Part shown: piece by piece, positions 1 through 64,000 of the stretch
How positions within the stretch are numbered: position 1 is the first letter of the stretch
Layout: every line of letters starts with the position of its first letter
Source of the DNA: Mobula hypostoma
Lineage: Eukaryota
NCBI RefSeq assembly: GCF_963921235.1
Contig: NC_086097.1
Coordinates: 33,978,001 to 34,042,000 of the forward strand
Length of the DNA stretch: 64,000 bases
Direction: 5' to 3'
The notes under the pieces: generated by a model
Seen by the model: only the letters and a program-made list of their open reading frames with translations
Told to the model about the DNA's origin: nothing
The model's database searches: none
Position numbers and translations under genes: made by a program

Positions 1-247
1 GGTCAGGCTCAAACATGATTTCCAACACAAGAATATACAATGATTCCTGGTTAATTGGGATGACATCGGGACTATTACATTTTGGCTCAATTAAGCAGCT
101 GTCCCAGTTAGTTGGGAATAGTTAAAAAAAAGTATAAAAAAAGACAAGCTACCATTTCACTGAGTAACACACTATGTAGTTAAATGAAATGCAGAACTAA
201 TTAGAACACTCCCAATGCCACCACGGTATGAAAAATCAGTGTATTAG

Positions 248-777
248 ATGATGATGATTATGAAGACACGTGAAGTCCTCTTTTATTGTCATTTAGTAAT
301 GCATGCATTAAGAAATGATACAATATTTCCTCCGGTGTGATATCACAAAAACAGGACAGACCGAGACAAAAAATCTGATAAAACCACATAATTATAACAT
401 ATAGTTACAACAGTGCAACAATACCATAACTTGATGAAGAAGTCCATGAGCACAGTGAAGCTCAAAGTTTCTCAAATGTCCCACATCTCAGGCAGACGGG
501 AGAAGGAAGAAAACTCTCCCTGCCATGCCGACCACAATCCGACTCTGAGTCATCTGAAAACTTCGAGCTCTGATTAGCTCTCCGACACCGAATACTGAGC
601 GCCATCTCTGTCTGAATGATTCGACCTCCTTCTCGGTCGCCAAAAGCAGGCAAGGCCAGGGATTTTGAGGCCTACCCTCCGAAAGATTCCAGACCACACA
701 GTAACGACAGCAGCGAACGGGCATTTCAGAAATTTCTCCAGATGTTCCTCTGTGCTTTCATGTCCATTCTCCATCAA
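248..777 (-). mobile_element. Non-autonomous retroelement (SINE-like), 5'-truncated copy 1 of 3
   Basis: Highly similar to 22144-22766 and to the reverse complement of 49176-49841; (atc)n tail and AATAAA on the minus strand. Confidence 0.75.
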
Positions 778-825
778 TAGTTTCTAATAGCTGTCGATGG
801 ATGAATTCATCCAGTGTACTCTGCC

Positions 826-1350
826 ATGTCTATGATGTTCAGGGAGGGTTAGCACCTCTGGTGAAGGGGCGTGTGTCTTTTTGGGGACAGCTCAATCACC
901 TTTGGTCCCCAGCAGACACTCAGCTCTCATCTGTCGCTCCAAGTAGCTGTTTGCAAGTGACAGTGGTCATATCCCACTTTACCGTTTCAACAGGTGGGCT
1001 AAACCAGGTGAGGGTAGCCGAAGGGCCTTGTACCCAGTGGAATAGGGACAAGCCTGTCCCAGCATGTGAAGTCAGTTCCGGCGGACTGGCAAATGAGATC
1101 AACAGTGAGATCCAACTGCCAATAAGGTGGCTCTGCAATATTTTGTGGAGAGAGAAGGGCATAATATGGCACGGAAGTCATGGTTATCCACTGTACCCAA
1201 GGAAGACCCCAGTTTGTGATGACTGTTCATATCACTGGACCCAGACTCATGAAGTCGAGAGAGTCAAACTGTCTCAGTACAACAGCTTTTCAGTTTTACA
1301 AGCTCTCCCACACAGGTGTCACTGTCATCATCAGATATGATGGACAACCA
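826..1350. repeat. Interspersed repeat, unclassified, nested in the Tigger-like element
   Basis: GC-richer block interrupting the AT-rich transposon body; ORF 801-1340 has no recognisable protein. Confidence 0.35.
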
Positions 1351-2129
1351 ATATGCTCCATGTTCTTTTGATTGACTATAAATGACCAAAACTAGTACAC
1401 ATACCTAGTGCAGGTAATGGACTGTCTTCATATAATGCTTTCGACAATTGCATCCTCCAAATCTTCACTTTCATTGTAGCATTCAAGCCAATTGTCAATA
1501 TCTTCAAATTACTCATAGCTCCTAACTTATTAAAGTAGTGAAATCATCTCATTTTCACTCCTGGTTATTTATGGCATCTTCAAGCCTGAATGTTTGAAAC
1601 CACAGTGAGCAAAACAATTCTAAATTGCCTTACTGCTTATTTCTCACCAACTATCAATAACAAAAATCACTGCTTTTTGAACACAAGCACACACAACTGA
1701 TGCTCTTTAAAAACTGTTTGCTCTAAGCATGGTGTGGTGTCTAACGGCCAGTAAAGTTCACGCGACTGATGCTAGTTAGAAACTGTTTGGCAACAGTCTC
1801 CTGTCCCAATTAAGCGGCATAGTATCTCAAAGAAATGAATAAAATCTTGATTAGTTCAATTTTAATCTCAATTTTCTCAATTAGTTTTTGTTCTTTAAGA
1901 GTTGTCCCAACCAAGTGGCTGCCTGATTGACCAATGGACTAATTAATCAGAATCCACTGTATTTAAATATCTTCTAAAGTGATATCATAAATCATTCAGT
2001 CCAAGAATAATTAGGGATGAGTAATAATGTTGGCCTAGCCAAAAACAATGTGGATGGACAAAATAAAATGTCATCGAACTCTCTTCCAAATCAGGTTTTC
2101 TTTGAATGGAAGGAGACTTGCGTTCTACT

Positions 2130-2412
2130 TATTGATGTAGTGATACAGCGTGGAGCAGGCCCTTCGAGCCCTATGAGCCACACCACCTTAGCAATACCAA
2201 AACCCTTAGTAACACGAACCTAATCACGGGACAAATTACAATGACCAATTAACCTACCTGGTATGTCTTTGGACCGTGGGAAGGTACCGGAGCACCTGGG
2301 GGTAAACCATGCATTCCATGGGGAAGACGTACAAAGACTTCTTACAGAATGACGTTGGAGTTGAACTCTGAGCTCTGAGCTGTAATAGTGTGGCACTAAC
2401 CGCGTGGTAACC
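2130..2412 (-). mobile_element. tRNA-derived V-SINE (HE1-like)
   Basis: Contains gtatgtctttggaccgtgggaaggtaccggagcacctgggggtaaacc (reverse complement of the V-domain), a degenerate tRNA head near 2412 and a CR1-like tail. Confidence 0.65.
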
Positions 2413-3127
2413 AAAGAATTCTGCTCACTCTTTGTTCATAAACGTAATCTCTTCATTCTGATACATCCCTTGTGGATATGTTCTGCATTTTGGTTAGTCC
2501 TTCAAGATTGTAAAGATCCTGAACTCTACATCAGACTCTAAGGAAGTAATAATACTTGCGTGTAGTGGGTTCAAGTGGTCCGCTAAATCACTATTGATTA
2601 CTACTACTACTTCGACTCAGGCCTAGGGGCCTAATGCAAGGTAAGGCAAGGCACTATTGATTGCCTGCGTTACATCATTGTTCAAAGTCACAGTTGCATG
2701 TCCAAGCCCAACAACGTAGAATCATTTGGAGACATAGCATGGAAACAGCCCCTTCAGCCCATCAAGTCAATGCTCACTATCAACCACCCATTTATACTAA
2801 TCCTACATCAACCCCATTTGTTTATTCTCCACACATTCTCATTTTTCTCCAACCTGCTGGTACACTAGGGGCAACTTATACTGGTCAATTAGCCAAGCAA
2901 CACATACATTCTGCTATTGCCCACCGCTGTTGGCTGTTCCTTCAAATGCCTGGACCATCAGATCTAGAGTTCTATCCCTCGACTTTCTGCTTCTTTACAT
3001 TTCCTCAAGATGCTACTTTAATCCAGGTTTATGGTCTATGATTTTGACGAGCTGTCTTAATGTCATATTAAATATCATGTTTGTTTGATAGCGCTCCTGT
3101 AAACCTCCTTGGGGTATTTCATTGCTT

Positions 3128-3572
3128 AATGGCAATGAATGGGTGAACATTTGAGGGGCATTTGATGGCTCTAGGCCTGTACTCGCTGGAGTTCAGAATA
3201 ATGAGTGGAATCTCACTAAAACCTATCGAATAGTGAAAGGTCCCAGTAGAGTGGATGTGGAGAGGATGTTTCCTATAGTGGGGGAATCTAGAACCAGGAG
3301 GCACAGCCTCAGAATAGAAGCTTTAGAATACAGGTAAGGAGGAATTTCTTCAAGCAGAGGGTGGTGAATATATGGAATTCATTGCCACAGATGGCTGTGG
3401 AGGCCAAGTTACTGGGTATATTTAAAGCGGAGGTTGATTAGCAAGGATGTCAGATGTTATGGAGATAAGGCAGAAAAACGGGGTTGAGAGAGATGATAAA
3501 TCAGCCATGATGAAATGATGGAACAGACTCGATGGGCCAAATGGCCTAAGTTTGCTTCTGGATCTTATGACC
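3128..3572 (+). mobile_element. CR1 LINE 3' fragment
   Basis: Degenerate LGLYSLEFRRMRG...SRTRGHSLRI coding plus the CR1 3' UTR. Confidence 0.8.
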
Positions 3573-4075
3573 TAGTGTCATTTATGTTGTTATCAATGTT
3601 AAACTTTTTTCTCCTGTGTAAGCAAACCCAAGTGCCTTACACTGTGGATTAGCTTATCATCACAGTTTAACCCAGTGAAGAAGTTTATCCAAAATGTTTA
3701 ATGTGAAACCTGTTCGATGGAAGTCAAAGGTATTAACCTGAATTTTTAACATCAGTAAATGTTTATAGAAAGTCCAACATAGTGCTATAAAAATGTTTAA
3801 TTTTTCTTTTACACATCTATTTTTTCTTTTGCTTGGTAATGCATAAATATCTTCAATTTGGCAGTGGCTGTCTTATCCTTTGTACCATGCCTGGGATTAT
3901 GGTTTCAGGTTGGTAATGTACCTGTATCGAACTAAGAACGACAGCATGGAACATTCCTGCTTTAGAAAGGCTAAAGAAAAAAGAACACATTCTCTGATAA
4001 ATTATTCTCCCTGCAATGCGATCATATTGTGCATAATTATGGATAATAAGAAAAACAAATAATTTGAAAACTTAC

Positions 4076-4129
4076 TTCATCACAAGTATATAGCCTGCAT
4101 ACATCAGGATCAGGATAAGGCCTTCCCAC
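4076..4129 (-). CDS. SLC24A4: NCKX coding exon, 54 nt: (W)WEGLILILMYAGYILVM(K)
   Basis: tttctttgag|G TGG GAA GGC...ATG AA|gtaag; phase 2/2. WWEGL is NCKX4-like. Confidence 0.88.
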
Positions 4130-4384
4130 CTCAAAGAAATAAACAAGATATCCATGGTTAGGGAATAAAACTGGAACAATACATTACACTGTAATCAATA
4201 TGTGGATTAAGCACCCTTTGAAGCAATCAGCCTGGAGACATTTGTGGGGATGATCAGTTCTAATACCTACTTATTTACTGGTAACTGAACAGTACTTTGG
4301 CCCTTCTATTCTTGCTCTGTGAATGCCGGAATCTGAGCTTGAGGATTGATATCATTGCCATTGGCTTTCAAAACATTGAGAAAA

Positions 4385-4830
4385 CTTAAACACAAGAGAT
4401 TCTGCAGATGCTGGAAATCCAGAGTAACACGCATTGGAGGAACCCAGCAGGTCAGGCAGTACTGTATCTATTGAAAAGAGTAAACAAATGACGTTTTGGT
4501 CCGAGACCTTTCATCAGGACTGGAAAGGAAGGGGGAAGATGCCAGAATAAGAAGTTGGGGGAAGGGGAAGGAGGACTAGCTAGAAGGTGAAAGGTGAACT
4601 CAGGTGGGTAGGAAAGATACAGGGCTGGAGAAGGAGGAATCTGATAGGGGAGGAGGGTGGACCAGAGAAGAAAGGGAAGGAGAGGGGGGACGCGGGGGAG
4701 GTGATAGGCAGGTGAGAAGAGGTAAGAGGCAAGAGTGGGGAATAGAAAAAGAGGGAAAGGAGAGGGAAAAAATTACCGGAAGGACAAATTGATGTTCATG
4801 CCATTGTACTGGGGGCTACCTAGATGGAAA
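4385..4830 (-). mobile_element. Penelope-like element 3' end (pseudo-LTR)
   Basis: Reverse complement of the 3' end of the Penelope-like element at 43331-44602 (cctgatgaa...gatttccagcatctgcaga). Confidence 0.7.
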
Positions 4831-5179
4831 CTTTCCCATTTATGAAAGCAAACAGTTAAACTATCCAAGGGCACATTGAACTGAATCACCATATTCATGG
4901 TGAAGCGCCGGATCATCACTTGGCAAAAACCTATGCTGGCCTACCAGAGTTTCAAAACTTGACATGCTGGACCAAACATTCATCACTTCATTTTGTAGCA
5001 GAACACAATGTTACAACAAGCCATGCTATCAGATGTATGAAAGACTTAATGGACAACAGTGGAGCTCTAATCACAAGGCATATATATTTTTGACACTAGC
5101 TGGATCTCTGTCTAGAAAAGAAGAAATCAAAGATGTATTTGCAAATTGTTATTGATGTATTTATACCATTATCATTGTG

Positions 5180-5805
5180 ACACAGGTAGATAGGGTAATG
5201 AAGAAGGTGTCTGGCATACTTGCCCTGATCAGTCAAGGCACTGATCACGGGAAATAGGGTGTGATGGTACAAATGAACAGATTATTGTTGAGATTGGACT
5301 TGTGGTATTGTGTGCAATACAATTCTCACATTGCCCACCTCTGGGAAGGATATCATTAAGCTGGAAATGGCATGTAAAAATTCACGAGAATGTTATCCAG
5401 GTCTGGAAGGCTTGAGTTATAAAGAGAAGCTGAATGGGCTCGGACTTCTCTCCCTGAAGGTTGAGAAGTGACCTTATTAAAGTACATAAACTCATGATGG
5501 GTGGATGGCCACAGTCTTTTCCCAGGGCAGAGGAGATGAAAATTAGAGAGCATAGATTTAAAATGAGAGGGTAAAAAAAAATTAAAGGGGACCTGGGGGG
5601 CAAGTAGAGGGCAGTTGTGCTGCCAGAGTCTTGGGGAAGTAGGTAGGATTACAATGTTTATCATTTGGTCAGGTTCATAGATAGAAAAGGACTGGAGGGA
5701 TAGGGGCCAAATGTGGGTAAATGGGACAAAATTAGGAAGATACGTTAGTTGGAATGGATGAGTTGGGCGAAAGGGCCTTTTTCCAAGCCATATGCCTCTA
5801 TGACT
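5180..5805 (+). mobile_element. Old CR1 3' fragment
   Basis: Decayed ORF2 C-terminus and ctctatgact tail. Confidence 0.65.
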
Positions 5806-5927
5806 ATTGTGTAAAAACTCAAGATCCTTTGATTAGTAAAGTTTAATTCCCCTAAGTTGTCAATAATTTATAGCTACATCATTTCATGTTAAAACTTTAA
5901 AGGTAATCATTAATTCAGACTACTTAC

Positions 5928-5953
5928 CAATCAATTTTCTCATCATACATGAA
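5928..5953 (-). CDS. SLC24A4: NCKX coding microexon, 26 nt: FMYDEKID(W)
   Basis: Poly-T tract, gcag|TTC ATG TAT GAT GAG AAA ATT GAT TG|gtaagta. Matches FIYDEQIVW of NCKX4, and phase 0/2 is required to join the flanking exons. Confidence 0.88.
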
Positions 5954-6524
5954 CTGCAAAAAAAGAAAGTAATTAAATAATTTCACTAACCTTCTTCTCA
6001 TTTCACAGAGTTTGAGAAAAACAATTTTGCAGTGTTGCCATTCTGAAACACACTTTTCATTGTAGTCACTAGTTCAAACCTGAACTTCCTTGATTGATAG
6101 CCACAGATATACTGTAACTTGTAAAGTAACTCCTCCTTTAGAAAACTAGGTGACTTGCCCACTAAGGCAAAGGTTTCATATAATAGAACCCAAAGCACAG
6201 AAGTTAAAGAGAGCAGAGAAATGAAACTGACTTAAATAGAAACAGAACAAGAAAAGAGAGCACGGGATTGAAATACTCGGGGAATAGAATCCAGAGTAGG
6301 TTTGCACATATGGCTGTCAAATCTAACCACCCCTTCTGAGAGACATCTTTTGGATAAAATAAGAATGCAGTTTGCAGATGGGTACAAGATAGTCCTGTTA
6401 TACTATTGGAAGAAGCTGAGGAAGGTTCTTCTCGTTGTCCAGACAAATCATTTAGTCAACAGGTTATCAGTCATTATTTCATGGCCGGTTGTGGGACATT
6501 CATGTGTGTACAATAATGTTAATA

Positions 6525-8033
6525 GGATCTAGTGCTTTCCCGGTGTATATGCCGAATAAACTCTTCTTTGGCTTCCAGCCAGGTACAGGTATCGACCGTA
6601 ACAGGCGATTTGATGACAAACTCCGCCATCTTCATCAGGGATGATGTCTGGGCATGTCTTGTCCTGTGATATTTATACCCCCGTCATCCGTTCCTCCTGA
6701 TTGGTTAGTCCTTATCCAATCATGTTTCCACCGTCCTACCTTGCTTACAATCGAATTCCAGTTTTTACTTACAGTGAGATCTTTGTCTTTGTTAAAATTC
6801 TTTTCCTCTAGATTTATTTCAATGGCTTCCTTCACCAGACGGTCCCAAAAGCCAATGGTACGGTTCAATAGTTTCGTGCTCTCAAAGTCAGTCCTAGGGC
6901 CATTGCAAATGCAGTATTACGCTTACCTGATTTCTCCAGGTAACCCAAATGTATGCATCTCCTGTGCTCCTTGATGCTGGTTTCCACTGTGCATCAGTGT
7001 CTGGCCGATATACGCTGTTCTGCATTCACAGGGAGTCCTGTAAATGACAGCCATCCTGAATCCCAGGTCAACTTTGACCCACGGTAGCTGTGATTTGAGC
7101 TTTCTTACAGGTTTGTGGATGGTATTGATCCAGTATTTCTTCAGGATTCTGGCGATCCTTCCAGAAACTGTGGAAATTTAGGGAAGACAGGCGGTAGTAA
7201 TGGGTTCCTCCTCATTGTTAGGTTTCCTGGATTTTCTGTCAGCTCTTTTAAGGGCCCGATTGATTTCTTTCACTTTATAGCCATTCTGTAGGAACATTGT
7301 GTGTAATCACCTTATTTCCTCGTGAAGACTCTCCGGGTTCAAAATAGTTTAAAAGGGCTGATGGAAAAACTAGGAAACCTAACGATGAAGAGGAACCCTT
7401 CACTACTGCCTGTCTTCCTGATATTTCCACAGTTTCTGGAAGGATTGCCAGAACCTTGAAGAAGTACCAGATTAATACCATCCACAAACCTGTAAGGAAA
7501 CTCAATTCACAGCTTATGCAGGTCAAAGATGACCTGGGATTCAGGACGGATGGCATTTACAGGATACCCTGTGAATGCAGAGCAGTGTATATCAGCATGG
7601 TGGAGACCCTCGTCAAGGAGCACAGGAGGTGCATCCATTTGGGAAACCTGGAGAAATCAGGTAAGCGTAATACTGCATTTGCAATGGCCCTAGGACTGAC
7701 TTTGACAGCACGAAACTATTGAGCCGTACCATTGGCTTTTGGGACTGTCTGGTGAAGAAAGCCATTGAAATAAAACTAGAGGAAAAGAATTTTAACAACG
7801 GCAAAGGTCTCACTCTAAGTCAAAACTGGAATTCGATTGTATACAAGGTGGGAAAACAGAAACCTGATTAGATGAGGACTAATCAATCAGGAGGGATGAA
7901 TGACAGGGGTATAAACACTAACGGACTAGACATGTCCAGGCATCATTCCTGATGAAGATGGCAGTCTGTGATCGAAACGTCAGTTAAAATCAATACCTGT
8001 ACTCTGCTGGAAACCTGAGAATAGTTTATTCAT
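6525..8033. mobile_element. Penelope-like (GIY-YIG) insertion made of two inverted 5'-truncated arms
   Basis: Right arm (+, ~7345-8033) encodes GIYRIPCECRAVYI...IKEH (GIY-YIG). Left arm (-, ~6545-7340) is its reverse complement. 13-bp direct repeat aataatgttaata at 6512-6524 and 8034-8046. Confidence 0.85.
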
Positions 8034-8057
8034 AATAATGTTAATATTTCAAAAATA

Positions 8058-8625
8058 TACTCAGTAGCCACTTTGTTAAGCACCTCCTGTATCTAATGAA
8101 GTGGCCACTGAGTGTACGTCTATGGTCTTCTGCTGCTTCTGCAGCCCATTCAAGGTTTGACGTGTTGTGCATTCAGAGATGCTATTCTGCACATCACTGT
8201 TGTAATGTGTGATTATTGCAGCTTCTGTTGCCTTCCTGTCAGCTTGAACCAGTTTGGCCATTCTCGTCTGCACTCTCTCAATAACAAGATGTTTTCACCC
8301 ACACAACTGCCATTTACTGGATTTTTTTTTGTTTTTCACACCGTTCTCTGTAAACTCTAGAGACTGTTGTGCGTGAAAATCCCAGGAGATCGGCAGTTTC
8401 TGAGATACTCAAACCACCCTGTCTGGCACCAATAATTATTCTATGGTCAAAGTTACTTAGATCACATTTTTTTGTTATTCTGCTGTTTGGTCTGAACAGC
8501 AACTAAACCTCCTGGCCATGTCTGTGTGCTTTTATGCATTGAGTTGCTGCCACATGATTGGCTGATTAGATATTTGCATTAACGAGCAAGTGTACCAATG
8601 TACCTAATAAAGTGGCTGCTGAGAG
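8058..8625 (-). mobile_element. Tc1-derived non-autonomous element
   Basis: TIRs related to cactcagtggccactttattaggtac; minus strand gives DLSNFDHRIIIGARQGGLSISETADLLGFSRTTVSRVYRE (Tc1 transposase N-terminal HTH). Confidence 0.85.
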
Positions 8626-9449
8626 TATTTCATGAGCTGTAAAGATGTTTGAAAACATCATGATACAGATGATATGTTTTGAAATTACCACTTTCTTTTC
8701 CAGACATCTAATCAAAGCAGAATATTTGATGACAAATATGTTAACTTTGCCATCACCCAACCCAATTTTGTACATTATTTTGGTTTTTACTGTGTCAATC
8801 TTCATGATTATTTCATAAAACTTATTTGAATTATTACCGACACTGTCGTTTCAGCTCTGCTTGACACGCAAAGCTTTGCGTCATTCTTACCGGAATATTA
8901 ACATTTGCAAATACTTTACTGATAGTCCTATCTATATTCCATATTTGTAGCAGATACTTATCAAGATGATATGTATTGCTATAAAACATGTGTCACTTCA
9001 TTGTAAAACAGTGAAAACTGCTCACTTCAACTCTGTCCTTAGGAATTAATTTTCTTCCAGTCATTGTCATGTAGAGCTCAGAGTGAAGTCGCAAAAGAAC
9101 TTGCCATTTATTGACAATCTGCCATTGAGATGTTCTGCTGGTTTCCAGCTATCTTTTTGACAGCTCGGTGTATAAATAGCCAGATTCATATATAAATAGC
9201 TAGATTCAAGGCAGTCAAAAAGACTTCCAGTGCCGAAGTCTGCATATCTGAAGAGAGAATTTTTAAAGCCAAATGCATAGAGCCTTGTGGAATGGAAATT
9301 TCACGTTTTATATACAGCTGTGTAGAAAGTAAAAGGAAAGTATAAATTTTATTATGATAAAGCTATATCATGGACCAGCTTCATGACTCCAGTTCTCTGT
9401 AATTTTCTTAATTTTGAGTTAACCTTCACAGCCTCTCTAAGAGGTGTAC

Positions 9450-10095
9450 AGTATTTTCATAAGATGTCATTAAGAAAGCAGATGCTGTTTTATAAATACT
9501 GGCATTGAAAGTAGGTGACTATGATAAACCTTTACAAAATACTGGTTCAGCTGCACGGAAACATCTGAACTGGGTGCTGTACTTTAGAGAAACAACTAAG
9601 TGTTTCAGAGAGGGTACAAGAATTTAATAAAATGTTTCTAGGGGTGAGGAAGTTGAATTATGTGGATATACCAAAACAAAAACTGGGTTGTCCTCCTTGG
9701 AACTGATGCAGTTGCAAAGAGACATTTTAAATATCTTGTTTACTGCATAAATAGAGAAAAACTGTTACCATTGACAATCACGAACATAGAATCTGTTGAA
9801 TTGTCTAATAGTAGAGGGCATATATTTAAAATGAGGGGGTTAAGTTAAAGGAGCTGTACGAGTCAAGTTTTTTTTACACAGTAAGTGGTGGGTGTCCGGA
9901 ATGTGCTGCCGGGGTGGTAGTAGAGGCACTTAAGAGGCTCTTAGACAGGCAAATGACTGTGCAGAAAATGGAGGGACATGGAAATTATGTGGGCAAAGGG
10001 ATTAGTTTAGTTAGACATTTAATTACGAGTTTAATTAGTTCAGCTCAACTTCCTTGTCTGAAGGACCTATTCCTGTAATGTACTGTTCTAAGTCT
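9450..10095 (+). mobile_element. Old CR1 3' fragments
   Basis: Decayed CR1 ORF2 end and 3' UTR (gaaggacctattcctgtaatgtactgttcta). Confidence 0.55.
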
Positions 10096-10829
10096 AAATT
10101 AGGTCATCAGCAGCAGAATTACAAATGACACAAAGGAAAATAATTTATGCAGTGAATGCTTATGCTGTGGAAGGCCTGCAATGGGTAGCGATGGAGGCAG
10201 ATTCAATTGCAGCTTAATAAGCATCCTAAAGGAAAGTTTCACAAAAATTGCTATTCCACTTGGATATAACCACATGTATAATACATCATGCAAGCCTATA
10301 ATAAACTCTTTCCATGGATCAGTTTCTCAAAATGGATGAGAAGCTTCCCACCATTTCACTGTTGATTAGTTTGCCCAACAGTAATGAAATAAAGATCTCT
10401 ATGAAAGAATTCACTTCCCTGCCCAAGAAACCAAGAACAATGATCAAATCACTACAACCATCAATGGACCCATGGAGAGGGGCTGAATGGATTGCTCTAA
10501 CATGGAACCTGATGGACTGATTGGTTTTCTTTAACGATTTAACCATTCTGCAAATATTACTGAAAACAGATAATGGTAGAAATGCTCAAAGGAAGAAAAT
10601 TGTTTCTGTAGAGAATATTGGGGAAAGCTACTGACCAGCAATACTATCTCTATTTTTCTCTTTAGAGACGTTACTGAAATTGAATGTGATTTTAGTATTT
10701 CCTGTTTCAGCTCCTTTGATCATTTTAGTGACCTGATCCTTGTTCTTGGTTTCTTGGGAAGGGAAGAGAATTCTTTCATAAGGATCTTCCTTTGATCACT
10801 ATTGAGCCAAGCTAATCAACAGTGAATTG

Positions 10830-11228
10830 GATTTGAATTGGAACTTTGTACTATGGACTCTATTTTCCAGTCTTATAGTTCTTATATTCTGTGTTTTTTT
10901 GCCTGATCTTCACAATTTTTTATTGTGCGGGTAGGGGGATTTGGGGGTTGATCTGCCTAATCCATTTTGTTTGTTTTTTTGGGCGGGAGGAAGGATTTAG
11001 GGGTTGACGTGCCTGATCTGTTTTGTTTGTTTTTAGTGAGGTGAGGTAGATTTGGGGGTTGACGTGGCTGTTCCGTTTTTGTTCATTTTTTTGTGGGGAG
11101 ATGGGATTTGGGGGTTGGTGATTGTACTGCCTTTCCTTTCTCTTTCTTTCTTGGTTTCACGGCTACCAAGAGAATTGAAGAATTTCAGAGTTGTATACTT
11201 TGATAATAAATGACCTTTGAACCTTTGA
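10830..11228 (+). repeat. LINE-type 3' tail with internal ~55-60-nt tandem repeat (about 4 units)
   Basis: Repeated gatttgggggttga...ttttgtttgtttttt units at ~10928-11130; ends gataataaatgacctttgaacctttga. Confidence 0.6.
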
Positions 11229-11578
11229 TATAAATCAATACATCAGACTAACACCCATTTTGAGAAACTGCTGTATGGAAAGAATTAGTTAAAGGCTTGC
11301 AGGATATATTACACATACAGTTACATCTTAGTGGAATTAACAATTTTCTTGTGAAATCCATTCCATTTGTGGAACTTTATTTTGCATCAATAATTTTGGA
11401 GCAATAATGTCTTTTAAATTCTAGAAAAAGTTTCTTCCCCAAGAAGAGTAAGCCTTCTATCTTGGATCTGCAGAAAAGCATTCACTCTAGTCACTATAAT
11501 GATTAGGGCACTACAATACGTCATAGAAGGAACTGACACTAGCCAACTGATGTTTTAAGGATGCATGAAATATACTTA

Positions 11579-11781
11579 AGAACATCAGAAATAGGAGCAG
11601 GAGTAGGCCATCTGGCCCATTGAGCCTGCTCCACCATTCAATAAGATCATGGCTGATCTGGCCATGGACTCATCTCCACTTACCTGCCTTTTCCCCATAA
11701 CCTTTAATTCCCCTACTATGCAAAAATCTATCCAACCTTGTCTTAAATATATTTACTGAGGTAGCCTCCACTGCTTCATTG
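11579..11781 (-). mobile_element. CR1 3' end, short
   Basis: Reverse complement of the 3' end of the CR1 at ~33040-33240. Confidence 0.85.
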
Positions 11782-11949
11782 GCTTATTCTATCAAAAGAA
11801 AATTCTTATTTTCCCAGATGTCAGTGCCTGTACCTGTTCTAGCTCCTAAGCATTTGTAAGGATGACAATTCTGATAAAACTGATGTGAATTTTGAAGCTG
11901 GAAGAATTTTCCGTAGTTTGCCCTGCATTAAAACAGAGAAATTGAGCAT

Positions 11950-14842
11950 GGTGTCCTGAGCTGCATATATTTCAATGGAAGAAGTATCGTAGGAAAGGCG
12001 GATGAGCTCAGGGCATGGATCAACATCTGGAATTATAGCATTGTAGCCACTAGCAAGACTTGGTTGCAGGAGGGGCAGGACTCGCAGCTCAATATTCTGG
12101 AGTTCTGTTGTTTTAGATGTGAAAGAGCAGGAGGGATTAGAGGAGGAGGGGTGACATTGCTAATCAGAGAAAATGTCACAGCAGTGCTCCATCAGGACAG
12201 ACTGGAGAACTCGTCTAGTGAGACGTTGTGGGTGGAACTGGGAAATAAGAAAGGTATGACTACATTAACGGGACTATATTACAGACCATCCAACAGTCCT
12301 AATGATTTTGAGGAACAAATTTGTAAAGAGATTGCAGACTGTTGCAAGAAACATGTTGATGTACTGTAGTAGGTGATTTTTAACTTTCCACATATTGAAG
12401 AGGACTCCCATTCTATAAAAGGACTAGGTGGGATAGAGTTTGTCAAATGTGTTCAGGAAAGTTTCCTTCATCTGTATGTAGAAGTCCCAATGAGAGAGCA
12501 TGCCATACTGGATCTGCTATTAGGGAATGAGGCAGGCCAGGTGACAGAATTTTGTGTAGGGGAACGTTTTGCATTTCATGACCACAATGTCAATGGTTTC
12601 AACGTACGTATGCAAAAACATAGGTCTGGTCTGTGGGTTAAGATTCTAAACTGGAGAAAGGCCAATTTTGACCGTATCAGAAATGATCTGGCAAGTGTGG
12701 ATTGGGACAGGCTGTTTTCTGGCAAAGGTGGACTTGGTAAGTGAGAGGGCTTCAAAAGTGCAATTTTGAGAATACAAAGCTTGTATGCCCCTGTCAGAAT
12801 AAAAGGTAAAGATAGCAAGTGAAGGGAACCTTGGTTTTCAATTTCTTTTTCCTGATTAAGAGGAAAAATGGAGGTGCAAAGCCGGGATAGTGAGGGAGAA
12901 ATAAATGAGGTGCTTATGGAGTATAAGAAATGCGGGAGAACACTTCAGAAAGAAATCAGAAGGGCTAAAAGAAGGCATTAAGTTGCTCTAACAAACAACA
13001 TGAAGGAGAATCCTGAGGGGTTCTACAGATATATTAAGAGCAAAAGGATTGCAAGGAACAAAATTGGTCCTCTGGAGGACCAGAATGGTGATCCACTTGT
13101 GGATCCAAAACAGATGGGGGAGATCTTAAGTGAATTCTTTGCGTCTGTATTTACTCAGAAGATGGACACAGAGTCTACACAAGCGAGGCAAAGTGGCATC
13201 ATCATCATGCACCCTGTACAGATTACAGAGAAGGAGGCCTTTGCTATCCTGAGGCAAATCAGGGTAGATAGATTCCCTGGGCCTGACAAGGTCTTCCCTC
13301 AGACCCTATGGGAGGCAAGTGCAGAAAAAACCAGGGCCCTAGAGAGATACTTAACTCATTCTTAGCAACAGGTGAGGTACTGGAGCACTGGAGGATAGCC
13401 AATGTTGTTCCACTGTTAAAAAAGGCTCTAAGCATAAACCAGGAAATTATTGGCCGGAGAGTCTGACGCCAGTTGTGGGAAGGTTATTGGAAGGTATACT
13501 AAGGGACGGAATTATAAGTATTTGGATAGACATGGACTGATCAAGGATAGTTAGCATGGCTTCATGCATGGTAGATCATATCCAACCAATCTTATACAGT
13601 TTTTCGAGCAAGTAGACAGGAAAGTGGATGAAGGTAAGGCAGCGGATGTTGTCTACATGGGCTTTAGCAGGGTCCTTGACAAGATCCTGCATGGAAGGTC
13701 CGTCAAGAAGGTTCAGTCACTTGACATTCAGGATGAGGTAGTAAATTGGATTAGGTATTGGCTTTGTGGGAGAAGCCGGGGAGTGGTAGTAGATGGTTGC
13801 TTCTCTGACCGGAGGCTTGTGAATAATGCTGTGCTGCAGGGATCGGTGTTGACTTATTTGTTGTTGGTCATCTATATCAATGATCTGGATGATAATGCTG
13901 GTAACTGATTCAGCAAGTTTGCAGATTACACCAAGAGTTGGGGGTGTAGTGGACAACAAGGAAGGCTATCATGGCTTGCAGAGGGATCTGCACCTGCTGG
14001 AAAAATTGGCTGAAAAATAGCAGATGCAATTTAATGCAGACAAGCGTGAGATTTTGTACCAGTAGGGCCAGCCATGGTAGGTGTAGCACTGTGAACGGTA
14101 GTGCACTGAGGAATGCGGTAGAACAAAATGATCTGGGAACACAGGTCTATAATTTATTGAAAGTGGTGTCACAGGTAGAGGGGGTTGGAAACAAAGCTTT
14201 TGGCACATTGGCCTTCATAAATCAATGTACTGGGTACAAGAGATGGGATGTTATGTTGAAGTTGTATAAGACATTGGTGAAGCCTAATTTGGAGTATAGT
14301 GTGTAGTTTTGGTCACCTACCTACAGGAAAGATGTAAATACGGTTGAAAGGGTACAGAGAAAATGTACAAGGATTTTGCTGGGTCTGGAGGACATGAGTT
14401 ATAAGGAAAAACTGGATAGGTTAGGACTGTATTCCTTAGAATGTAGAAGATTGAAAGGAGATTTTTTTTTAGATGTATACAAAATTATAAGATGTACAGA
14501 TAGGGTAAATGCAAATGGGCTTCTTCCACTGAGATTGGGTGGGACTACAACCAGAGGTGATGGGTTAGGGGTGAAAGGTGAAAAGTTTAAGGGGCACATG
14601 AGGGGGAACTTCTTCACTCAGCGGGTCGTGAGAGTGTGGAATGAGCTGCCAGCACAAGCGGTGCACGTGAGCTTGATTTCAATGTTTAAGAGAAGTTTGG
14701 ATAGGTACATGTATGGTAGGGATATGGAAGGCTATGGTCCCAGTGCAGATTGATGTGAGTAGGCAGTTTTAATGATTCTGGCATGAACTAGATGGGCCAA
14801 AGGGCCTGCTTCTGCGTTGTACTTCTCTATAACTCTATGACT
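11950..14842 (+). mobile_element. CR1 LINE, degenerate ORF2 (APE endonuclease + RT)
   Basis: Broken frames giving GLYYRPSNS, AILDLLLGN, QGSVL, YINDLD, LYKTLVKPNLEY; ctctatga tail; many stops and frameshifts. Confidence 0.92.
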
Positions 14843-16254
14843 TTAAGTGACCAATCGGTGTAGAAGCTTTTCACCAAAACAGGACGACTATAAGGAAGAG
14901 CACTTCATCTCCTGATCAGCTACTTTATAGTCTTCCAGACTCAATAATTAGTTCAAAAATTTCTAGTTACGTTTACTTCTTCCAGTTTAGCTATGATCAT
15001 TTATGATCATCTTATTATTACTTTCTTCCTCTTGAGCTATCATCATTTTCATGAATTAAACAAGTAGAAGGGGACTGGTAAACTGTTGAATTAAACACTT
15101 GATTTTTGTGCACAAGTGCATTTAGTTATAGCTGTCAATTACATCATATCACCATAGATGGGTATGATTTCCACTCATCTTACATCAATAGAAATACCAG
15201 GGTAAGGAAGTTGCAGATATATCAATGGTAAATCATTTCTCAAGATGTATTGTTAAGCCAAATCTAATTAATATTTTGTACATAAGCACAAAAAAGGAAG
15301 CCAAAATTCAAAAATAGCGAGCTGAAGTAAAACCAATTCTATAAAAATATTCTGCATGTTGAAATCATTGCCCAGATGCAGCCTGTATTACAGTGATTCA
15401 GGCCTTGAATTTCCAGCATCTGCAGAATTCCTGTTGATTACAGTTATTCAGTTAGGTTTCGGGGTGTGGAGGAGTGAGAAGGGCAAGGAGCTGGTGGTGC
15501 AGCATTGCAGGACCTGACACAGCAATGGACCTAATTACTGACACAGAGCTCGGAGGACTATGCCGGCTCTTCTTGGCTACTAATCATCTGCTACTTGACC
15601 ACTTTCCATTTATAGCTCTCAGTAACTTGTATTGAAAGTAGATTAAACAGAGAAGACATCTTTCATATGCAGTACATGCTGATGTATTTTACCTAAGTTA
15701 AGTGTACACAGTGAGAGGCCTTCCATTTCGGCTTCTATCTGTGAACTTTCCTGCTGTCAGCCATGTATCTTTCTACACCTCATTTTTCAGATATTAATTT
15801 TACCACGAGTCTCCCTGATGGATCTGTTCCTGAACCTTTTGAAAGCAGCTACTGTTGTTTTCTTCACAGACATTTCTCTCAAGAAGTCTTCCTGGCTTAC
15901 TTGTTCTGAAATCCTTTGAAAATGTGACTAACCATCTGTTACATTTTTTCTTATTTCACATTTAATGGATCCCCTTGCTACACAGGTCACTGAAATGGCA
16001 TTTTAACAGCTCACGTTTGATGCTTTCTTTGTCACTTACTTCCCTGTGCTTGCAATTTTTTTTTAGCTAATCCCGAGACATCAAAATCTTACAAGTTTTG
16101 CCTTCTCGTGTGGCACCACAAAACTGTCAGATATTATCCTTTAATTCTCCAGGACATCTTGATCTTTGGATGATCTACAGACTCAGTCACAGAAACATGA
16201 ATGAACCTTGGGTGTGCTTCTCTGTAACTCAACCACTACTGAAACTACAATAAA

Positions 16255-17056
16255 CACTCGGTGGCCACTTTACCTCCTGTACCTAATAAAGTGGCAACTG
16301 AGTGTATGTTCCTGGTCTTCTGCAAGTAGCCTATTTACTTCAAGGTTCAATGTGTTGTGTATTCAAAGATGCTCTTTCGCACACCACTGTTGTAATGTGT
16401 GGTTATTTCAGGTTACTTTATTATTATTTATTTTATTTCTTACATCCAAGGGAGTAAAAATCTTCATGTTGTGTCTCCGTCGCAATGCACAAGCAATAAG
16501 GAAAGGAAATGTGGGAGGACATTGGCCAAACACTAAGACTGTATACATAATTGTTTTGTATACCTGTATGTACAGTCAGATACGCAATCAGATCAGCGTG
16601 TATTGATAAATCTGATGGCCTGGTGAAAGGAGCTGTCCTGGAAATTGATGGTCCTGGTCTTAATATTGCCTTTCTGTCAGCTTGAACCAGTTTGGCCATT
16701 CTCTTCTGACCTCTCTCATTAACAAGGCACTTTTGCCCACAGACATGTCGTTTACTGGGTGAATTTTGTTTCTTGCACCATCCTTTGTAAACTCTAGCGA
16801 CTGTTGTGTATGAAAATCCCAGGAGGTCAGCAATTTCTGAGTTACTCAAACCACCCTGTCTGGCACCACCGATCAAAGTCACTTACATCATATTTCAGCC
16901 ACATTCTGATGCTTTGTCTGACCAACAGCTGAACCTCTGTACCATGACTGCATGACTCTGTATTGAGTTGCTGCCACATGATTGGCTGATTAGATTTTAG
17001 CATTAACGAGCAGGTGTACTGGTACTGGCGTACCAAATGAAAGTGACCACTGAGTA
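16255..17056 (-). mobile_element. Tc1-derived non-autonomous element with nested Rex-like 3' fragment (~16414-16662)
   Basis: Same TIRs and body as 8058-8625 (GARQGGLSNSEIADLLGFS). Confidence 0.8.
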
Positions 17057-17689
17057 TATGCACAAAGGTTTATAACTGAGTTCTAAACAGGATGGAGAGG
17101 TCCAAGGAATGTCATGACTGAGCACATGAAGGCCAGCAAGGATGTTGTGAGGACTTCCAGTTGGCAGTAACATCTCTCTCATTGGGCAGATTTGTCAAGC
17201 TAATCACAAATAGCACTTAATAAACTGCACCGTAATATTAGTGGAAGTGGCATGCTTTATGTATTTAGACGCTGTCAACTCTATTATGTGAATTTCAGGC
17301 AGGTCAAGGCAAATAACAAAAGAAATATTGATTTCACAGCATCAAAGTGTCCCAAACCAGTGCATGAGAATGTTATCAAACAATTGACACTGAGCCATTG
17401 AAGGAAAAACAAAAACATTGGTAACATGGGTAAATTTAGAGGAATGTTTCAGAGGGAAAAAAGAGAAATAGAGGAATTGAAAGCAGGGACATAGGTGTCA
17501 TCAGTGGTCTAGAGATTAAATTAGGAGATGTTCAGAACAGTAAAATAAATTGGAGAGATGTAAGTGGGGGGATGACAATAAGGAGATTACTGTGAGAGCT
17601 GGTGAGGTCAGGAAGGGTCAAACATCTGTGTTGTATTTTGTAAAGAATTATTACAAATTTAGAGTAGCCACGTTACTGCAAAAGCTTTA

Positions 17690-18144
17690 TATCTGCCAAT
17701 CATGTGGCAGCAACTCAAAGCATAAAGGCATGGTCAAGAGGTTCAGTGACTGTTCATCCAAATAGCAGAATGGGGAAGAAGTGTGATCTCAGTGACTTTG
17801 ATGATTATTTGTGCCAGATGGGGTGGTTTGAGTATCTCAGAAACCGATAATCTCCTGGGATTTTCATGCGCAGTAGTCTCTGGAGTTTACATAGAATGGT
17901 GCAAAAGACAAACAAAAACAAACATCCAATGAACAGCAGTTCTGAGGGTGAAAGAGAGAGGTCAGAGGAGAATGGCCAGTCTGGTTCAAGCTGACAGGAA
18001 CACAAATAACCATGTGCTACAACAGTGGTGTGCAGAGGAACAACTACGAATACGCAACGCGTTGAGCCTTGAAGTGGAGGGACTACAGCAGCAGAAGACC
18101 ACACTGGGTTCCACTCCTGTACCTAATAAAGCAGCCACTGAGTA
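17690..18144 (+). mobile_element. Tc1-derived non-autonomous element, partial, opposite orientation
   Basis: Reverse complement of the same family; ends gtacctaataaagcagccactgagta. Confidence 0.8.
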
Positions 18145-18615
18145 TATGTGGGAAAACCAAGGACCAAGAGCAGATCCCAGGGAACAGAAGGGTGAAGAGG
18201 ACTTACTGCTGGTGATTCTTTTACTGGTGACGTGATTTATAAGAATCACATTAAGAAGGAACATTTACATAAAACATCAGTATGATAAATGTATTGAACC
18301 CAGTCTAAGTAAGAGATAAAATCAAAATGTACACCTGCATACATGGCCTGCAGCCCCTTTCTCAGTTACCTCTGATGGTAGGCAATCTCCTGACTTCATG
18401 TAGAAGTACTAGTTTGATGTTGAATTATACATATCAGTATCTCAGTGATATCATTAATTAGACCAGGACCATGATGTACAAAGTTTGTAGATCACCACTA
18501 CTGATAAGGCACACTTAATATATAAGACAGAGTCATTAGGAATTAGTGATACCTCATGCATTTATGTTTTTGGAAATAAAACTTCGCAGTAAGTCGAACA
18601 AAGATTTTCACTTAC

Positions 18616-18690
18616 CACAATAAGCAGAATGACCGACAAAGTATAGTACAACGAATCCCTGAACACAGACCACTGAGTCAGATATACAAT
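18616..18690 (-). CDS. SLC24A4: NCKX coding exon, 75 nt: IVYLTQWSVFRDSLYYTLSVILLIV
   Basis: tttttcag|ATT GTA...ATT GTG|gtaag; RDSxYY motif of NCKX3/4. Phase 0/0. Confidence 0.9.
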
Positions 18691-19076
18691 CTGAAAAAGA
18701 CAGAAAGTAAAGTTACTGAAGAATAGGGAATTTCTCATGAGAACTTTTCATTCTTTTCCCCTGCAGTTACCTCAGCTGTATTCAGTGCCTCTGGCACTTC
18801 CAGTCAACATACCAATACCAATATGACGTGAGCCTTCAAACATTCAGAGAAATGCAAGAACACAAAGAACAAGAAGTGCCTAAACTCCCGTGTTTCCATG
18901 TCTCACTTCATCATTGTGTTCTCTTATTCTTTGTTCTTATCAAATACTATTCTTCTTCCTAAATAGCAGGTACCCAACCTGCTGGGAGGACTTTATCAAA
19001 ATTTCTCCCAAACGTGCCACCAAGTGCTGAGAAAGGTGGAGAGGGGAATAACTAAACTCCGTACTGAATAGCGTAG

Positions 19077-19978
19077 TACTTTATACTTTATTGTCACCAA
19101 ACAATTGATACTAGAACGTACAATCATCACAGCGATATTTGATTCTGCGCTTCCCGCTCCCTGGATTACAAATCGATAGTAAATATTAAAAATTTAAATT
19201 ATAAATCATAAATAGAAAATAGAAAAAATGGAAAGTAAGGTAGTGAAAAAAAACCGAGAGGCAGGTCCGGATATTTGGAGGGAACGGCCCAGATCCGGGT
19301 CAGGATCCGTTCAGCAGTCTTATCACAGTTGGAAAGAAGCTGTTCCCAAATCTGGCCGTACGAGTCTTCAAGCTCCTGAGCCTTCTCCCAGAGGGAAGAA
19401 GGATGAAAAGTGTGTTGGCTGGGTGGGTCGTGTCCTTGATTATCCTGGCAGCACTGCTCCGACAGCGTGCGGTATAAAGTGAGTCCAAGGACGGAAGATT
19501 GGTTTGTGTGATGTGCTGCGCCGTGTTCATGATCTTCTGCAGCTTCTCCCAGTCTTGGACAGGACAACTTCCATACCAGGTTGTGATGCACCCTAGAAGA
19601 ATGCTTTCTACGGTGCATCTATAAAAATTAGTGAGGGTTTTAGGGGACAGGCCAAATTTCTTTAGTTTTCTCAGGAAGTAAAGGTGCTGGTGGGCCTTCT
19701 TGGCAGTGGACTCTGCTTGGTTGGTCCAAGTCAGGTCATTTGTGATATTGACCCTGAGGGACTTAAAGCTTTTGACCTGTTCCACTTGCGCATCACCGAT
19801 GTAAATTGGGTCGTGCGGTCTACTACTCCTTCTGAAGTCAACAACCAATTCCTTTGTCTTGCTGATGTTGAGGGATAGGTTATTGTCTTCGCACCATGCC
19901 ACCAGGTTCTTAATTTCCTCTCTGTACTCAAAGTCATCATTACCCGAGATACGGCCTGCAATTGTTGTGTCATCAGCA
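19077..19978 (-). mobile_element. Rex1/Babar-like LINE 3' part (RT C-terminus)
   Basis: ORF 19300-19902 WCEDNNLSLNISKTKELVVDFRR...FYRCTVESILLGCITTWYG...RFGNSFFP; (tataaag)n tail. Confidence 0.88.
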
Positions 19979-20084
19979 CCTTCGCCAGAAGGACTGCAGA
20001 GATTCGAAGGAGTAGCAATAGGCAGTAAAGTGTGAAAATCAGAACCCCAAAGCCTTAGGTCCTACACCACCAATTTCAGATAGC

Positions 20085-21270
20085 AAATTCAGAATCAGAT
20101 TTATTTATCACATATACTTTGAAAGATACAGTGAAAAGTGTTGCTTGCACAATTATTATCCTACAACTATCAGACTCCTGAACCGGCGAAGGTAATTTCA
20201 TTCCTAATTACTCTGAACTGATTCTACAACCTATAGCTTCACATTCAGGCACTCTTTACCACTTGTGTTCTCAATATTAGTTTTACTTTCACAGTCACAG
20301 GATCATTCTCATAAGAAGGCAGAGGGTTTGGTTGCAGTGGCCTCTTCGGCTCCAACCATTAGCGTAATTGTTCATCCTTTATGTCTTTCTTACGATAGCA
20401 AGGCATTGCCGGGTGTTAAGAATGCCAAATATTGCAAGTCTACTACACTAATGGGTTGTTAGATAGCAGTGGAGCTGGACTCGTTCCATACTGTGTCATT
20501 GCCTGCCATAACCACTCAGGGAAGAAGGCATTGAAGGCAGTGTGTGGAGGTGGTATACGGCCCATAAAATGGTGCAAATGATTGTCTTGGACAGTTTTTT
20601 TGTGACCGCAAGACTCTGTTGGACATTAGTAATGCAGAATACTGCACGTCTGGTTCACTGGTGAAGCTGATGGCTGGGGGAGCCGTACGGCCTCGGTTGT
20701 GGTGCTGCCCAAGGCGATATGGGAGACAGCAGAGGAGCAGTGGGCGTGCTGGAATCTGTGCTGGCCCTTCCCAACCGTGCTGCTCTCCAGTGTTTGCTCA
20801 GTGAAAGACAAGCTGAATTGTGTTTGCTTTGCGGCTGCACTAGCACGTGATGAGGAACTGCTGTGTGCTTGTTCCTGCAGAAACATGGCTCCAGGGCAAC
20901 ATCCCATGTGCCATCAATCTTCACGCCACGTCAATCCTTTGGGCTATTTTGTTTTGTGACTGTATATTTTCTGCTATTGTAACTATATGTGCTGTGAGCT
21001 GTGAGTGATTGTTGTCACTGTGTTTTGTACCTTGTCCCCAGCGGAACACTGTTTTGTTTGGCTATGTTATGGTTGAATGACAGTTAAACTTGAACTTGTC
21101 TTTTGCACATTGGTTGTTTGTTAGTCTGTCTGTTTATGCAGAGTTTTTCATAAAATTCTATTGCATTTCTGTTTTCCTGTAAATGTCGGCAAGAAATGAA
21201 TTCCAAAGTTGTACAGGGTGGCATAAGTATATGTACAAACGTATTTTGATAGTAAAGTTACTGAGAACTT
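20085..21270. mobile_element. Cluster of Rex-like 3' fragments with a nested ~0.8-kb non-autonomous element
   Basis: Rex-like 3' UTR split at ~20290/21100 by a block ending aatgacagttaaacttgaacttg. Confidence 0.45.
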
Positions 21271-21556
21271 GGTACATGATAGCACAGAAATTGGGCCTGT
21301 TGGTGTACCTACACATTTTATGGAAGACAATTTTACCCAATGAGATATTGCCCCAGTTCATGATTTCCCAGACATCACAGAAATGTTGCCTTGACTGGAC
21401 GACTTGGTTACTAAGAGAGAATACATAGGATGGGACTACTTCATCTGGAGCACCTGAAGCTGAAGAGTAACCTTGCAGAGGATATTAAAATTGCAGAGAT
21501 TACGGGGATTTGTAACATGTTTTTCACACAGAGGCTGGTGGGTAGATGGAATAAGA

Positions 21557-22833
21557 TCCCGTATATTGGGCTAAATTGATTTGTCCCACATGGGATCACC
21601 CTTGTCCTGTATTTCCCCCACTAAGGTAGAGCATTCCTATGAAACCTTTTGTGCCGAAATGGTGTAAAGCGAAGAAGCAATTACCATTAATTTATATGGG
21701 AAAATTTTTGAGCGTTCCCAGACCCAAAAAATAACCTAATAAATCACACCAAATAACACATAAAACTGAAAATAAATAACCCTAACATATAGTAAAAGCA
21801 GGAATGATATGATAAATACACAGCCTATATAAGGTAGAAATAATGTATGTACAGTGTAGTCGGGAAGATTAAGCCAAAACCGATTTGTGGGAAAAAAAAT
21901 CGGCACGTACGCACATGCGCACGTCACGCATGCGCACACAGGTGCCCGCGCAAGGCTTCATGGCCATGATAGTCTTTCTCGGGGTAAACACAAGTCCTGT
22001 ATTCGACTGCTACTTTTGTTCCTTATTTGGGAGTGAGAAAGTTGGCAACCCTAACTGTAAAAGACATGTTGAGGTGAGTTTAACCCTACTTGAACACTAC
22101 CAACCCGCCCCCCCCCCCGGGTCGCCTGGTCCATAAGAATATTTAGATTATGAAAACACACAGTCCTCTTTTATTGTCACTTAGTAATGCATGCATTAAG
22201 AAATGATACAATATTTCCTTCGGTGTGATATCACAAAACACAGGACAAACCAAGACAGAAAAAACTAACAAAACCACATAATTATAACATATAGTTACAA
22301 CAGTGCAACAATACCATAACTTGATGAAGAAGTCCATGAGCACAGTAAAAAGTTCAAAGTCTCTCAAATGTCCCACATCTCACGCAGACGAGAGAAGGAA
22401 GAAAAACTCTCCCTGCCATGCCCGATCACAGTCCAACTCTGAGTGGTCCGAAAAGTTTGAGCCTCCGATCAGCTCTCCGACACCAAGTACCGAGCACCAT
22501 CTCTATCCAAACGATTCAACCTCAATCTCGGTTGCCAACAGCAGGCAAAGCCAGGGTTTTTGAGGCCTTCCCTCCAGAAGATTCTTGATCATGCAGTAAC
22601 AACAGCAGTGAACTTGCGTTTCAGAAATTTCTCCAGATGTTCCTCTGTGCTTTCACGTCTATCTCCATCAAATCAGAATTGTCCACGGCCCCTATTTAAC
22701 AGATACAATATCATTTTCACCAGAGGGCTGCCCACGTGCAGTGCGCTGCTATCTCTCCTCCTGCCATTTGCGGGAATATTGAATATTGTCAATATTCAAC
22801 TGGTCCGTGGTGCAAAGAAGGTTGGGACCGCTG
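21557..22833. mobile_element. Composite non-autonomous DNA transposon fragment (hAT-like right end)
   Basis: Ends ggtccgtggtgcaaagaaggttgggaccgctg; CpG-rich body; interrupted by the 22144-22766 element. Confidence 0.45.
22144..22766 (-). mobile_element. Non-autonomous retroelement (SINE-like), copy 2 of 3
   Basis: Similar to 248-777; flanked by gaatatt at 22137-22143 and 22774-22780/22781-22787 (probable TSD). Confidence 0.75.
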
Positions 22834-23595
22834 CCTTAAAGAATATAACTCTAGGCACAAGGACAACTTCAATCCTCCTGTTATAAGACTGTCTGACAAA
22901 GATTAATTCTTTACCTCACAATCGATCTCATCATGCCAGGCTTGCATTGCACTTTCATTTAACTGTATCACAGTATCCTGTGTTATGCTATTCATTTTTC
23001 CCTGTACTACCTTGATGTACTGATATAGTGAAATGAACTGTTATGGATGGCATGTAAAACAATTTTTCACTGAACCTCAGTACATATGACAATAATAAAC
23101 CAATTATCAAGCTCCATATGCAAAACACACACATAAACACAAGAAAATCTGCAGATGCTGTCAATCCAAGCAACACACACAAAATGCTGGAGGAATTCAG
23201 CATCCGGGCAGTGTCTATGGAAAAAATACAGTCGACATTTCAGGCTGAGACCCTTCATCAGGACTGGAAAGGAAAATGAGAAGTCAGAGTAGGAAGGTGA
23301 GGGGCGGGGAGGAAAAGTACAAGGTGGTAGGTAATAGGTGAAACTGGGAGAGGGAGAGGGGTGAAGTAAAGAGCTGGGAAGTGATTGGAGAAAGAGATTG
23401 TGGTGACATCAAATGCAATAATGTGCCAGTACATGATTGGACAGAGCACTGAGCATGTGCGATTGCCAGAATGTTCAGCACGTGGCTGGGTTAAGACGTG
23501 TTTGTTTATTACTGTAAATAAAAGTTCTCTAATTCTTCCAGAATATGATTCTTTACTGTTAACCCATGGTACGTTTAAACAGAAGTAACATAACA

Positions 23596-23610
23596 TGGTG
23601 TCAGAAGTGG
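23596..23610 (+). other. Primer-binding site tggtgtcagaagtgg
   Basis: Complementary to the 3' end of vertebrate tRNA-Leu (…CCACTTCTGACACCA) and immediately follows the LTR. Confidence 0.85.
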
Positions 23611-23701
23611 TTCTGGAAGAATAATACGGGAGAATCGAGAATCAAGAATCGAAGATAATTGAAAGAAAGAGAAGATAAAAGTTCGAACTGTAAACGGTAA
23701 A

Positions 23702-25134
23702 ATGGAAGGTTTACAACCCCCACCAAAACTTCAGCTGACTGGCAACGTAGCTGAGAATTGGAGGATATTCAAACAACAGTTTGAAATATATTTATCGGCA
23801 ATCGGAGCTGATAGAAAAGTGGACAAAACTAACGCTGCAATCCTGCTCCATGTAATTGGGAATGACACAGTAGAGGTATATAACAATTTTGTCTTTGAAG
23901 ATGGAGATAATTTCAATTTGAAGTTGGTAAAGAACAGATCTGAAGTATTTTGTATACCTTAGTGTAATTTAACATATGAGCGATTTAAATACTTCACACG
24001 TGCGCAGAGAGCTACTGCAACAATCGATCAGTATGCGACTGAGTTAAGAAAGTGTAGTAGAATGTGTAAATTTGGATTGCTCACAGACTCTCTTATTAAA
24101 GATAGACTAGTTAGTGGCATTCGAAATAATGCACTGAGAGAAAGGCTTTTGCGTGAGCAAGATTTAAATTTTGAAAAAGCTTTCGCGCTCTGCAAAGCTT
24201 CTGAGACCGTAATGTCGCAGGCCGAAGAGCTTTTTGTCGAAAACTGCAATGTAAATGCCGTAAAAAAGCGCAAATATATCAAGATATATAATAATACGTC
24301 GACAAAACCAACAGGGAGTAAGACAGCGTTTGAAAGAAAAAAGTCATGTGATCGCTGTGTGTGGGAACATCGCCTAAATCAGTGTTTCGCATATGGCAAT
24401 ATTTGTTACAACTGGGTAAGATTAATAATTTTTCGCGCTGTTGTAGAAGTAGAAAGAAGGAAAATAAAATGAAACAAGTAAATGCAGTGATTGAAGATGA
24501 CCGTGAGGAATTTTATATCGATGCGCTTTATGAAAATGCTGACATGGAGAATATAAAAGCAGTAGATGCAGTGTCTGAGACGACCAAACAGGAGGCAATT
24601 GATGATTTGAAAAAGCATTGGGAGGAGGAGGTTGCTTCAGTGCAAGCCATAATGAAAGAGACACTGAGAGAATATGAGATTCAGTCTAATCACCGGCTAG
24701 AGCAAGAACACTCACAGTGGGCACAGTATAAGGAAGAAGTGAAAGCACAAGTGAAGGAATTGAGAAGTTGTATTGAAATGATGAAGTCGCAGCATGAAAA
24801 AGAGATTACACAGTTAATGAATGAATTAGATGAAGAAAAGAAGATTTGTATTTCATTACAAATGGAAGTGGAAGGAGATAGGAAAGATACAGTCCAAACA
24901 GAAGCAGGGAAGCAGATTGCTGAGGAAGATAGCATGAACTGTTTACCTGAAATTCCGGATTCTATCCAGGAGGCATGTGAGAGTATACCAAAAAGTTTAG
25001 TTGAGGTACACAAAGAAAAGCTTAAAGCAGAAAAGAAGAAGACAAAGAAGAATCACAAGAAGAGTCATGGCTCAGAGAGCGAAAAGCCATCTTCAGAGTT
25101 TCAGTTAGCTGATATAGATTTGTTTATTGGTTAA
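23702..25134 (+). pseudogene. Chimeric Gag-RABEP1-SH3KBP1 ORF (~477 aa reconstructed; one TAG at 23960-23962 and one 1-nt frameshift near 24413)
   Basis: Gag: LQLTGNVAENWRIFKQQFEIYL...IKDRLVSGIRNNALRERLLRE, then tandem CCHC knuckles (CDRCxxxHxxxxC; CYN[C][10 protein letters not shown]). The frame then stays open through host-like coiled coils to TAA at 25132-25134. Confidence 0.85.
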
Positions 25135-26226
25135 TGTTGTTATCTGTTTTTCTTTTTAAGGAAAGGAAGATGTGATTCTTCAGACGAATGCAGACGAATG
25201 CAGACGAGACAAAACATGTAAATAATAACAAGGAAACACAAGATCTGTGTGTACCACTTAGAAGGTCTACTCATGTTCGTAAACCCACAGAGAGACTGAT
25301 AGAGACTTGTTGAATTATGTATTTGCTTTGATTAACGTTGTTAATTATTTTTTTAAGGAAAGGAAGATGTGGTGATATCATGTGCAATGATGTGCCAGTA
25401 CACGATTGGACAGAGCACTGAGAATGCGCCAGGTTGCCAGAATGTTCCAGCACGTGGCTGGGTTAAGATGTGTTTGTTTATTACTGTAAATAAAAGTTCT
25501 CTAATTCTTCCAGAATAATATTCTTTACTGTTAACCCATGGTATGTTTAAACAGAAGTAACATAACAGAGATAAAGGGGGAATCTGATAGGAGATGGTAG
25601 AAGACCACAGGAGAATGGGAAAGGGGAGGAGCACCAGAGGAGGTGATGAGCAGGTAAAGAGATAAAGGAGATAAGGAGAGAGCAGGAAACAGGAATGGGG
25701 GAACAGTGAAGGAGTGGGGCCGGCGATTACTGGAAGTTCGAGAAATCGATGTTCATGCCATCAGGTATAAGGTGTTGCTCCTACAGCCTGGTTGTGGCCT
25801 CTTTGCGGAAGTAGAGGAGGCCATGGACCGTCATGTCAGATTGGGATTCAGAAGTAGAATTGAAATGGGTGGCTACTGGGAGATACTGCTTTTTCTGGCA
25901 GACGGAGTAATCTCCATATATCTTGATTCCCTTAAGAGTTATAAATCTTTCAAGACTTGCCTTGAATATACACAACAGATGAGCCTCCACAGCTCTTTAG
26001 GGAAGTAACTTCTAAAGAGGTGTTTTTGTGCTAAGTGGTTAACTCATTTTGCATCTGGGAAACTTGGTTCTAAGTACCTCATACCAGGGAAAGATCAACA
26101 CCTACTTCAGTGAGATCACCCCTTATTCTTCTAATTTTAAGAGTATAGGCCTAGTCTTAATCTCTCCAAGTATGACAAGTCTGCTAACCTGGGAATCAAT
26201 CTGTTGAACCTTCACTGCAATCCCTC

Positions 26227-26567
26227 AGCGTTTTCTTTCTTTTTTGCGTGTGTGTGCATGCGTATCTGTGCATGTGTGTCTGCGCATACGTGCGTGCGTG
26301 CATGCGTGTGCGATGTTGGCAGGATTGTGTCTTTTTTTTCATGCCTTTACAAGACGCGGAGCGAGAGAGAGAGACTGTGTGGTGCAGCACTCCCCACACA
26401 GACATTTCACAGTATTTTTCCCTTTATTTTATGAGGTCGAGTTGCGATCTCAACACTCAACCCGGCACGGATAGAAAGCGTACTCGGGAGCGGCTCCGAC
26501 TGGATTCGAACCCGGGAACCTTCGTTCCGGAGTCCAACGCTGATGTCATTGTGCCACCAGCCGGCCC
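26227..26567 (-). mobile_element. tRNA-derived SINE with (TG)-rich microsatellite near its tail
   Basis: Minus-strand head ggccggctggtggcacaatg...gggttcgaatcc (A and B boxes); degenerate TSD tcactgcaatccctc / tcaccgcaacccttc. Confidence 0.75.
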
Positions 26568-27932
26568 TCACCGCAACCCTTCAATATCCAAGCTACACGT
26601 TTCCTTAAGCAGGGAGGCCAAACATGCACACAGCAGTCCAGAAATGGACTCACCAGAGCATGGCAAATAGAAGCAAAATTCTACCTTCATCTCTCATTCT
26701 GCTTTCCTGTGCACTAAAAGAGGGCGAAACTGATTTCTCAAGCACGCAGGACCACTTTCTTACACTCAAAATACTAACAGTTTCAAAATCTTCTCTTGAA
26801 TGTTCACATTATACTGCCATACAGTTGCTTTGTCAGACAGTGCACTTTGGTGTGGATTGGCGTTCACTATGCAGTAAAATTATTCATTGCGGCAGAGGCT
26901 TAACCATAATTCATTTCTTGAGGACTGAAAGATTAATACATAAGTAGCAGTTAATGAATTATAGTAATCTTAATATTTTAATTATCTGCTTGATGATGCT
27001 ATTACTGTAAATGCTATATAATTTTTCTATTAATTATTGTAAAAAAAATCCACTCCTTTCAAATTTATCAGGCTAATTAGAAGAACACCACGAGCAAGTG
27101 TGACTAATTCCTGATGGCAGCTGAGAACAATTCCAGGATTCTGCGAAGTCCAGTCTTCTCTTGGAAAGTTACCTTAATGCATATCTTCCTCTTTCTGATT
27201 TTTACCAAAGAAACAGAAAGCTTTGACCTTTTTCCTAGATCGAAACTGGTGACTGAAACTCTCTTTTCTAACTAAATCAGTACAGAGCAACATTATTGAA
27301 AACAGAAGTCAATTGCTTACCGTTCTGTGAATTTTAAGAATGCTGTTAACTAGTTATGTTGAATCCCATATATTAAGACTACAGGATATAGAAAAAGATT
27401 TAGGGCATTCAGCTGATAGACTCTGCTCCACATATCATGGATAATATTTTGTCAACTCCATTCTCCTGCCTTCTTCCTGTTACCCTTAACCCTTTTACCA
27501 ATCAAGAACATATTAAATTCGCCTCAAATACACCCACTTCGGCAACAAATTCCACAGATTCACCACCCACTGACTGAAGAAATTGTTAATTTTAAATGAA
27601 GGTCCCTTAATCCTGTACCAATGGACACATCCTCTCCACATCTGTTCCATCCAGGCCTTTCAGTAGGTTTCAATGAGAACCCCGCTCAACCTTCTGAGCT
27701 CCATAAAGTATAAGCAGAGACATCAAATACTCTGAATGAATCCAGCCTTCCACTGGTTCCTCTCCAGAGCCAGTTTATCTTTCTTTAGAAACGAGGGCCA
27801 AAATTCCTTACAACATTCCAAACGCAGTCTAACAAACTCCTTATAAAGCTTCAGAAGTGCATCCTTGCTTTTATGTTCTGGTTCTCTCATACTGAATGCT
27901 AACGTTGCATTTGCCTTCTTTACTGCTAACTC

Positions 27933-29790
27933 CAAGTTCAAAGTTCAAAGTAAATTTAATATCAAAGTAGATATATGACACCATATCCAACCCTGAGATG
28001 CATTTTCTTGTGGGCATATTCGTAGATCCAAGGAACATAATAAAATCAATGAAAGACCATACCCAGCAGCGTGGACGAACAACTAATGTGCAAAAGACAA
28101 CAAACAGTGCAATTACAAAAATAAATGAATAAATAAATATTGAGAACACGAGATGAAGAGCCTTTGATAGTGAGTCCGTAGGCTGTGAGAATAGTTCAGT
28201 GATGGGGGGAGTGAAGTTGAGTAAAGTTGCCTCCTTTGATTGAAGAGCCTGATGGTTGAAGAGTAATAACTATTCTTGAACCTGGTGGTGTGGGTCCTGA
28301 GGCTTCTGCATCTTCTTCCTGATGGCAGCAGCAAGAAGAGAGCATGACCTGGGTAGTAGGGGTCCTTGATGATGGACGCAGCTTTCCTGTGACAACGCTC
28401 AGTGCAGATATGTTCAATGATAGGGATGGGTTCACCTGTGACGGACAAAACCATATCCACGACTTTTCATAGGATTTTCCTTTCAAGACCTTCAGTGTTT
28501 CCATACCAAGCTATGATGTAACCTGTCAATATATGCTTCACTGCACATTTGGGGAGAAGTTGGTCAACGTTTTAGATGTCATACCGAATCTTTGCAAGCT
28601 TCTAAGGAAGTAGAAGTGCTGCCATGTTTTCTTTAAAATTGCACTTGTGTGGTTGGCCCAGGACAGACTCTCTGAAATGATAACACCAAGGAATTGAGAG
28701 ATGCTGCCTGTCTACACCTCAGATCCCCTGGTGAGAACTGACCATAGACCTCCGCTTTCCTATTCCTGAAGTCAATAATCAATTCATTGGTCTTGCTGGC
28801 ATACAGTGAGAGATTATTGTTGTGGCATCACTCAGTCAGATTTTCAATATCCCTCCTTTATGCTGATTCACCACCATCTTTGATTCAGTCAACGACAGTG
28901 GTATTGTCAGCAAAGCAAAATATGGCATTTGAGCTGTGTTTAGCCACACATTCGTAAGTGTAAAGTGAGTCGAACGGGTTCTAAGTACCTGTGCTGATGG
29001 AGATAGTGGAGGAGATGTTGTTGCCAATCCAAACTGACTTAGGTCTGCAAGTGAGAAAATCAAGGATCCAATTGTACAAGGAATTTTGAATTTGAATTTG
29101 AATTTGAATTTGAATTGACTTTATTTCTTACATCCTTTACATACACGAGGAGTAAAAATCTTTACGTTACTTCTCTGTCTTGTGCAACCATAGTAAGTTA
29201 TAATAATTTATAATAAATAGAACAGCCACTGAAACATAAAAATACACTCAAATCAGCGTGAGTTAATCAGTCTGATGGCCTGGTGGAAGAAGCTGTCCCA
29301 GAGCCTGTTGGTCCTGGCTTTTATACTGCGGTACCATTTCCCAGATGGTAGCGGCTGGAATAGATTGTGGTTGGGGTGACTCGGGTCCCCAATGATCCTT
29401 CAGGCCCTTTTTACACACCTGTCTTTGTAAATGTTCTGAACCATGGGAAGTTCATAACTACAGATGCGCTGGGCTGTCCGCACCACTCTCTGCAGAATCC
29501 TGTGATTAAGGGAGATACAGATCAATTCTAGCCAGTTGATCAGTGACAGATCTTTAGAACTTGGTCAGGTACCCCAAGTGGGCTGGATGTTTTCTGTGGG
29601 TTCATTTCCTGAAGGATATTTTCACATCTTCCTCAGAGACTGAAATCATAGGGTCATCAGGGGTTGTGGGAGTTTGTAAGCGAGCATAGAAGGCATTGAG
29701 CTCATCTGGAACTGAAGCCTTGCTGTCACCTATGTCACTTGGCTTCACTTTGTAGAAGGTAAGAACATTCAAACCCTTCTATAGTTGTCC
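27933..29790 (-). mobile_element. Rex-like LINE fragments (at least two nested copies)
   Basis: KAASIIKDPYYPGHALFLLLPSGRRCRSLRTHTTRFKNSYY; (ttgaac)n tail at 27933 and (aattca)n tail at ~29083-29118. Confidence 0.8.
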
Positions 29791-30857
29791 AGCATCCTTC
29801 AGTGATTCAGTTTTGGTCTGGATTTGCCACTTTGCACATGAGATGGCTTTCTGGAGATCATACCTGGATCTTTCATGTCCTACTTGGCTGCCAGACTCTG
29901 ATCTGGCCCTCAGAGGATTGCATCCAGGGATTTTGGTTGGGGAAGACAGTGAATGATTCTGTGGGGACACACTCGGCTGCAACTGTTGCTAACAACCATG
30001 GAGAAATCGCTAGTTCATCAAGACAGTTCAAAAGAATGTTGCTTAAAGGGAAATTACAGGTTGCAGATTGCAAGACAAACCTGCAAGTTAACGTAAAGGA
30101 ACCTTGAACTAAGACTCCCAAATCTTTTTGCACCACTCATTTCTGAATTCTCTCCACATTTAGAAAATGGTCTCCACATTCATTCTTCCTCACAAAGTGT
30201 ATAATCCCACTCTCCCTATTCCGTATTCCACCTGCCACTTCCTGCCCACTCTTCCAACCCGTCTGTACACCCTTCTACAGAGCCCCTGTCCTCACAACAC
30301 TACCTGCCCCTCCACCTACCTTGGTACCATCCGCAAAGGTGGCCATGATGCTGTAAGTCCCTTTATCCAAATCATTAATGCATAACGTGAAATATTGCGG
30401 TCTGAACACTGTAGAGCTCCATTATTTGTGGACAGCTGTCTTGAAAAGGGCTCCTTTATGCCCAATCTCTGATTGCTGCTAGTCAGCTAATATTCTGTCT
30501 ATATTAGTACGTTGCCTCGCATACCATAGGCTCAACTTGTTTAAGAGCGTGGTGTGCAGCACCCTATCAAATGCCTTCTGATAATCCCCTTAACCAAATC
30601 ACATTGTCTTTACCCTATCTTAACATGAACTTCCAAATGGTCTTTAATTTCCTGTCTTTTGCGTCCCTCCCTACTTCAATGTTACATTTGTGATTGTCCA
30701 GTCCTCTGCACCCTCCCTGGCTCCAGTAATTCCTAAAAGATCACTACTAACACCTTCACAATCTCTGTCAGAACTCTGGTGTAACTCTAAATTGTCCAGG
30801 TGATTTATTAGCACCTTCTCCTGAGTAATGACCACTAAATTCAGCCCTGCGCCTTGA

Positions 30858-33245
30858 CACAGGCTGTATGATGTGGTGGTTGAGGAACAGTGGAAGACTT
30901 TCCAAGAGATTTTTCATGGTGCTCAGCAAAAGTGTATTCCAGTTAAAAGCACGGATGATAAGGGTGGGAGAGCCAGCCTTGGATAGCTAAGGAAATAAAA
31001 GAAGGCATCAAACTAAAAGCAAGTGCGTACAAAGTCGCCAAGTGTAGTGGGAAACTGGAAGATTGGGAAAACTTCAGATAGCATCTGGAAAGAAACCACT
31101 ACATGAGCAATAAAGAAAGGGAAAATAGTTTATGAAAATAAGCTAGCACAAGATATAAAAATGGATAGTAAACATTTTTATAATTATATAAAGTGGAAAT
31201 TGGTGGCCAAAGTGAACGTAGGTCGCTTGGAGGACGAGAAGGTGGAATTGATATTGGGTAATGAGGAAATGGCTGAGGCTTTGATTGACTATTTTGTTTT
31301 GGATTTTATGGTGGAGGACATGACTAACATGCCAAAGAGAGATGATATGGATGCAATGGGAGGTGAGAACCTCGAAACAATAGCTATCACTAAAGAGGTA
31401 GTGCTGAGCAAACTTGTGGGCCTGAAGATAGATAAGTCCCTGGTCCTGATGGAATGCATCCCAGGTTACTGAAAGAAATGGCAGAAGTTATAGTAGAGGT
31501 TTTGGTAATGATTTACCAAAATTCTCAGGACTCTGGGCAGGTCCCGGTTGATTGGAACACAGTGAATGTCACACCACTGTTCAAAAAAGGATATAGGCAA
31601 AAGGCATGTAACTATAGGCCAGTTAGTTTAACATCTGTAGTTGGGAAAATGCTTGAAGCTCTCATTAAATAAGAAATAGCGAGGCACCTGGAAAGAAATA
31701 GATCCATCAGACAGATGGATTCAGCAAAGGCAGGTCCTGTTTGACAAAATTAATGGAGTTCTTTGGGGATATAATGAGCGCAGTGGATAGAAGGGAACAG
31801 ATGGACATTATTTACTTGGACTTCCAGAAAGCATTCGATAAGGAGCCATATAAATGACTTAGCCATAAGATAAGGATGCATAGAGTTGGGGGTGATGTAT
31901 TAGCATGGATAGAGGATTGGTTAACTAATAGAAAGCAGAGAGTTGGGATACATTGGTGTTACTCTGGTTGGCAATCAGTAGTGAGCGGTTTGCCGCAGGG
32001 GTCGGTGTTGGGCCCACAACAGTTCATGATATACATTATTGATCTGGAAGAGTGGACCGAGTGTGGTGTAGCTAAGTTTTCTGTTTATACTAAATTGAGT
32101 CGAAAAGCAAATTGTGCAGAAAATATACAGAATCTGCAGAGAGATATAGATAGGTTAAGTGAATGGGCAAGGGTCCGGCAGATGGAATATGATGTTGGTA
32201 AATGTGAGGTCATCTACTTTGAAAGGAAAAATAGAATAACAGACTACTATTTAAATGGTAAAGAACTGCAGCACGCTGCTGTGCAGAGGGACTTGGGAGT
32301 GCTTGTGCATGAATCACAAAAGGTTGGTTTGCAGGTGCAGCAGGTTATCAAGAAGGCAAATGGAATGTTGGCCTTCATTGCTAGAGGGATTGAATTTAAG
32401 AGCAGGGAGGGCCGTACCCTCCAAATATCCGGACCTGCCTCTCGGTTTTTTTGCACTACCTTACTTCCCATTTTTCTATTTTCTATTTATGATATATAAT
32501 TTAAATTTTTAATATTTACTAATTTTAACTATTTTTAATATTTAATATTTGTAATCCAGGGAGTGTGAAGCGCAGATTCAAATATCGCTGTGATGATTGT
32601 ACGTTCTACTATTAATTGTTTGGTGACAATAAAGTATAAAGTATATTATGCTGCAATTGTACAGGGTACTGGTGAGGCCACACCTGGAGTATTGCATGCA
32701 GTTCTGTTCTTCTTACTTGAGGAAGGATATACTGGCTTTGGAGTTGGTGCAGAGGAGGTTCAGCAGGTTGATTCCAGAGATGAAGGGTTAGACTATGAGG
32801 AGAGATTGAGTCATGTAGGATTGTAGTCGCTGGAATTCAGAAGAATGAGAGGAGATCTAATAGAAACTTATAAAATTATGGAAGGGTGAGATAAGATAGA
32901 GGCAGGAAAATTGTTTCCACTGATAGGTGAGACTAGAACTGGGGACATAGCCTCAAGATTCGGGGGAGTAGATTTAGGACAGAAATGAGGAGGAACTGCT
33001 TTTGCCAGAGGGTGGTGAATCTGTGGAATTCTCTGCCCAATGAAGCAGTGAAGGCTACCTCAGTAAATATATTTAAGACAAGGTTGGGTAGATTTTTGCA
33101 TAGTAGGGGAATTAAGGGTTATGGAGAAAAGGCAGGTAGGTGGAGATGAGTCCATGGCCAGATCAGCCATGATCTTGTTGAATGGTGGAGCAGGCTCGAC
33201 AGGTCAGATGGCCTATTCCTGCTCCTATTTCTTATGTTCTTACGA
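30858..33245 (+). mobile_element. CR1 LINE, 5'-truncated, degenerate RT
   Basis: NYRPVSLTSVVGK, SGLPQGSVLGP; absent from the duplicate copy near 45063. Confidence 0.92.
32411..32644 (+). mobile_element. Rex-like 3' end nested in CR1
   Basis: Near-identical to the reverse complement of ~19080-19290; tail aaagtataaagtat. Confidence 0.85.
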
Positions 33246-33660
33246 CGCAGTCTTGAATTTCTGGCCAGTTACTAGTGTTACTAATGCTAAGTACTTACTT
33301 AGCTCCTCCGCCATTTCTCTGTTCCTCAATAGTGCTTCTCCAGTGTTATTTTCCAGTGGTCCAATAACCACTCTAGCCTCTCTCTTGCCTTTTATGTATC
33401 TAACTATCCTTATGTTCCTTTAGTATTGTTCTGTTTCAGGTTTTTACTTGAAGATGATTAAAAAACAATCACGCTATTTTTTTCAAATGCCACGTATGAT
33501 TTGTTATGTACTTTCTCCAGATAATTAATGTGAAGAAAATATGGAACAATCGGTACCATTCTTGTTCCTGAGTCACAGGGCTGAGGGCTCAAGACTCACT
33601 TCAGAGACTTGAGCCAGTGTTCACTGATTTTTATAGATTCCCTCACAAGAACTAATCATG

Positions 33661-36600
33661 TCTCTAAGCCTCCCGGACATCTACATCTGCGCCAAGTGCA
33701 GCGAGATGCAGCTCCTAAGGGACTGTGTTACGGAACTGGAGCTGCAGCTCGATGACCTTCGTCTGGTCAGGGAGAGTGAGGAGTTGATAGAGAGGAGTTA
33801 TAGGCAGGTGGTCACACCGGGGCCACAGGAGGCAGACAAGTGGGTCACGGTTAGGAGGGGGAAGAGGAAGAGTCAGGTAATAGAGAGTACCCCGGTGGCT
33901 GTGCCCCTTGTCAATAGGTACTCCTGTTTGAGTACGGTTGGGGGGGGACAGCTTACCCAGGGGAAGCGACAGTGGCCGTGCCTCCGGCACAGAGTCCGGC
34001 CCTGTAGCTCAGAAGGGTAGGGAAAGGAAGAGGAGGGCAGTTGTGATAGGGGACTCGATAGTAAGGGGGTCAGATAGGTGATTCTGTGGACGCAGTCCAG
34101 AGACCCGGATGGTAGTTTGCCTCCCTGGTGCCAGGGTCCGGGATATTTCTGATCGTGTTCAAGATATCCTGAAGTGGGAGGGTGAGGAGCCAGAGGTCAT
34201 GGTACATATAGGTACCAATGACATAGGTAGGAAAAGGGAAGAGGTCCTGAAAGGAGAATATAGGGAGCTAGGAAGGGAGTTGAGAAAAAGGACCGCAAAG
34301 GTAGTAATCTCAGGATTACTGCCTGTGCCACGCGACAGTGAGAGTAGGAATGCGAAGAGGTGGAGGATAAATACGTGGCTGAGGGATTGGAGCAGGAGGC
34401 AGGGATTCAAGTTTTTGGATGATTGGGACCTCTTTTGGCGCAGGCGTGACCTGTACAAAAAGGACGGGTTACACTTGAATCCTAGGGGGACCAATATCCT
34501 GGCAGGGAGATTAGCGAGGGCTACTGAGGTGACTTTAAACTAGAATGGTTGGGGGGTGGGAATCAAATTAAAGAGGCTAGGCGAGAGGAGGTTAGTTCAC
34601 AACAGGGGGATGGAAACCAGTGCAGAGAGACAGAGGGGTGTAAAGTGAAGGTAGAAGCAAAAAGTAGTAAGGAGAAAAGTAAAAGTGGCAGGCCGACAAA
34701 TCCAGGGCAAGCATCAAAAAGGGCCACTTTTCAACATACTTGTATAAGGGCTAAGAGAGTTGTAAAAGAGCGCCTGAAGGCTTTGTGTGTCAATGCAAGG
34801 AGCATTTGTAACAAGGTGGATGAATTGAAAGTGCAGATTGTTATTAATGATTATGATATAGTTGGGATCACGGAGACATGGCTCCAGGGTGACCAAGGAT
34901 GGGAGCTCAACGTTCAGGGATATTCAATATTCAGGAGGGATAGACATGAAAGAAAAGGAGGTGGGGTGGCGTTGCTGGTTAAAGATGAGATTAACGCAAT
35001 AGAAGGGAAGGACATAAGCTGGGAAGATGTGGAATCGATATGGGTAAAGCTGCGTAACACTAAGGGGCAGAAAACACTGGTGGGAGTCGTGTACAAGCCA
35101 CCTAACAGTAGTAGTGAGGTCGGAGATGGTATTAAACAGGAAATTAGAAATGTGTGCAATAAAGGAACGGCAGTTATAATGGGTGACTTCAATCTACATG
35201 TAGATTGGGTGAACCAAATTGGTAAAGGTGCTGAGGAAGAGGATTTCTTGGAATGTATGCGGGATGGTTTTTTGAACCAACATGTCGAGGAACCAACTAG
35301 AGAGCAGGCTATTCTAGACTGGGTTTTGAGCAATGAGGAAGGGTTAATTAGCAATCTTGTCATGAGAGGCCCCTTGGGTAAGAGTGACCATAATATGGTG
35401 GAATTCTTCATTAAGATGGAGAGTGACATAGTTAATTCAGAAACAAAGGTTCTGAACTTAAAGTGGGGTAACTTTGAAGGTATGAGACGTGAATTAGCTA
35501 AGACAGACTGGCAAGTGACACTTAAAGGATTGATGGTGGATATGCAATGGCAAGCATTTAAGAATTGCATGGATGAACTACAACAATTGTTCATCCCAGT
35601 TTGGCAAAAGAATAAATCAAGGAAGGTAGTGCACCCGTGGCTGACAAGAGAAATTAGGGATTGTATCAATTCCAAAGAAGAAGCATACAAATTAGCCAGA
35701 AAAAGTGGCTCACCTGAGGACTGGGAGAAATTCAGAGTTCAGCAGAGGAGGGCAAAGAGCTTAGTTAGGAAGGGGAAAAAAGATTATGAGAGAAAGCTGG
35801 CAGGGAACATAAAAACTGACTGTAAAAGCTTTTATAGATATGTAAAAAGGAAAAGATTGGTAAAGACAAATGTAGGTCCCCTACAGACAGAAACAGGTGA
35901 ATTGATTATGGGGAACAAGGACATGGCAGACCAATTGAATAATTACTTTGGTTCTGTCTTCACTAAGGAGGACATAAATAATCTTCCAGAAATAGTAGGG
36001 GACAGAGGGTCCAGTGAGATGGAGGAACTGAGCGAAATACATGTTAGTAGGGAAGTGGTGTTGGGTAAATTGAAGGGATTAAAGGCAGATAAATCCCCAG
36101 GGCCAGATGGTCTGCATCCCAGAGTGCTTAAGGAAGTAGCCCAAGAAATAGTGGATGCATTAGTGACAATTTTTCAAAACTCGTTAGATTCTGGACTAGT
36201 TCCTGAGGATTGGAGGGTGGCTAATGTAACCCCACTTTTTAAAAAAGGAGGGAGAGAGAAACCGGGGAATTATAGACCGGTTAGCCTAACGTCAGTGGTG
36301 GGGAAACTGCTGGAGTCAGTTATCAAAGATGTGATAACAGCACATTTGGAAAGCGGTGAAATCATCGGACAAAGTCAGCATGGATTTGTGAAAGGAAAAT
36401 CATGTCTGACGAATCTCATAGAATTTTTTGAGGATGTAACTAGTAGAGTGGATAGGGGAGAACCAGTGGATGCGGTATATTTGGATTTTCAAAAGGCTTT
36501 TGACAAGGTCCCACACAGGAGATTAGTGTGCAAACTTAAAACACACGGTATTGGGGGTAAGGTATTGATGTGGATAGAGAATTGGTTAGCAGACAGGAAG

Positions 36601-37680
36601 CAAAGAGTGGGAGTAAACGGGACCTTTTCAGAATGGCAGGCAGTGACTAGTGGGGTACCACAAGGCTCAGTGCTGGGACCCCAGTTGTTTACAATATATA
36701 TTAATGACTTGGATGAAGGAATTAAATGCAGCATCTCCAAGTTTGCGGATGACACGAAGCTGGGCGGCAGTGTTAGCTGTGAGGAGGATGCTAAGAGGAT
36801 GCAGGGTGACTTGGATAGGTTGGGTGAGTGGGCAAATTCATGGCAGATGCAATTTAATGTGGATAAATGTGAAGTTATCCACTTTGATGGCAAAAATAGG
36901 AAAACAGATTATTATCTGAATGGTGGCTGATTAGGAAAAGGGGAGGTGCAACGAGACCTGGGTGTCATTATACACCAGTCATTGAAAGTGGGCATGCAGG
37001 TACAGCAGGCGGTGAAAAAGGCGAATGGTATGCTGGCATTTATAGCAAGAGGATTCGCGAACAGGAGCAGGGAGGTACTACTGCAGTTGTACAAGGCCTT
37101 GGTGAGACCACACCTGGAGTATTGTGTGCAGTTTTGGTCCCCTAATCTGAGGAAAGACATCCTTGCCATAGAGGGAGTACAAAGAAGGTTCACCAGAATG
37201 ATTCCTGGGATGGCAGGACTTTCATATGAAGAAAGACTGGATGAACTGGGCTTGTACTTGTTGGAATTTAGAAGATTGAGGGGGGATCTGATTGAAACGT
37301 ATAAAATCCTAAAGGGATTGGACAGGCTAGATGCAGGAAGATTGTTCCCGATGTTGGGGAAGTCCAGAACGAGGGGTCACAGTTTGAGGATAAAGGGGAA
37401 GCCTTTTAGGACCGAGATGAGGAAAAACTTCTTCACACAGAGAGTGGAGAATCTGCGGAATTCTCTGCCACAGGAAACAGTTGAGGCCAGTTCATTGGCT
37501 ATATTTAAGAGGGAGTTAGATATGGCCCTTGTGGCTACGGGGATCAGGGGGTATGGAGGGAAGGTTGGTGCAGGGTTCTGAGTTGGATGATCAGCCATGA
37601 TCATAATAAATGGCGGTGCAGGCTCGAAGGGCCGAATGGCCTACTCCTGCCCCTATTTTCTATGTTTCTAAGTTTCTATG
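33661..37680 (+). mobile_element. Young, nearly full-length CR1 LINE: ORF1 (SGNH esterase) + ORF2 (APE + RT)
   Basis: ORF1 motifs VIGDSIVRG, GTNDI, DGLHL. ORF2 34549-37581 has GVPQGSVLGP and FADD and only one in-frame TGA (36928-36930). (tttctatg)n tail. Confidence 0.96.
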
Positions 37681-38013
37681 TTTTTCATCAATGAAATTAC
37701 AGCCGGTTTGGCAAATACTGCGTATCATTTTGTTTGCATTTTTTGTTTTGGTTAGACAAATGTATAGAGCAAAATCCCAAAACAGTGACTTAAAGGATGA
37801 AAGGAGAAATGTTGAAGAGGACAGTGTTACAGACTCTGTATGCCTCTGAGCTTTCAAAATAGGTGGGAATATCAAATCATAAAGTCTGTGTGCCTTGAAA
37901 TAATTAAAACTTAGATAGCAAGGTATTGTTTACTTAAAATTCCAATTTAATTTCCACGAAAGATTGTTTTGTAAGGAGGAAATCTTTGCCATAAGACATT
38001 GTTGAAGACAATC

Positions 38014-38830
38014 AGTACAGGAGTGAGATGCTGTATACCCTCTAGCTGCCTTTTGTTGCAGCGACAACCGGTCACTCAACATCAGTAATTTCAAAGAAAT
38101 GATGGTGGACTTCAAAAAGGGTAAGCTGGGGGAACACACACCAGTCCTCAAAGAGGGATCAGAAGTGAAAAGACAGACCCATTTCAAATTCCGGGGAGTC
38201 AATATCTCTGAGAATCTAACCTGGACCCAACATACTGGTGCAGCTACAAAGAAGGCAACACAGTGGCTGTGTTTCATGAGGAGTTTGAGGAGATTTGGTA
38301 TGTCACCAAAAACACATGCACATTTCTACTATGGAGAGCATTCTAACTGGCTGCATCACCATTTAGTATGGGGGGGGGTGCGGTACAACTGCACAGGATC
38401 AAAATAAGCTGCAGAGAGTTGTAAACTGAGTCAACTCCATTATGGGCACTAGCCTCCGTAGTATCTAGAACACCTTCAAGAAACATTGCCTCAATTAAGG
38501 ATCCCATTACCCATGGCATGACTCGTTCTCATTACTACCACCAGGAAGGAGGTACAGAAGACTGAAGGCACACGCTCAACAATTCAGGAACAGCCTCTTC
38601 CCCTCTGCCATCCAACCTCTGAATGGACATTCAACCCATGAACACTACCTCACTACTTTCTTATTTCTATTTTTGCATTACTTACTTAATTTGAATCTTT
38701 AGTATATATAGATATACTTACTGTAATTAACAGTTCTTTTCTATTATTATGTGTTGCATCGTACTGCTGCCGCAAAGACAACAAGTTTCACAACAGATGC
38801 CGGAGATGTTACAAATGATTCTGACTCTGA
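38014..38830 (+). mobile_element. Rex-like LINE 3' fragment
   Basis: MVDFKK...FKFRGVNISENLTW; attctgactctga tail; absent from the duplicate copy near 45815. Confidence 0.8.
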
Positions 38831-38989
38831 CATATTTTTAATGTTAAACAACTTGCAACACAGGATGTATGAAAGGTATAATATTTGTTTTAAGTTACAG
38901 AGAGAACAAAATATTTTAGGCTTGGTTGAGAAGGTTTTCGGTTGCAGTATAAAATTGTGGTCTTTTTATATTTTTATATTTACTATTAT

Positions 38990-39922
38990 CAGAATAGAAG
39001 GAGAAGTGAGTGAGTATGTGAATATCATGAGAGCAGTCAGGTGAAGCTGTGTCTTTTCGCCAGACTTATTCAACCTGTATAGTGAAAATATCTTGATAAG
39101 TATCAAAGACATCAAAGGATTCACAATTGGAGGCCATAATATAAATAACATCAAATATGCTGAGACATCGTATTAATAGCTGACTCAGAAACAAAACTTC
39201 AAGAACTACTCACTATAGTGGCAGCAGAAAGTAATCACAAATCACTCTCAATCAACACCAAGAAGACAGAAAGCATGGTCACCTCCAGAAAGACAAACAT
39301 CCCACAATGTGTGATCAAGATCGGAAATACAAACATCAAACAGGTCAACAAATTCAAATATCTTGGTAGCCTAAAAACAAGTAATGGCAGGTGCAAAACA
39401 GATATCAAATACAGAATAGCAATGGCGAAAGATTTCCAGAGAATGAAGACCATATTAACAGACAGAATGATGAGCACGTACACTAAAAACACAACACTGC
39501 AGTAGCATTTGTCCTATCCTGATTTATGGAAGTGAATGCTGGACCATTTCTCCAGCAATGGAAAAGAGACTAGAAGCAGCTGAATTATGGTTCTACAGGA
39601 GAATGTTAAAAATATCATGGACCACACACACATCAAATGAAGACGTTCTCAGAAGAGCCCAAGCAGTTCGATCACTCATACCAACAATAAGAGAAAGTCA
39701 ACTCAGATTCCTAGGACACATCATGTAGAAAGATAAACTAGAAAAACTCATACTCTCTGGAAAGATTGAGGGGAGTAAACCTCGGCTTATGTACATCAAA
39801 ATCATAGCCAGGTGGCAACACATCGAGGAAATGGAAGTCATCCAAAAAACGAAGGATAGATCTGCATGGAAAACCATGGTCACCAAAGTCCGCATTGGAT
39901 ATGGTACCCAGACAGACAGACA
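38990..39922 (+). mobile_element. RTE-clade LINE 3' fragment
   Basis: SPDLFNLYSENIL, GGHNINNIKYA, IKQVNKFKYLGS, YGSECW; (caga)n tail; candidate TSD attat. Confidence 0.82.
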
Positions 39923-39973
39923 ATTATTGAAGGACACAGCAAAATGTTACTCTTTACTTTTCTTTGATGATTT

Positions 39974-41708
39974 GATGATATGGAACCAGAGGAAATAGCA
40001 GAGGTACTTAATGAATACTTTACTTCAGTATTCACTATGGAAAACGATCTTGGTGATTGTAGTGATGACTTGCAGCAGACTGAAAAGCTTGAGCACATAG
40101 AAATTAAGAAAGAGGATGTGCTGCAGCTTTTGGAAGCATCAAGTTGGATAAGTTGCCGGGACTGGATAAGATGTACCCCAGGCTACTGTGGGAGGTGAGG
40201 GAGGAGATTGCTGAGTCTCTGGTGATGATCTTTGCATCATCAATGGGGACAGCAGATGTTCCGGAGGATTGGAGGGTTGCGGATGTTGTTCCTTTATTCA
40301 AGAAATGGAGTAGAAATAGCCCAGGAAATTATAGACCAGAGAGTCTTACTTCAGTGGTTAGTAAGTTGATGGAGAAGATCCTGAGAGGCAGGATTTATGA
40401 TCATTTGGAGAGGTATAATATGATTGGGAACAGTCAGCATGGCTTTGTCAAGGGCAGGTCGTGCCTTACGAGCCTGATTGAATTTTTTGAGGATGTGACT
40501 AAACACAGTGATGAAGGAAGAGCAGTAGATAAAGTGTATATGGATTTCAGCAAAGCATTTGATAAGGTACCCCATACAAGGCTTATTGAGAAAGTAAGGA
40601 GGTATGGGATCCAATGGGATATTGCTTTGTGGATCCAGAACTGGCTTGCCCACAGAAGGCAAAGAGTGGTTATAGATGGGTATATACTGCATGGAGGTCA
40701 GTGACTGGTGGCGTGCCTCAGGGATCTGTTCTCGGACCCTTACTCTTTGTGATTTTTAGAAATGACCTGGATGAGGAAGTGGAGGGATGGGTTAGTAAGT
40801 TTGCTGATAACACAAAAGTTGGAGGTGTTGTGGATAGGGTGGAGGGCTGTCAGAGGTTACAGCGGGACATTGATAGGATGCAAAACTGGGCGAGAAGTGG
40901 CAGATGGAGTTCAACCCGGATAAGTGTGAAGTGGTTCATTTTGGTAGGTCAAATATGATGGCAGAATATAGTACTAATGGTTAGACTCTTGGCAGTGTGG
41001 AGGATCAGAGGGATCTTGGGGTCCAAGTCCATTGGACGCTCAAAGCAGTTGCGCAGGTTGACTCTGTGGTTAAGAAGGTATACGGTGTATCGGCCTTCAT
41101 CAATCGTGGAATTGAATTAAGGAGCCGAGAGGTAATTTTGCAGCTATATAGGATCCTGGTCAGACCCCACTTGGAGTACTGTGATCAGTTCTGGTCGCCT
41201 CTCTACAGGAAGGATGTGGAAACCATAGAAAGGGTGCAGAGGAGATTTACAAGGATGTTACCTGGATTAGGGAGCATGCCTTATGAAAACAAGTTGAGGG
41301 AACTCAGCCTTTTCTCCTTGGAGTGACGGAGGATGAGAGGTGACCTGATAGAGGTGTATAAGGTGATGAGAGGCATTGATCATGTGGGATAGTCAGAGAC
41401 TTTTCCCCAGGGATGAAATGGTTGCCACAAGAGGACACAGGTTTACGGTGCTGGGGAGTAGGCACAGAGGAGATGTCAGGGGTAAGTTTTTCACACAGAT
41501 AGTGGTGAGTGCATGGAATGGGCTGCCAGCAACGGTGGTGAAGGCAGATATGATAGGGTATCTTAAGAGACTTTTGGATAGGTACATGGTGCTTAGAAAA
41601 ATAGAGGGTTATGGGTAAGCCTAGTAATTTCTGAGGTAGGGACATGTTTGGCACAACTTTGTGGGCTGAAGGGCCTGTATTGTGCTGTAGGTTTTCTATG
41701 TTTCTATG
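39974..41708 (+). mobile_element. CR1 LINE, 5'-truncated RT half
   Basis: SQHGFVKGRSCLTSLIEFFE, GVPQGSVLGP; (tttctatg)n tail; candidate TSD atgattt. Confidence 0.93.
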
Positions 41709-43330
41709 ATTTTCAGCTATTCTATGTCATAAATGCAAAATGCAGAGCATGAAAAAAAAAGGAAGGAAACCTGGCCAACATCTGCCCACAGACCAATACA
41801 TTTGGCATTACACAAATGATAACTCATTTTTAGTTGGGCAATTTCCTCATTGCTGGAGTATTTCTCTGCTACGGTCAAAAACCAGTTAATGTAGTTTAAG
41901 GGCCAGACCTCTTAACCAGCATTACTTTGCTGCTATTTATGTAGGAACATCAGCCCTGGCAAGAAATTACTTCCATTATGTCCCCAATTAATACGCCTAT
42001 AAAAGTCAAAGTTGTTTTGTTTATCAGCTCCCATTAGGATTGTGGGTCGAATGTGAATAAATTCTAGTATCATAAAGAAATAAGCCCCTTGTAGATTCAG
42101 CATGCAGCAAAAGATTGACATGAACACTAGCATGATGCATGAGAATATAAACATATCATAAAAATATACATATATGCATACAAATAATAAACTGAATTAT
42201 GTTACTTGTATCCTTGTTCTGTTATTTAATGAGGTCATAGCTGATCTGTTTTAACCTACATTCCTGTCTTTCTGCTACAGTATAACGAAAAGGAGCAGTA
42301 CTGGGCCATTCAGCCCATCTAGTCTGCTCTGTCATTCAATTAAGGCTGATTTATATTTCCCACTCAACCTCATTCTCCTGCCTTTGTCCCATAACCTGTG
42401 ACAGTTGTACAGCTCAAAAACCTATCAACTTTGCTTGAAATATACCCAATGAATTGTCCTCCAGAACCTTTTGTGACGACAAATTCCACAGATTCACCAG
42501 CCTCTGGCTAAAGTCCTCACTTTTCCAAAGGGATATCTTTTTATTATGAGGCTGGCCCTCTGGGCCTAGACTTTCTTATGACTGGAAACATCTTCTCCAC
42601 ACCCACTCTATCTAGGCCTTTCAATTTTCGGTAGATTTCAATGTGATACTCCCCTCATCCTTCTAAACTCCAGCAATTACAGACCCTGAACTATCAAATG
42701 CTCCCAATACATTAAAACTTTCATTCTTGGGATTATTCTCATAAACCTCCTCTGGACTCTCTGCAGCCCCAGCATGTCCTTCCTTAGATATGAGGCCGAA
42801 TACTCCAAATGTAGGCTGACCAATGTCTTACAGAGCCTCACATTAATGCTTGCTTTTGTATTCCAGTATTTTTGAAACGAATACCAAGATTGTATTTGCC
42901 TTCTTTACTAATGACTCAATCTTCAAGTTAACCTAAGCAAATCCTGCACTAGGACCCCCCAGCCCCTTGGGAACTCTGATTATAAAATTCTCTCCCCACT
43001 TATAAAATAGTCTACACCTGTATTCCTTCTACCAAAGTGCGTAATTTCACACTTCCCTGTTCTGTATTCCACATGCCACCTTCTGCCACTCTTCCAACAT
43101 GCCTATGTCTTTCTACAGACTCCCTGCCTCCACAACACTATCTGCCCCTCCACCAATCTTGATACCGTCTGCAAACGTGACCATCATGCTATCAGTCCCT
43201 TTATCCAAATCACTAATGCATGAAGTGAAATATTGTTGTCTGAACACTGTAGGACTCCACTCGTCATGGGTAGCCATCCTGAAAAGGTTCCTTTATGTCC
43301 ACTCTCTGACTGCTGCCAGTCAGTCAATAT

Positions 43331-44602
43331 TGTCTGTGTTCTTTTATAAACCCACTGAATCTCACGGCTACCTGCACTATACCTCTTCCCATCTGGCCAC
43401 TTGTAAAAATGCCATCCCCTTCACTCAGTTCCTCCATCTGCACCGCATCTACCTTCAGGATGAGGCTTTTCATTCCAGAACTGATGAGGCATCCTCTGTT
43501 TTCCTTCCTCCACTATCAACATTGCCCTCACCCATATCTCTTCTATTTTGCGCATGTCTGCCCTCACCCCACCCTCCTGCGACCCTACCAGGGACAGGGT
43601 ACCTGTTGTTCTCACCTTCCACCCCACTAGCCTCCGCATCCAGCAAATAATTCTCCGTAACTTCTGCCATCTCGAACAGGATCCCACCACCAAGCACATC
43701 ATTCCTTTCCCCCACTTCCTGCTTTCCGCCCACAGGTACTGCTCCCTGTGTGACCGCCTTCGCCATTCGTCCCTCCCTATGGATCTCCCTCCTGGCACTT
43801 CCCCTTGCATGTGGTACAAGTGCCAGACCTACCCCTACCCCTACACCTCCTCCCTCACTACCACTCAGGGCCCCAAACCAGATGAAGGCGACACTTCAGC
43901 TGTGAGTCCGTTGGGGTCATCTGTTGTATCTGGTGCTCCCGGTGTGGCCTCCTGTATATTGGTGAGACCTGACATAGAACAGGAGACCACTTCAGCAAGC
44001 ACCCATGCTCTGTCTGCCAGAAAAAGTGGCATCTCCCGATGTCCACACATTTCAATTCTACTTCCCATTCCCATTCCATCATGTCAGTCCATGGCCTCCT
44101 TTACTGCTGTGATGAAGCCATATTCAGGTTGGAGGAGCAATACCTGATATTCCATCTGGGTAGCTTCCAACCTGATGATATGATCATTGATTTCTCGAAC
44201 TTCCAGTAATTGCACCCCCAACTCTTTCACCATACCCCCATTTCTGTTTCTCTCTCTCACCTTATCTCCCTACGTGCCCATCATCTTCTCTGGTGCTCCT
44301 CCCCCTTCCCCATCTTCTACTCTCTCTTATCAGATACCTCCTTCTCCAGCCCTTTATCTCTTTCACCAATCATTTCCCAGTTCTTTACTTTACCCCCCTC
44401 CCAGTTTCACCTATTAGCTACCACCTTGTACTCCTTCCTCTCCTCCCCCCACCTTCGCACTCTGACCTCATCTTTTTATCCAGTCCTGATGAAGGGTCTT
44501 GACTGTTTACTATTTTCCATAGATGCTGCCAGGCCTGCTGAGTTCCTCCAGCAGTTTGTGTGTGCTGCTGGGATTTTCAGCATCTGCAGATTTTATTGTG
44601 TT
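43331..44602 (+). mobile_element. Penelope-like element (RT C-terminus + GIY-YIG), degenerate
   Basis: FYKPTESHGYLHYTSSH...KNAIPFTQFL, RVPVVLTFHP, CSRCGLLYIGET; pyrimidine-rich 3' end. Confidence 0.85.
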
Positions 44603-46635
44603 TCTGTCTATGCAATTACTTTGCTTCAAATACCACAGGGTTTTAACTTGTTTAAGAGCCTGGTGTACAGCATCTTATCAAATGCCTTCTGACAATCCAA
44701 GTAAATAACATCCACTGACTCTTCTTTCTCTAACTCAGTTGTTATTTCCTCAAAGTATTCTAACAGCCTTCTAGCCAAGATCTCCCTTAACAAACCCATA
44801 TTGTTTTTGCCCTATTTTAACACGGCTTCCAAATGGTCTATATTTTCTTGTATTTTGCCTCCCTGCCTTTTTCAGTGTCCAGTCATCCCTGTCTCCAGTC
44901 ATTTCTAAAAAGATCACTACTAACACCTTCACAATTTCTTCAACTATTCTCGTTCAGACGTCTGGGATATAATCCAAATTGTGGCTTATCTACCTTCAAG
45001 GCTTTTAGCTTCCTCAGCACCTTCTCCTTAGTAATGACCACTAAATTCACCTCTGCCCCATGATTCTTGAATTTCTGGCATTGTTACTAGTGGCTTCCAC
45101 AATGAAAACTGATGCTAAGTACTTACTTAGTTCCTCCGCCATCTCTCTGTTCCTCAATAGAGCTTCTCCAGTGTCATTTTCCAGTGGTCCAATAATCACT
45201 CTAGCCTCTCTCTTGCTTTTTATGTATCTAACTATTCTTATGTTCCTTTAGTATTATTTGTTTCTAATATTTACTTGAAAATGATTGAAAAACAATCACA
45301 CTATTTAATGTCTTCTTGTTATGCACTTTCTCCAGATAATTAATGTGAAGAAAATATGGAAGAATCGGTACCATTCTTGTTCCTGAGTCACAGGGCTGAG
45401 GGCTCAAGACTCACTTTGGAGACTTGAGCCAGTGTTCACTGATTTTTATAGATCCCCCCCACAAGAACTTAATCATGACTAGTTTTTCATCAATGAAATT
45501 ACGGCCGGTTTGGCAAATACTGCGTATCATTTTGTTTGCACATCCTGCTTTGGTTAGACAAATGTACAGAGCAAGATTCCAAAACAGTGACTTAAAGGAT
45601 GAAAGGAAAAAGGTTGAAGAGGACAGTGGTACAGACTCTGTATGCCTCTGAGCTTTCAAAATAGGTGAGAATATCAAATCATTAAGCCTACGTACCTTGA
45701 AATAATTAAAACTTAGGTTTCAAGCTAACGTTTACTTAAAATTTCAAATTAATTTCCACAAAAGATTGTTTTGTAATGAAGAACTCTCTGCCATAAAACA
45801 TTGTTGAAGATTATCTTTAACATATTTTGAATGTTAAATTACTTGCATATAAAGCCAACACAGCATATATGAAAGGTAATAATATTTGCTTTAAGTTATA
45901 GAGAGAACTAAACATTGTAGGGTTGGTTAAGAAGGTTTTATGCTGCAGCATAAAATTGCAGCCTTTTTATATTTTTATATTTACTATTATTGAATGTTAC
46001 TCTTCATTTTTCTTTGATGATTTTCAGCTATTCTATGTCATAAATGCAAAGTGCAGAGCACAAACAAAAAGGAAAGGAAACCTGGCAACATCTGCCCACA
46101 AACCAATACATTTGGCATTACACAAATGATAACTCATTTTTAGTTGGGCAATTTCCTCATGGCTGGAGTATTTCTCTGCTACGGTCAAAAACCAGTTAAT
46201 GTAGTTTAAGGGCCAGACCTCTTAACCAGCATTACTTTGCTGCTATTTATGTAGGAAAATCAGCCCTGGCAAGAAACTACTTCCATCATGTTTCCATTTA
46301 AGTAATACACCTATAAACATCAGTTATTTTGTTTATCAGCTCCCATTAAGATCTTGGGTTGAATGTGAATAAATTCTAGCATCACAAAGAAATAAGCCTC
46401 TTGCAGATTAAGCATGCAGTAAAATATTGACATGAACACTCGAATGATGCATGAGAATATGAACATATCATAAAAATATACATATATGCATACAAATAAT
46501 AAACTGGATTATATTACTTGTCTCCTTCAACTTGTTCTGCTATTTAATGAGATCATAGCGGATCTTTTTTAACCTCAACTTCCACATTCCTGTCTCTTTA
46601 CTATAACCAAGAGGGACAGTATTGGCCAATCAGCC

Positions 46636-47905
46636 CATCAAGTCTTCTTTGTCTATCCTGCTTTTTATTTCTTCAAAGAATTCCAACAGATTTGTCAGGC
46701 AAGATTTTCCCTTGAGGAAACTATGCTGACTACAGTCCATTTTCTCATGTGCCTCCAAGTACCCTGAGATCACAACCTCAATAATCGACTCCAACATCTT
46801 CCCTACCACTGAGGTCAGATTAACTGGCCTATACTTTCCTTTCTTCTGCCTCTTTCCCTTCCTGAACATTGGAGTGATAATTTGCAGTTTTCCAGACTTC
46901 CAGAACCATTCCAGAATGTGGTGATTCTGGAAAGATCATTACTAATACCTCCACAATCTCTTCAGCCGCCTCTTTCAGAATCCTGGGTTAACACCATCTG
47001 GTCGAGGTGACTTATCTACCATCAGACTTTCAGTTTCCAAAGAGCCTTTTCTGTAGTAATGGTAACTTCACACACTTCATGACTCCTGACACCTAGAACT
47101 TGCCCCATACTGTTAGTGTATTCCACAGTGAAGACTGACGCAAAATCCTTCTTCAATTCGTCCACCTCTTCCTTGTCCTAGATTACTACCTCTCCAGCAT
47201 AGTTTTCCAGTGGTCCAATATCCACTCTCACCTCTCTTTTGCACTTTATGTATCTGAAGAAACTTTGGAATCCTCTTTAATATAATTGGGTAGCTTACTT
47301 TCATATTCTATCTTTACCTTCTTAATAGTTTTTTCATTGCTTGTCTTCTGTTGGTTTTTAAAAGTTTCCCAATTCACTGAAGTTTCCTAATTCCCACAAA
47401 TTTTTGCCATATTATATGCCCTCTTTTTGGCTTTTATGTTGGCTTTGACTTCTCTTGTTAGTCGGGGTTGTGTAATCTTTCCTTTAGAATACTTTTCCCT
47501 CTTTGGGATGTATATATCCTACGCCTCTGAATTGCTTCCAGAAATTATAGCCATTTCTGCTCTTCCATCATCCCTGCCAGTGTTCTTTTCCAATCAATTC
47601 TGGCCAACTCCCCTCTCATGCCTTTGTAATTCCCTTTACTCCACTGTAATACTGATACATCTGACTTTAGCTTCGCCTTTTCAAATTTCAGGGTGACTTT
47701 GATCATATTATGATCACTTTCCCTCAAGAGGTTTGTTTACCTTAAGATCTCTAATCAATTCTGGCTCATTGCACAGCTCCTAATCCAGAATAGCTGATCT
47801 TCTAGTGGGCTCAACTATGAGCTGCTCTAAAAAGCCATCTCATAGGCATTCTAGAAATTGTCCCTCTTCAAATCCAGCACCAACCTGATTCTCCCAATTT
47901 ACCTT
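46636..47905 (-). mobile_element. CR1 internal fragment
   Basis: Minus strand KYRPVNLTSVVGKMLES, ESDHNMIK. Confidence 0.85.
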
Positions 47906-50700
47906 TCATTGTTGGGATCATTCTCATCAGCCTCATCTGCACTCTCTCCAGCCCCCGGCACATCTTTCCTTAGATATGAGGCCCAATACTGTTCACAATA
48001 CTCCAAATGTAGTCTGACCAACATCTTATAAAGCCTCTCATTATTCCTTGCTCTCATATTCTAGTCCTCTTGAACTGAATACCAAGATTGCATTTGCCTT
48101 CTTTACTAATGACTCAGCCTTCAAATTGACCCAAGGAAATCATGCACTATGGCTCCCAAAACCCTTGGGACCTCTGATTTTTGAATTCTCTCCCCATTTA
48201 TATAATAGTCTACACACTTATTCCTTCTACCAAAGTACATGATTATACACTTCCCGACACAGTATTCAATCTGCAATTTCTTCGCTCATTCTTCAGATTA
48301 TTCAAGTCATCCCTCCTTTTGTAGCAGTACTTGCTCCTCCACCTATCTTTGTATCATTTGCAAACTCTGGAGTCTCGCAATTCTTAAAATAATGCCTCAT
48401 TTATCTCTTCAGCTACATCCCTCAAAACTGACTGTAAGTTGGAGTCTATTTGTTCTCGGTGACTTGTCCACATTCAGACGTTCCAGCTTCCAGGCACCTT
48501 CTTCTTCTGATCCCTGACTCGAACTTCTGGCATGCTGCTGGTGTCTTCAACGGTGAAGACTGATGCAAAACACTTATTCAGTTTATCTACCATCTCTTTG
48601 TTCCTTATTACTGCTTATTTCCAGTGGTTCAATGTCAACTCCTGCCTCTCTCTAGCTCTTTATACTGTATATCTGAAGAAACTTTTGGTATCAACTTTTG
48701 TTATTAGTTAGTTTTCCTTTATATTTCACCTCCTCTCCTCTTAGTGCCTTTCTATTTGCCTTTTGTTGGATTTCAAAAGCTTCCTAATCCTCTGGCTTTG
48801 TGCTAATTTTTACAATGTTATACACCCTCTCTTTTGCTTTTATGCTGTATTTAACTCCCCTATCAGCCACTATTGTTTCACCCTGTCCTTGGAATGCTTC
48901 CTTCTTCTTTCGGATGAAATGATTTTGCATCTCCTGAATTAATCTCAGAAACTCTTGCTATTGCTGCTCTGACATTATTGCTGCTAAGGTCTCTTTTTAA
49001 TCTGCTTGGCCAGCTCCTTTCTCATCACTCAGTAACTACTTTTACTCAACTGTCATACTGATACACCTGATTTTGGCTACTCCCTCAAAAACTGCAGGGT
49101 GAATTCCGTCATATGATGATCACTGCATCCTCAGTGTTCCTCTGCCTTAAGCTCACTAATCAAATCTGGTTCATAGTGGAGGAGAAGATGGCGGCTCTCT
49201 GGTGAATGATATCTGTGATCTGTCAAGTAGAGGACCGTGCACAAATCTGATTTGATGGAGACGGACCTGAGAGTACGGAGGAACATCTGGAAAACTTCTG
49301 AAATGCCTGCTTCACTGCCGCTGCTACTGTGTGGTAACCGGAATCTCCGGAGCAGAAGGCCCCGAGCCCTCGGCTTTGCTTGTTTCAGCGGCCGGGGCTA
49401 AGTCGAAGGCGCTCGGCAGAGGATGGCGCTCGGGAGGCTGTATCGGAGGGGCTGGTCGGAGGCTCGAAGTTTCGGATGGATGGACTCAGTGTTGGCTGTG
49501 GTCGGCTGCTTCCAAGGCATCGGCAAGTTGACGGTGCCTGGAGGTTTATGGCAGGGAGTTTCTCCCTTTTGCCGCCTGCTATCGGGGACTCGGGAGTCTA
49601 TTGACTCGGGGACTTTGAGACTTCATTTACCGTGCCCATGGTTTGTTCTTCATCAAATTATGGTATTGCTTTGCACTGCTGTAACTATATGTTATAATTA
49701 TGTGGTTCTGTCAGTGTTAATCTTTGGTTTGTCCTGTTTTCTGTGATATCACTCCGGAGAAACATTGTATCATTTCTTAATGCATGTATGCATTTCTAAA
49801 TGACAATAAAAGAGGACCGAGTGTTCTCATAATCTAATCTAACTCCAAATGAAGAATTGCCTTTTTCCTCATGGACTTGACCCCAAGTTGCTCTAAAAAG
49901 CCAACTCACAAGCATTTTACAAATTCCTTTTCTTGGGATCCAGTGCCAACCTGATTTTTGCAGTCTACCTGCATATTGAAGTCCTCTATGACAGCATAAC
50001 TTTGCTTTTCCTACACAAAATGCTAGATGAGCTCAGAAGGTTAGGCAGCATCTATGGAATTGAATAAACAGTTGACGTATTAGACTGAGAACCTTTATCA
50101 AAACTCGACCTAAAACATCGATTGTTTACTGATTTCCTTGGATGCTACCTGACCGCTGAGTTCCTCCAATGTTTTGTGTGTGTTGCCCTGCATTTCCCGC
50201 ATCTGCAGTATTTTTGTGTTTATGTTATTTCTTTCCTACCTCGTTATAATTTGAACCTCACATCCTGGGTTTTGCAGGCCTGTATAAAACTCCCATCAGG
50301 GTCCTTTTACTCTTGCAGGTTCTTAACTCTACCCAGAAGGTTTCTACACCTTTTGACCCTGTGTCACTTTTTTTTATAACTTTTTACCAAGAGAACACCT
50401 CACCCTCTCTGCCCACCTGCCTGTCTCTTCAATAGGATGTGTATTCTTGGATGTAACCTTTCACACCTTGCCTTTCATGAGTCTGTCGATCCTTGATTTA
50501 AAATCATTCAAAACCTCAGCTTCTAACAGCTTTTGAGAAACAAGAGTTCCAACGATTTACAATCTTCTGAGAGAAATGTTCTGCATCATCGCCATCTTAA
50601 AGGGCAATCCTTTATTTGTAAACACTGACCCCTGGTTCTAGATTCAACTGAGTTCCCTTTCGCTCTTTTAAACTCCAGTGGATACAAGTTCTCATAGGCG
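47905..50700 (-). mobile_element. Old fragmented CR1
   Basis: Decayed minus-strand ORF2 pieces, interrupted at ~49176-49841 and ~50013-50222. Confidence 0.6.
49176..49841 (+). mobile_element. Non-autonomous retroelement (SINE-like), copy 3 of 3, apparently complete
   Basis: Starts ggaggagaagatggcgg; ends aataaaagagg...(taatc)n. Confidence 0.75.
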
Positions 50701-51094
50701 GCAGGGTTGGAGAGAGTTAAAAGATTCAAGTTCATGGATGTTAACATCTGAAACGTAGATGTAACCACGAGGAATGCCTGTGCCTCTAGTTTCATGCAAG
50801 CTCAAGGAGATATGACACACTTCCATACGTTTACAAATACACTGTGTTCTGTGGAGTATTGTCTCAATTCAAGTGCCTGTGATGATGCTGCACGTGGGTT
50901 TCTCAGTCCAACTGCACTTTGGCGCACTTTTGCATACGATAATAGACTTGATTTCAGTAGCTGCTCTAGTTTTTTCTCATAAGACTATCCACCCATTCCA
51001 GACTTTCGAATGAAAACTTTGTAAAGCCATTTAGTGGTAAGGTGCATTTTCAAGCTCTGGCTCCTTATTCTGGCTTGAGATTGATAAGTATATA

Positions 51095-52630
51095 TGGTGA
51101 CGCCGCAGCCATGGGAGGATGGACAACAGGGCAGGTACCACTGACGCCGCCGGGGCAAAAGAAAGCTCAATGGGGCTCAGCAATTCACACCACAAGGTCC
51201 ACCCTGAAGCTCTTCAGATACAATGGTACCAGCGCCTGGCACCTTACCTGGCACAAGTCAAACTTGCCGCATGGCGCAACGGGTGGAGGCCGTTGGAAGG
51301 AGGAATGGGGGGAGAACTGGGCAGCAGAACGTGCCACGTGGGAGAAAGCCTGGGGGTATTTGCAGTAGATCTCCACCACTGCGCTCAGCATAGCTACCCC
51401 TAGTTCCCTCCCACAGCCCAGGAAGAGCTTGCTCGTCATGTCTTTGTAAAGGTGATGACACGAGAGCGCTTTGGCAGCATGTTCAACTGATCTCACCATC
51501 ATCGCTGGCAGAGGCAGGGAGGGCAGAAGCAATCTTAGCCCTCCAGGGCATTCCAGCATTGCCTCACATGCCACGAGCCCAGGCTCGTGTCACTGAGGCA
51601 GAGACAGGTCTGACCGGTGCACTGCCAGTACCACCGGTGCCACGGAACGATCTCTGCTGCTGTTGTGATGAGACCCAGGACTGCCCCCACACCAGCACCA
51701 TGCCACAGCCCAGTGCAGCTGGCGGTGGCTGACCACTTTGGGGTTGCAAAGACATTGGGCAAGCTACGGGAATGCTTCTGCTGGCCTGGGTATAGGCAGG
51801 ACATGGAGCTGTTTGTACACTGTTGCAGTGCTTGCATGCCCCAGAAGGGGCTGGACCCCCAGTCTAGGGCATCAATCCAGCAGTACATGGCAGGGGCCCC
51901 AATTCGAGACTACTGCCCTTTCCAGATGAAAGGACTATTCCTCAAGCTGGGAAGCCACTGGAAGGTGCTGGGAGAGGTGATCAGCCGCATCTTTGATGTG
52001 GTGTATCGGATGAAGTTACCTGAATGGCGGAAAGCAGTTGTGCGCGTTGGGATTGGCTGGCACTGTACCGGCCCTTGGCCACCACCAATTCAGCAAGGAC
52101 GAAAGGAGGAAGTGACACACTGGGTGCCTTGCCTCTTGCCTCACAGTTCCTCCTCTGGGTGGGGGGGGCGCTCCAGAAACCTCCCCCACCCCCAGCGTCT
52201 CAGGTGGCAGCATCAACCACCACCAGGACTTTTGGACTTTGGTGTAGACTCTGGGGTTGCTGTGGACGGCTGACCCCTCAAGTTGGGGCAGTGTGAAGTT
52301 CCCGGGGGGGGGGGGGGTGGCAAGGTCGACAGCATTCCTATGACCAGTGCTGTCTATTGTTCTTTCATTAAAATGCCTTCATAGGGGTTACGGTGAGATG
52401 TTCAAGTTCATTTATTGTCACATTTTAGCTTGGGTTATACGCAGGTGTGGTTGTGGGTCACCCCAACTGTAACTGGGGGAGTGTAATAATCACCTCCTCC
52501 ATCTGTATGTGACTGAGTGGATTCTCTCCCAGGATCATAGTTCCTGGTCTGTTTTTGTGTTTATCACAATAAAAACAGTTGTTGAGTTTAACGAGCATAC
52601 TCATCTGTCAAGGACTGAATGCTCGCTACA
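51095..52630 (+). mobile_element. Internally deleted Gypsy-type LTR element with 3' LTR only
   Basis: PBS-like tggtgacgccg; gag-like RYNGT...YLAQVKLAAWRNGW; integrase zinc-binding HFGVAKT...WPG...CSAC and GPY/F-like KLGSHWK...DVVYRMKL; purine tract, then tgtga...ctaca LTR (52292-52630). Confidence 0.7.
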
Positions 52631-52769
52631 ATATTTAATGCAGCTATTGTAGGCCAACTTGTCTGTTCTATGTTCCTAGAGTATAGAAGGATAATCTAAT
52701 TGAACATTTCAGAAGTTTGACAGGATTAAACAGAATAAAGACAACCAATGTGCTATACTTCATTGGGAG

Positions 52770-53370
52770 TTTGAAGAGATTTGACATGTCGACAAATACA
52801 TTCAAAAGCTTCTATAGTTGTACTGTGGAGAGCATTCTGACAGGCTGCATCACTGTCTGGTATGGAGGGGCTACTGCACAGGACTGAAAGAAGCTGCAGA
52901 AGATTGTAAATCTAGTCAGCTCCATCTTGGGCACTAGCTTACAAAGTACCCAGGACATCTTTAGGGAGCGGTGTCTCAGAAAGGCAGCGTCCATTATTAA
53001 GGACCTCCAGCACCCAGGGCATGCCCTTTTCTCAATGTTACCATCAGGTAGGAGATACAGAAGCCTGAAGGCACACACTCAGCGACTCAGGAACAGCTTC
53101 TAACCCTCTGCCATCTGATTCCTGAATGGACGTTGAAACTTTAGACACTACCTCACTTTTAAAAAAATATATAGTATTTCTGTTTTTGCACATTTTTAAA
53201 AAATCTATTCAATATATGTAATTGATTTACTTGTTTATTTATTATTATTATTTTTTAATTTTATTTATTATTATGTTTTTTCTCTGCTAGATTATGTATT
53301 GCTGCTGCTGCTAAGTTAACACATTTCATGTCACATGCAGGTGATAATAAACCTGATTCTAATTCTGATT
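52770..53370 (+). mobile_element. Rex-like LINE 3' fragment
   Basis: CTVESILTGCITVWYG, LPSGRRYRSLKAHT; aataaacctgattctaattctga tail. Confidence 0.85.
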
Positions 53371-53966
53371 GCCAAACAGGAGGCACAATATTGATACAGA
53401 GGCTTCCAGGAGAAAAATCAAGGAGAATTTTCACATGAAGGGTGGGAGAAATCCCAAACTCTCTTCCACTGTCCAGGCTGGTGCAAGGTGAAGTTCAATA
53501 GGCTTTTCAGATAAGGTAGTAGATAACATTTGTGGAAAAGCAACCCAGAAGGACTAAGGCCTGAAATGTGAATCTGAATTTCACCAAATCATCTCAGATA
53601 TTTAATATGTTAATTAATTAAATTCTAGATTTAGATGTAGTGAAAATTACTGCTATAAAAACACAATCTAGTTCACTACTGGTCCTCATGGAGAGGAATT
53701 TGCAGTAGGGTCTGCGTGATCTCTGTTACAACATCTGAAATGAGTCAGAAAGCCACTCGATTCAAGGGTAACTAGGAATGGAGAATAAATGCTAGCCTCG
53801 CCTGTAAATATCAATGAACTTCTTAACCTGTAAAATCTCTAGACTGCTTTTGGTATTCCAAAGTAATGGAAGTAGCATAGCAAATGATTATGTTAGACAC
53901 AGTAGTAAGATTTTTGCAAAGTGAACAGAAATTTTCAGTACTATTAGCAGGCAAGCCAGCATGTGC

Positions 53967-53992
53967 AGAGAGAGAGAGAGAGAGAGAGAGAG
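53967..53992. repeat. (AG)n microsatellite
   Basis: Direct reading. Confidence 0.9.
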
Positions 53993-54648
53993 GTAAATGG
54001 AGTTAATGTTTCAGCTTGGTGACATTCCATTGACTATATTAGATACTAATGTAAGGTTAAGGTCATTGACTTGAGACATTAACTCCGCTCCCCATAAATG
54101 CTGACTGACCTGCTGAGTTTTATTTCAAATTTCCAGGATCTACAGTTTTCGTCTTAGTACTAGAACAGTTGTAGCTGGAATAATGGCCTTCTTTCATGCT
54201 TAACAATTCCACAAGTGTAGATTAATAAATAGGAAAACATTTTTCAGAATATACAGGTCAGGGTCACTGGAACAGATGAATCAAAAACTATTTCCTCACA
54301 CCCATTTCCCTCATTTCTGACCTGGCACACTTCATCAACCTGAACTTTATCTTCATTTCTCTTTCCACAGATGCTTGTGATCTGCTGAGCACTTCCTGCA
54401 ATTTCTGTTTTATTTCAGGCATTTAGGAATCCGTAGTTTTTTTTCCTGCATGTAGCAGAGCAGAGAAATGCTAACTGGTGACATACACACCTCTCTGTCT
54501 CCGTCTCCCCAGTGACTTGGGGAAAATTAACAATGGAGTTGGCATGTGAATCTTCAAGAACTTGTATTCTGAACAAAAATAACAAGTTAGTAAAGTTTTC
54601 TATTTTCACTCATTACTTTTCAACAGGACTATTTTTGATAGGACTGAC

Positions 54649-54752
54649 CTGTCCTGCAAATAGACCGCAGACACCAATGATACACAGAATGTTAAATACT
54701 GCTGAACCAACAATAGTTCCAACTCCAACATCTCCATGGGTGATAAAGACAC
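54649..54752 (-). CDS. SLC24A4: NCKX coding exon, 104 nt: (G)VFITHGDVGVGTIVGSAVFNILCIIGVCGLFAGQ
   Basis: cag|GT GTC TTT...GGA CAG|gtcagt; phase 1/0 joins the previous exon. ITHGD is the NCKX4 form as I recall it (NCKX3 has ITKGD). Confidence 0.92.
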
Positions 54753-55274
54753 CTGCAGGAATATAAAGAAAGCGTTACTCAGCAGTTGCTTTACCAGACT
54801 TTATTATATAAAACGTAAGAAATAATAATAGCACTTCTTTTGGAGATCTATGTGAACAGATTGATCTGCAAGCTATTTGTAAATGAAACTACAGATAATG
54901 TTAATTCACCTGAGCACAAAATAAAATGAAAGATAACTCAGCCTATTGATAAAAAATAGCAATAGTGCGATCACTGGAGTTGAATATGATGTACTCCTAA
55001 GGGGTTGTGTATTAGTGAACCTTCAGGTGGCTGTAGAAGTCGATCTGGTATCACCGCCTGAATTAATCCGGGATGTTAGGATGGATTCCCTTAATGGAGA
55101 ACACCTTTGTGTGACTTTGTTTAACATGGGTAGGCTGATATATGGGCAGTCACGACACAGTCCTTGACAGATCGGGGTCAGGGTTCAGTGCATCCCAAAT
55201 ATAATCCATAGAATGAACTTAAAACTAAGGGTCCAAGGAGGGTCCCATTCTAAATAGACTGTTTCCCAGTTTCA

Positions 55275-55363
55275 TAAAATTCTCTTTGAGGAACACAGAC
55301 TAATTCTTTCAAAATCACTTGAAGTTGTGAAGAATTGGTCTGTGTTTCTCAAAGAGAATTTTA
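55275..55363. repeat. Inverted repeat: 34-nt arms, 21-nt spacer
   Basis: taaaattctctttgaggaacacagactaattctt / aagaattggtctgtgtttctcaaagagaatttta; 32 of 34 positions are Watson-Crick. Confidence 0.92.
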
Positions 55364-55474
55364 GGAGGTCTAATACACATTGTTTGAAAATTTACATGAA
55401 AGTTTAAATTACCAGTAGCTCAAATGGATTTCCCGGACAATGATATTCTCAGATATGTATTGTAGTAAACTGTG

Positions 55475-55554
55475 CAGGGGTTTCCGACCTGGGGTCGAAG
55501 GACCCCTTGCTTAATGGCATTGGTCCACGGCATAAAAAAGGTTGGGAACCCCTG
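55475..55554. mobile_element. 80-bp hAT-like MITE
   Basis: TIRs caggggtttccgacct / aggttgggaacccctg; no clear 8-bp TSD. Confidence 0.65.
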
Positions 55555-55847
55555 TGTTAGAGTAAAATAAATGAACAAATAGATTATTTTTCTGTTAAAA
55601 CTGAAAGTGCTGTAAATACTCAGCGGGTCAGACAGCTTTTGGCAGAGAGAAAAATGGGGTTAATTTTCAGGTGAATGATGTTTCATTTAAATTGAAATGT
55701 CAATTCTTACCTCTCTTCACAGGTGCTGCTGCCCACCTGCTGAGCATTCTCAGCATTTCTATTTTATTTTGTTTTGTTTTAGATTTACAGCAACTGCGGC
55801 ATTTTGCATTTGTAGCAGAGAATTTACTAACTGGGTAGGGACATTAC

Positions 55848-55932
55848 CGATGACTGAAGCAAACAGCTCAGGTGCTGAACTCCCAGCCGCCATAAAGGTG
55901 GCACCAGCTACATCTTCGTTCAAATGTAATCT
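55848..55932 (-). CDS. SLC24A4: NCKX coding exon, 85 nt: [28 protein letters not shown](G), alpha-1 repeat
   Basis: tag|AGA TTA CAT...ATC G|gtaatg; contains the alpha-1 signature [15 protein letters not shown]. Phase 0/1. Confidence 0.92.
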
Positions 55933-56339
55933 CTACATCAAAAAAAACAGATGTCATCACAGGATATTACAAATATTCAATCGCACAAGAAATTACGCTT
56001 CCTCAGCCCTCAGAGTTTAGAACACAGTACGTTTTTCAAAAAGTTCCCACTCATCTGTTAACTTTATGAGATAAGTAAGTAAGGTCTCTGTCTGAGGCCC
56101 CAACTGGCAGTCAACCAGCTAAGTTTGACTGTTCACATGAATGACATAACTGAGTATAAGATTAAACATACTGTTTATCAATCATTGCTTTTATTGTCTA
56201 TTCTATAATATTTTTACTGAGTTATCAATAAATATTCAGATTATTGTTATATAGCTTTGTGGGAATTATCTTTTTATGATAAGTGTGATCTTAACTAAAC
56301 AAATTAGTTTCTAAAGTCCTAGACAATCAACCTAACTTA

Positions 56340-56868
56340 CACTCAAGTTGCCACTTTATGAGGTAGCCTCTGCACCTAAAAAACTGACCATTGAGTTCAT
56401 GTTTGTGGTCTTCTGCTACTGTAGCCCAAGGTTCAATGTGTTGTGCATTCAGAGATGCTCTTTTGCACACCACTGTTGAAACGTGTGGTTACTTGAGTTA
56501 CCGTCACCTTCCTCTCAGCCTGAACTAGTCTGGCCATTCTCCTCTGACCTCTCTAATCACAGTACTGCCACTTACTGGACGTTTTCTGTTTTTCTGTAAA
56601 CTCTAGAGACTTGTTGTGCATGGATAAAATCCCAGATTAATAGTTTCTGAGGTACTCAAACTACCCCCTCCGGTATTATCAAACATTCCAAGGTCAAAGT
56701 AATTTAGATCACACTTCTTCCCTGTTCTGATATTTGGTCTGAACAACTGAACTTCTTGAAGATACTGCGTGCTTTTATGCATTGAGGTGCTGCCACATGA
56801 TTGGCTGATTAGATATTTGCATTAATGATAAGGTTTACAGGTGTACCTAATAAATTGGCCACTGAGTG
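56340..56868 (-). mobile_element. Tc1-derived non-autonomous element
   Basis: TIRs cactcaagttgccacttt / aaattggccactgagtg with TA on both sides; same body as 8058-8625. Confidence 0.85.
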
Positions 56869-57894
56869 TAGACTTTACAAGACCAGCCTGGCTTTCCCAT
56901 CCCAGTTTATCTGCAGCTCTAGGTCCAGCTGTAGCACTGTGATGAAACTGAAGGTCTCACTTGGATACATGGTTAGAACAAATAAGATTGCTTCGTCAGT
57001 AAATTGGTCAACAGGACAGCACAACCTTTCGTTCATTGAGCAAAAGGGCACTTTAAGATCAAAGTCTCAGATCTGGCAAAAAAAAAATCTCTTGGTCTAT
57101 TGTGCTTGAGTGATTCCTATGTACTTTCAAGACCTGAACTCTCTACAGTGGATATCTTAAAGTATCAGAAAAATCCCAATGCTGACTCCAAAAAATTCAC
57201 CAGGTTCTCTGGAAGGATAAATGGACCAATGTCATCATCCTCTCTGTGGTCAACAGCCCGGGCACTGAGGTCTCAGTCAGCTAACTCTAACTGTCCACAT
57301 CAACTGCATAACTGGCACAAGACATCCTGGAAAATATCAGCTGGTGAACGGAGAACAGGATGAGCTCATGTCCCTTGAAATGCAATATACCCACTGATTC
57401 CTGGGAATCTTTGCTCCATAGTCACCTAAAATATAGAAAGAATATTCAAGATGGTATCGAGAACCTCCAGGTTATTCACTGGGGTCCTGTATAAGTGCTG
57501 GAAGAAGCATGCTACTTCTAAAACTACTCATTGACGTGTCTCATCAGTCACCTTCTGCCCCATCTGCACAAAAGTCTGCATGGTTCTGCTTCAACCTTCA
57601 GAATCTACAAGATTGAAGTGACCACGTGATCCTTGTCTCCAAAAATGACATTTGCAAAATATACTAAAGACATGACATCAAACTGTATCTCTTCAAAACA
57701 ACCCCCATGTAATCTTTTTTGATAGTATATTCAAATACAATATCTGAATTAGGACACGGTTTCATATTCTTTTTTCCACTTTTAAGTGTCAATATCAAGG
57801 CCAGAATTTAATCAATAGTTAATATATAATATGCATTTCAGACACAATGCAATACTCTCAATGCCTTACAGTAAGTAAATACATGTCAACATAC

Positions 57895-57969
57895 CTCACA
57901 TATTTTTTCTAGAGCTGGAACAAAGAAGTCATCACAAACTATAGCCAGTGCGTAAAACATATATACGGC
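57895..57969 (-). CDS. SLC24A4: NCKX (SLC24) coding exon, 75 nt: AVYMFYALAIVCDDFFVPALEKICE
   Basis: Minus strand reads cag|GCC GTA TAT ATG TTT...TGT GAG|gtatg. The peptide matches the NCKX3/4 segment YMFYALAIVCDDFFVPSLEKICE. Phase 0/0. Confidence 0.9.
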
Positions 57970-58229
57970 CTGTAAAGAGAAAACAATCAACATCAGTCAT
58001 ATTTCCCAAAAACACTTCTCCTTTTGCTCTTCATCTCAAAAATAATTTTTGCCTTGATTTCTGTATGCATTCTGAAGACGTACATAGCAAGGAATGTCTT
58101 TTATCCATCAATTGGTACAATGTCACTGGGAGATATTGGGTGTCGGCTTCTCCAATAGGGAGTCTTGTGGATAGTGGAACAGGTTACAATGATCAGATCT
58201 TGGTCAGTTAAGAGAGACAGGCTGAGGAA

Positions 58230-58945
58230 TGGCAAACAGATTTCAGCCAAGGCAATGCATTTCGTACGTACACACCAGGGTAGGAACTGAATAGGAGGAC
58301 ATCAATGAATGTTGAGGAACAGTGGGATCCAGAATTACAAGCACACAGTTTGCTGAAAGCAACTGCATAATTAGACAAGGTGGCGAAGGAGGCTTTTAGT
58401 TTGCCGGCCTTCATCAGTCAGGGCATCGATTTTGGGAGTAGAGACATTATGTTGCCGTTATGCAATTCATTGGTGAGACCGCACTTGCAGTGTTGAATAC
58501 AGTTTTGGTCACCCACCCTCTTACAGGAAAGACATTGTTAAGCTGGAGAGTGTGCAGAAGAGGGAGAGGTTGGTCACACTGGATCTGAATTCATTGGAGA
58601 GCAAAACAATGAAGTTTATAAAATCATGAGGGTATGGACAAGGTGGATGATCATAGTCTTCACCCCAGGGTGGTAGGAGTCCAAAACTACAGGGCGCAGA
58701 TAGAAGATAAGAGAAGAGAAATTTGAAAGGGACCTGAGAGTTAACTTCTTTACACTGAAGGTAGTGAGCGAACTGTTACAGGAAGTGGTTGAGCCAGGCA
58801 CAACTGCAACATTTAACAGGCACTTGGTTAGGGACACGGTGGGAATGGAGTTGAAGGGCTATGGACCAGTTGCAGGGGACTGGGACTAACAAGGGGGCAA
58901 GGACCTGTTGCACTGAAGGGCAGTTTCCGTGCTCTATGACTATGT
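58230..58945 (+). mobile_element. Old CR1 3' fragment
   Basis: Decayed LVRPHL and FWSP coding; ctctatgactatg tail. Confidence 0.7.
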
Positions 58946-59417
58946 GCCTCTGATACAGGATTGTGAAATATGCTCCTGAGAAACAATCCACTTCGAAAAC
59001 AATTTTAACAAACCCTATCCATGTAAACAAAAAGCCGAGATGAGGAAAATTAACATACAAGTACATACTATATTCTCTGAGGTGTAAAGCAAATATTATT
59101 CAGCTTTTCTTCAAATGTCACTGCTATGATTTACATCTGCTGCTGAAATTCTGGGGAGGTGGAGGTGCCAGTGTGCAAACCTTCAGAATCCACAGTGGTT
59201 GTGAGTTTGATTATGCTCTCAATTCTAATATCTCACCACTTGTGTCCACTTTTGTTGTTTTTTTTCTCTGAAATGGTGAACTTCGAAAGAAAATGTAAAA
59301 AAAATGAAGATACACAAAAGGGACTTTCACCAATTCATCTTGGAAAGACAGTGAACAGAAGAGCTCTGATGATCTTCCTCTAGTTTTAACTTTAGTGGCA
59401 AAAATAAACCAAGAGTA

Positions 59418-60225
59418 ACAAATTTCAAAGTAATTTATTATCAAAGCACATATATGTCACCATATACAACGCTGAGATTTGTTTTCTTGTGGGCATACAT
59501 GGTAAATCCAAGAAACACAATAAAATCAGTGAAAGACTGCCCCCAACAGAACAAACAACCAGTGTGCAAAAGACAACAAACTGTGCAAATACAAAATCAA
59601 ATAATAATAATAAATAATAAATAATCAATAAGTATTGAGAACTTAAGATGAAGAGTCCTTGAAAGTGACTTCTCTTCAGTGGGAATAGTGATGGGGCAAG
59701 TAAAGTTGAGTGAAGTTATCCCTACTGGTTCAAAAGCCTGATGATTGAGGGTGTCGATCCTGGGGCAAGAAGAGAGGATAGACTGAACAGTGGAGGCCCT
59801 TGATGATGGATGCTGCTTTCTTGTGACAGCACTCCATGTTGATATGCTCAATGATGGGGAGGGCTTTATGCGTGATGGACTCTGTGCCAATATCTACTAC
59901 TTTTTATGGGATTTTCCGTTGAAGGTCATTGGTGATTCCATGCCAGGCTGTGTACTCTCCACCACACGTCTGTAGAAGTTTTTCAAAGCTTTAGTTGTCA
60001 TGCCGAATTTTTGCAAACTTCGAAGGAAGCAGAGGTGCTACTGTGCTTTCTTCATAATGGTATCTGCATGCTGGACCCAGGACAAACCTTCTGAAATAAT
60101 AACACTGAGGAATTTAATGTTGCTGACCCTCTCCACCTCTAATCCCCCAATAAGGACTGACTCATGGACCTCTGGTTTCCTCTCCTGTAGTCAATAGTCA
60201 GTTCCTTGGTCTTGCTGGCATTGAG
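59418..60225 (-). mobile_element. Rex-like LINE 3' fragment
   Basis: Similar to 27940-28800. Confidence 0.75.
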
Positions 60226-61378
60226 TAGAGAGGTAGCCAGCTGAGAACTGTAGAGTACTGAGGGAATCCATGCAGAAGATTATTGATCAAAGGTTGACGC
60301 AATAAAATTTTGGAGAATAAAAGTAAATTTGTTCCAAATAATTACAGCTCAGGAAAATTGTATATTTTTACATGCTACTAAATTGTACTGCATGTGTATT
60401 ATAGAAAACATTATGAACATTTCAATGGTTATCTTTTGGAGCACTGGAATAATACTATACATAATTCCACAAGTCTCAAAGGAGCTAGTCAGTTCTCTTG
60501 GCAAGAAGTTCATAAGAAGAAGCAAATTTTATTTTTAGTAACTGTCAGCTTTTTTTTTACCTTTGATTGGTGAGGCGAACAATGCTTGCTGCTGTCTTTG
60601 AGAAATGATCATCTTAACTATTTTAACAATCACCTTATCCATGTCAATTGGATAAGAATTCTAATTAATTCTTGAGGTCTTCAACATCAGAAGTGCAAAA
60701 CAATTAATTCAAAGCCTACAATAAACATTCAGACAAAAATTATATTTTTATGTAAGGCATTACTTCACAAGAATACCAAAGTAGTGAGATAGGATTTGCA
60801 TTGTAAATTGCTGTTGGTTACTTATTGTGATTTAAATTGGGTGCATTGGGAGTTATGTTGCATAATCTGAAATGAAATCTTTTTTGGCAGCATTTTAATC
60901 ATGACCGGTAAGCAACGAGCAGGCAGCCAAATAGTGTCCTTTGTTCTAATGAAATGATACAGTCCAGCATTGAAAATGGTAGTGCACTAATTACCCTCAT
61001 TTCCCCAACTCCTAGTGCAGCCACCATCCATCAGTTTTGCTGGAACCAGCAGATAACAAGAAACTGAGGGTACAAAAAGTGGTTAGAAATATTAACCTCA
61101 GGCCTTCAGTTGAAAGGGGCTGGGAATATTTCAGTGAGGAAAGTGGTGACACGTTCTGTGCAGCAGGCATGAACACACAACCCTTCACGGCCAGGCGGGT
61201 GTTCATCATTCAGAATCTGAAGTCCAGTAGTCTGAAAGGCCCAAAGCTGTGTGGACACACACAGGCCTGACTTCACCATGTGCATACAGGCTCTTGTCCA
61301 CATATGCATGTGAGTGTCTGAGTTCATATGTGGTCCTGTTTATGTATGCATGTGTGGACCTGTTTGTGAATGATCTAG

Positions 61379-62900
61379 GAATCAGAATCAGGTTTAATAT
61401 CCCTGCCATACATCATGGAATTTGTTGTTTTGAGGCAGCAGTTCAGTGCAATACATTAAAAAAAATTATAAATAAAAAAAGACGGAAAATTAAATTAAAT
61501 ACAGAGTGCTAAAGTAAAGCAAAAAATGGTGAGGAAGAAGTGGTTCCTAAAACGTTGAGCATGTGTCTTCAGGCCCCTATACCTCCTCCTTGACAGTAGC
61601 AATGTGAAGAGGGCATGTCCTGGATGACAGGGGTCCTAAATGATGGTTGCCACCTTTTGGAGGCATTGCCTTTTGAAGTGTCCTTGAGTTACCGTCCATG
61701 ATGGAGCTGGCTGAGTGTGCAACCCCCTTGCAGTTTTCCCTGACCCTGTGCAGTGGGCCCTCCAGAACAGACAGCGATGCAACCAGTTTCAGAGATCTCC
61801 ACGGTACATCTGTAGAGATTTGTGAGTGTCTTTGGTGACACACCTGATCTAGTCAAACTCCTAAGGAAATATAGCCGCTGCCATGCCTTCTTTGTAATTG
61901 CATCGATATGTTGGGCCCAGGATAGATCTTCAGAGACGTTGACACCAGAAACTTGCAACTGCTCACCTTTTCCATTGTTGATTCCTCGATGAGGACTGGT
62001 ATGTGTTCCCTCGACTACCCCTTCCTGCAGTCCACAATCAAAAGCTTGATCTTACTGACAACGAGTGCAAGGTTGTCATTGTCACACCACTCCACCAGCA
62101 GATCTATCTTGCTTCCTCATCACCATCTGAAATTCTGCCAACAATAGTTGTGTCCTTTGCAAATTTATAGATGTCACTTGAGCTGTGCCTAGTCACCCAA
62201 TCGTGGGTGCAGAAAGAGTAGATCAATACTCTAAGCATGTATCCTTGAGGTGCACCAGTGTTGATTGTCAATGAGGAGAAGATGTTATTTCCAATCTGCA
62301 CAGACTGTGGTCTCACATTGATGAAGTCAAGGATCCAGTTTCACAGGGAGGTACAGAGGCTCAGGTTTTGAAGGTTGTTGATCAGTATCAAAGGTATGAT
62401 GTATTATACGTTGAGCTGTAATCAATAAACAGATGCATGATGCATGTTTTTCTGTAGGCCTGGTGGTCCAAGGCCAGGTGTAGAACCAATAGATTGAATT
62501 GGCTGTAGACCTATTGTGATGATAGGTAAATACAGCTGGTCCAGTTCCTTGCTCAGACAGGAATTTATTCTGGCCATGACCAACCTCTCAAAGCACTTAT
62601 TACAGTAGATGTGACTGCCACTAGGTGACAGTCGTTGAGGCAGCTCACTGCGCTTTTCTTTGGAACTGGTATCATATTGTGCTCTTGAAGTGGTGGGAAC
62701 CTCTGACTGAAGCAGTGAGAGGTTGATGATGTCCTGGAAAACTTCCACTAGTTGGTTGGCACAGACTGTCAGAGCTCTACCACGCACACCATCAGGGTCT
62801 GACGCTTTGCGAGGGTTCACCCACTTGAAAGATGCTCTGACATCAGCCTGCGAGAGAGAGATCAAATGTTGCCAGATGCTGCTGGGATTTGGACAGGTGT
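61379..62900 (-). mobile_element. Rex-like LINE, degenerate RT
   Basis: DVRASFKWVNPRKASDPDGV, NTGAPQG, KKAWQRLYFLRSL; (attctg)n tail. Confidence 0.85.
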
Positions 62901-62903
62901 AAC

Positions 62904-64000
62904 AGAAAACCTACAGCACATTATAGGCCCTTCGGCCCACAATGCTGTGCCAAACATGTCCCTACTTTAGAAATTACCTAGGGTTACCCATAGCCCTCTA
63001 TTTTTCTAAGCTCAATGAACCTATCCAGGAATCTCTTAAAAGACCCTATCATATCTGCCTCCACTACCGTCGTTGGCAGCTCATTCCATGCACTCACCAC
63101 TTTCTGCGTAAAAAACTTACCCCTGACATCTCCTCTGTACCTACCTCTAAGCACCTTAAAACTGGGCCCTCTCCTGTTAGACCTGGGAAAAAGCCTCTGG
63201 CTATCCACATGATCAATGCCTCTTATCATCTTATACACCTCTATCAGGTCACCTCTTATCCTCCGTCGCTCCAAGGAGAAAAGGCCGAATTCACTCAACC
63301 TATTCTCATAAGGCATGCTCACCAATCCAGGCAACATCCTTGTAAATCTCCTCTGCACCCTTTCTATGGTTTCCATGTCTTTCCTATAGTGAAGAGACCA
63401 GAACTGAGCACAGTACTCCAAGTAGGGTCTGACCAGGGTCCTATATAGCTGCAACATTACCTCTCAGCTCTTAAACTCAATCCCACGATTGATGAAGGCC
63501 AATACACCATATAACTTTTTAACTACAGAGTCAACCTGTGTAGCAGCTTTGAGTGTCTTATGAATTCAGACCCCAAGATCCCTCTGATCCTCCACACTGC
63601 CAAGAGTCTTACCATTAATATCCTGCCATCATATTTGACCTACCAAAAGGAACCACCTCACACTTATCTGGGTTGAACTCCATCTGCCACTTCTCAGCCC
63701 AGTTTTGCAACCTATCAATGTCCCACTGTAACCTCTGACAACCTGTCACACTATCCAAAACACCCCCAACCTTTGTGTCATCAGCAAATTTACTAACTTA
63801 TCCCTCCACTTCCTCATCCAGGTCACTTATAAAAATCAGAAAGATAACGGGTCCCAGAACAGATCCCCGAGGCACACCACTGGTCACCGACCTCCAGGCA
63901 GAATATGACCCATCTATAACCACTCTTTGCCTACTATGGGCAAGCCAATTCTGGATCCACAAAGCAATGTCCCCTTGGATCCCATGTCTCCTTACTTTCT
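62904..64000 (-). mobile_element. CR1 3' part (continues beyond window), same subfamily as 39974-41708
   Basis: ORF 62984-63457 LYRTLVRPYLEYCAQFWS; 3' UTR is the reverse complement of ~41580-41697. Confidence 0.92.

Follow-up and report, generated by a model that had tools for sequence, protein, structure and literature searches.

Fragments of RABEP1, SH3KBP1 and SLU7 in the gag frame of a probable Ty3/gypsy-derived LTR retrotransposon family of Mobula hypostoma

A stretch of 64,000 nucleotides of the Mobula hypostoma genome, here called the window, contains a complete LTR element of 2169 bp, delimited by sequence comparison to positions 23399-25567, in which fragments of three host genes follow gag. 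The family to which it belongs appears to be large, non-autonomous and derived from Ty3/gypsy elements. Overall, we consider the element likely to be a defunct member of a helper-dependent, 'transducing' LTR family of this descent, in which host mRNA pieces were captured by template switching and travel in the tail as passengers, the open frame being what is selected.

Structure and descent of the element

TG..CA repeats, a target-site duplication (TSD), a primer-binding site (PBS) and a polypurine tract (PPT) are all present (Table 1). The element therefore qualifies as an LTR retrotransposon, and the structurally complete LTR element reported in a first-pass annotation of this DNA was recovered in all its parts. 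The older repeat around the element has a paralog on the reverse strand at window 44300-44400, in which a single, uninterrupted GAGAT is found at the position of the element. This paralog can thus be used as an empty site, which backs the TSD. The 3' UTR/PPT module occurs twice in the element. The 15-nt PBS, a pattern found at three places in the genome, is complementary to the 3'-terminal 12 nt of a tRNA gene with an intron (locus L060), extended by CCA. Of the tRNA-Leu PBS proposed before, the complementarity to a tRNA stands; the identity of the tRNA is Leu(CAA) from reading of the anticodon loop and Thr(cgt), with the intron placed differently, from ARAGORN with introns allowed, while the default mode of ARAGORN gave no tRNA in this locus.

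Table 1. Positions of the element's features and of its target-site duplication in the window
Feature	Position	Strand	Basis or remark
Left TSD, GAGAT	23394-23398	+	repeat comparison; paralogous empty site with one GAGAT
5' LTR, 197 bp, TG..CA	23399-23595	+	92.5% identity with 3' LTR, 200 columns
PBS, TGGTGTCAGAAGTGG	23596-23610	+	complementary to tRNA 3' end plus CCA
gag, two CCHC knuckles (24347-24385, 24404-24444)	23702-24468	+	two lesions
Tail-frame start, gag-to-protease linker (22 residues)	24469-24537	+	ends at in-frame deletion
RABEP1 fragment, end of host exon 3 and start of exon 4, intron-less	24538-24735	+	Pfam Rabaptin PF03528
SH3KBP1 (CIN85) C-terminal coiled-coil fragment	24736-24888	+	PDB 2n64 and 5abs matches
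Integrase C-terminal remnant TVQT, shortened form of ..ATVLEEVQPRSYMVQTEEG..	24889-24900	+	comparison with L051, L055, L059
SLU7 fragment, spans junction of two located host exons	24901-25083	+	Amblyraja radiata SLU7 match
Integrase C-terminal remnant (10 residues, 25084-25113), then 3'-UTR-derived codons and stop (25132-25134)	25084-25134	+	translation; comparison with L051
Internal (first) PPT copy	25158-25170	+	followed by TGTG, LTR-start-like; belongs to duplicated 3' module
Second integrase C-terminal remnant, ending in ..PLRRSTHVRKPTERLIETC and stop, the native pol end	25176-25313	+	same end in L051, L055
PPT adjoining 3' LTR, AAGGAAAGGAAGA	25355-25367	+	13-nt purine run
3' LTR, 200 bp, TG..CA	25368-25567	+	paired with 5' LTR
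Right TSD, GAGAT	25568-25572	+	matches left copy

The two lesions previously noted in the gag part are a TAG stop in frame at 23960-23962 and, within the second CCHC knuckle, a frameshift near 24413-24416. A Pfam search with the two gag pieces gave no gag family match. The long open frame described beyond the zinc knuckles is indeed there, being stop-free over 221 codons in the window copy (24469-25134). The in-frame deletion that ends its linker removed the protease together with the beginning of the RABEP1 piece. Four public runs were also consulted, the contigs of which, an RNA label for them being a guess, show the presence of junctions and putative host SLU7, RABEP1 and SH3KBP1 sequences; upstream of 24534 these contigs are unlike the window element.

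Neither an RT nor an IN domain was detected in the 2169 bp by ORF and Pfam search. The earlier description of the element as having no pol needs correction all the same, as integrase C-terminal remnants are found at three places in it (Table 1) and pol is thus not wholly absent. In L059, an autonomous-type but degenerate relative with 13 stops, the stretch of the second remnant is present up to ..RRSTCVRK, where a stop follows. With RT, RNase H and the integrase core gone and transposition having nonetheless taken place, the window element is non-autonomous.

The gag-PR part of the related copy L051 matches Ty3/gypsy polyproteins of about 1285-1290 aa (E 2.8e-131), which carry the source names 'Gypsy retrotransposon integrase-like' or 'K02A2.6-like' and for which precomputed Pfam lists give PF13975, PF00078, PF17917/17919, PF17921 and PF00665 (PR, RT, RNase H, integrase). 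The placement in Ty3/gypsy is thus a probable one, by match and Pfam domain lists. The protease of L051 gave weak Pfam hits only. L059 is the best relative examined, with 72% identity to the window gag and 69-81% to the LTR; at the IN C-terminus it shares 94% identity with L051. An autonomous partner sharing LTR and PBS, which the first-pass annotation had suggested as a check, was found in part: the PBS of L059 equals that of the window element but for one letter, but the genome searches returned degenerate relatives only and no intact partner with the same LTR. We infer that autonomous relatives acted as helpers, their RT and integrase mobilising the element in trans.

Host-gene pieces, copies and sister forms

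The RABEP1 piece falls into the Pfam Rabaptin family (PF03528, E 3.4e-30, profile positions 50-203 of 486) and differs from the host mRNA at 11 of 198 nt. Host exons 3 and 4 were found on contig C71, 9 kb apart, and the element piece lacks the intron. The SH3KBP1 piece matches PDB entries 2n64 (E 6e-12) and 5abs (E 8e-12) and corresponds to the C-terminus of the 663-aa SH3KBP1 protein P0157; its homology overlaps that to RABEP1 at 24733-24741. These matches bear out the RABEP1-like and SH3KBP1/CIN85-like segments named in the first-pass annotation. The Lys-rich tail lies in the open frame as had been stated, and its identity is revised to a fragment of SLU7, with 76% identity to aa 430-486 of the Amblyraja radiata protein. 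It begins in an exon upstream of the two located host exons (L057, L058), which are split by a 5.7-kb GC-AG intron, and public-run contigs read as host SLU7 transcripts part from the element exactly at 24901 and 25083. At the host SH3KBP1 exon (L061, 491-741), TE sequence runs across both exon ends; the genome search did not recover the remaining C-terminal exons of host SH3KBP1.

All three pieces pass exon junctions without introns, which supports their proposed derivation from host mRNAs. The window form keeps about 66 RABEP1, 51 SH3KBP1 and 61 SLU7 codons. The full domain sets of the parent proteins are absent: SH3 domains, as compared with P0157, and the Rab5/Rabex-binding C-terminus are missing.

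A DNA search with the window element gave 59 matches (1400 first-look candidates, 40 scored). The SLU7 piece was found at 81 genome places with E <= 2e-12 (104 candidates), and the RABEP1 and SH3KBP1 pieces at 150 or more places each (306 and 805 candidates, respectively). A 5-bp TSD, each at a different site, flanks 17 of the 22 full copies (8 exact, 9 with one mismatch), in agreement with the earlier claim that a mobile family transposed in this short form. A single copy, the outcome that would have made the element a one-off passenger, is ruled out by these matches and TSDs. That the window locus is a one-off or an assembly or annotation artefact consequently deserves hardly any weight: nothing in its favour was found, the many independent copies have their own TSDs and lie on many contigs, and the junctions recur in public-run contigs labelled as several organisms.

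Besides the window form (C, protease gone, SLU7 piece gained, 3' module duplicated), sister forms were found in the M. hypostoma genome, some of which retain the protease. In form D the RABEP1 piece takes the place of RT-RH-IN, form A carries the last ~120 codons of SH3KBP1, and in form B the SH3KBP1 coiled coil lies inside the RABEP1 piece; this coiled coil is thus present in three of the four forms. Open frames in individual copies, namely gag to tail in L005 (327 aa), gag-PR-RABEP1-SH3KBP1 in L042 (396 aa) and gag-PR-SH3KBP1-IN in L051 (563 aa), agree with the proposal that host pieces were added in succession and in frame with gag. At least 16 matches covered no more of RABEP1 than aa 55-131 and at first looked like a further variant. 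This was dismissed, as the two loci examined proved to belong to form B, one having lost 4 nt and the other 2 nt, independently, at a GA-rich spot.

A- and B-like chimeras also occur among the NCBI annotated proteins of the stingrays Hemitrygon akajei and Hypanus sabinus, where they are termed 'RABEP1-like' or uncharacterised. Together with the long frames of L051 and L042, these entries could suggest that one or more copies are domesticated Gag-RABEP1-SH3KBP1 host genes in the making. We hold this to be highly improbable, as the start of the stingray proteins falls within gag or protease and they resemble gene models called on TE copies, every one of the 22 full copies of form C has its frame interrupted, and no orthologous conserved locus was identified. 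Furthermore, all sampled copies are old and broken, with a within-copy LTR identity of 71-95% (median ~91.5%), i.e. a divergence of 5-29%.

Reading frame and selection on the tail

At all 14 junctions or internal deletions examined, a sample of abundant forms that happened to be sampled plus one out-of-sample variant (L064) and not a census, one frame is kept. By our estimate, with each insertion counted as one constraint, the chance of this is about 1e-5 or less, and frame retention at the examined junctions is therefore beyond chance.

Selection on the amino acid sequence was assessed by dN/dS among copies. For gag, values of 0.39-0.42 as compared to 0.60-0.91 off frame point to apparent purifying selection. 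For the tail, the value of 0.68 (0.54-0.90) lies between those of two off frames (0.49 and 0.72), so that purifying selection is undetectable by this comparison, the power of which is low because nearly all tail divergence is post-insertional. The SH3KBP1 segment has the lowest value within the tail (0.39, 0.24-0.64, versus 0.51 and 0.90 off frame) and may be under weak constraint. The RABEP1 piece differs in the copies by a mean of 6.5% from the host mRNA. Departures from the host sequence shared by half or more of the copies are confined to three sites, two of them non-synonymous and one synonymous, which indicates that the burst followed nearly immediately upon capture. Non-CpG divergence among copies amounts to 0.072 in the tail, 0.106 in gag and 0.082-0.089 in the LTRs; we put the lower tail value down to several gag sources, though it could also reflect some constraint.

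These values do not back the functional appendage that had been proposed, according to which the captured coiled coils gave the Gag fusion a property aiding its spread by oligomerisation, endosome routing or interference with a helper. We regard such a role as unlikely, although several observations would fit it: PDB 2n64 consists of three chains of the SH3KBP1 C-terminal coiled coil, the RABEP1 piece lies within the Rabaptin family, the frame is kept throughout, and the SH3KBP1 coiled coil, the tail segment with the lowest dN/dS, was moved between forms. However, the tail cannot be separated from the off-frame controls, two of the three family-wide RABEP1 changes are non-synonymous, and few RABEP1 codons are left in the window form. 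Moreover, forms A, B, C and D were all amplified despite quite different tails, which argues that no particular tail module is needed.

Proposed origin and relation to known systems

Template switching of RT onto spliced mRNAs is well supported as the origin of the chimeras, and the host pieces are most likely passengers. Inside virus-like particles, RT would have jumped from the element RNA to co-packaged spliced host mRNAs and back at few shared bases. Shared are AGA, GAAG and GTGGAA in DNA and EL and QG in protein, i.e. 3-6 nt at four DNA-level junctions and 1-2 residues at protein-level ones. Form D may have arisen by replacement of RT-RH-IN with the RABEP1 piece and form A with the last SH3KBP1 codons, and recombination between A and D would have yielded B. 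Form C would then have lost the protease by the in-frame deletion, gained the SLU7 piece and duplicated its 3' module. The chimeras retained the parts required in cis (LTRs, PBS, PPT, 5' leader and gag), and the RT and integrase of autonomous relatives would have copied and inserted them in a single ancient burst that left 5-bp TSDs and raised the copy number into the hundreds. Selection would have acted on an uninterrupted frame from gag to the 3' end rather than on the amino acid sequence of the tail, as an open frame may secure continued translation and stability of the genomic RNA, or else its packaging in cis.

Capture by splicing onto exon starts had suggested itself from two positions: in the B form, the junction with RABEP1 falls 4-5 nt into exon 3, and the DNA match to SLU7 begins where an exon does. 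The idea was rejected, since the older D form joins RT '..QLKTEL' to RABEP1 '..EEL/KRQN' and the SLU7 piece starts in the preceding exon.

A more far-reaching version of the template-switching model would be that the lineage mobilises only derivatives translatable from gag to the 3' end, the RNA being read in cis, for co-translational capture by its own Gag fusion or for escape from decay. The coiled coils (dimer-type in RABEP1, trimer-type in CIN85) would stand in for the lost Pol by gathering the Gag fusion in helper particles; the result would be a 'parasite of the parasite' with a tail assembled through the shuffling of host exons. We put this forward as a speculative and rather doubtful extension.

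The first-pass annotation knew of no description of such an architecture; maize Bs1 and animal LTR-mediated retroposition are, however, already in print (PMC13317346, PMC5131818). LTR-mediated retroposition, with 'pseudo-LTR retrotransposons' as its products, has been described in animals (Tan et al. 2016, PMC5131818) and shares with the window element the spliced host mRNA in a discontinuous LTR retrotransposon, the microsimilarity at fusion points, both LTRs and the TSDs. Two-gene retrocopies and possible further rounds of retroposition are mentioned there, and in the portions of that article bearing on this point only two Drosophila retrocopies are given at more than one insertion site. Compared with these, the window family has at least hundreds of copies, three genes, several recombinant forms and one frame with gag. 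Among LTR elements, Bs1 is likewise non-autonomous, and its hybrid ORF contains transduced parts of three host genes (Jin and Bennetzen 1994; Elrouby and Bureau 2001, 2010, as cited in PMC13317346 and PMC5131818), but it occurs in a plant, has one of the three pieces out of frame, and is reported to be transcribed and translated. The window element, in contrast, resides in a cartilaginous fish, has all pieces in frame and is known from genome sequence alone. Bs1 is also said to be of low copy number. Gag-only non-autonomous LTR elements include those of the TR-GAG and BARE-2 type, in which, as here, gag is kept and the RT and IN cores are gone; the window element differs by its host-gene fragments and integrase C-terminal remnants in one frame and by sister forms with protease.

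Replication-defective transducing retroviruses with Gag-host fusions and endogenous retroviruses with captured mRNAs, among them crocodilian ones with KIT-ligand and nectin3 mRNAs (PMC4299795) and those of birds (PMC12287698), have likewise lost pol for host mRNA, depend on helpers and recombine at the RT stage, as far as these articles' relevant sections go. Unlike them, the window element is not a retrovirus, lacks env, has its relatives in Ty3/gypsy and carries fragments instead of whole coding regions; the crocodilian captures are described as being under purifying selection (PMC4299795), whereas none is detectable in the window tail. A literature search yielded no relevant paper linking a retrotransposon with RABEP1 and SH3KBP1, and no vertebrate non-autonomous LTR family with host gene fragments among the matches listed. 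The copying mechanism is already known from LTR-mediated retroposition and maize Bs1, and the window family is a real new variant of it.

The family is a clear example, from a vertebrate, of an LTR retrotransposon that takes up pieces of spliced host mRNAs and then reaches hundreds of copies. Parts of three genes with no relation to each other were brought into a single frame, which amounts to exon shuffling through recombination of retroelements, and the extent of this is unmatched in the relevant sections of the animal survey (PMC5131818). Ray gene annotations termed 'RABEP1-like' or uncharacterised that are copies of this family should be repeat-masked. Finally, the keeping of the frame at the examined junctions offers a testable clue to what helper-dependent LTR elements need for their spread.

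Structure and insertion site of the element

Positions 23399-25567 hold a structurally complete LTR element, form C of its family, in which the LTRs, target-site duplication (TSD), primer-binding site (PBS) and polypurine tract (PPT) could all be located. Its 5' and 3' LTRs are 92.5% identical over 200 columns, and GAGAT is present on either side. The element lies inside an older interspersed repeat (23131-23398 / 25574-25907), of which an unbroken second copy is found at 44008-44607 on the reverse strand (72-81% identity to the flanks). At the corresponding point of this copy (44300-44400, reverse strand) GAGAT is single, i.e. the site is empty. Thus, both the insertion and the 5-bp duplication that it made can be seen directly.

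A purine tract of 13 nt adjoins the 3' LTR. The 15 nt directly 3' of the 5' LTR are complementary to the 3' end (final 12 nt plus CCA) of a tRNA gene that occurs three times in the genome. The matching gene in locus L060 (G000:C5:53493114-53496132, at about 1405-1520) bears an intron and a long variable arm. ARAGORN missed it in default mode and, with introns allowed, returned Thr(cgt), whereas our manual reading of the anticodon gives an intron-containing tRNA-Leu(CAA). The complete LTR element with in-frame host segments proposed in the first-pass annotation is confirmed.

Features of the element in window coordinates
Feature	Position	Remark
5' LTR	23399-23595	TG..CA
gag start	23702	
In-frame TAG in gag	23960-23962	
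Frameshift in gag	near 24413-24416	within second CCHC knuckle
Protease-leading linker	24469-24537	start of open tail
RABEP1 piece	24538-24735	Pfam Rabaptin, E 3.4e-30
SH3KBP1/CIN85 C-terminal coiled coil	24736-24888	PDB 2n64 E 6e-12, 5abs E 8e-12
Integrase (IN) C-terminus, 4 codons	24889-24900	
SLU7 piece	24901-25083	76% identity to skate SLU7 residues 430-486
IN, 10 further codons, then few codons derived from 3' UTR	to 25134	end of open frame
Second IN C-terminal remnant	25176-25313	ends at native pol stop
3' LTR	25368-25567	TG..CA

The tail is an open frame of 221 codons (24469 to 25134), and its stop is followed by a first PPT copy, the second IN remnant and the true PPT. Of the RABEP1-like segment, SH3KBP1-like segment and Lys-rich tail described initially, both segments hold and the tail is identified as SLU7. 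The description of the element as lacking pol has to be revised, as remnants of the IN C-terminus occur before the SLU7 piece, at the tail end and beyond the tail stop.

Captured host mRNA pieces and sister forms

Host RABEP1 lies on contig C71; the captured piece starts within exon 3 and continues in exon 4, the 9-kb intron being absent. On contig C21, 5.7 kb separate the two host SLU7 exons that the SLU7 piece unites, and the piece starts in the exon preceding them. Host SH3KBP1 on contig C18 was recognised via the protein P0157 (663 aa, three SH3 domains, best PDB matches SH3KBP1); a 251-nt SH3KBP1 exon with AG/GT borders is 98.4% identical to the form A copy L051, and the transposon sequence crosses both exon ends. 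Shared bases at the joints are AGA (PR|RABEP1, form B; PR, protease), GAAG (RABEP1|SH3KBP1) and GTGGAA (SH3KBP1|RABEP1), and at the protein level the form D joints share the residues 'EL' and 'QG'. Intron-less pieces with a few shared bases or residues at their joints are the hallmark of a reverse transcriptase that switches templates, as described for animal LTR-mediated retroposition (PMC5131818).

In host SLU7, the intron between the captured exons (L057/L058; C21:67582901-67583600, 67588701-67589400) has a GC-AG boundary (GAG|GCAAGT), and weaker matches to a second pair of SLU7-like exons are found at C66:6507770-6508761. The contig word depth of 24713-24858 (run X6, SH3KBP1 coiled coil) is about 11,000 versus tens to hundreds elsewhere; the peak may stem from host SH3KBP1 or from more abundant A-form copies.

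Form D (L037, L038) comprises PR, the first ~60 reverse transcriptase (RT) codons to '..QLKTEL', RABEP1 from 'KRQN..' to '..SEGQG' and IN from 'DKIRMQDKMNTW..'. Form A (L051, L055) has gag, knuckles, PR, a short RT remnant, the last ~120 SH3KBP1 codons and IN from 'TVLEEVQPRSYMV..' to the native stop, and in L051 a frame of 563 codons is open from gag through IN. Form B (L031-L034, L041, L042, L062, L063) equals form D without the RT remnant and carries the SH3KBP1 coiled coil inside the RABEP1 piece, which restarts past it with 'RELTDLRRRLSEGQG'. Form C combines a coiled-coil end of A type with inserted SLU7 sequence and a 3' module that has been duplicated, an in-frame deletion having taken away PR and the first 27 RABEP1 codons. 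A further A-like variant, L064 (G000:C2:28243874-28244737), has a 90-nt in-frame deletion within the SH3KBP1 piece; its frame passes through the PPT and stops in the first LTR bases.

At the RABEP1 exon 3/4 joint of L062 and L063, the GA-rich GAGACACTGAGAGAA shows independent 4-nt and 2-nt deletions, and many RABEP1-piece protein matches among those listed end at the same spot, suggesting a slippage hotspot.

The annotated Hemitrygon akajei / Hypanus sabinus proteins P0002, P0003 and P0029, named 'RABEP1-like' or uncharacterised, are translated A- and B-like copies (knuckle or PR, then RABEP1 and/or SH3KBP1). Thus, the family is common to rays. Among the matches listed, the closest in M. hypostoma are 88-89% identical to these chimeric proteins.

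Copy number, reading frame and selection

Searching the 3.48-Gb assembly at the DNA level gave at least 59 matches (40 of 1400 first-look candidates scored). Nearly the whole element was covered in 20 match rows, the 19 besides the window copy being 83-91% identical to it, and 22 of 30 fetched loci had two LTR matches. The SLU7 piece, a marker of form C, occurs at 81 places (E <= 2e-12; 104 candidates, every one scored), and the RABEP1 and SH3KBP1 pieces each have at least 150 matches (306 and 805 candidates, respectively). The element therefore represents a family and not a one-off copy. The first-pass reading of a mobile family that picked up several host mRNA pieces one after another and held them in frame is supported. 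Copies carry their own TSDs (17 of the 22 full copies: 8 exact, 9 with one mismatch; none was readable in 5). The complete frame is open in none of the 22. Identity within LTR pairs is 71-95% (median ~91.5%). The family is old, and dead within the sampled copies.

Three A-form copies lie inside 45 kb (G000:C1:168384947 (+), 168429840 (+), 168424725 (-); identical scores in two), which looks like a local segmental duplication including the element. In L007 (G000:C59:59226001-59231178) the PBS, not a TSD, directly follows the 3' LTR, suggesting a tandem or recombinant array with a common LTR.

The native frame is kept on both sides at 14 of 14 readable non-homologous joints or internal deletions, a count over the abundant forms sampled and not a census. 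This applies to RT|RABEP1 and RABEP1|IN in form D, RT|SH3KBP1 and SH3KBP1|IN in form A, the RT-remnant deletions of L051/L055 and of form B, both ends of the coiled-coil insertion, and the PR deletion, shortened IN stretch and both SLU7 joints of form C; outside the sample, the 90-nt deletion and an RT-remnant rearrangement in L064 likewise leave the frame open. Since template switching has no cause to respect codons, and since we estimate the chance of such frame-keeping at ~1e-5 or less (even when each insertion is counted as one constraint), we conclude from the sampled abundant forms that only frame-keeping derivatives are likely to have spread. Read-through translation might shield the RNA from decay, the nascent Gag fusion might capture its own RNA, or some property of the fusion protein might be responsible. 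We consider the frame-keeping the truly informative part of the finding.

Furthermore, pooled pairwise dN/dS was determined for the 22 copies, with the identical DNA in two wrong frames as a control. The two parts of gag gave 0.39 and 0.42 versus 0.60-0.91 in wrong frames, and the whole tail gave 0.68 (bootstrap 0.54-0.90) versus 0.49 and 0.72. Thus, a signal of purifying selection is seen in gag and not in the tail, where the test is weak because nearly all divergence is post-insertional: copies of the RABEP1 piece differ from the host mRNA by 6.5% on average, with only 3 sites (1 synonymous, 2 non-synonymous) differing in at least half of them. The SH3KBP1 segment, at 0.39 (0.24-0.64) versus 0.51 and 0.90 off frame, is not decisive. 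Non-CpG p-distances among the 22 copies are 0.12 (5' UTR), 0.106 (gag) and 0.072 (tail; 23399-24400 versus 24469-25131), suggesting that one tail recombined onto several gag lineages.

Relatives and comparison with known systems

Polyproteins of ~1290 aa with PR, RT, RNase H and IN domains, which their sources call gypsy-like or K02A2.6-like, match the gag-PR part of L051 (59% identity and E 2.8e-131 for the best). Our genome searches returned full-length yet degenerate relatives and no exact intact autonomous partner. The relative examined, L059, has 13 stops and a PBS identical save one letter; in the IN C-terminus it shows 94% identity to form A, and in gag-PR 82% to forms A and D but only 72% to the window copy. 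Because RT and IN are missing and TSDs are present, we infer mobilisation in trans.

The Gag-host fusions of defective transducing retroviruses would be the functional analogue of the element. The first-pass statement that its architecture lacks prior description was too strong, the mechanism being already known. LTR-mediated retroposition is described for animals (PMC5131818), maize Bs1 joins transduced pieces of three genes in a hybrid ORF (PMC5131818, PMC13317346), and ERVs of crocodilians (PMC4299795) and birds (PMC12287698) have captured host mRNAs. In contrast to these cases, the host here is a cartilaginous fish, the chimeras reach high copy number, three host pieces are reshuffled as modules among sister forms, and the frame is strictly kept. 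Among the retrotransposon papers listed, we found none on this family. Overall, a function for the appended tail is unproven, and we regard the relevance of the finding to transposon biology and to the annotation of ray genomes as moderate.

Follow-up and report, generated by a model that had tools for sequence, protein, structure and literature searches.

Pieces of three spliced host mRNAs in a putative Gypsy-type LTR element of rays, probably gained by serial template switching

We found that a 2.17-kb LTR element (2,169 bases) of Mobula hypostoma carries pieces of three host genes, RABEP1, SH3KBP1 and SLU7, within a frame that is open from 24352 to 25134. The element occupies positions 23399-25567 of the window, by which we mean the whole 64-kb stretch of DNA that was analysed. 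Since each of the three pieces crosses intron positions, as known from other vertebrates, without carrying an intron, our data support a route through spliced mRNA. We consider it very probable that a non-autonomous Gypsy-type family of rays captured the three mRNAs serially by template switching and that the element described here is a dead retrotransposed copy. An earlier note on this DNA had proposed a captured RABEP1 fragment, a reading that was right but incomplete: the cargo comes from three genes, and two more pieces lie downstream of RABEP1 in the same frame.

Anatomy of the element and its surroundings

The element lies on the forward strand between two target-site duplications of five identical bases, GAGAT (23394-23398 and 25568-25572). 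Its 5' LTR of 197 nt (23399-23595) has TG...CA ends, and right behind it begins, with TGG, a primer-binding site (23596-23610) that we take to resemble the 3' end of tRNA-Leu. A gag-like ORF (23702-24533) is interrupted by a stop codon (23960-23962) and shifts frame near 24410-24415. It contains decayed zinc-knuckle-like motifs close to its 3' end, and a Pfam search of this ORF returned no family. Over 24326-24533, the end of gag shows 70% identity to the stretch that precedes the protease in a gene model of Hypanus (P0004, described below). Behind the cargo we found a short element tail (25084-25170) in which the chimeric frame reaches its stop (25132-25134) before a first polypurine tract begins (25158-25170). 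This tail is followed by a second, longer tail (25171-25367), in which the polypurine tract stands in functional position (25355-25367) and whose frame is presumably integrase-tail-like. The second tail repeats 48 nt at 81% identity to 25127-25174. In sister contigs the LTR starts at 25171, directly behind the first polypurine tract (tract and TGTG together span 25158-25174, with loose ends at 25174). Judged from these sequences, the doubled 3' tail (25084-25367) looks like one more template switch. The 3' LTR comprises 200 nt (25368-25567) and is identical to the 5' LTR at 185 of 197 aligned bases, with 3 gap columns, a divergence of 6%.

The window copy contains no protease, RT or integrase core; pol is absent in addition to gag being broken. 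This copy cannot move alone, and we found no second copy of the element within the 64-kb window. The gene order in sister copies is gag end, protease, RT start and cargo, and RT and integrase cores are absent from all copies seen. The position of the protease directly before RT excludes the Copia order. The protease of P0004 is of retroviral type, with a match at E 0.001 that lies below the Pfam cut-off, and the Atlas agrees for a second gene model, P0030. The Atlas neighbours of P0030 include K02A2.6-like polyproteins, which is a lead only. The best reading of these sequences would be a non-autonomous Gypsy-type LTR family of rays.

Other repeats are present in the window. A near-complete CR1-type LINE (34082-37581) contains part of a GDSL-esterase ORF1 (E 2e-15) and an endonuclease-RT frame of 800 residues, and more CR1 pieces lie at approximately 31858-33100 and 40108-41700. 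An ORF at 51614-52273 with an integrase zinc-binding domain (PF17921, E 2e-9) is a remnant of another LTR element. On the reverse strand, an ORF at 19303-20061 matches PF09004 (E 7e-13), a domain that we take to sit at the 3' end of fish LINE ORF2; it is not a true ALKBH8 gene. A second reverse-strand ORF (16436-16882) has a weak homeodomain-like HTH match (E 6e-5) and is probably a Tc1-like transposase remnant, with related repeats near 8100-8600 and 56350-56870. We also observed a long inverted repeat (6625-7962; arms of approximately 630 bases, 85-88% complementary, with a 97-base spacer) and a G/T-rich 56-base unit in 3.3 tandem copies (10937-11117).

Three host pieces and the introns they lack

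The RABEP1 fragment had been placed at 24538-24735 by the earlier note, and this span of the forward strand translates without a stop to the 66 residues that were given there. Pfam, protein alignments and contig edges put the real edges at 24534-24736, inside an LTR element that is complete in its LTRs, target duplication, primer-binding site and polypurine tract. Pfam assigns the piece to Rabaptin (PF03528, positions 75-140; 100.3 bits against a cut-off of 26.7, E 1.5e-28), as had been proposed, while the other four families listed for it reach E 0.012 or worse. This specific match rules out a generic coiled coil. Starting from 24535, 56 of 67 residues are identical to RABEP1 of Narcine bancroftii, and 44-48 of 65-67 to RABEP1 in eight entries from bony vertebrates; RABEP2, identical at 32 of 65 residues vs 56 of 67 for Narcine RABEP1, was rejected as the donor. 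Calling the fragment N-terminal was roughly accurate, given that it corresponds to approximately residues 87-153 of the ray protein by a hand count. We found no full-length RABEP1 gene or paralogue here: only Pfam positions of approximately 75-140 of 486 match with high identity, and the piece is flanked by gag and by pieces of other genes.

The RABEP1 piece consists of the end of one host exon and the start of the next. An exon junction had been suspected near MK/ET, and a host intron position, known from other vertebrates, indeed falls between MK and E at window 24658/24659 and is crossed without an intron, with 125 bases of the piece before it and 78 after. Here and below, we deduced intron positions from database ORFs of other vertebrates that pass from exon into intron, not from M. 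hypostoma loci. Among 144 proteins examined, 82 carry the exon-end motif ending in (I/V)MK or its RABEP2 form. Of these carriers, 53 turn to G and unrelated sequence, 13 stay RABEP1, 14 continue with D or E (13 resemble RABEP2 or a related paralogue and one is short), one continues with V and one ends. The G that follows MK is accounted for by G/GT and therefore indicates a phase-1 intron. Five more ORFs enter RABEP1 at ETV or DTV, and one more row with this feature proved to be a full-length protein. The sole read-through ORF of cartilaginous-fish type (P0165) is identical to Narcine at 59 of 68 residues over the exon and has the same exon bounds, so that cartilaginous fishes have probably retained the intron. 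Among the proteins encountered was also an unnamed Logan protein (P0020) in which a kinase domain is joined to two RABEP1 exons of mammalian type; it probably reflects a fused transcript or a chimeric assembly unrelated to the element.

The second piece derives from the C-terminal coiled coil of SH3KBP1 (CIN85) and spans 24733-24876, as determined from PDB matches, alignments, contig edges and a tree. RABEP1 and SH3KBP1, which are both interaction adaptors, share the four nucleotides GAAG at 24733-24736. The piece matches the C-terminal coiled coil in PDB entries 2n64 (E 6e-12) and 5abs (E 8e-12). It is identical to Mobula and Pristis SH3KBP1 at 45 of 48 residues, to other rays at 43-44 of 48, to six named sharks at 41-43 of 48, and to bony vertebrates at 30-34 of 46-48. 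CD2AP was rejected as the donor of this piece: besides SLU7 and two chimeras, the 120 matches listed are all SH3KBP1 or unnamed SH3 proteins. An intron position lies between LQ and MEV (24861/24862), where six entries depart, either after LQ (P0048, P0224, P0246, P0264 and P0282) or one residue later (P0248). The window keeps MEVEG, only 15 nt beyond this position. An in-frame linker of 24 nt (24877-24900) comes next; it is unlike both the SH3KBP1 continuation and the sequence upstream in SLU7, recurs in a second copy (run X16, record 24), and probably derives from the element.

The third piece (24901-25083) comes from SLU7 and was defined by word search, BLASTP, alignment and contig edges. 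An Atlas search of 24880-25131 gave no usable match and a Pfam search of the piece no family; it was the word search that found SLU7. The piece is identical to Amblyraja radiata SLU7 at 44 of 58 residues by BLASTP and at 48 of 60 by alignment. None of the 30 matches listed for proteins shorter than SLU7 is a ray element copy. An intron position lies between KQIA and EED (24921/24922), where 8 of the 30 matches listed turn, by eye, to V and unrelated sequence (P0292, P0296, P0297, P0299, P0307, P0311, P0313 and P0315), and where P0306 reads V and then skips ahead. A second position, between SLVE and VHK and probably at 25005/25006, rests on two proteins (P0311 and P0292).

The edges of the pieces could also be read from individual contigs. 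Among the matches listed for run X16, single contigs depart from the window at 24534, 24733, 24901 and 25083 and continue, by hand translation, with what precedes the piece in RABEP1, SH3KBP1 and SLU7 and with what follows it in SLU7, respectively, as these stand in ray proteins. The 4-nt overlap of RABEP1 and SH3KBP1 is seen in the same data, record 15 stopping at 24736 and the SH3KBP1 contig beginning at 24733. The piece edges are fixed by these departures into host-gene sequence; the contig that departs at 24534 may alternatively be an undeleted sister copy.

Sister copies, donor and route of capture

We found three chimeras among the 30 matches listed, all of them predicted gene models in which junctions may hide predicted introns. 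P0003 of Hemitrygon akajei (XP_072880776.1) consists of gag/protease, RABEP1 and SH3KBP1 and is named 'rab GTPase-binding effector protein 1-like', the kind of mis-annotation that the earlier note had anticipated. P0004 of Hypanus sabinus (XP_059819315.1) is also annotated as a gene. Both run from the gag end through the protease and RABEP1 (from ELK to QYK or LYK) into SH3KBP1, and the RABEP1/SH3KBP1 join of the window recurs in these two stingray gene models. P0030, from H. akajei, is without RABEP1: its order is protease, RT start, 128 residues of SH3KBP1 and element tail, with RT joined to SH3KBP1 at a shared EVIKK (five residues). The proteases of P0004 and P0030 are identical at 95 of 111 residues, and the two proteins diverge right behind the protease, into RABEP1 vs RT and then SH3KBP1. 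The SH3KBP1 piece of the window equals the last part of the SH3KBP1 stretch of P0030. Since P0030 is without RABEP1 and the window piece is the end of its stretch, SH3KBP1 was most likely the earlier capture, whose front part RABEP1 then replaced. The window copy would since have lost the protease and approximately 27 RABEP1 codons by internal deletion and gained SLU7.

We then considered contigs that map to the element. In the DNA-type run X1, 2,671 contigs map to the element, and 1,726 of these are less than 95% alike. Record 7 of this run bridges gag and RABEP1 with 17 differences in 175 nt, and being diverged yet bridging, it indicates that the deleted form is not private to the window copy. 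Record 8 bridges both the RABEP1 intron position and the RABEP1/SH3KBP1 junction, and one contig is without SLU7 (joint 24827-25085). In run X16, record 24 bridges linker and SLU7 with 24 differences in 256 bases; records 16 and 24 extend fewer than 31 letters past the RABEP1/SH3KBP1, SH3KBP1/linker and SLU7/tail junctions and were not counted as bridging those. The summed contig depth in X1, which is not copy number, is approximately 9,000-12,400 over SH3KBP1, 2,600-3,300 over RABEP1 and 400-1,100 over SLU7, a ranking that fits nested subfamilies. Fourteen runs from four coded organisms contain 27-35% of the sampled words, X1 being the one of these for which contigs were mapped, and run X21 (raw DNA, approximately 6% read) yielded 20 partial A/G-rich reads only. 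None of the runs listed with these words is recorded as RNA, which says nothing about expression. Taken together, the diverged bridging contigs and the stingray gene models point to secondary retroposition of copies with shared switch points.

The earlier note had suggested identifying the donor by a tree, and this succeeded for SH3KBP1. In a tree of 22 rows, comprising the P0030 cargo and 21 host stretches with the shorter window piece left out, the P0030 cargo groups with Mobula and Hemitrygon (98/90) inside the rays (100/99). The donor of SH3KBP1 was thus the host's own lineage, and this nesting rules out a horizontal donor. For RABEP1 and SLU7 the donor was ranked by identity only: the best match is a ray in both cases, with one ray species available for each.

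We propose that host mRNA was co-packaged in an element particle and that the reverse transcriptase jumped over to it and back at short shared words, such that parts of three spliced host mRNAs would now stand where RT, RNase H and most of integrase had been. SH3KBP1 would have taken the place of RT to integrase, and RABEP1 subsequently that of the linker between protease and RT together with the front part of the SH3KBP1 piece. In a third step, SLU7 would have entered the tail and a deletion would have fused the gag end to RABEP1, in either order. Every stage would have retained the LTRs, primer-binding site and polypurine tract and could have been recopied by the enzymes of intact relatives. 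We found that LTRs, 5-bp target duplication, primer-binding site and polypurine tract enclose the cargo and that partial mRNA replaces internal element sequence. The words shared at the junctions comprise 4 nt at RABEP1/SH3KBP1, an apparent 4 nt at gag/RABEP1, and the five residues at RT/SH3KBP1 in P0030; 4 nt is short.

In the classical model of retroviral transduction, host sequence is acquired by read-through and splicing from an integrated element. An element in a RABEP1 intron could have gained the RABEP1 piece in this manner, followed by one template switch back. Indeed, the piece starts at ELK in P0003 and P0004, within approximately one codon of the exon start marked by 25 read-through ORFs. 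However, a clean splice keeps both glutamates of EELK while the sister copies have one, and the SH3KBP1 and SLU7 pieces start inside exons; we regard this route as improbable. Processed pseudogenes made by LINEs and inserted or recombined into the LTR element at the DNA level would likewise be without introns, and CR1-type LINEs with RT and endonuclease are abundant in the window. Against this route, which we consider very improbable, the RABEP1 and SLU7 pieces are internal, SH3KBP1 stops before its stop codon, no poly(A) or inner target duplication was seen around the cargo pieces, and the pieces replace element sequence rather than interrupt it. Three such events adjacent in one frame would also be unlikely.

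We give still less credence to domestication of the chimera as a host gene, or to an artefact of assembly. The sister copies are annotated as genes, and two runs, guessed to be of RNA, contributed contigs that cover the element, with strand and start unreadable from these contigs. Domestication is nevertheless at odds with the broken gag, the private changes and the divergence of the LTRs. The same junctions recur in diverged contigs of independent runs and in the annotations of two other species, which excludes an assembly artefact for those junctions. Serial template switching is the reading that we retain below.

Fate of the cargo and relation to known captures

We reasoned that the cargo is most likely a passenger and that the window copy is decaying. 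This copy looks dead, given its broken gag, LTRs 6% apart and few changes common to copies. Most residue changes are private to single copies, with 3 of 22 variable RABEP1 columns common to all three copies. Alternatively, the cargo might be kept by selection, with an open Gag-cargo frame shielding the RNA from nonsense-mediated decay or the fused coiled coils, namely the oligomerising coil of CIN85 and the coil of RABEP1, aiding entry of the element's Gag or RNA into helper particles, which we find unlikely. All three of the junctions read in the window are in frame, for which the chance probability is approximately 0.05-0.10, and P0003, P0004 and P0030 add further in-frame joins. With a pooled in-frame share of chance shared words of 0.38-0.46, five junctions give 0.008-0.021, although a count that includes gene models is biased, since these are predicted from open frames in the first place. 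The in-frame junctions count against pure accident, which is suggestive only. The cargo frame of 221 codons is open although gag has a stop and a frame change, but an open frame of this length is expected with a probability of 0.40 at 3% decay and 0.22 at 5% (indels ignored), so that selection on the window copy is unsupported by its open frame. Few columns differ from the host in all copies (3 of 67 for RABEP1 compared with Narcine, 0 of 48 for SH3KBP1 compared with Mobula), but fast amplification after capture also gives few shared changes. The purine fraction is 0.66-0.71 in the pieces and 0.72 in the element leader, compared with 0.51 in the window. Purine richness of pieces and leader may favour switching, and could explain the bias to coiled-coil or charged exons, without any protein role. 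In favour of selection, PMC3597677 reports it for 37% of the 51 fragments of host origin examined there within transposon consensus sequences. A further-reaching idea, which we hold to be doubtful, is that a Gypsy lineage of stingrays and their relatives might act as a serial exon-shuffling vehicle in which non-autonomous elements acquire host coiled-coil exons in succession, only in-frame captures spread, the cargo aids particle entry or escape from RNA decay, and small RNAs match the three host mRNAs.

The capture process itself is known as LTR-mediated retroposition, and the ray family is a further case of it. The maize LTR retrotransposon Bs1 contains partial exonic sequence from three host genes that are not linked to each other (Elrouby and Bureau 2001, 2010, as cited in PMC5131818), and by this account resembles the ray family in its three-gene cargo and in having copies with common switch points. 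Bs1 is described there as a gene with 1-5 copies per Zea genome. The ray family, in contrast, is from a vertebrate, presents staged intermediates with one, two and three genes and many diverged contigs in one run, and its copy described here is dead. In the animal LTR-mediated retrocopies described in Tan et al. 2016 (PMC5131818), host mRNA replaces internal ORFs, junctions have short shared words and secondary retroposition occurs; multi-gene chimeras include a mouse locus with four genes. The ray element is like these in its missing introns, in partial mRNA in place of internal sequence, in keeping both LTRs and in being recopied. The cases in that account are 3-15 young loci per species, mostly in single or few copies, from six species that include no cartilaginous fishes, whereas at least three ray genomes share the junctions described here. 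In crocodilians, ERVs took up the mRNAs of KIT-ligand and nectin3 and multiplied to nine and six copies, as single genes with long ORFs for which purifying selection is shown in the reported analysis (PMC4299795). The ray element differs in its short pieces, its three genes and its Gypsy type. Abrusan et al. 2013 (PMC3597677) describe host protein fragments fixed in transposon families with a hub bias, which RABEP1 and SH3KBP1 fit as interaction adaptors; the main text of that paper does not name rabaptin or SLU7. Our literature search, with most subscription journals outside its scope, found no description of the ray family, and the main text of the manta-ray genome preprint names none of RABEP1, SH3KBP1 and SLU7.

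Copies of this family are already filed as RABEP1-like or uncharacterised stingray genes, and they may distort gene-family counts as well as the mapping of reads to RABEP1, SH3KBP1 and SLU7. The family would be a good example of a known process if its cargo is no more than a passenger. We propose that it is clearly to the germ line of a vertebrate what Bs1 is to maize and that its intermediate stages survive as sister subfamilies, such that selection on cargo reaching a master copy and the favouring of in-frame joins would become testable within one family.

What the first reader, a model, noticed from the sequence alone, without database searches (positions are those of the whole stretch)
24733..24873. 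Captured CIN85 (SH3KBP1) C-terminal coiled coil joined directly to the RABEP1 piece
[47 protein letters not shown] matches the recalled human CIN85 end [47 protein letters not shown] much better than CD2AP. The junction falls in a gaagaa (EE) stretch that could belong to either donor, as expected for RT template switching at microhomology (inference). The join keeps the frame and would give one continuous helix built from two unlinked genes.
Basis: partly seen in the sequence, partly recalled or inferred. Interest (0 to 1): 0.75.

Follow-up and report, generated by a model that had tools for sequence, protein, structure and literature searches.

The report
Ray retrotransposon fusing captured host genes
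In a dead copy of a crippled jumping gene of rays, a spliced piece of the host gene CIN85 (SH3KBP1) is joined in reading frame to a spliced piece of the unlinked gene RABEP1; the join likely arose when two sister elements, each carrying one piece, recombined during copying, and it then spread to at least 62 places.

Summary
Observation confirmed. Window 24733-24886 is spliced SH3KBP1 mRNA: 147/154 nt identical to the host exons, two introns missing, 44/47 residues against 12/43 for CD2AP. It is joined in frame to spliced RABEP1 (24534-24732) at GAAG (10 of 12 bases alike), and a third capture, SLU7, follows. All lie in a 2.2-kb gypsy-type LTR element that lacks its copying enzymes. The three host genes are on different contigs. 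The same genome holds RABEP1-only and SH3KBP1-only sister elements whose capture ends match this one, so the join is best read as template switching between two element RNAs, not a fresh capture from host mRNA. All 15 capture, recombination and deletion junctions examined keep the frame (rough null 3e-5), and gag shows purifying selection while these pol-less elements spread (p=1e-5). The captured residues show no significant constraint (p=0.19). So the fusion was likely translated because the element needed an open gag frame, and the coils were likely passengers. This copy is dead. The mechanism is known (Tan 2016; maize Bs1; mouse IAP 1Δ1). The scan has reported this family before on other copies.

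The parts
23394..23398 (+). 5' copy of the target-site duplication (GAGAT); the 3' copy is at 25568-25572
23399..23595 (+). 5' LTR (TG..CA)
   Evidence: K2P distance to the 3' LTR 0.064
23596..23610 (+). Primer-binding site; tRNA-Leu-like (identity of the tRNA recalled, not tested)
23702..24533 (+). Gypsy-type gag, broken: stop at 23960-23962 and a frameshift near the zinc knuckle; joined to RABEP1 by a deletion of the protease and the first 78 nt of the RABEP1 capture
24534..24732 (+). Spliced RABEP1 cDNA piece (exon joint at 24658/24659), 188/199 nt identical to host exons
24733..24744 (+). RABEP1/SH3KBP1 switch point: GAAG shared exactly, 10 of 12 bases alike
24733..24886 (+). Spliced SH3KBP1 (CIN85) C-terminal coiled-coil piece from the last three coding exons (joints at 24797/8 and 24861/2), 147/154 nt identical
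24887..24900 (+). Remnant of the integrase tail, with the junction of the SH3KBP1-only subfamily and an in-frame 33-nt deletion
24901..25083 (+). Spliced SLU7 cDNA piece from three exons (joints at 24921/2 and 25005/6), 162/183 nt identical
25084..25134 (+). Integrase-tail remnant ending the chimeric frame (stop 25132-25134)
25135..25367 (+). Duplicated 3' end: first polypurine tract and LTR-like TGTG at 25158-25174, then integrase tail, 3' UTR and second polypurine tract (25355-25367)
25368..25567 (+). 3' LTR (TG..CA)

Best explanation
This is a dead copy of a pol-less gypsy-type LTR retrotransposon whose interior carries spliced RABEP1, SH3KBP1 and SLU7 pieces, and the RABEP1/SH3KBP1 join likely arose by reverse-transcriptase template switching between two co-packaged sister elements that each carried one capture. 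Shown: RABEP1-only and SH3KBP1-only elements, in which the host piece replaces most of pol between microhomologies; three kinds of RABEP1/SH3KBP1 recombinant; SLU7 inserted in the integrase tail; full-length pol-bearing relatives with the same LTR. Inferred: each capture came from a host mRNA packaged in the particle; the chimeras were copied by helper enzymes in trans; only variants with one open frame from gag to a stop near the 3' LTR spread, likely because the element's own Gag fusion acts in cis or because translation to the 3' end protects the RNA. The captured coils were likely passengers that are compatible with that frame.
For: Spliced, sense captures. Single-capture types: RABEP1-only 2 loci (L039, L040), SH3KBP1-only 17 loci (L051-L067); RABEP1-SH3KBP1-RABEP1 9 loci; a second, independent RABEP1/SH3KBP1 join in L042; two-capture copies without SLU7, L111-L114. 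All RABEP1 types that keep the 5' end start at the same base; the SH3KBP1 3' junction is shared by the SH3KBP1-only type, L042, L111-L114 and (with one substitution and a 33-nt deletion) the window type. Microhomologies of 4-8 nt at the six capture junctions with pol examined plus the SLU7 ends. 18 of 20 fetched RT hits are full-length relatives, 6 with the window's LTR/gag subtype. 15 of 15 junctions in frame; measured chance of frame given such homology 0.34-0.8; product about 3e-5; scattered indels in the captures are 48 of 64 frameshifting. Gag in 35 window-type copies: singletons 280 non-synonymous or stop vs 77 synonymous; variants in 4 or more copies 27 vs 29, p=1e-5; for alleles not segregating outside this type 12 vs 12, p=0.004. 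Captured pieces: 228:47 vs 20:8, p=0.19.
Against: The SH3KBP1 3' junction sits on a 7-nt microhomology, so an independent capture at the same spot is not impossible. No non-CpG allele shared only by the SH3KBP1-only type and the chimeras was found. L111-L113 carry window-type alleles and a purine run resembling SLU7, so they may be back-recombinants, not ancestors. Strong homologies between these two genes are mostly in frame anyway (20 of 25 at 10/12), so this one join needs no selection. The junction set is post hoc and not fully independent; one join (L042) is a single copy. Shared gag variants may partly be imported from helpers (32 of 56 have both alleles outside this type). Over all types, shared changes in the captures are somewhat enriched for synonymous ones (p=0.028), though this mixes in host-branch changes.
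Confidence: 0.7

Rival explanations
1. The SH3KBP1 piece was captured afresh from host mRNA into a RABEP1-carrying element, independently of the SH3KBP1-only subfamily.
For: The microhomology at the join is the same whichever RNA was the template; no diagnostic allele ties the chimeric piece to the SH3KBP1-only copies.
Against: The window type keeps the same SH3KBP1-to-integrase junction as the SH3KBP1-only type, and RABEP1/SH3KBP1 switches occurred at three different points, which is expected if both partners were abundant packaged element RNAs.
Confidence: 0.1
2. The captured coiled coils were themselves useful to the element: fused to Gag they would add oligomerisation or endosome tethering and favour packaging of their own RNA.
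For: All three captures are predicted helical and charged; RABEP1 and SH3KBP1 both act in endocytosis (recalled); the chimeric types are numerous (62 exact junction matches); shared changes lean synonymous (odds ratio 1.9, not significant; p=0.028 across types).
Against: Constraint on the captures is not significant and weaker than on gag; the pieces were repeatedly trimmed, nested and swapped; A/G-rich coil-coding mRNA offers many chance microhomologies.
Confidence: 0.13
3. Frame keeping is only a by-product of codon-periodic microhomology and of how the copies were found; no translation was needed.
For: In-frame share of homologies is well above one third: 0.39-0.55 for pol against host, up to 0.8 for RABEP1 against SH3KBP1.
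Against: 15 of 15 in frame is still about 3e-5 under those rates; gag is constrained in pol-less copies; one SH3KBP1 5' junction uses a 5-nt in-frame match beside a 10-nt out-of-frame one.
Confidence: 0.07

Closest known systems
LTR-mediated retroposition chimeras of animals (Tan et al. 2016, PMC5131818; abstract and term-found passages read)
   Same: Partial mRNA copies inside a discontinuous LTR element, microsimilarity at switch points, several parental genes in one retrocopy, secondary retroposition.
   Different: Here single-capture parents, several recombinants and helpers all survive; the join between genes is traced to element-element recombination; the junction is present in at least 62 copies; every junction keeps the gag frame.
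Maize Bs1 (as described in passages of PMC5131818; the original papers not read)
   Same: Pieces of three unlinked genes in one LTR element, with shared switch points in all copies.
   Different: Bs1 has 1-5 copies and one piece out of frame; this family has far more copies, all pieces in frame, and no intact copy among the 26 window-type copies with two LTRs.
Mouse IAP 1Δ1 (review PMC6466679, passage read; Saito et al. 2008 seen only as a citation)
   Same: Non-autonomous LTR element with an in-frame deletion whose gag fusion protein is reported to act in cis and which outspreads its helper.
   Different: 1Δ1 is an endogenous retrovirus and fuses gag to pol; here a gypsy gag is fused to host coils, and the cis role is inferred from sequence only.
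Defective transforming retroviruses with two host genes, such as avian E26 gag-myb-ets (recalled; one search gave only a listing)
   Same: Gag fused in frame to pieces of two unlinked host genes in place of pol, needing a helper.
   Different: No env, germ-line retrotransposon, no sign of an effect on the host.

Membership tests
LTR-mediated chimeric retrocopy (Tan 2016) | Partial host mRNA inside a discontinuous LTR element | tested here: met
LTR-mediated chimeric retrocopy (Tan 2016) | Introns lost | tested here: met
   five exon joints crossed in the window copy
LTR-mediated chimeric retrocopy (Tan 2016) | Microsimilarity at switch points | tested here: met
LTR-mediated chimeric retrocopy (Tan 2016) | Secondary retroposition of the chimera | tested here: met
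   62 exact junction matches, control 0; 5-bp target duplications exact in 9 and one base off in 11 of 26 copies
LTR-mediated chimeric retrocopy (Tan 2016) | Transcription from the LTR | tested here: inconclusive
   contigs of runs only guessed to be RNA bridge the join; no run on record as RNA
Ty3/gypsy LTR retrotransposon | TG..CA LTRs, primer site, polypurine tract, 5-bp target duplication | tested here: met
Ty3/gypsy LTR retrotransposon | Order protease-RT-RNase H-integrase in the parent element | tested here: met
   P0137 Pfam order, colinear with 18 full-length relatives in this genome; the window copy itself lacks pol
Ty3/gypsy LTR retrotransposon | Clade placement by RT phylogeny | not tested
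   no tree built
IAP 1Δ1-like cis-acting gag fusion | In-frame internal deletion and constrained gag | tested here: met
IAP 1Δ1-like cis-acting gag fusion | Fusion protein needed in cis for mobility | not testable with these tools
   needs an experiment
Functional chimeric retrogene (Bs1-like) | Intact open frame at a locus | tested here: not met
   window gag broken; longest stop-free stretch 107-361 codons in 26 copies against about 477 needed; most copies in the genome not examined
Functional chimeric retrogene (Bs1-like) | Purifying selection on captured codons | tested here: inconclusive
   p=0.19

The most novel reading that the evidence does not exclude
A vertebrate gypsy lineage evolved by shuffling host endocytic coiled coils onto its Gag: RABEP1, CIN85 and SLU7 pieces were captured separately, recombined between elements, and kept because the Gag-coil fusion gave these pol-less parasites an edge in packaging or membrane targeting over their helpers.
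Probability: 0.13. Interest if true: 0.8.

Novelty: new variant of a known kind. Interest (0 to 1): 0.5.

Why it matters
It is an unusually complete record of domain shuffling by an LTR element in a vertebrate germ line: helpers, single captures, recombinants and a triple capture coexist, so switch-site choice and frame selection can be counted rather than guessed. It suggests that a need to translate gag in cis filters captures for in-frame fusions, which would make LTR elements a biased source of ready-made chimeric proteins. It also shows that some public ray gene models (P0002 'RABEP1-like', P0003, P0123) are copies of these elements. No benefit to the host is shown, and the scan has met the family before.

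Tried and rejected
CD2AP as donor: 12/43 residues, and a weaker DNA match. A host gene holding both pieces: the genes lie on C71, C18 and C21. Genomic (unspliced) capture: introns are absent. Expression: no RNA holder listed; 4 of the 23 listed runs were laid; contigs of three of them (X1, X2, X3; RNA only by guess) bridge the join, which shows presence of the join, not transcription. Heptad scan across the join: no clear register on the RABEP1 side. One search found nothing because the gap was set too short; with the right gap found 4 copies. In one search the SLU7 3' junction read 'out' because of a wrong phase anchor, and the RABEP1 3' anchor was not found; one search gave 36 in frame (3 not located) and 9 in frame (2 not located). 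Not counted among the 15 junctions: deletions that join the integrase tail to the 3' UTR, since the downstream side is non-coding. Left out of the typed sets: L068 and L083 (truncated). Literature: 'RABEP1 + SH3KBP1 + retrotransposon' gave 1 paper, a mouse brain study (listing only); searches showed no paper on this family in their listings; subscription papers and Repbase/Dfam were not searchable. No tRNA gene in the window.

Full report
Observation. The 47 residues at 24733-24873 are SH3KBP1. They match PDB chains 2n64_A and 5abs_A (E about 1e-11) and ray SH3KBP1 proteins at 86-90%. Against this genome's own genes they match SH3KBP1 at 44/47 and the CD2AP-like exons at 12/43. The capture extends to 24886, is 147/154 nt identical to the host exons and crosses two exon joints. 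The upstream 199 nt are RABEP1 (188/199 nt) and cross one joint. A third spliced capture, SLU7, lies at 24901-25083 (162/183 nt). The host genes are on three contigs: C71, C18, C21. The closest named homologues are from myliobatiform rays.

The element. The captures lie in a 2,169-bp LTR element (23399-25567): TG..CA LTRs 6.4% apart, a GAGAT target duplication, primer site, polypurine tract and a gypsy-type gag. Pol is gone except for remnants of the integrase tail. Gag has a stop at 23960 and is out of frame with the chimeric stretch, so this copy is dead. A DNA search scored 40 of 534 candidates and all 40 matched at 89-100%. The 26-base junction occurs exactly 62 times, control 0. 12 of the 30 loci hold it exactly, so I estimate 150 or more copies. 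LTR-pair distances are 0.047-0.138, median 0.081, in 26 window-type copies; none of them has an unbroken frame. The same join is in gene models of Hemitrygon akajei and Hypanus sabinus (P0002, P0003).

Relatives. Fetched loci fall into types: A, RABEP1 only (2 loci); B, SH3KBP1 only (17); C, RABEP1-SH3KBP1-RABEP1 (9); D, RABEP1-SH3KBP1-SLU7 with protease (3); E, the window type (36); F, a separate RABEP1/SH3KBP1 join (1); AB, the window's join without SLU7 (4). L068 and L083 were truncated and left untyped. These counts reflect how loci were picked (top hits), not abundance. Of 20 RT hits fetched, 18 are full-length, decayed relatives; 6 have the window's LTR/gag subtype, the others that of A/B. 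Their domain order is that of gypsy (P0137). Captures replace pol between the protease end or RT start and the integrase tail, at microhomologies such as AGAGCT, GTCATAAA, CAAGGAGA and AGAAAGC.

The join. RABEP1 and SH3KBP1 share GAAG exactly and 10 of 12 bases here, among the 25 best window pairs (1.8e-4). All RABEP1 types that keep the 5' end start at the same base, and B, F, AB, D and E share the SH3KBP1 3' junction. I infer one capture of each gene and then switching between element RNAs, at three different points (the window's join, the return switch of C at AGTGGAA, and F at CTGATCT). Against this: no allele links B specifically to the chimeras, and a 7-nt homology could be hit twice. 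A C-specific allele (8 of 9 C, 0 of 37 D/E) indicates D/E did not come from the sampled C. Alleles are mosaic across E and AB, so the later order is a network, and AB may include back-recombinants.

Frame. Ten capture or recombination junctions and five internal deletions were scored copy by copy; all 15 are in frame in the great majority of copies where located (for the window's join 41 in, 3 out, 4 not located of 48). Homology-guided switches are biased to frame: 0.39-0.55 for pol against host, 0.8 for the best RABEP1/SH3KBP1 windows, 0.34-0.45 within pol. The product is still about 3e-5 (0.002 for the ten joins alone). This is a rough, post hoc figure, and the window's join alone needs no selection. 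Indels scattered in the captures are 48 of 64 frameshifting; of those in 4 or more copies two are 3-nt and one is a 1-nt change in an A run.

Selection. In E copies (non-CpG sites), gag singletons are 280 amino-acid-changing to 77 silent, variants in four or more copies 27 to 29 (p=1e-5). For alleles not segregating in other types it is 12 to 12 (p=0.004); 32 of the 56 shared variants do segregate elsewhere and may come from helpers. The captures give 228:47 against 20:8 (p=0.19). Across all types they give p=0.028, but that includes host-branch changes. So gag was likely translated and needed while these pol-less elements spread, and constraint on the host pieces is unproven. A single-sequence fold predicts one 120-residue helix across the join; a heptad scan did not show a continuous register.

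Mechanism. Shown: spliced captures, microhomologies, the types, copy number, frame keeping, gag constraint. Inferred: capture and recombination by template switching in particles, mobilisation by helpers, and a need for an open gag frame (cis-acting Gag fusion or RNA stability). The captured coils are most likely passengers (0.7 for the whole account); useful coils 0.13; fresh capture from host mRNA 0.1; frame as by-product 0.07.

Known kinds. Tan et al. 2016 (PMC5131818; abstract and passages) describe LTR-mediated retrocopies with microsimilarity, several parental genes and secondary retroposition, and cite maize Bs1 (three genes, 1-5 copies, one piece out of frame). A review (PMC6466679, passage) reports that the gag-pol fusion of mouse IAP 1Δ1 acts in cis. 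This family joins the two themes at high copy number. Seven searches (listings only) showed no paper on it; supplements were not read, and repeat libraries were not searchable. The scan's own notes list this family on other copies (8 shown of 911 fitting); I had reached the same reading before that call, and they are not independent support.

Verdict. Real, well supported, a new variant of a known kind; interest 0.5.

Noticed in passing
window 25135-25367: The 3' end is duplicated: a shortened integrase tail, polypurine tract and LTR-like TGTG, then a second integrase tail, UTR and polypurine tract; seen in most window-type copies.
   Followed up: partly
window 24901-25083: The SLU7 piece has Ala and Ile where skate SLU7 (P0122) does and this genome's SLU7 has Val, so the capture likely predates those host changes.
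   Followed up: partly
L051-L053, SH3KBP1 5' junction: The switch uses a 5-nt in-frame match although a 10-nt out-of-frame match lies 5 bases away.
   Followed up: partly
L067 about 3550-3650 (minus strand read): Mosaic junction: pol, 14 nt of SH3KBP1, back to pol, then SH3KBP1 again.
   Followed up: no
L111-L114: A purine run in the integrase tail resembles SLU7 and may be a remnant of it, which would make these copies back-recombinants.
   Followed up: no
L083: Copy in which the 5' LTR runs almost directly into the SLU7 piece; gag, RABEP1 and SH3KBP1 are missing.
   Followed up: no
G000:C66:33008906-33009097: Two exact junction matches 166 bases apart, probably a local duplication.
   Followed up: no
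P0002, P0003, P0123, P0012: Public ray gene models that are copies of these elements (P0002, P0003, P0123); P0012, a Narcine RABEP1 isoform, is listed with an RT domain.
   Followed up: partly
window 34528-36930: 800-codon open frame of a LINE (endonuclease plus RT).
   Followed up: partly
window 6625-7962: About 1.3-kb imperfect palindrome: arms of 368 and 248 nt, 85-88% complementary, 97 nt apart at the centre.
   Followed up: no
window 19303-20061 (minus): Pfam PF09004 hit (E 7e-13); this domain is common at LINE RT ends (recalled).
   Followed up: no
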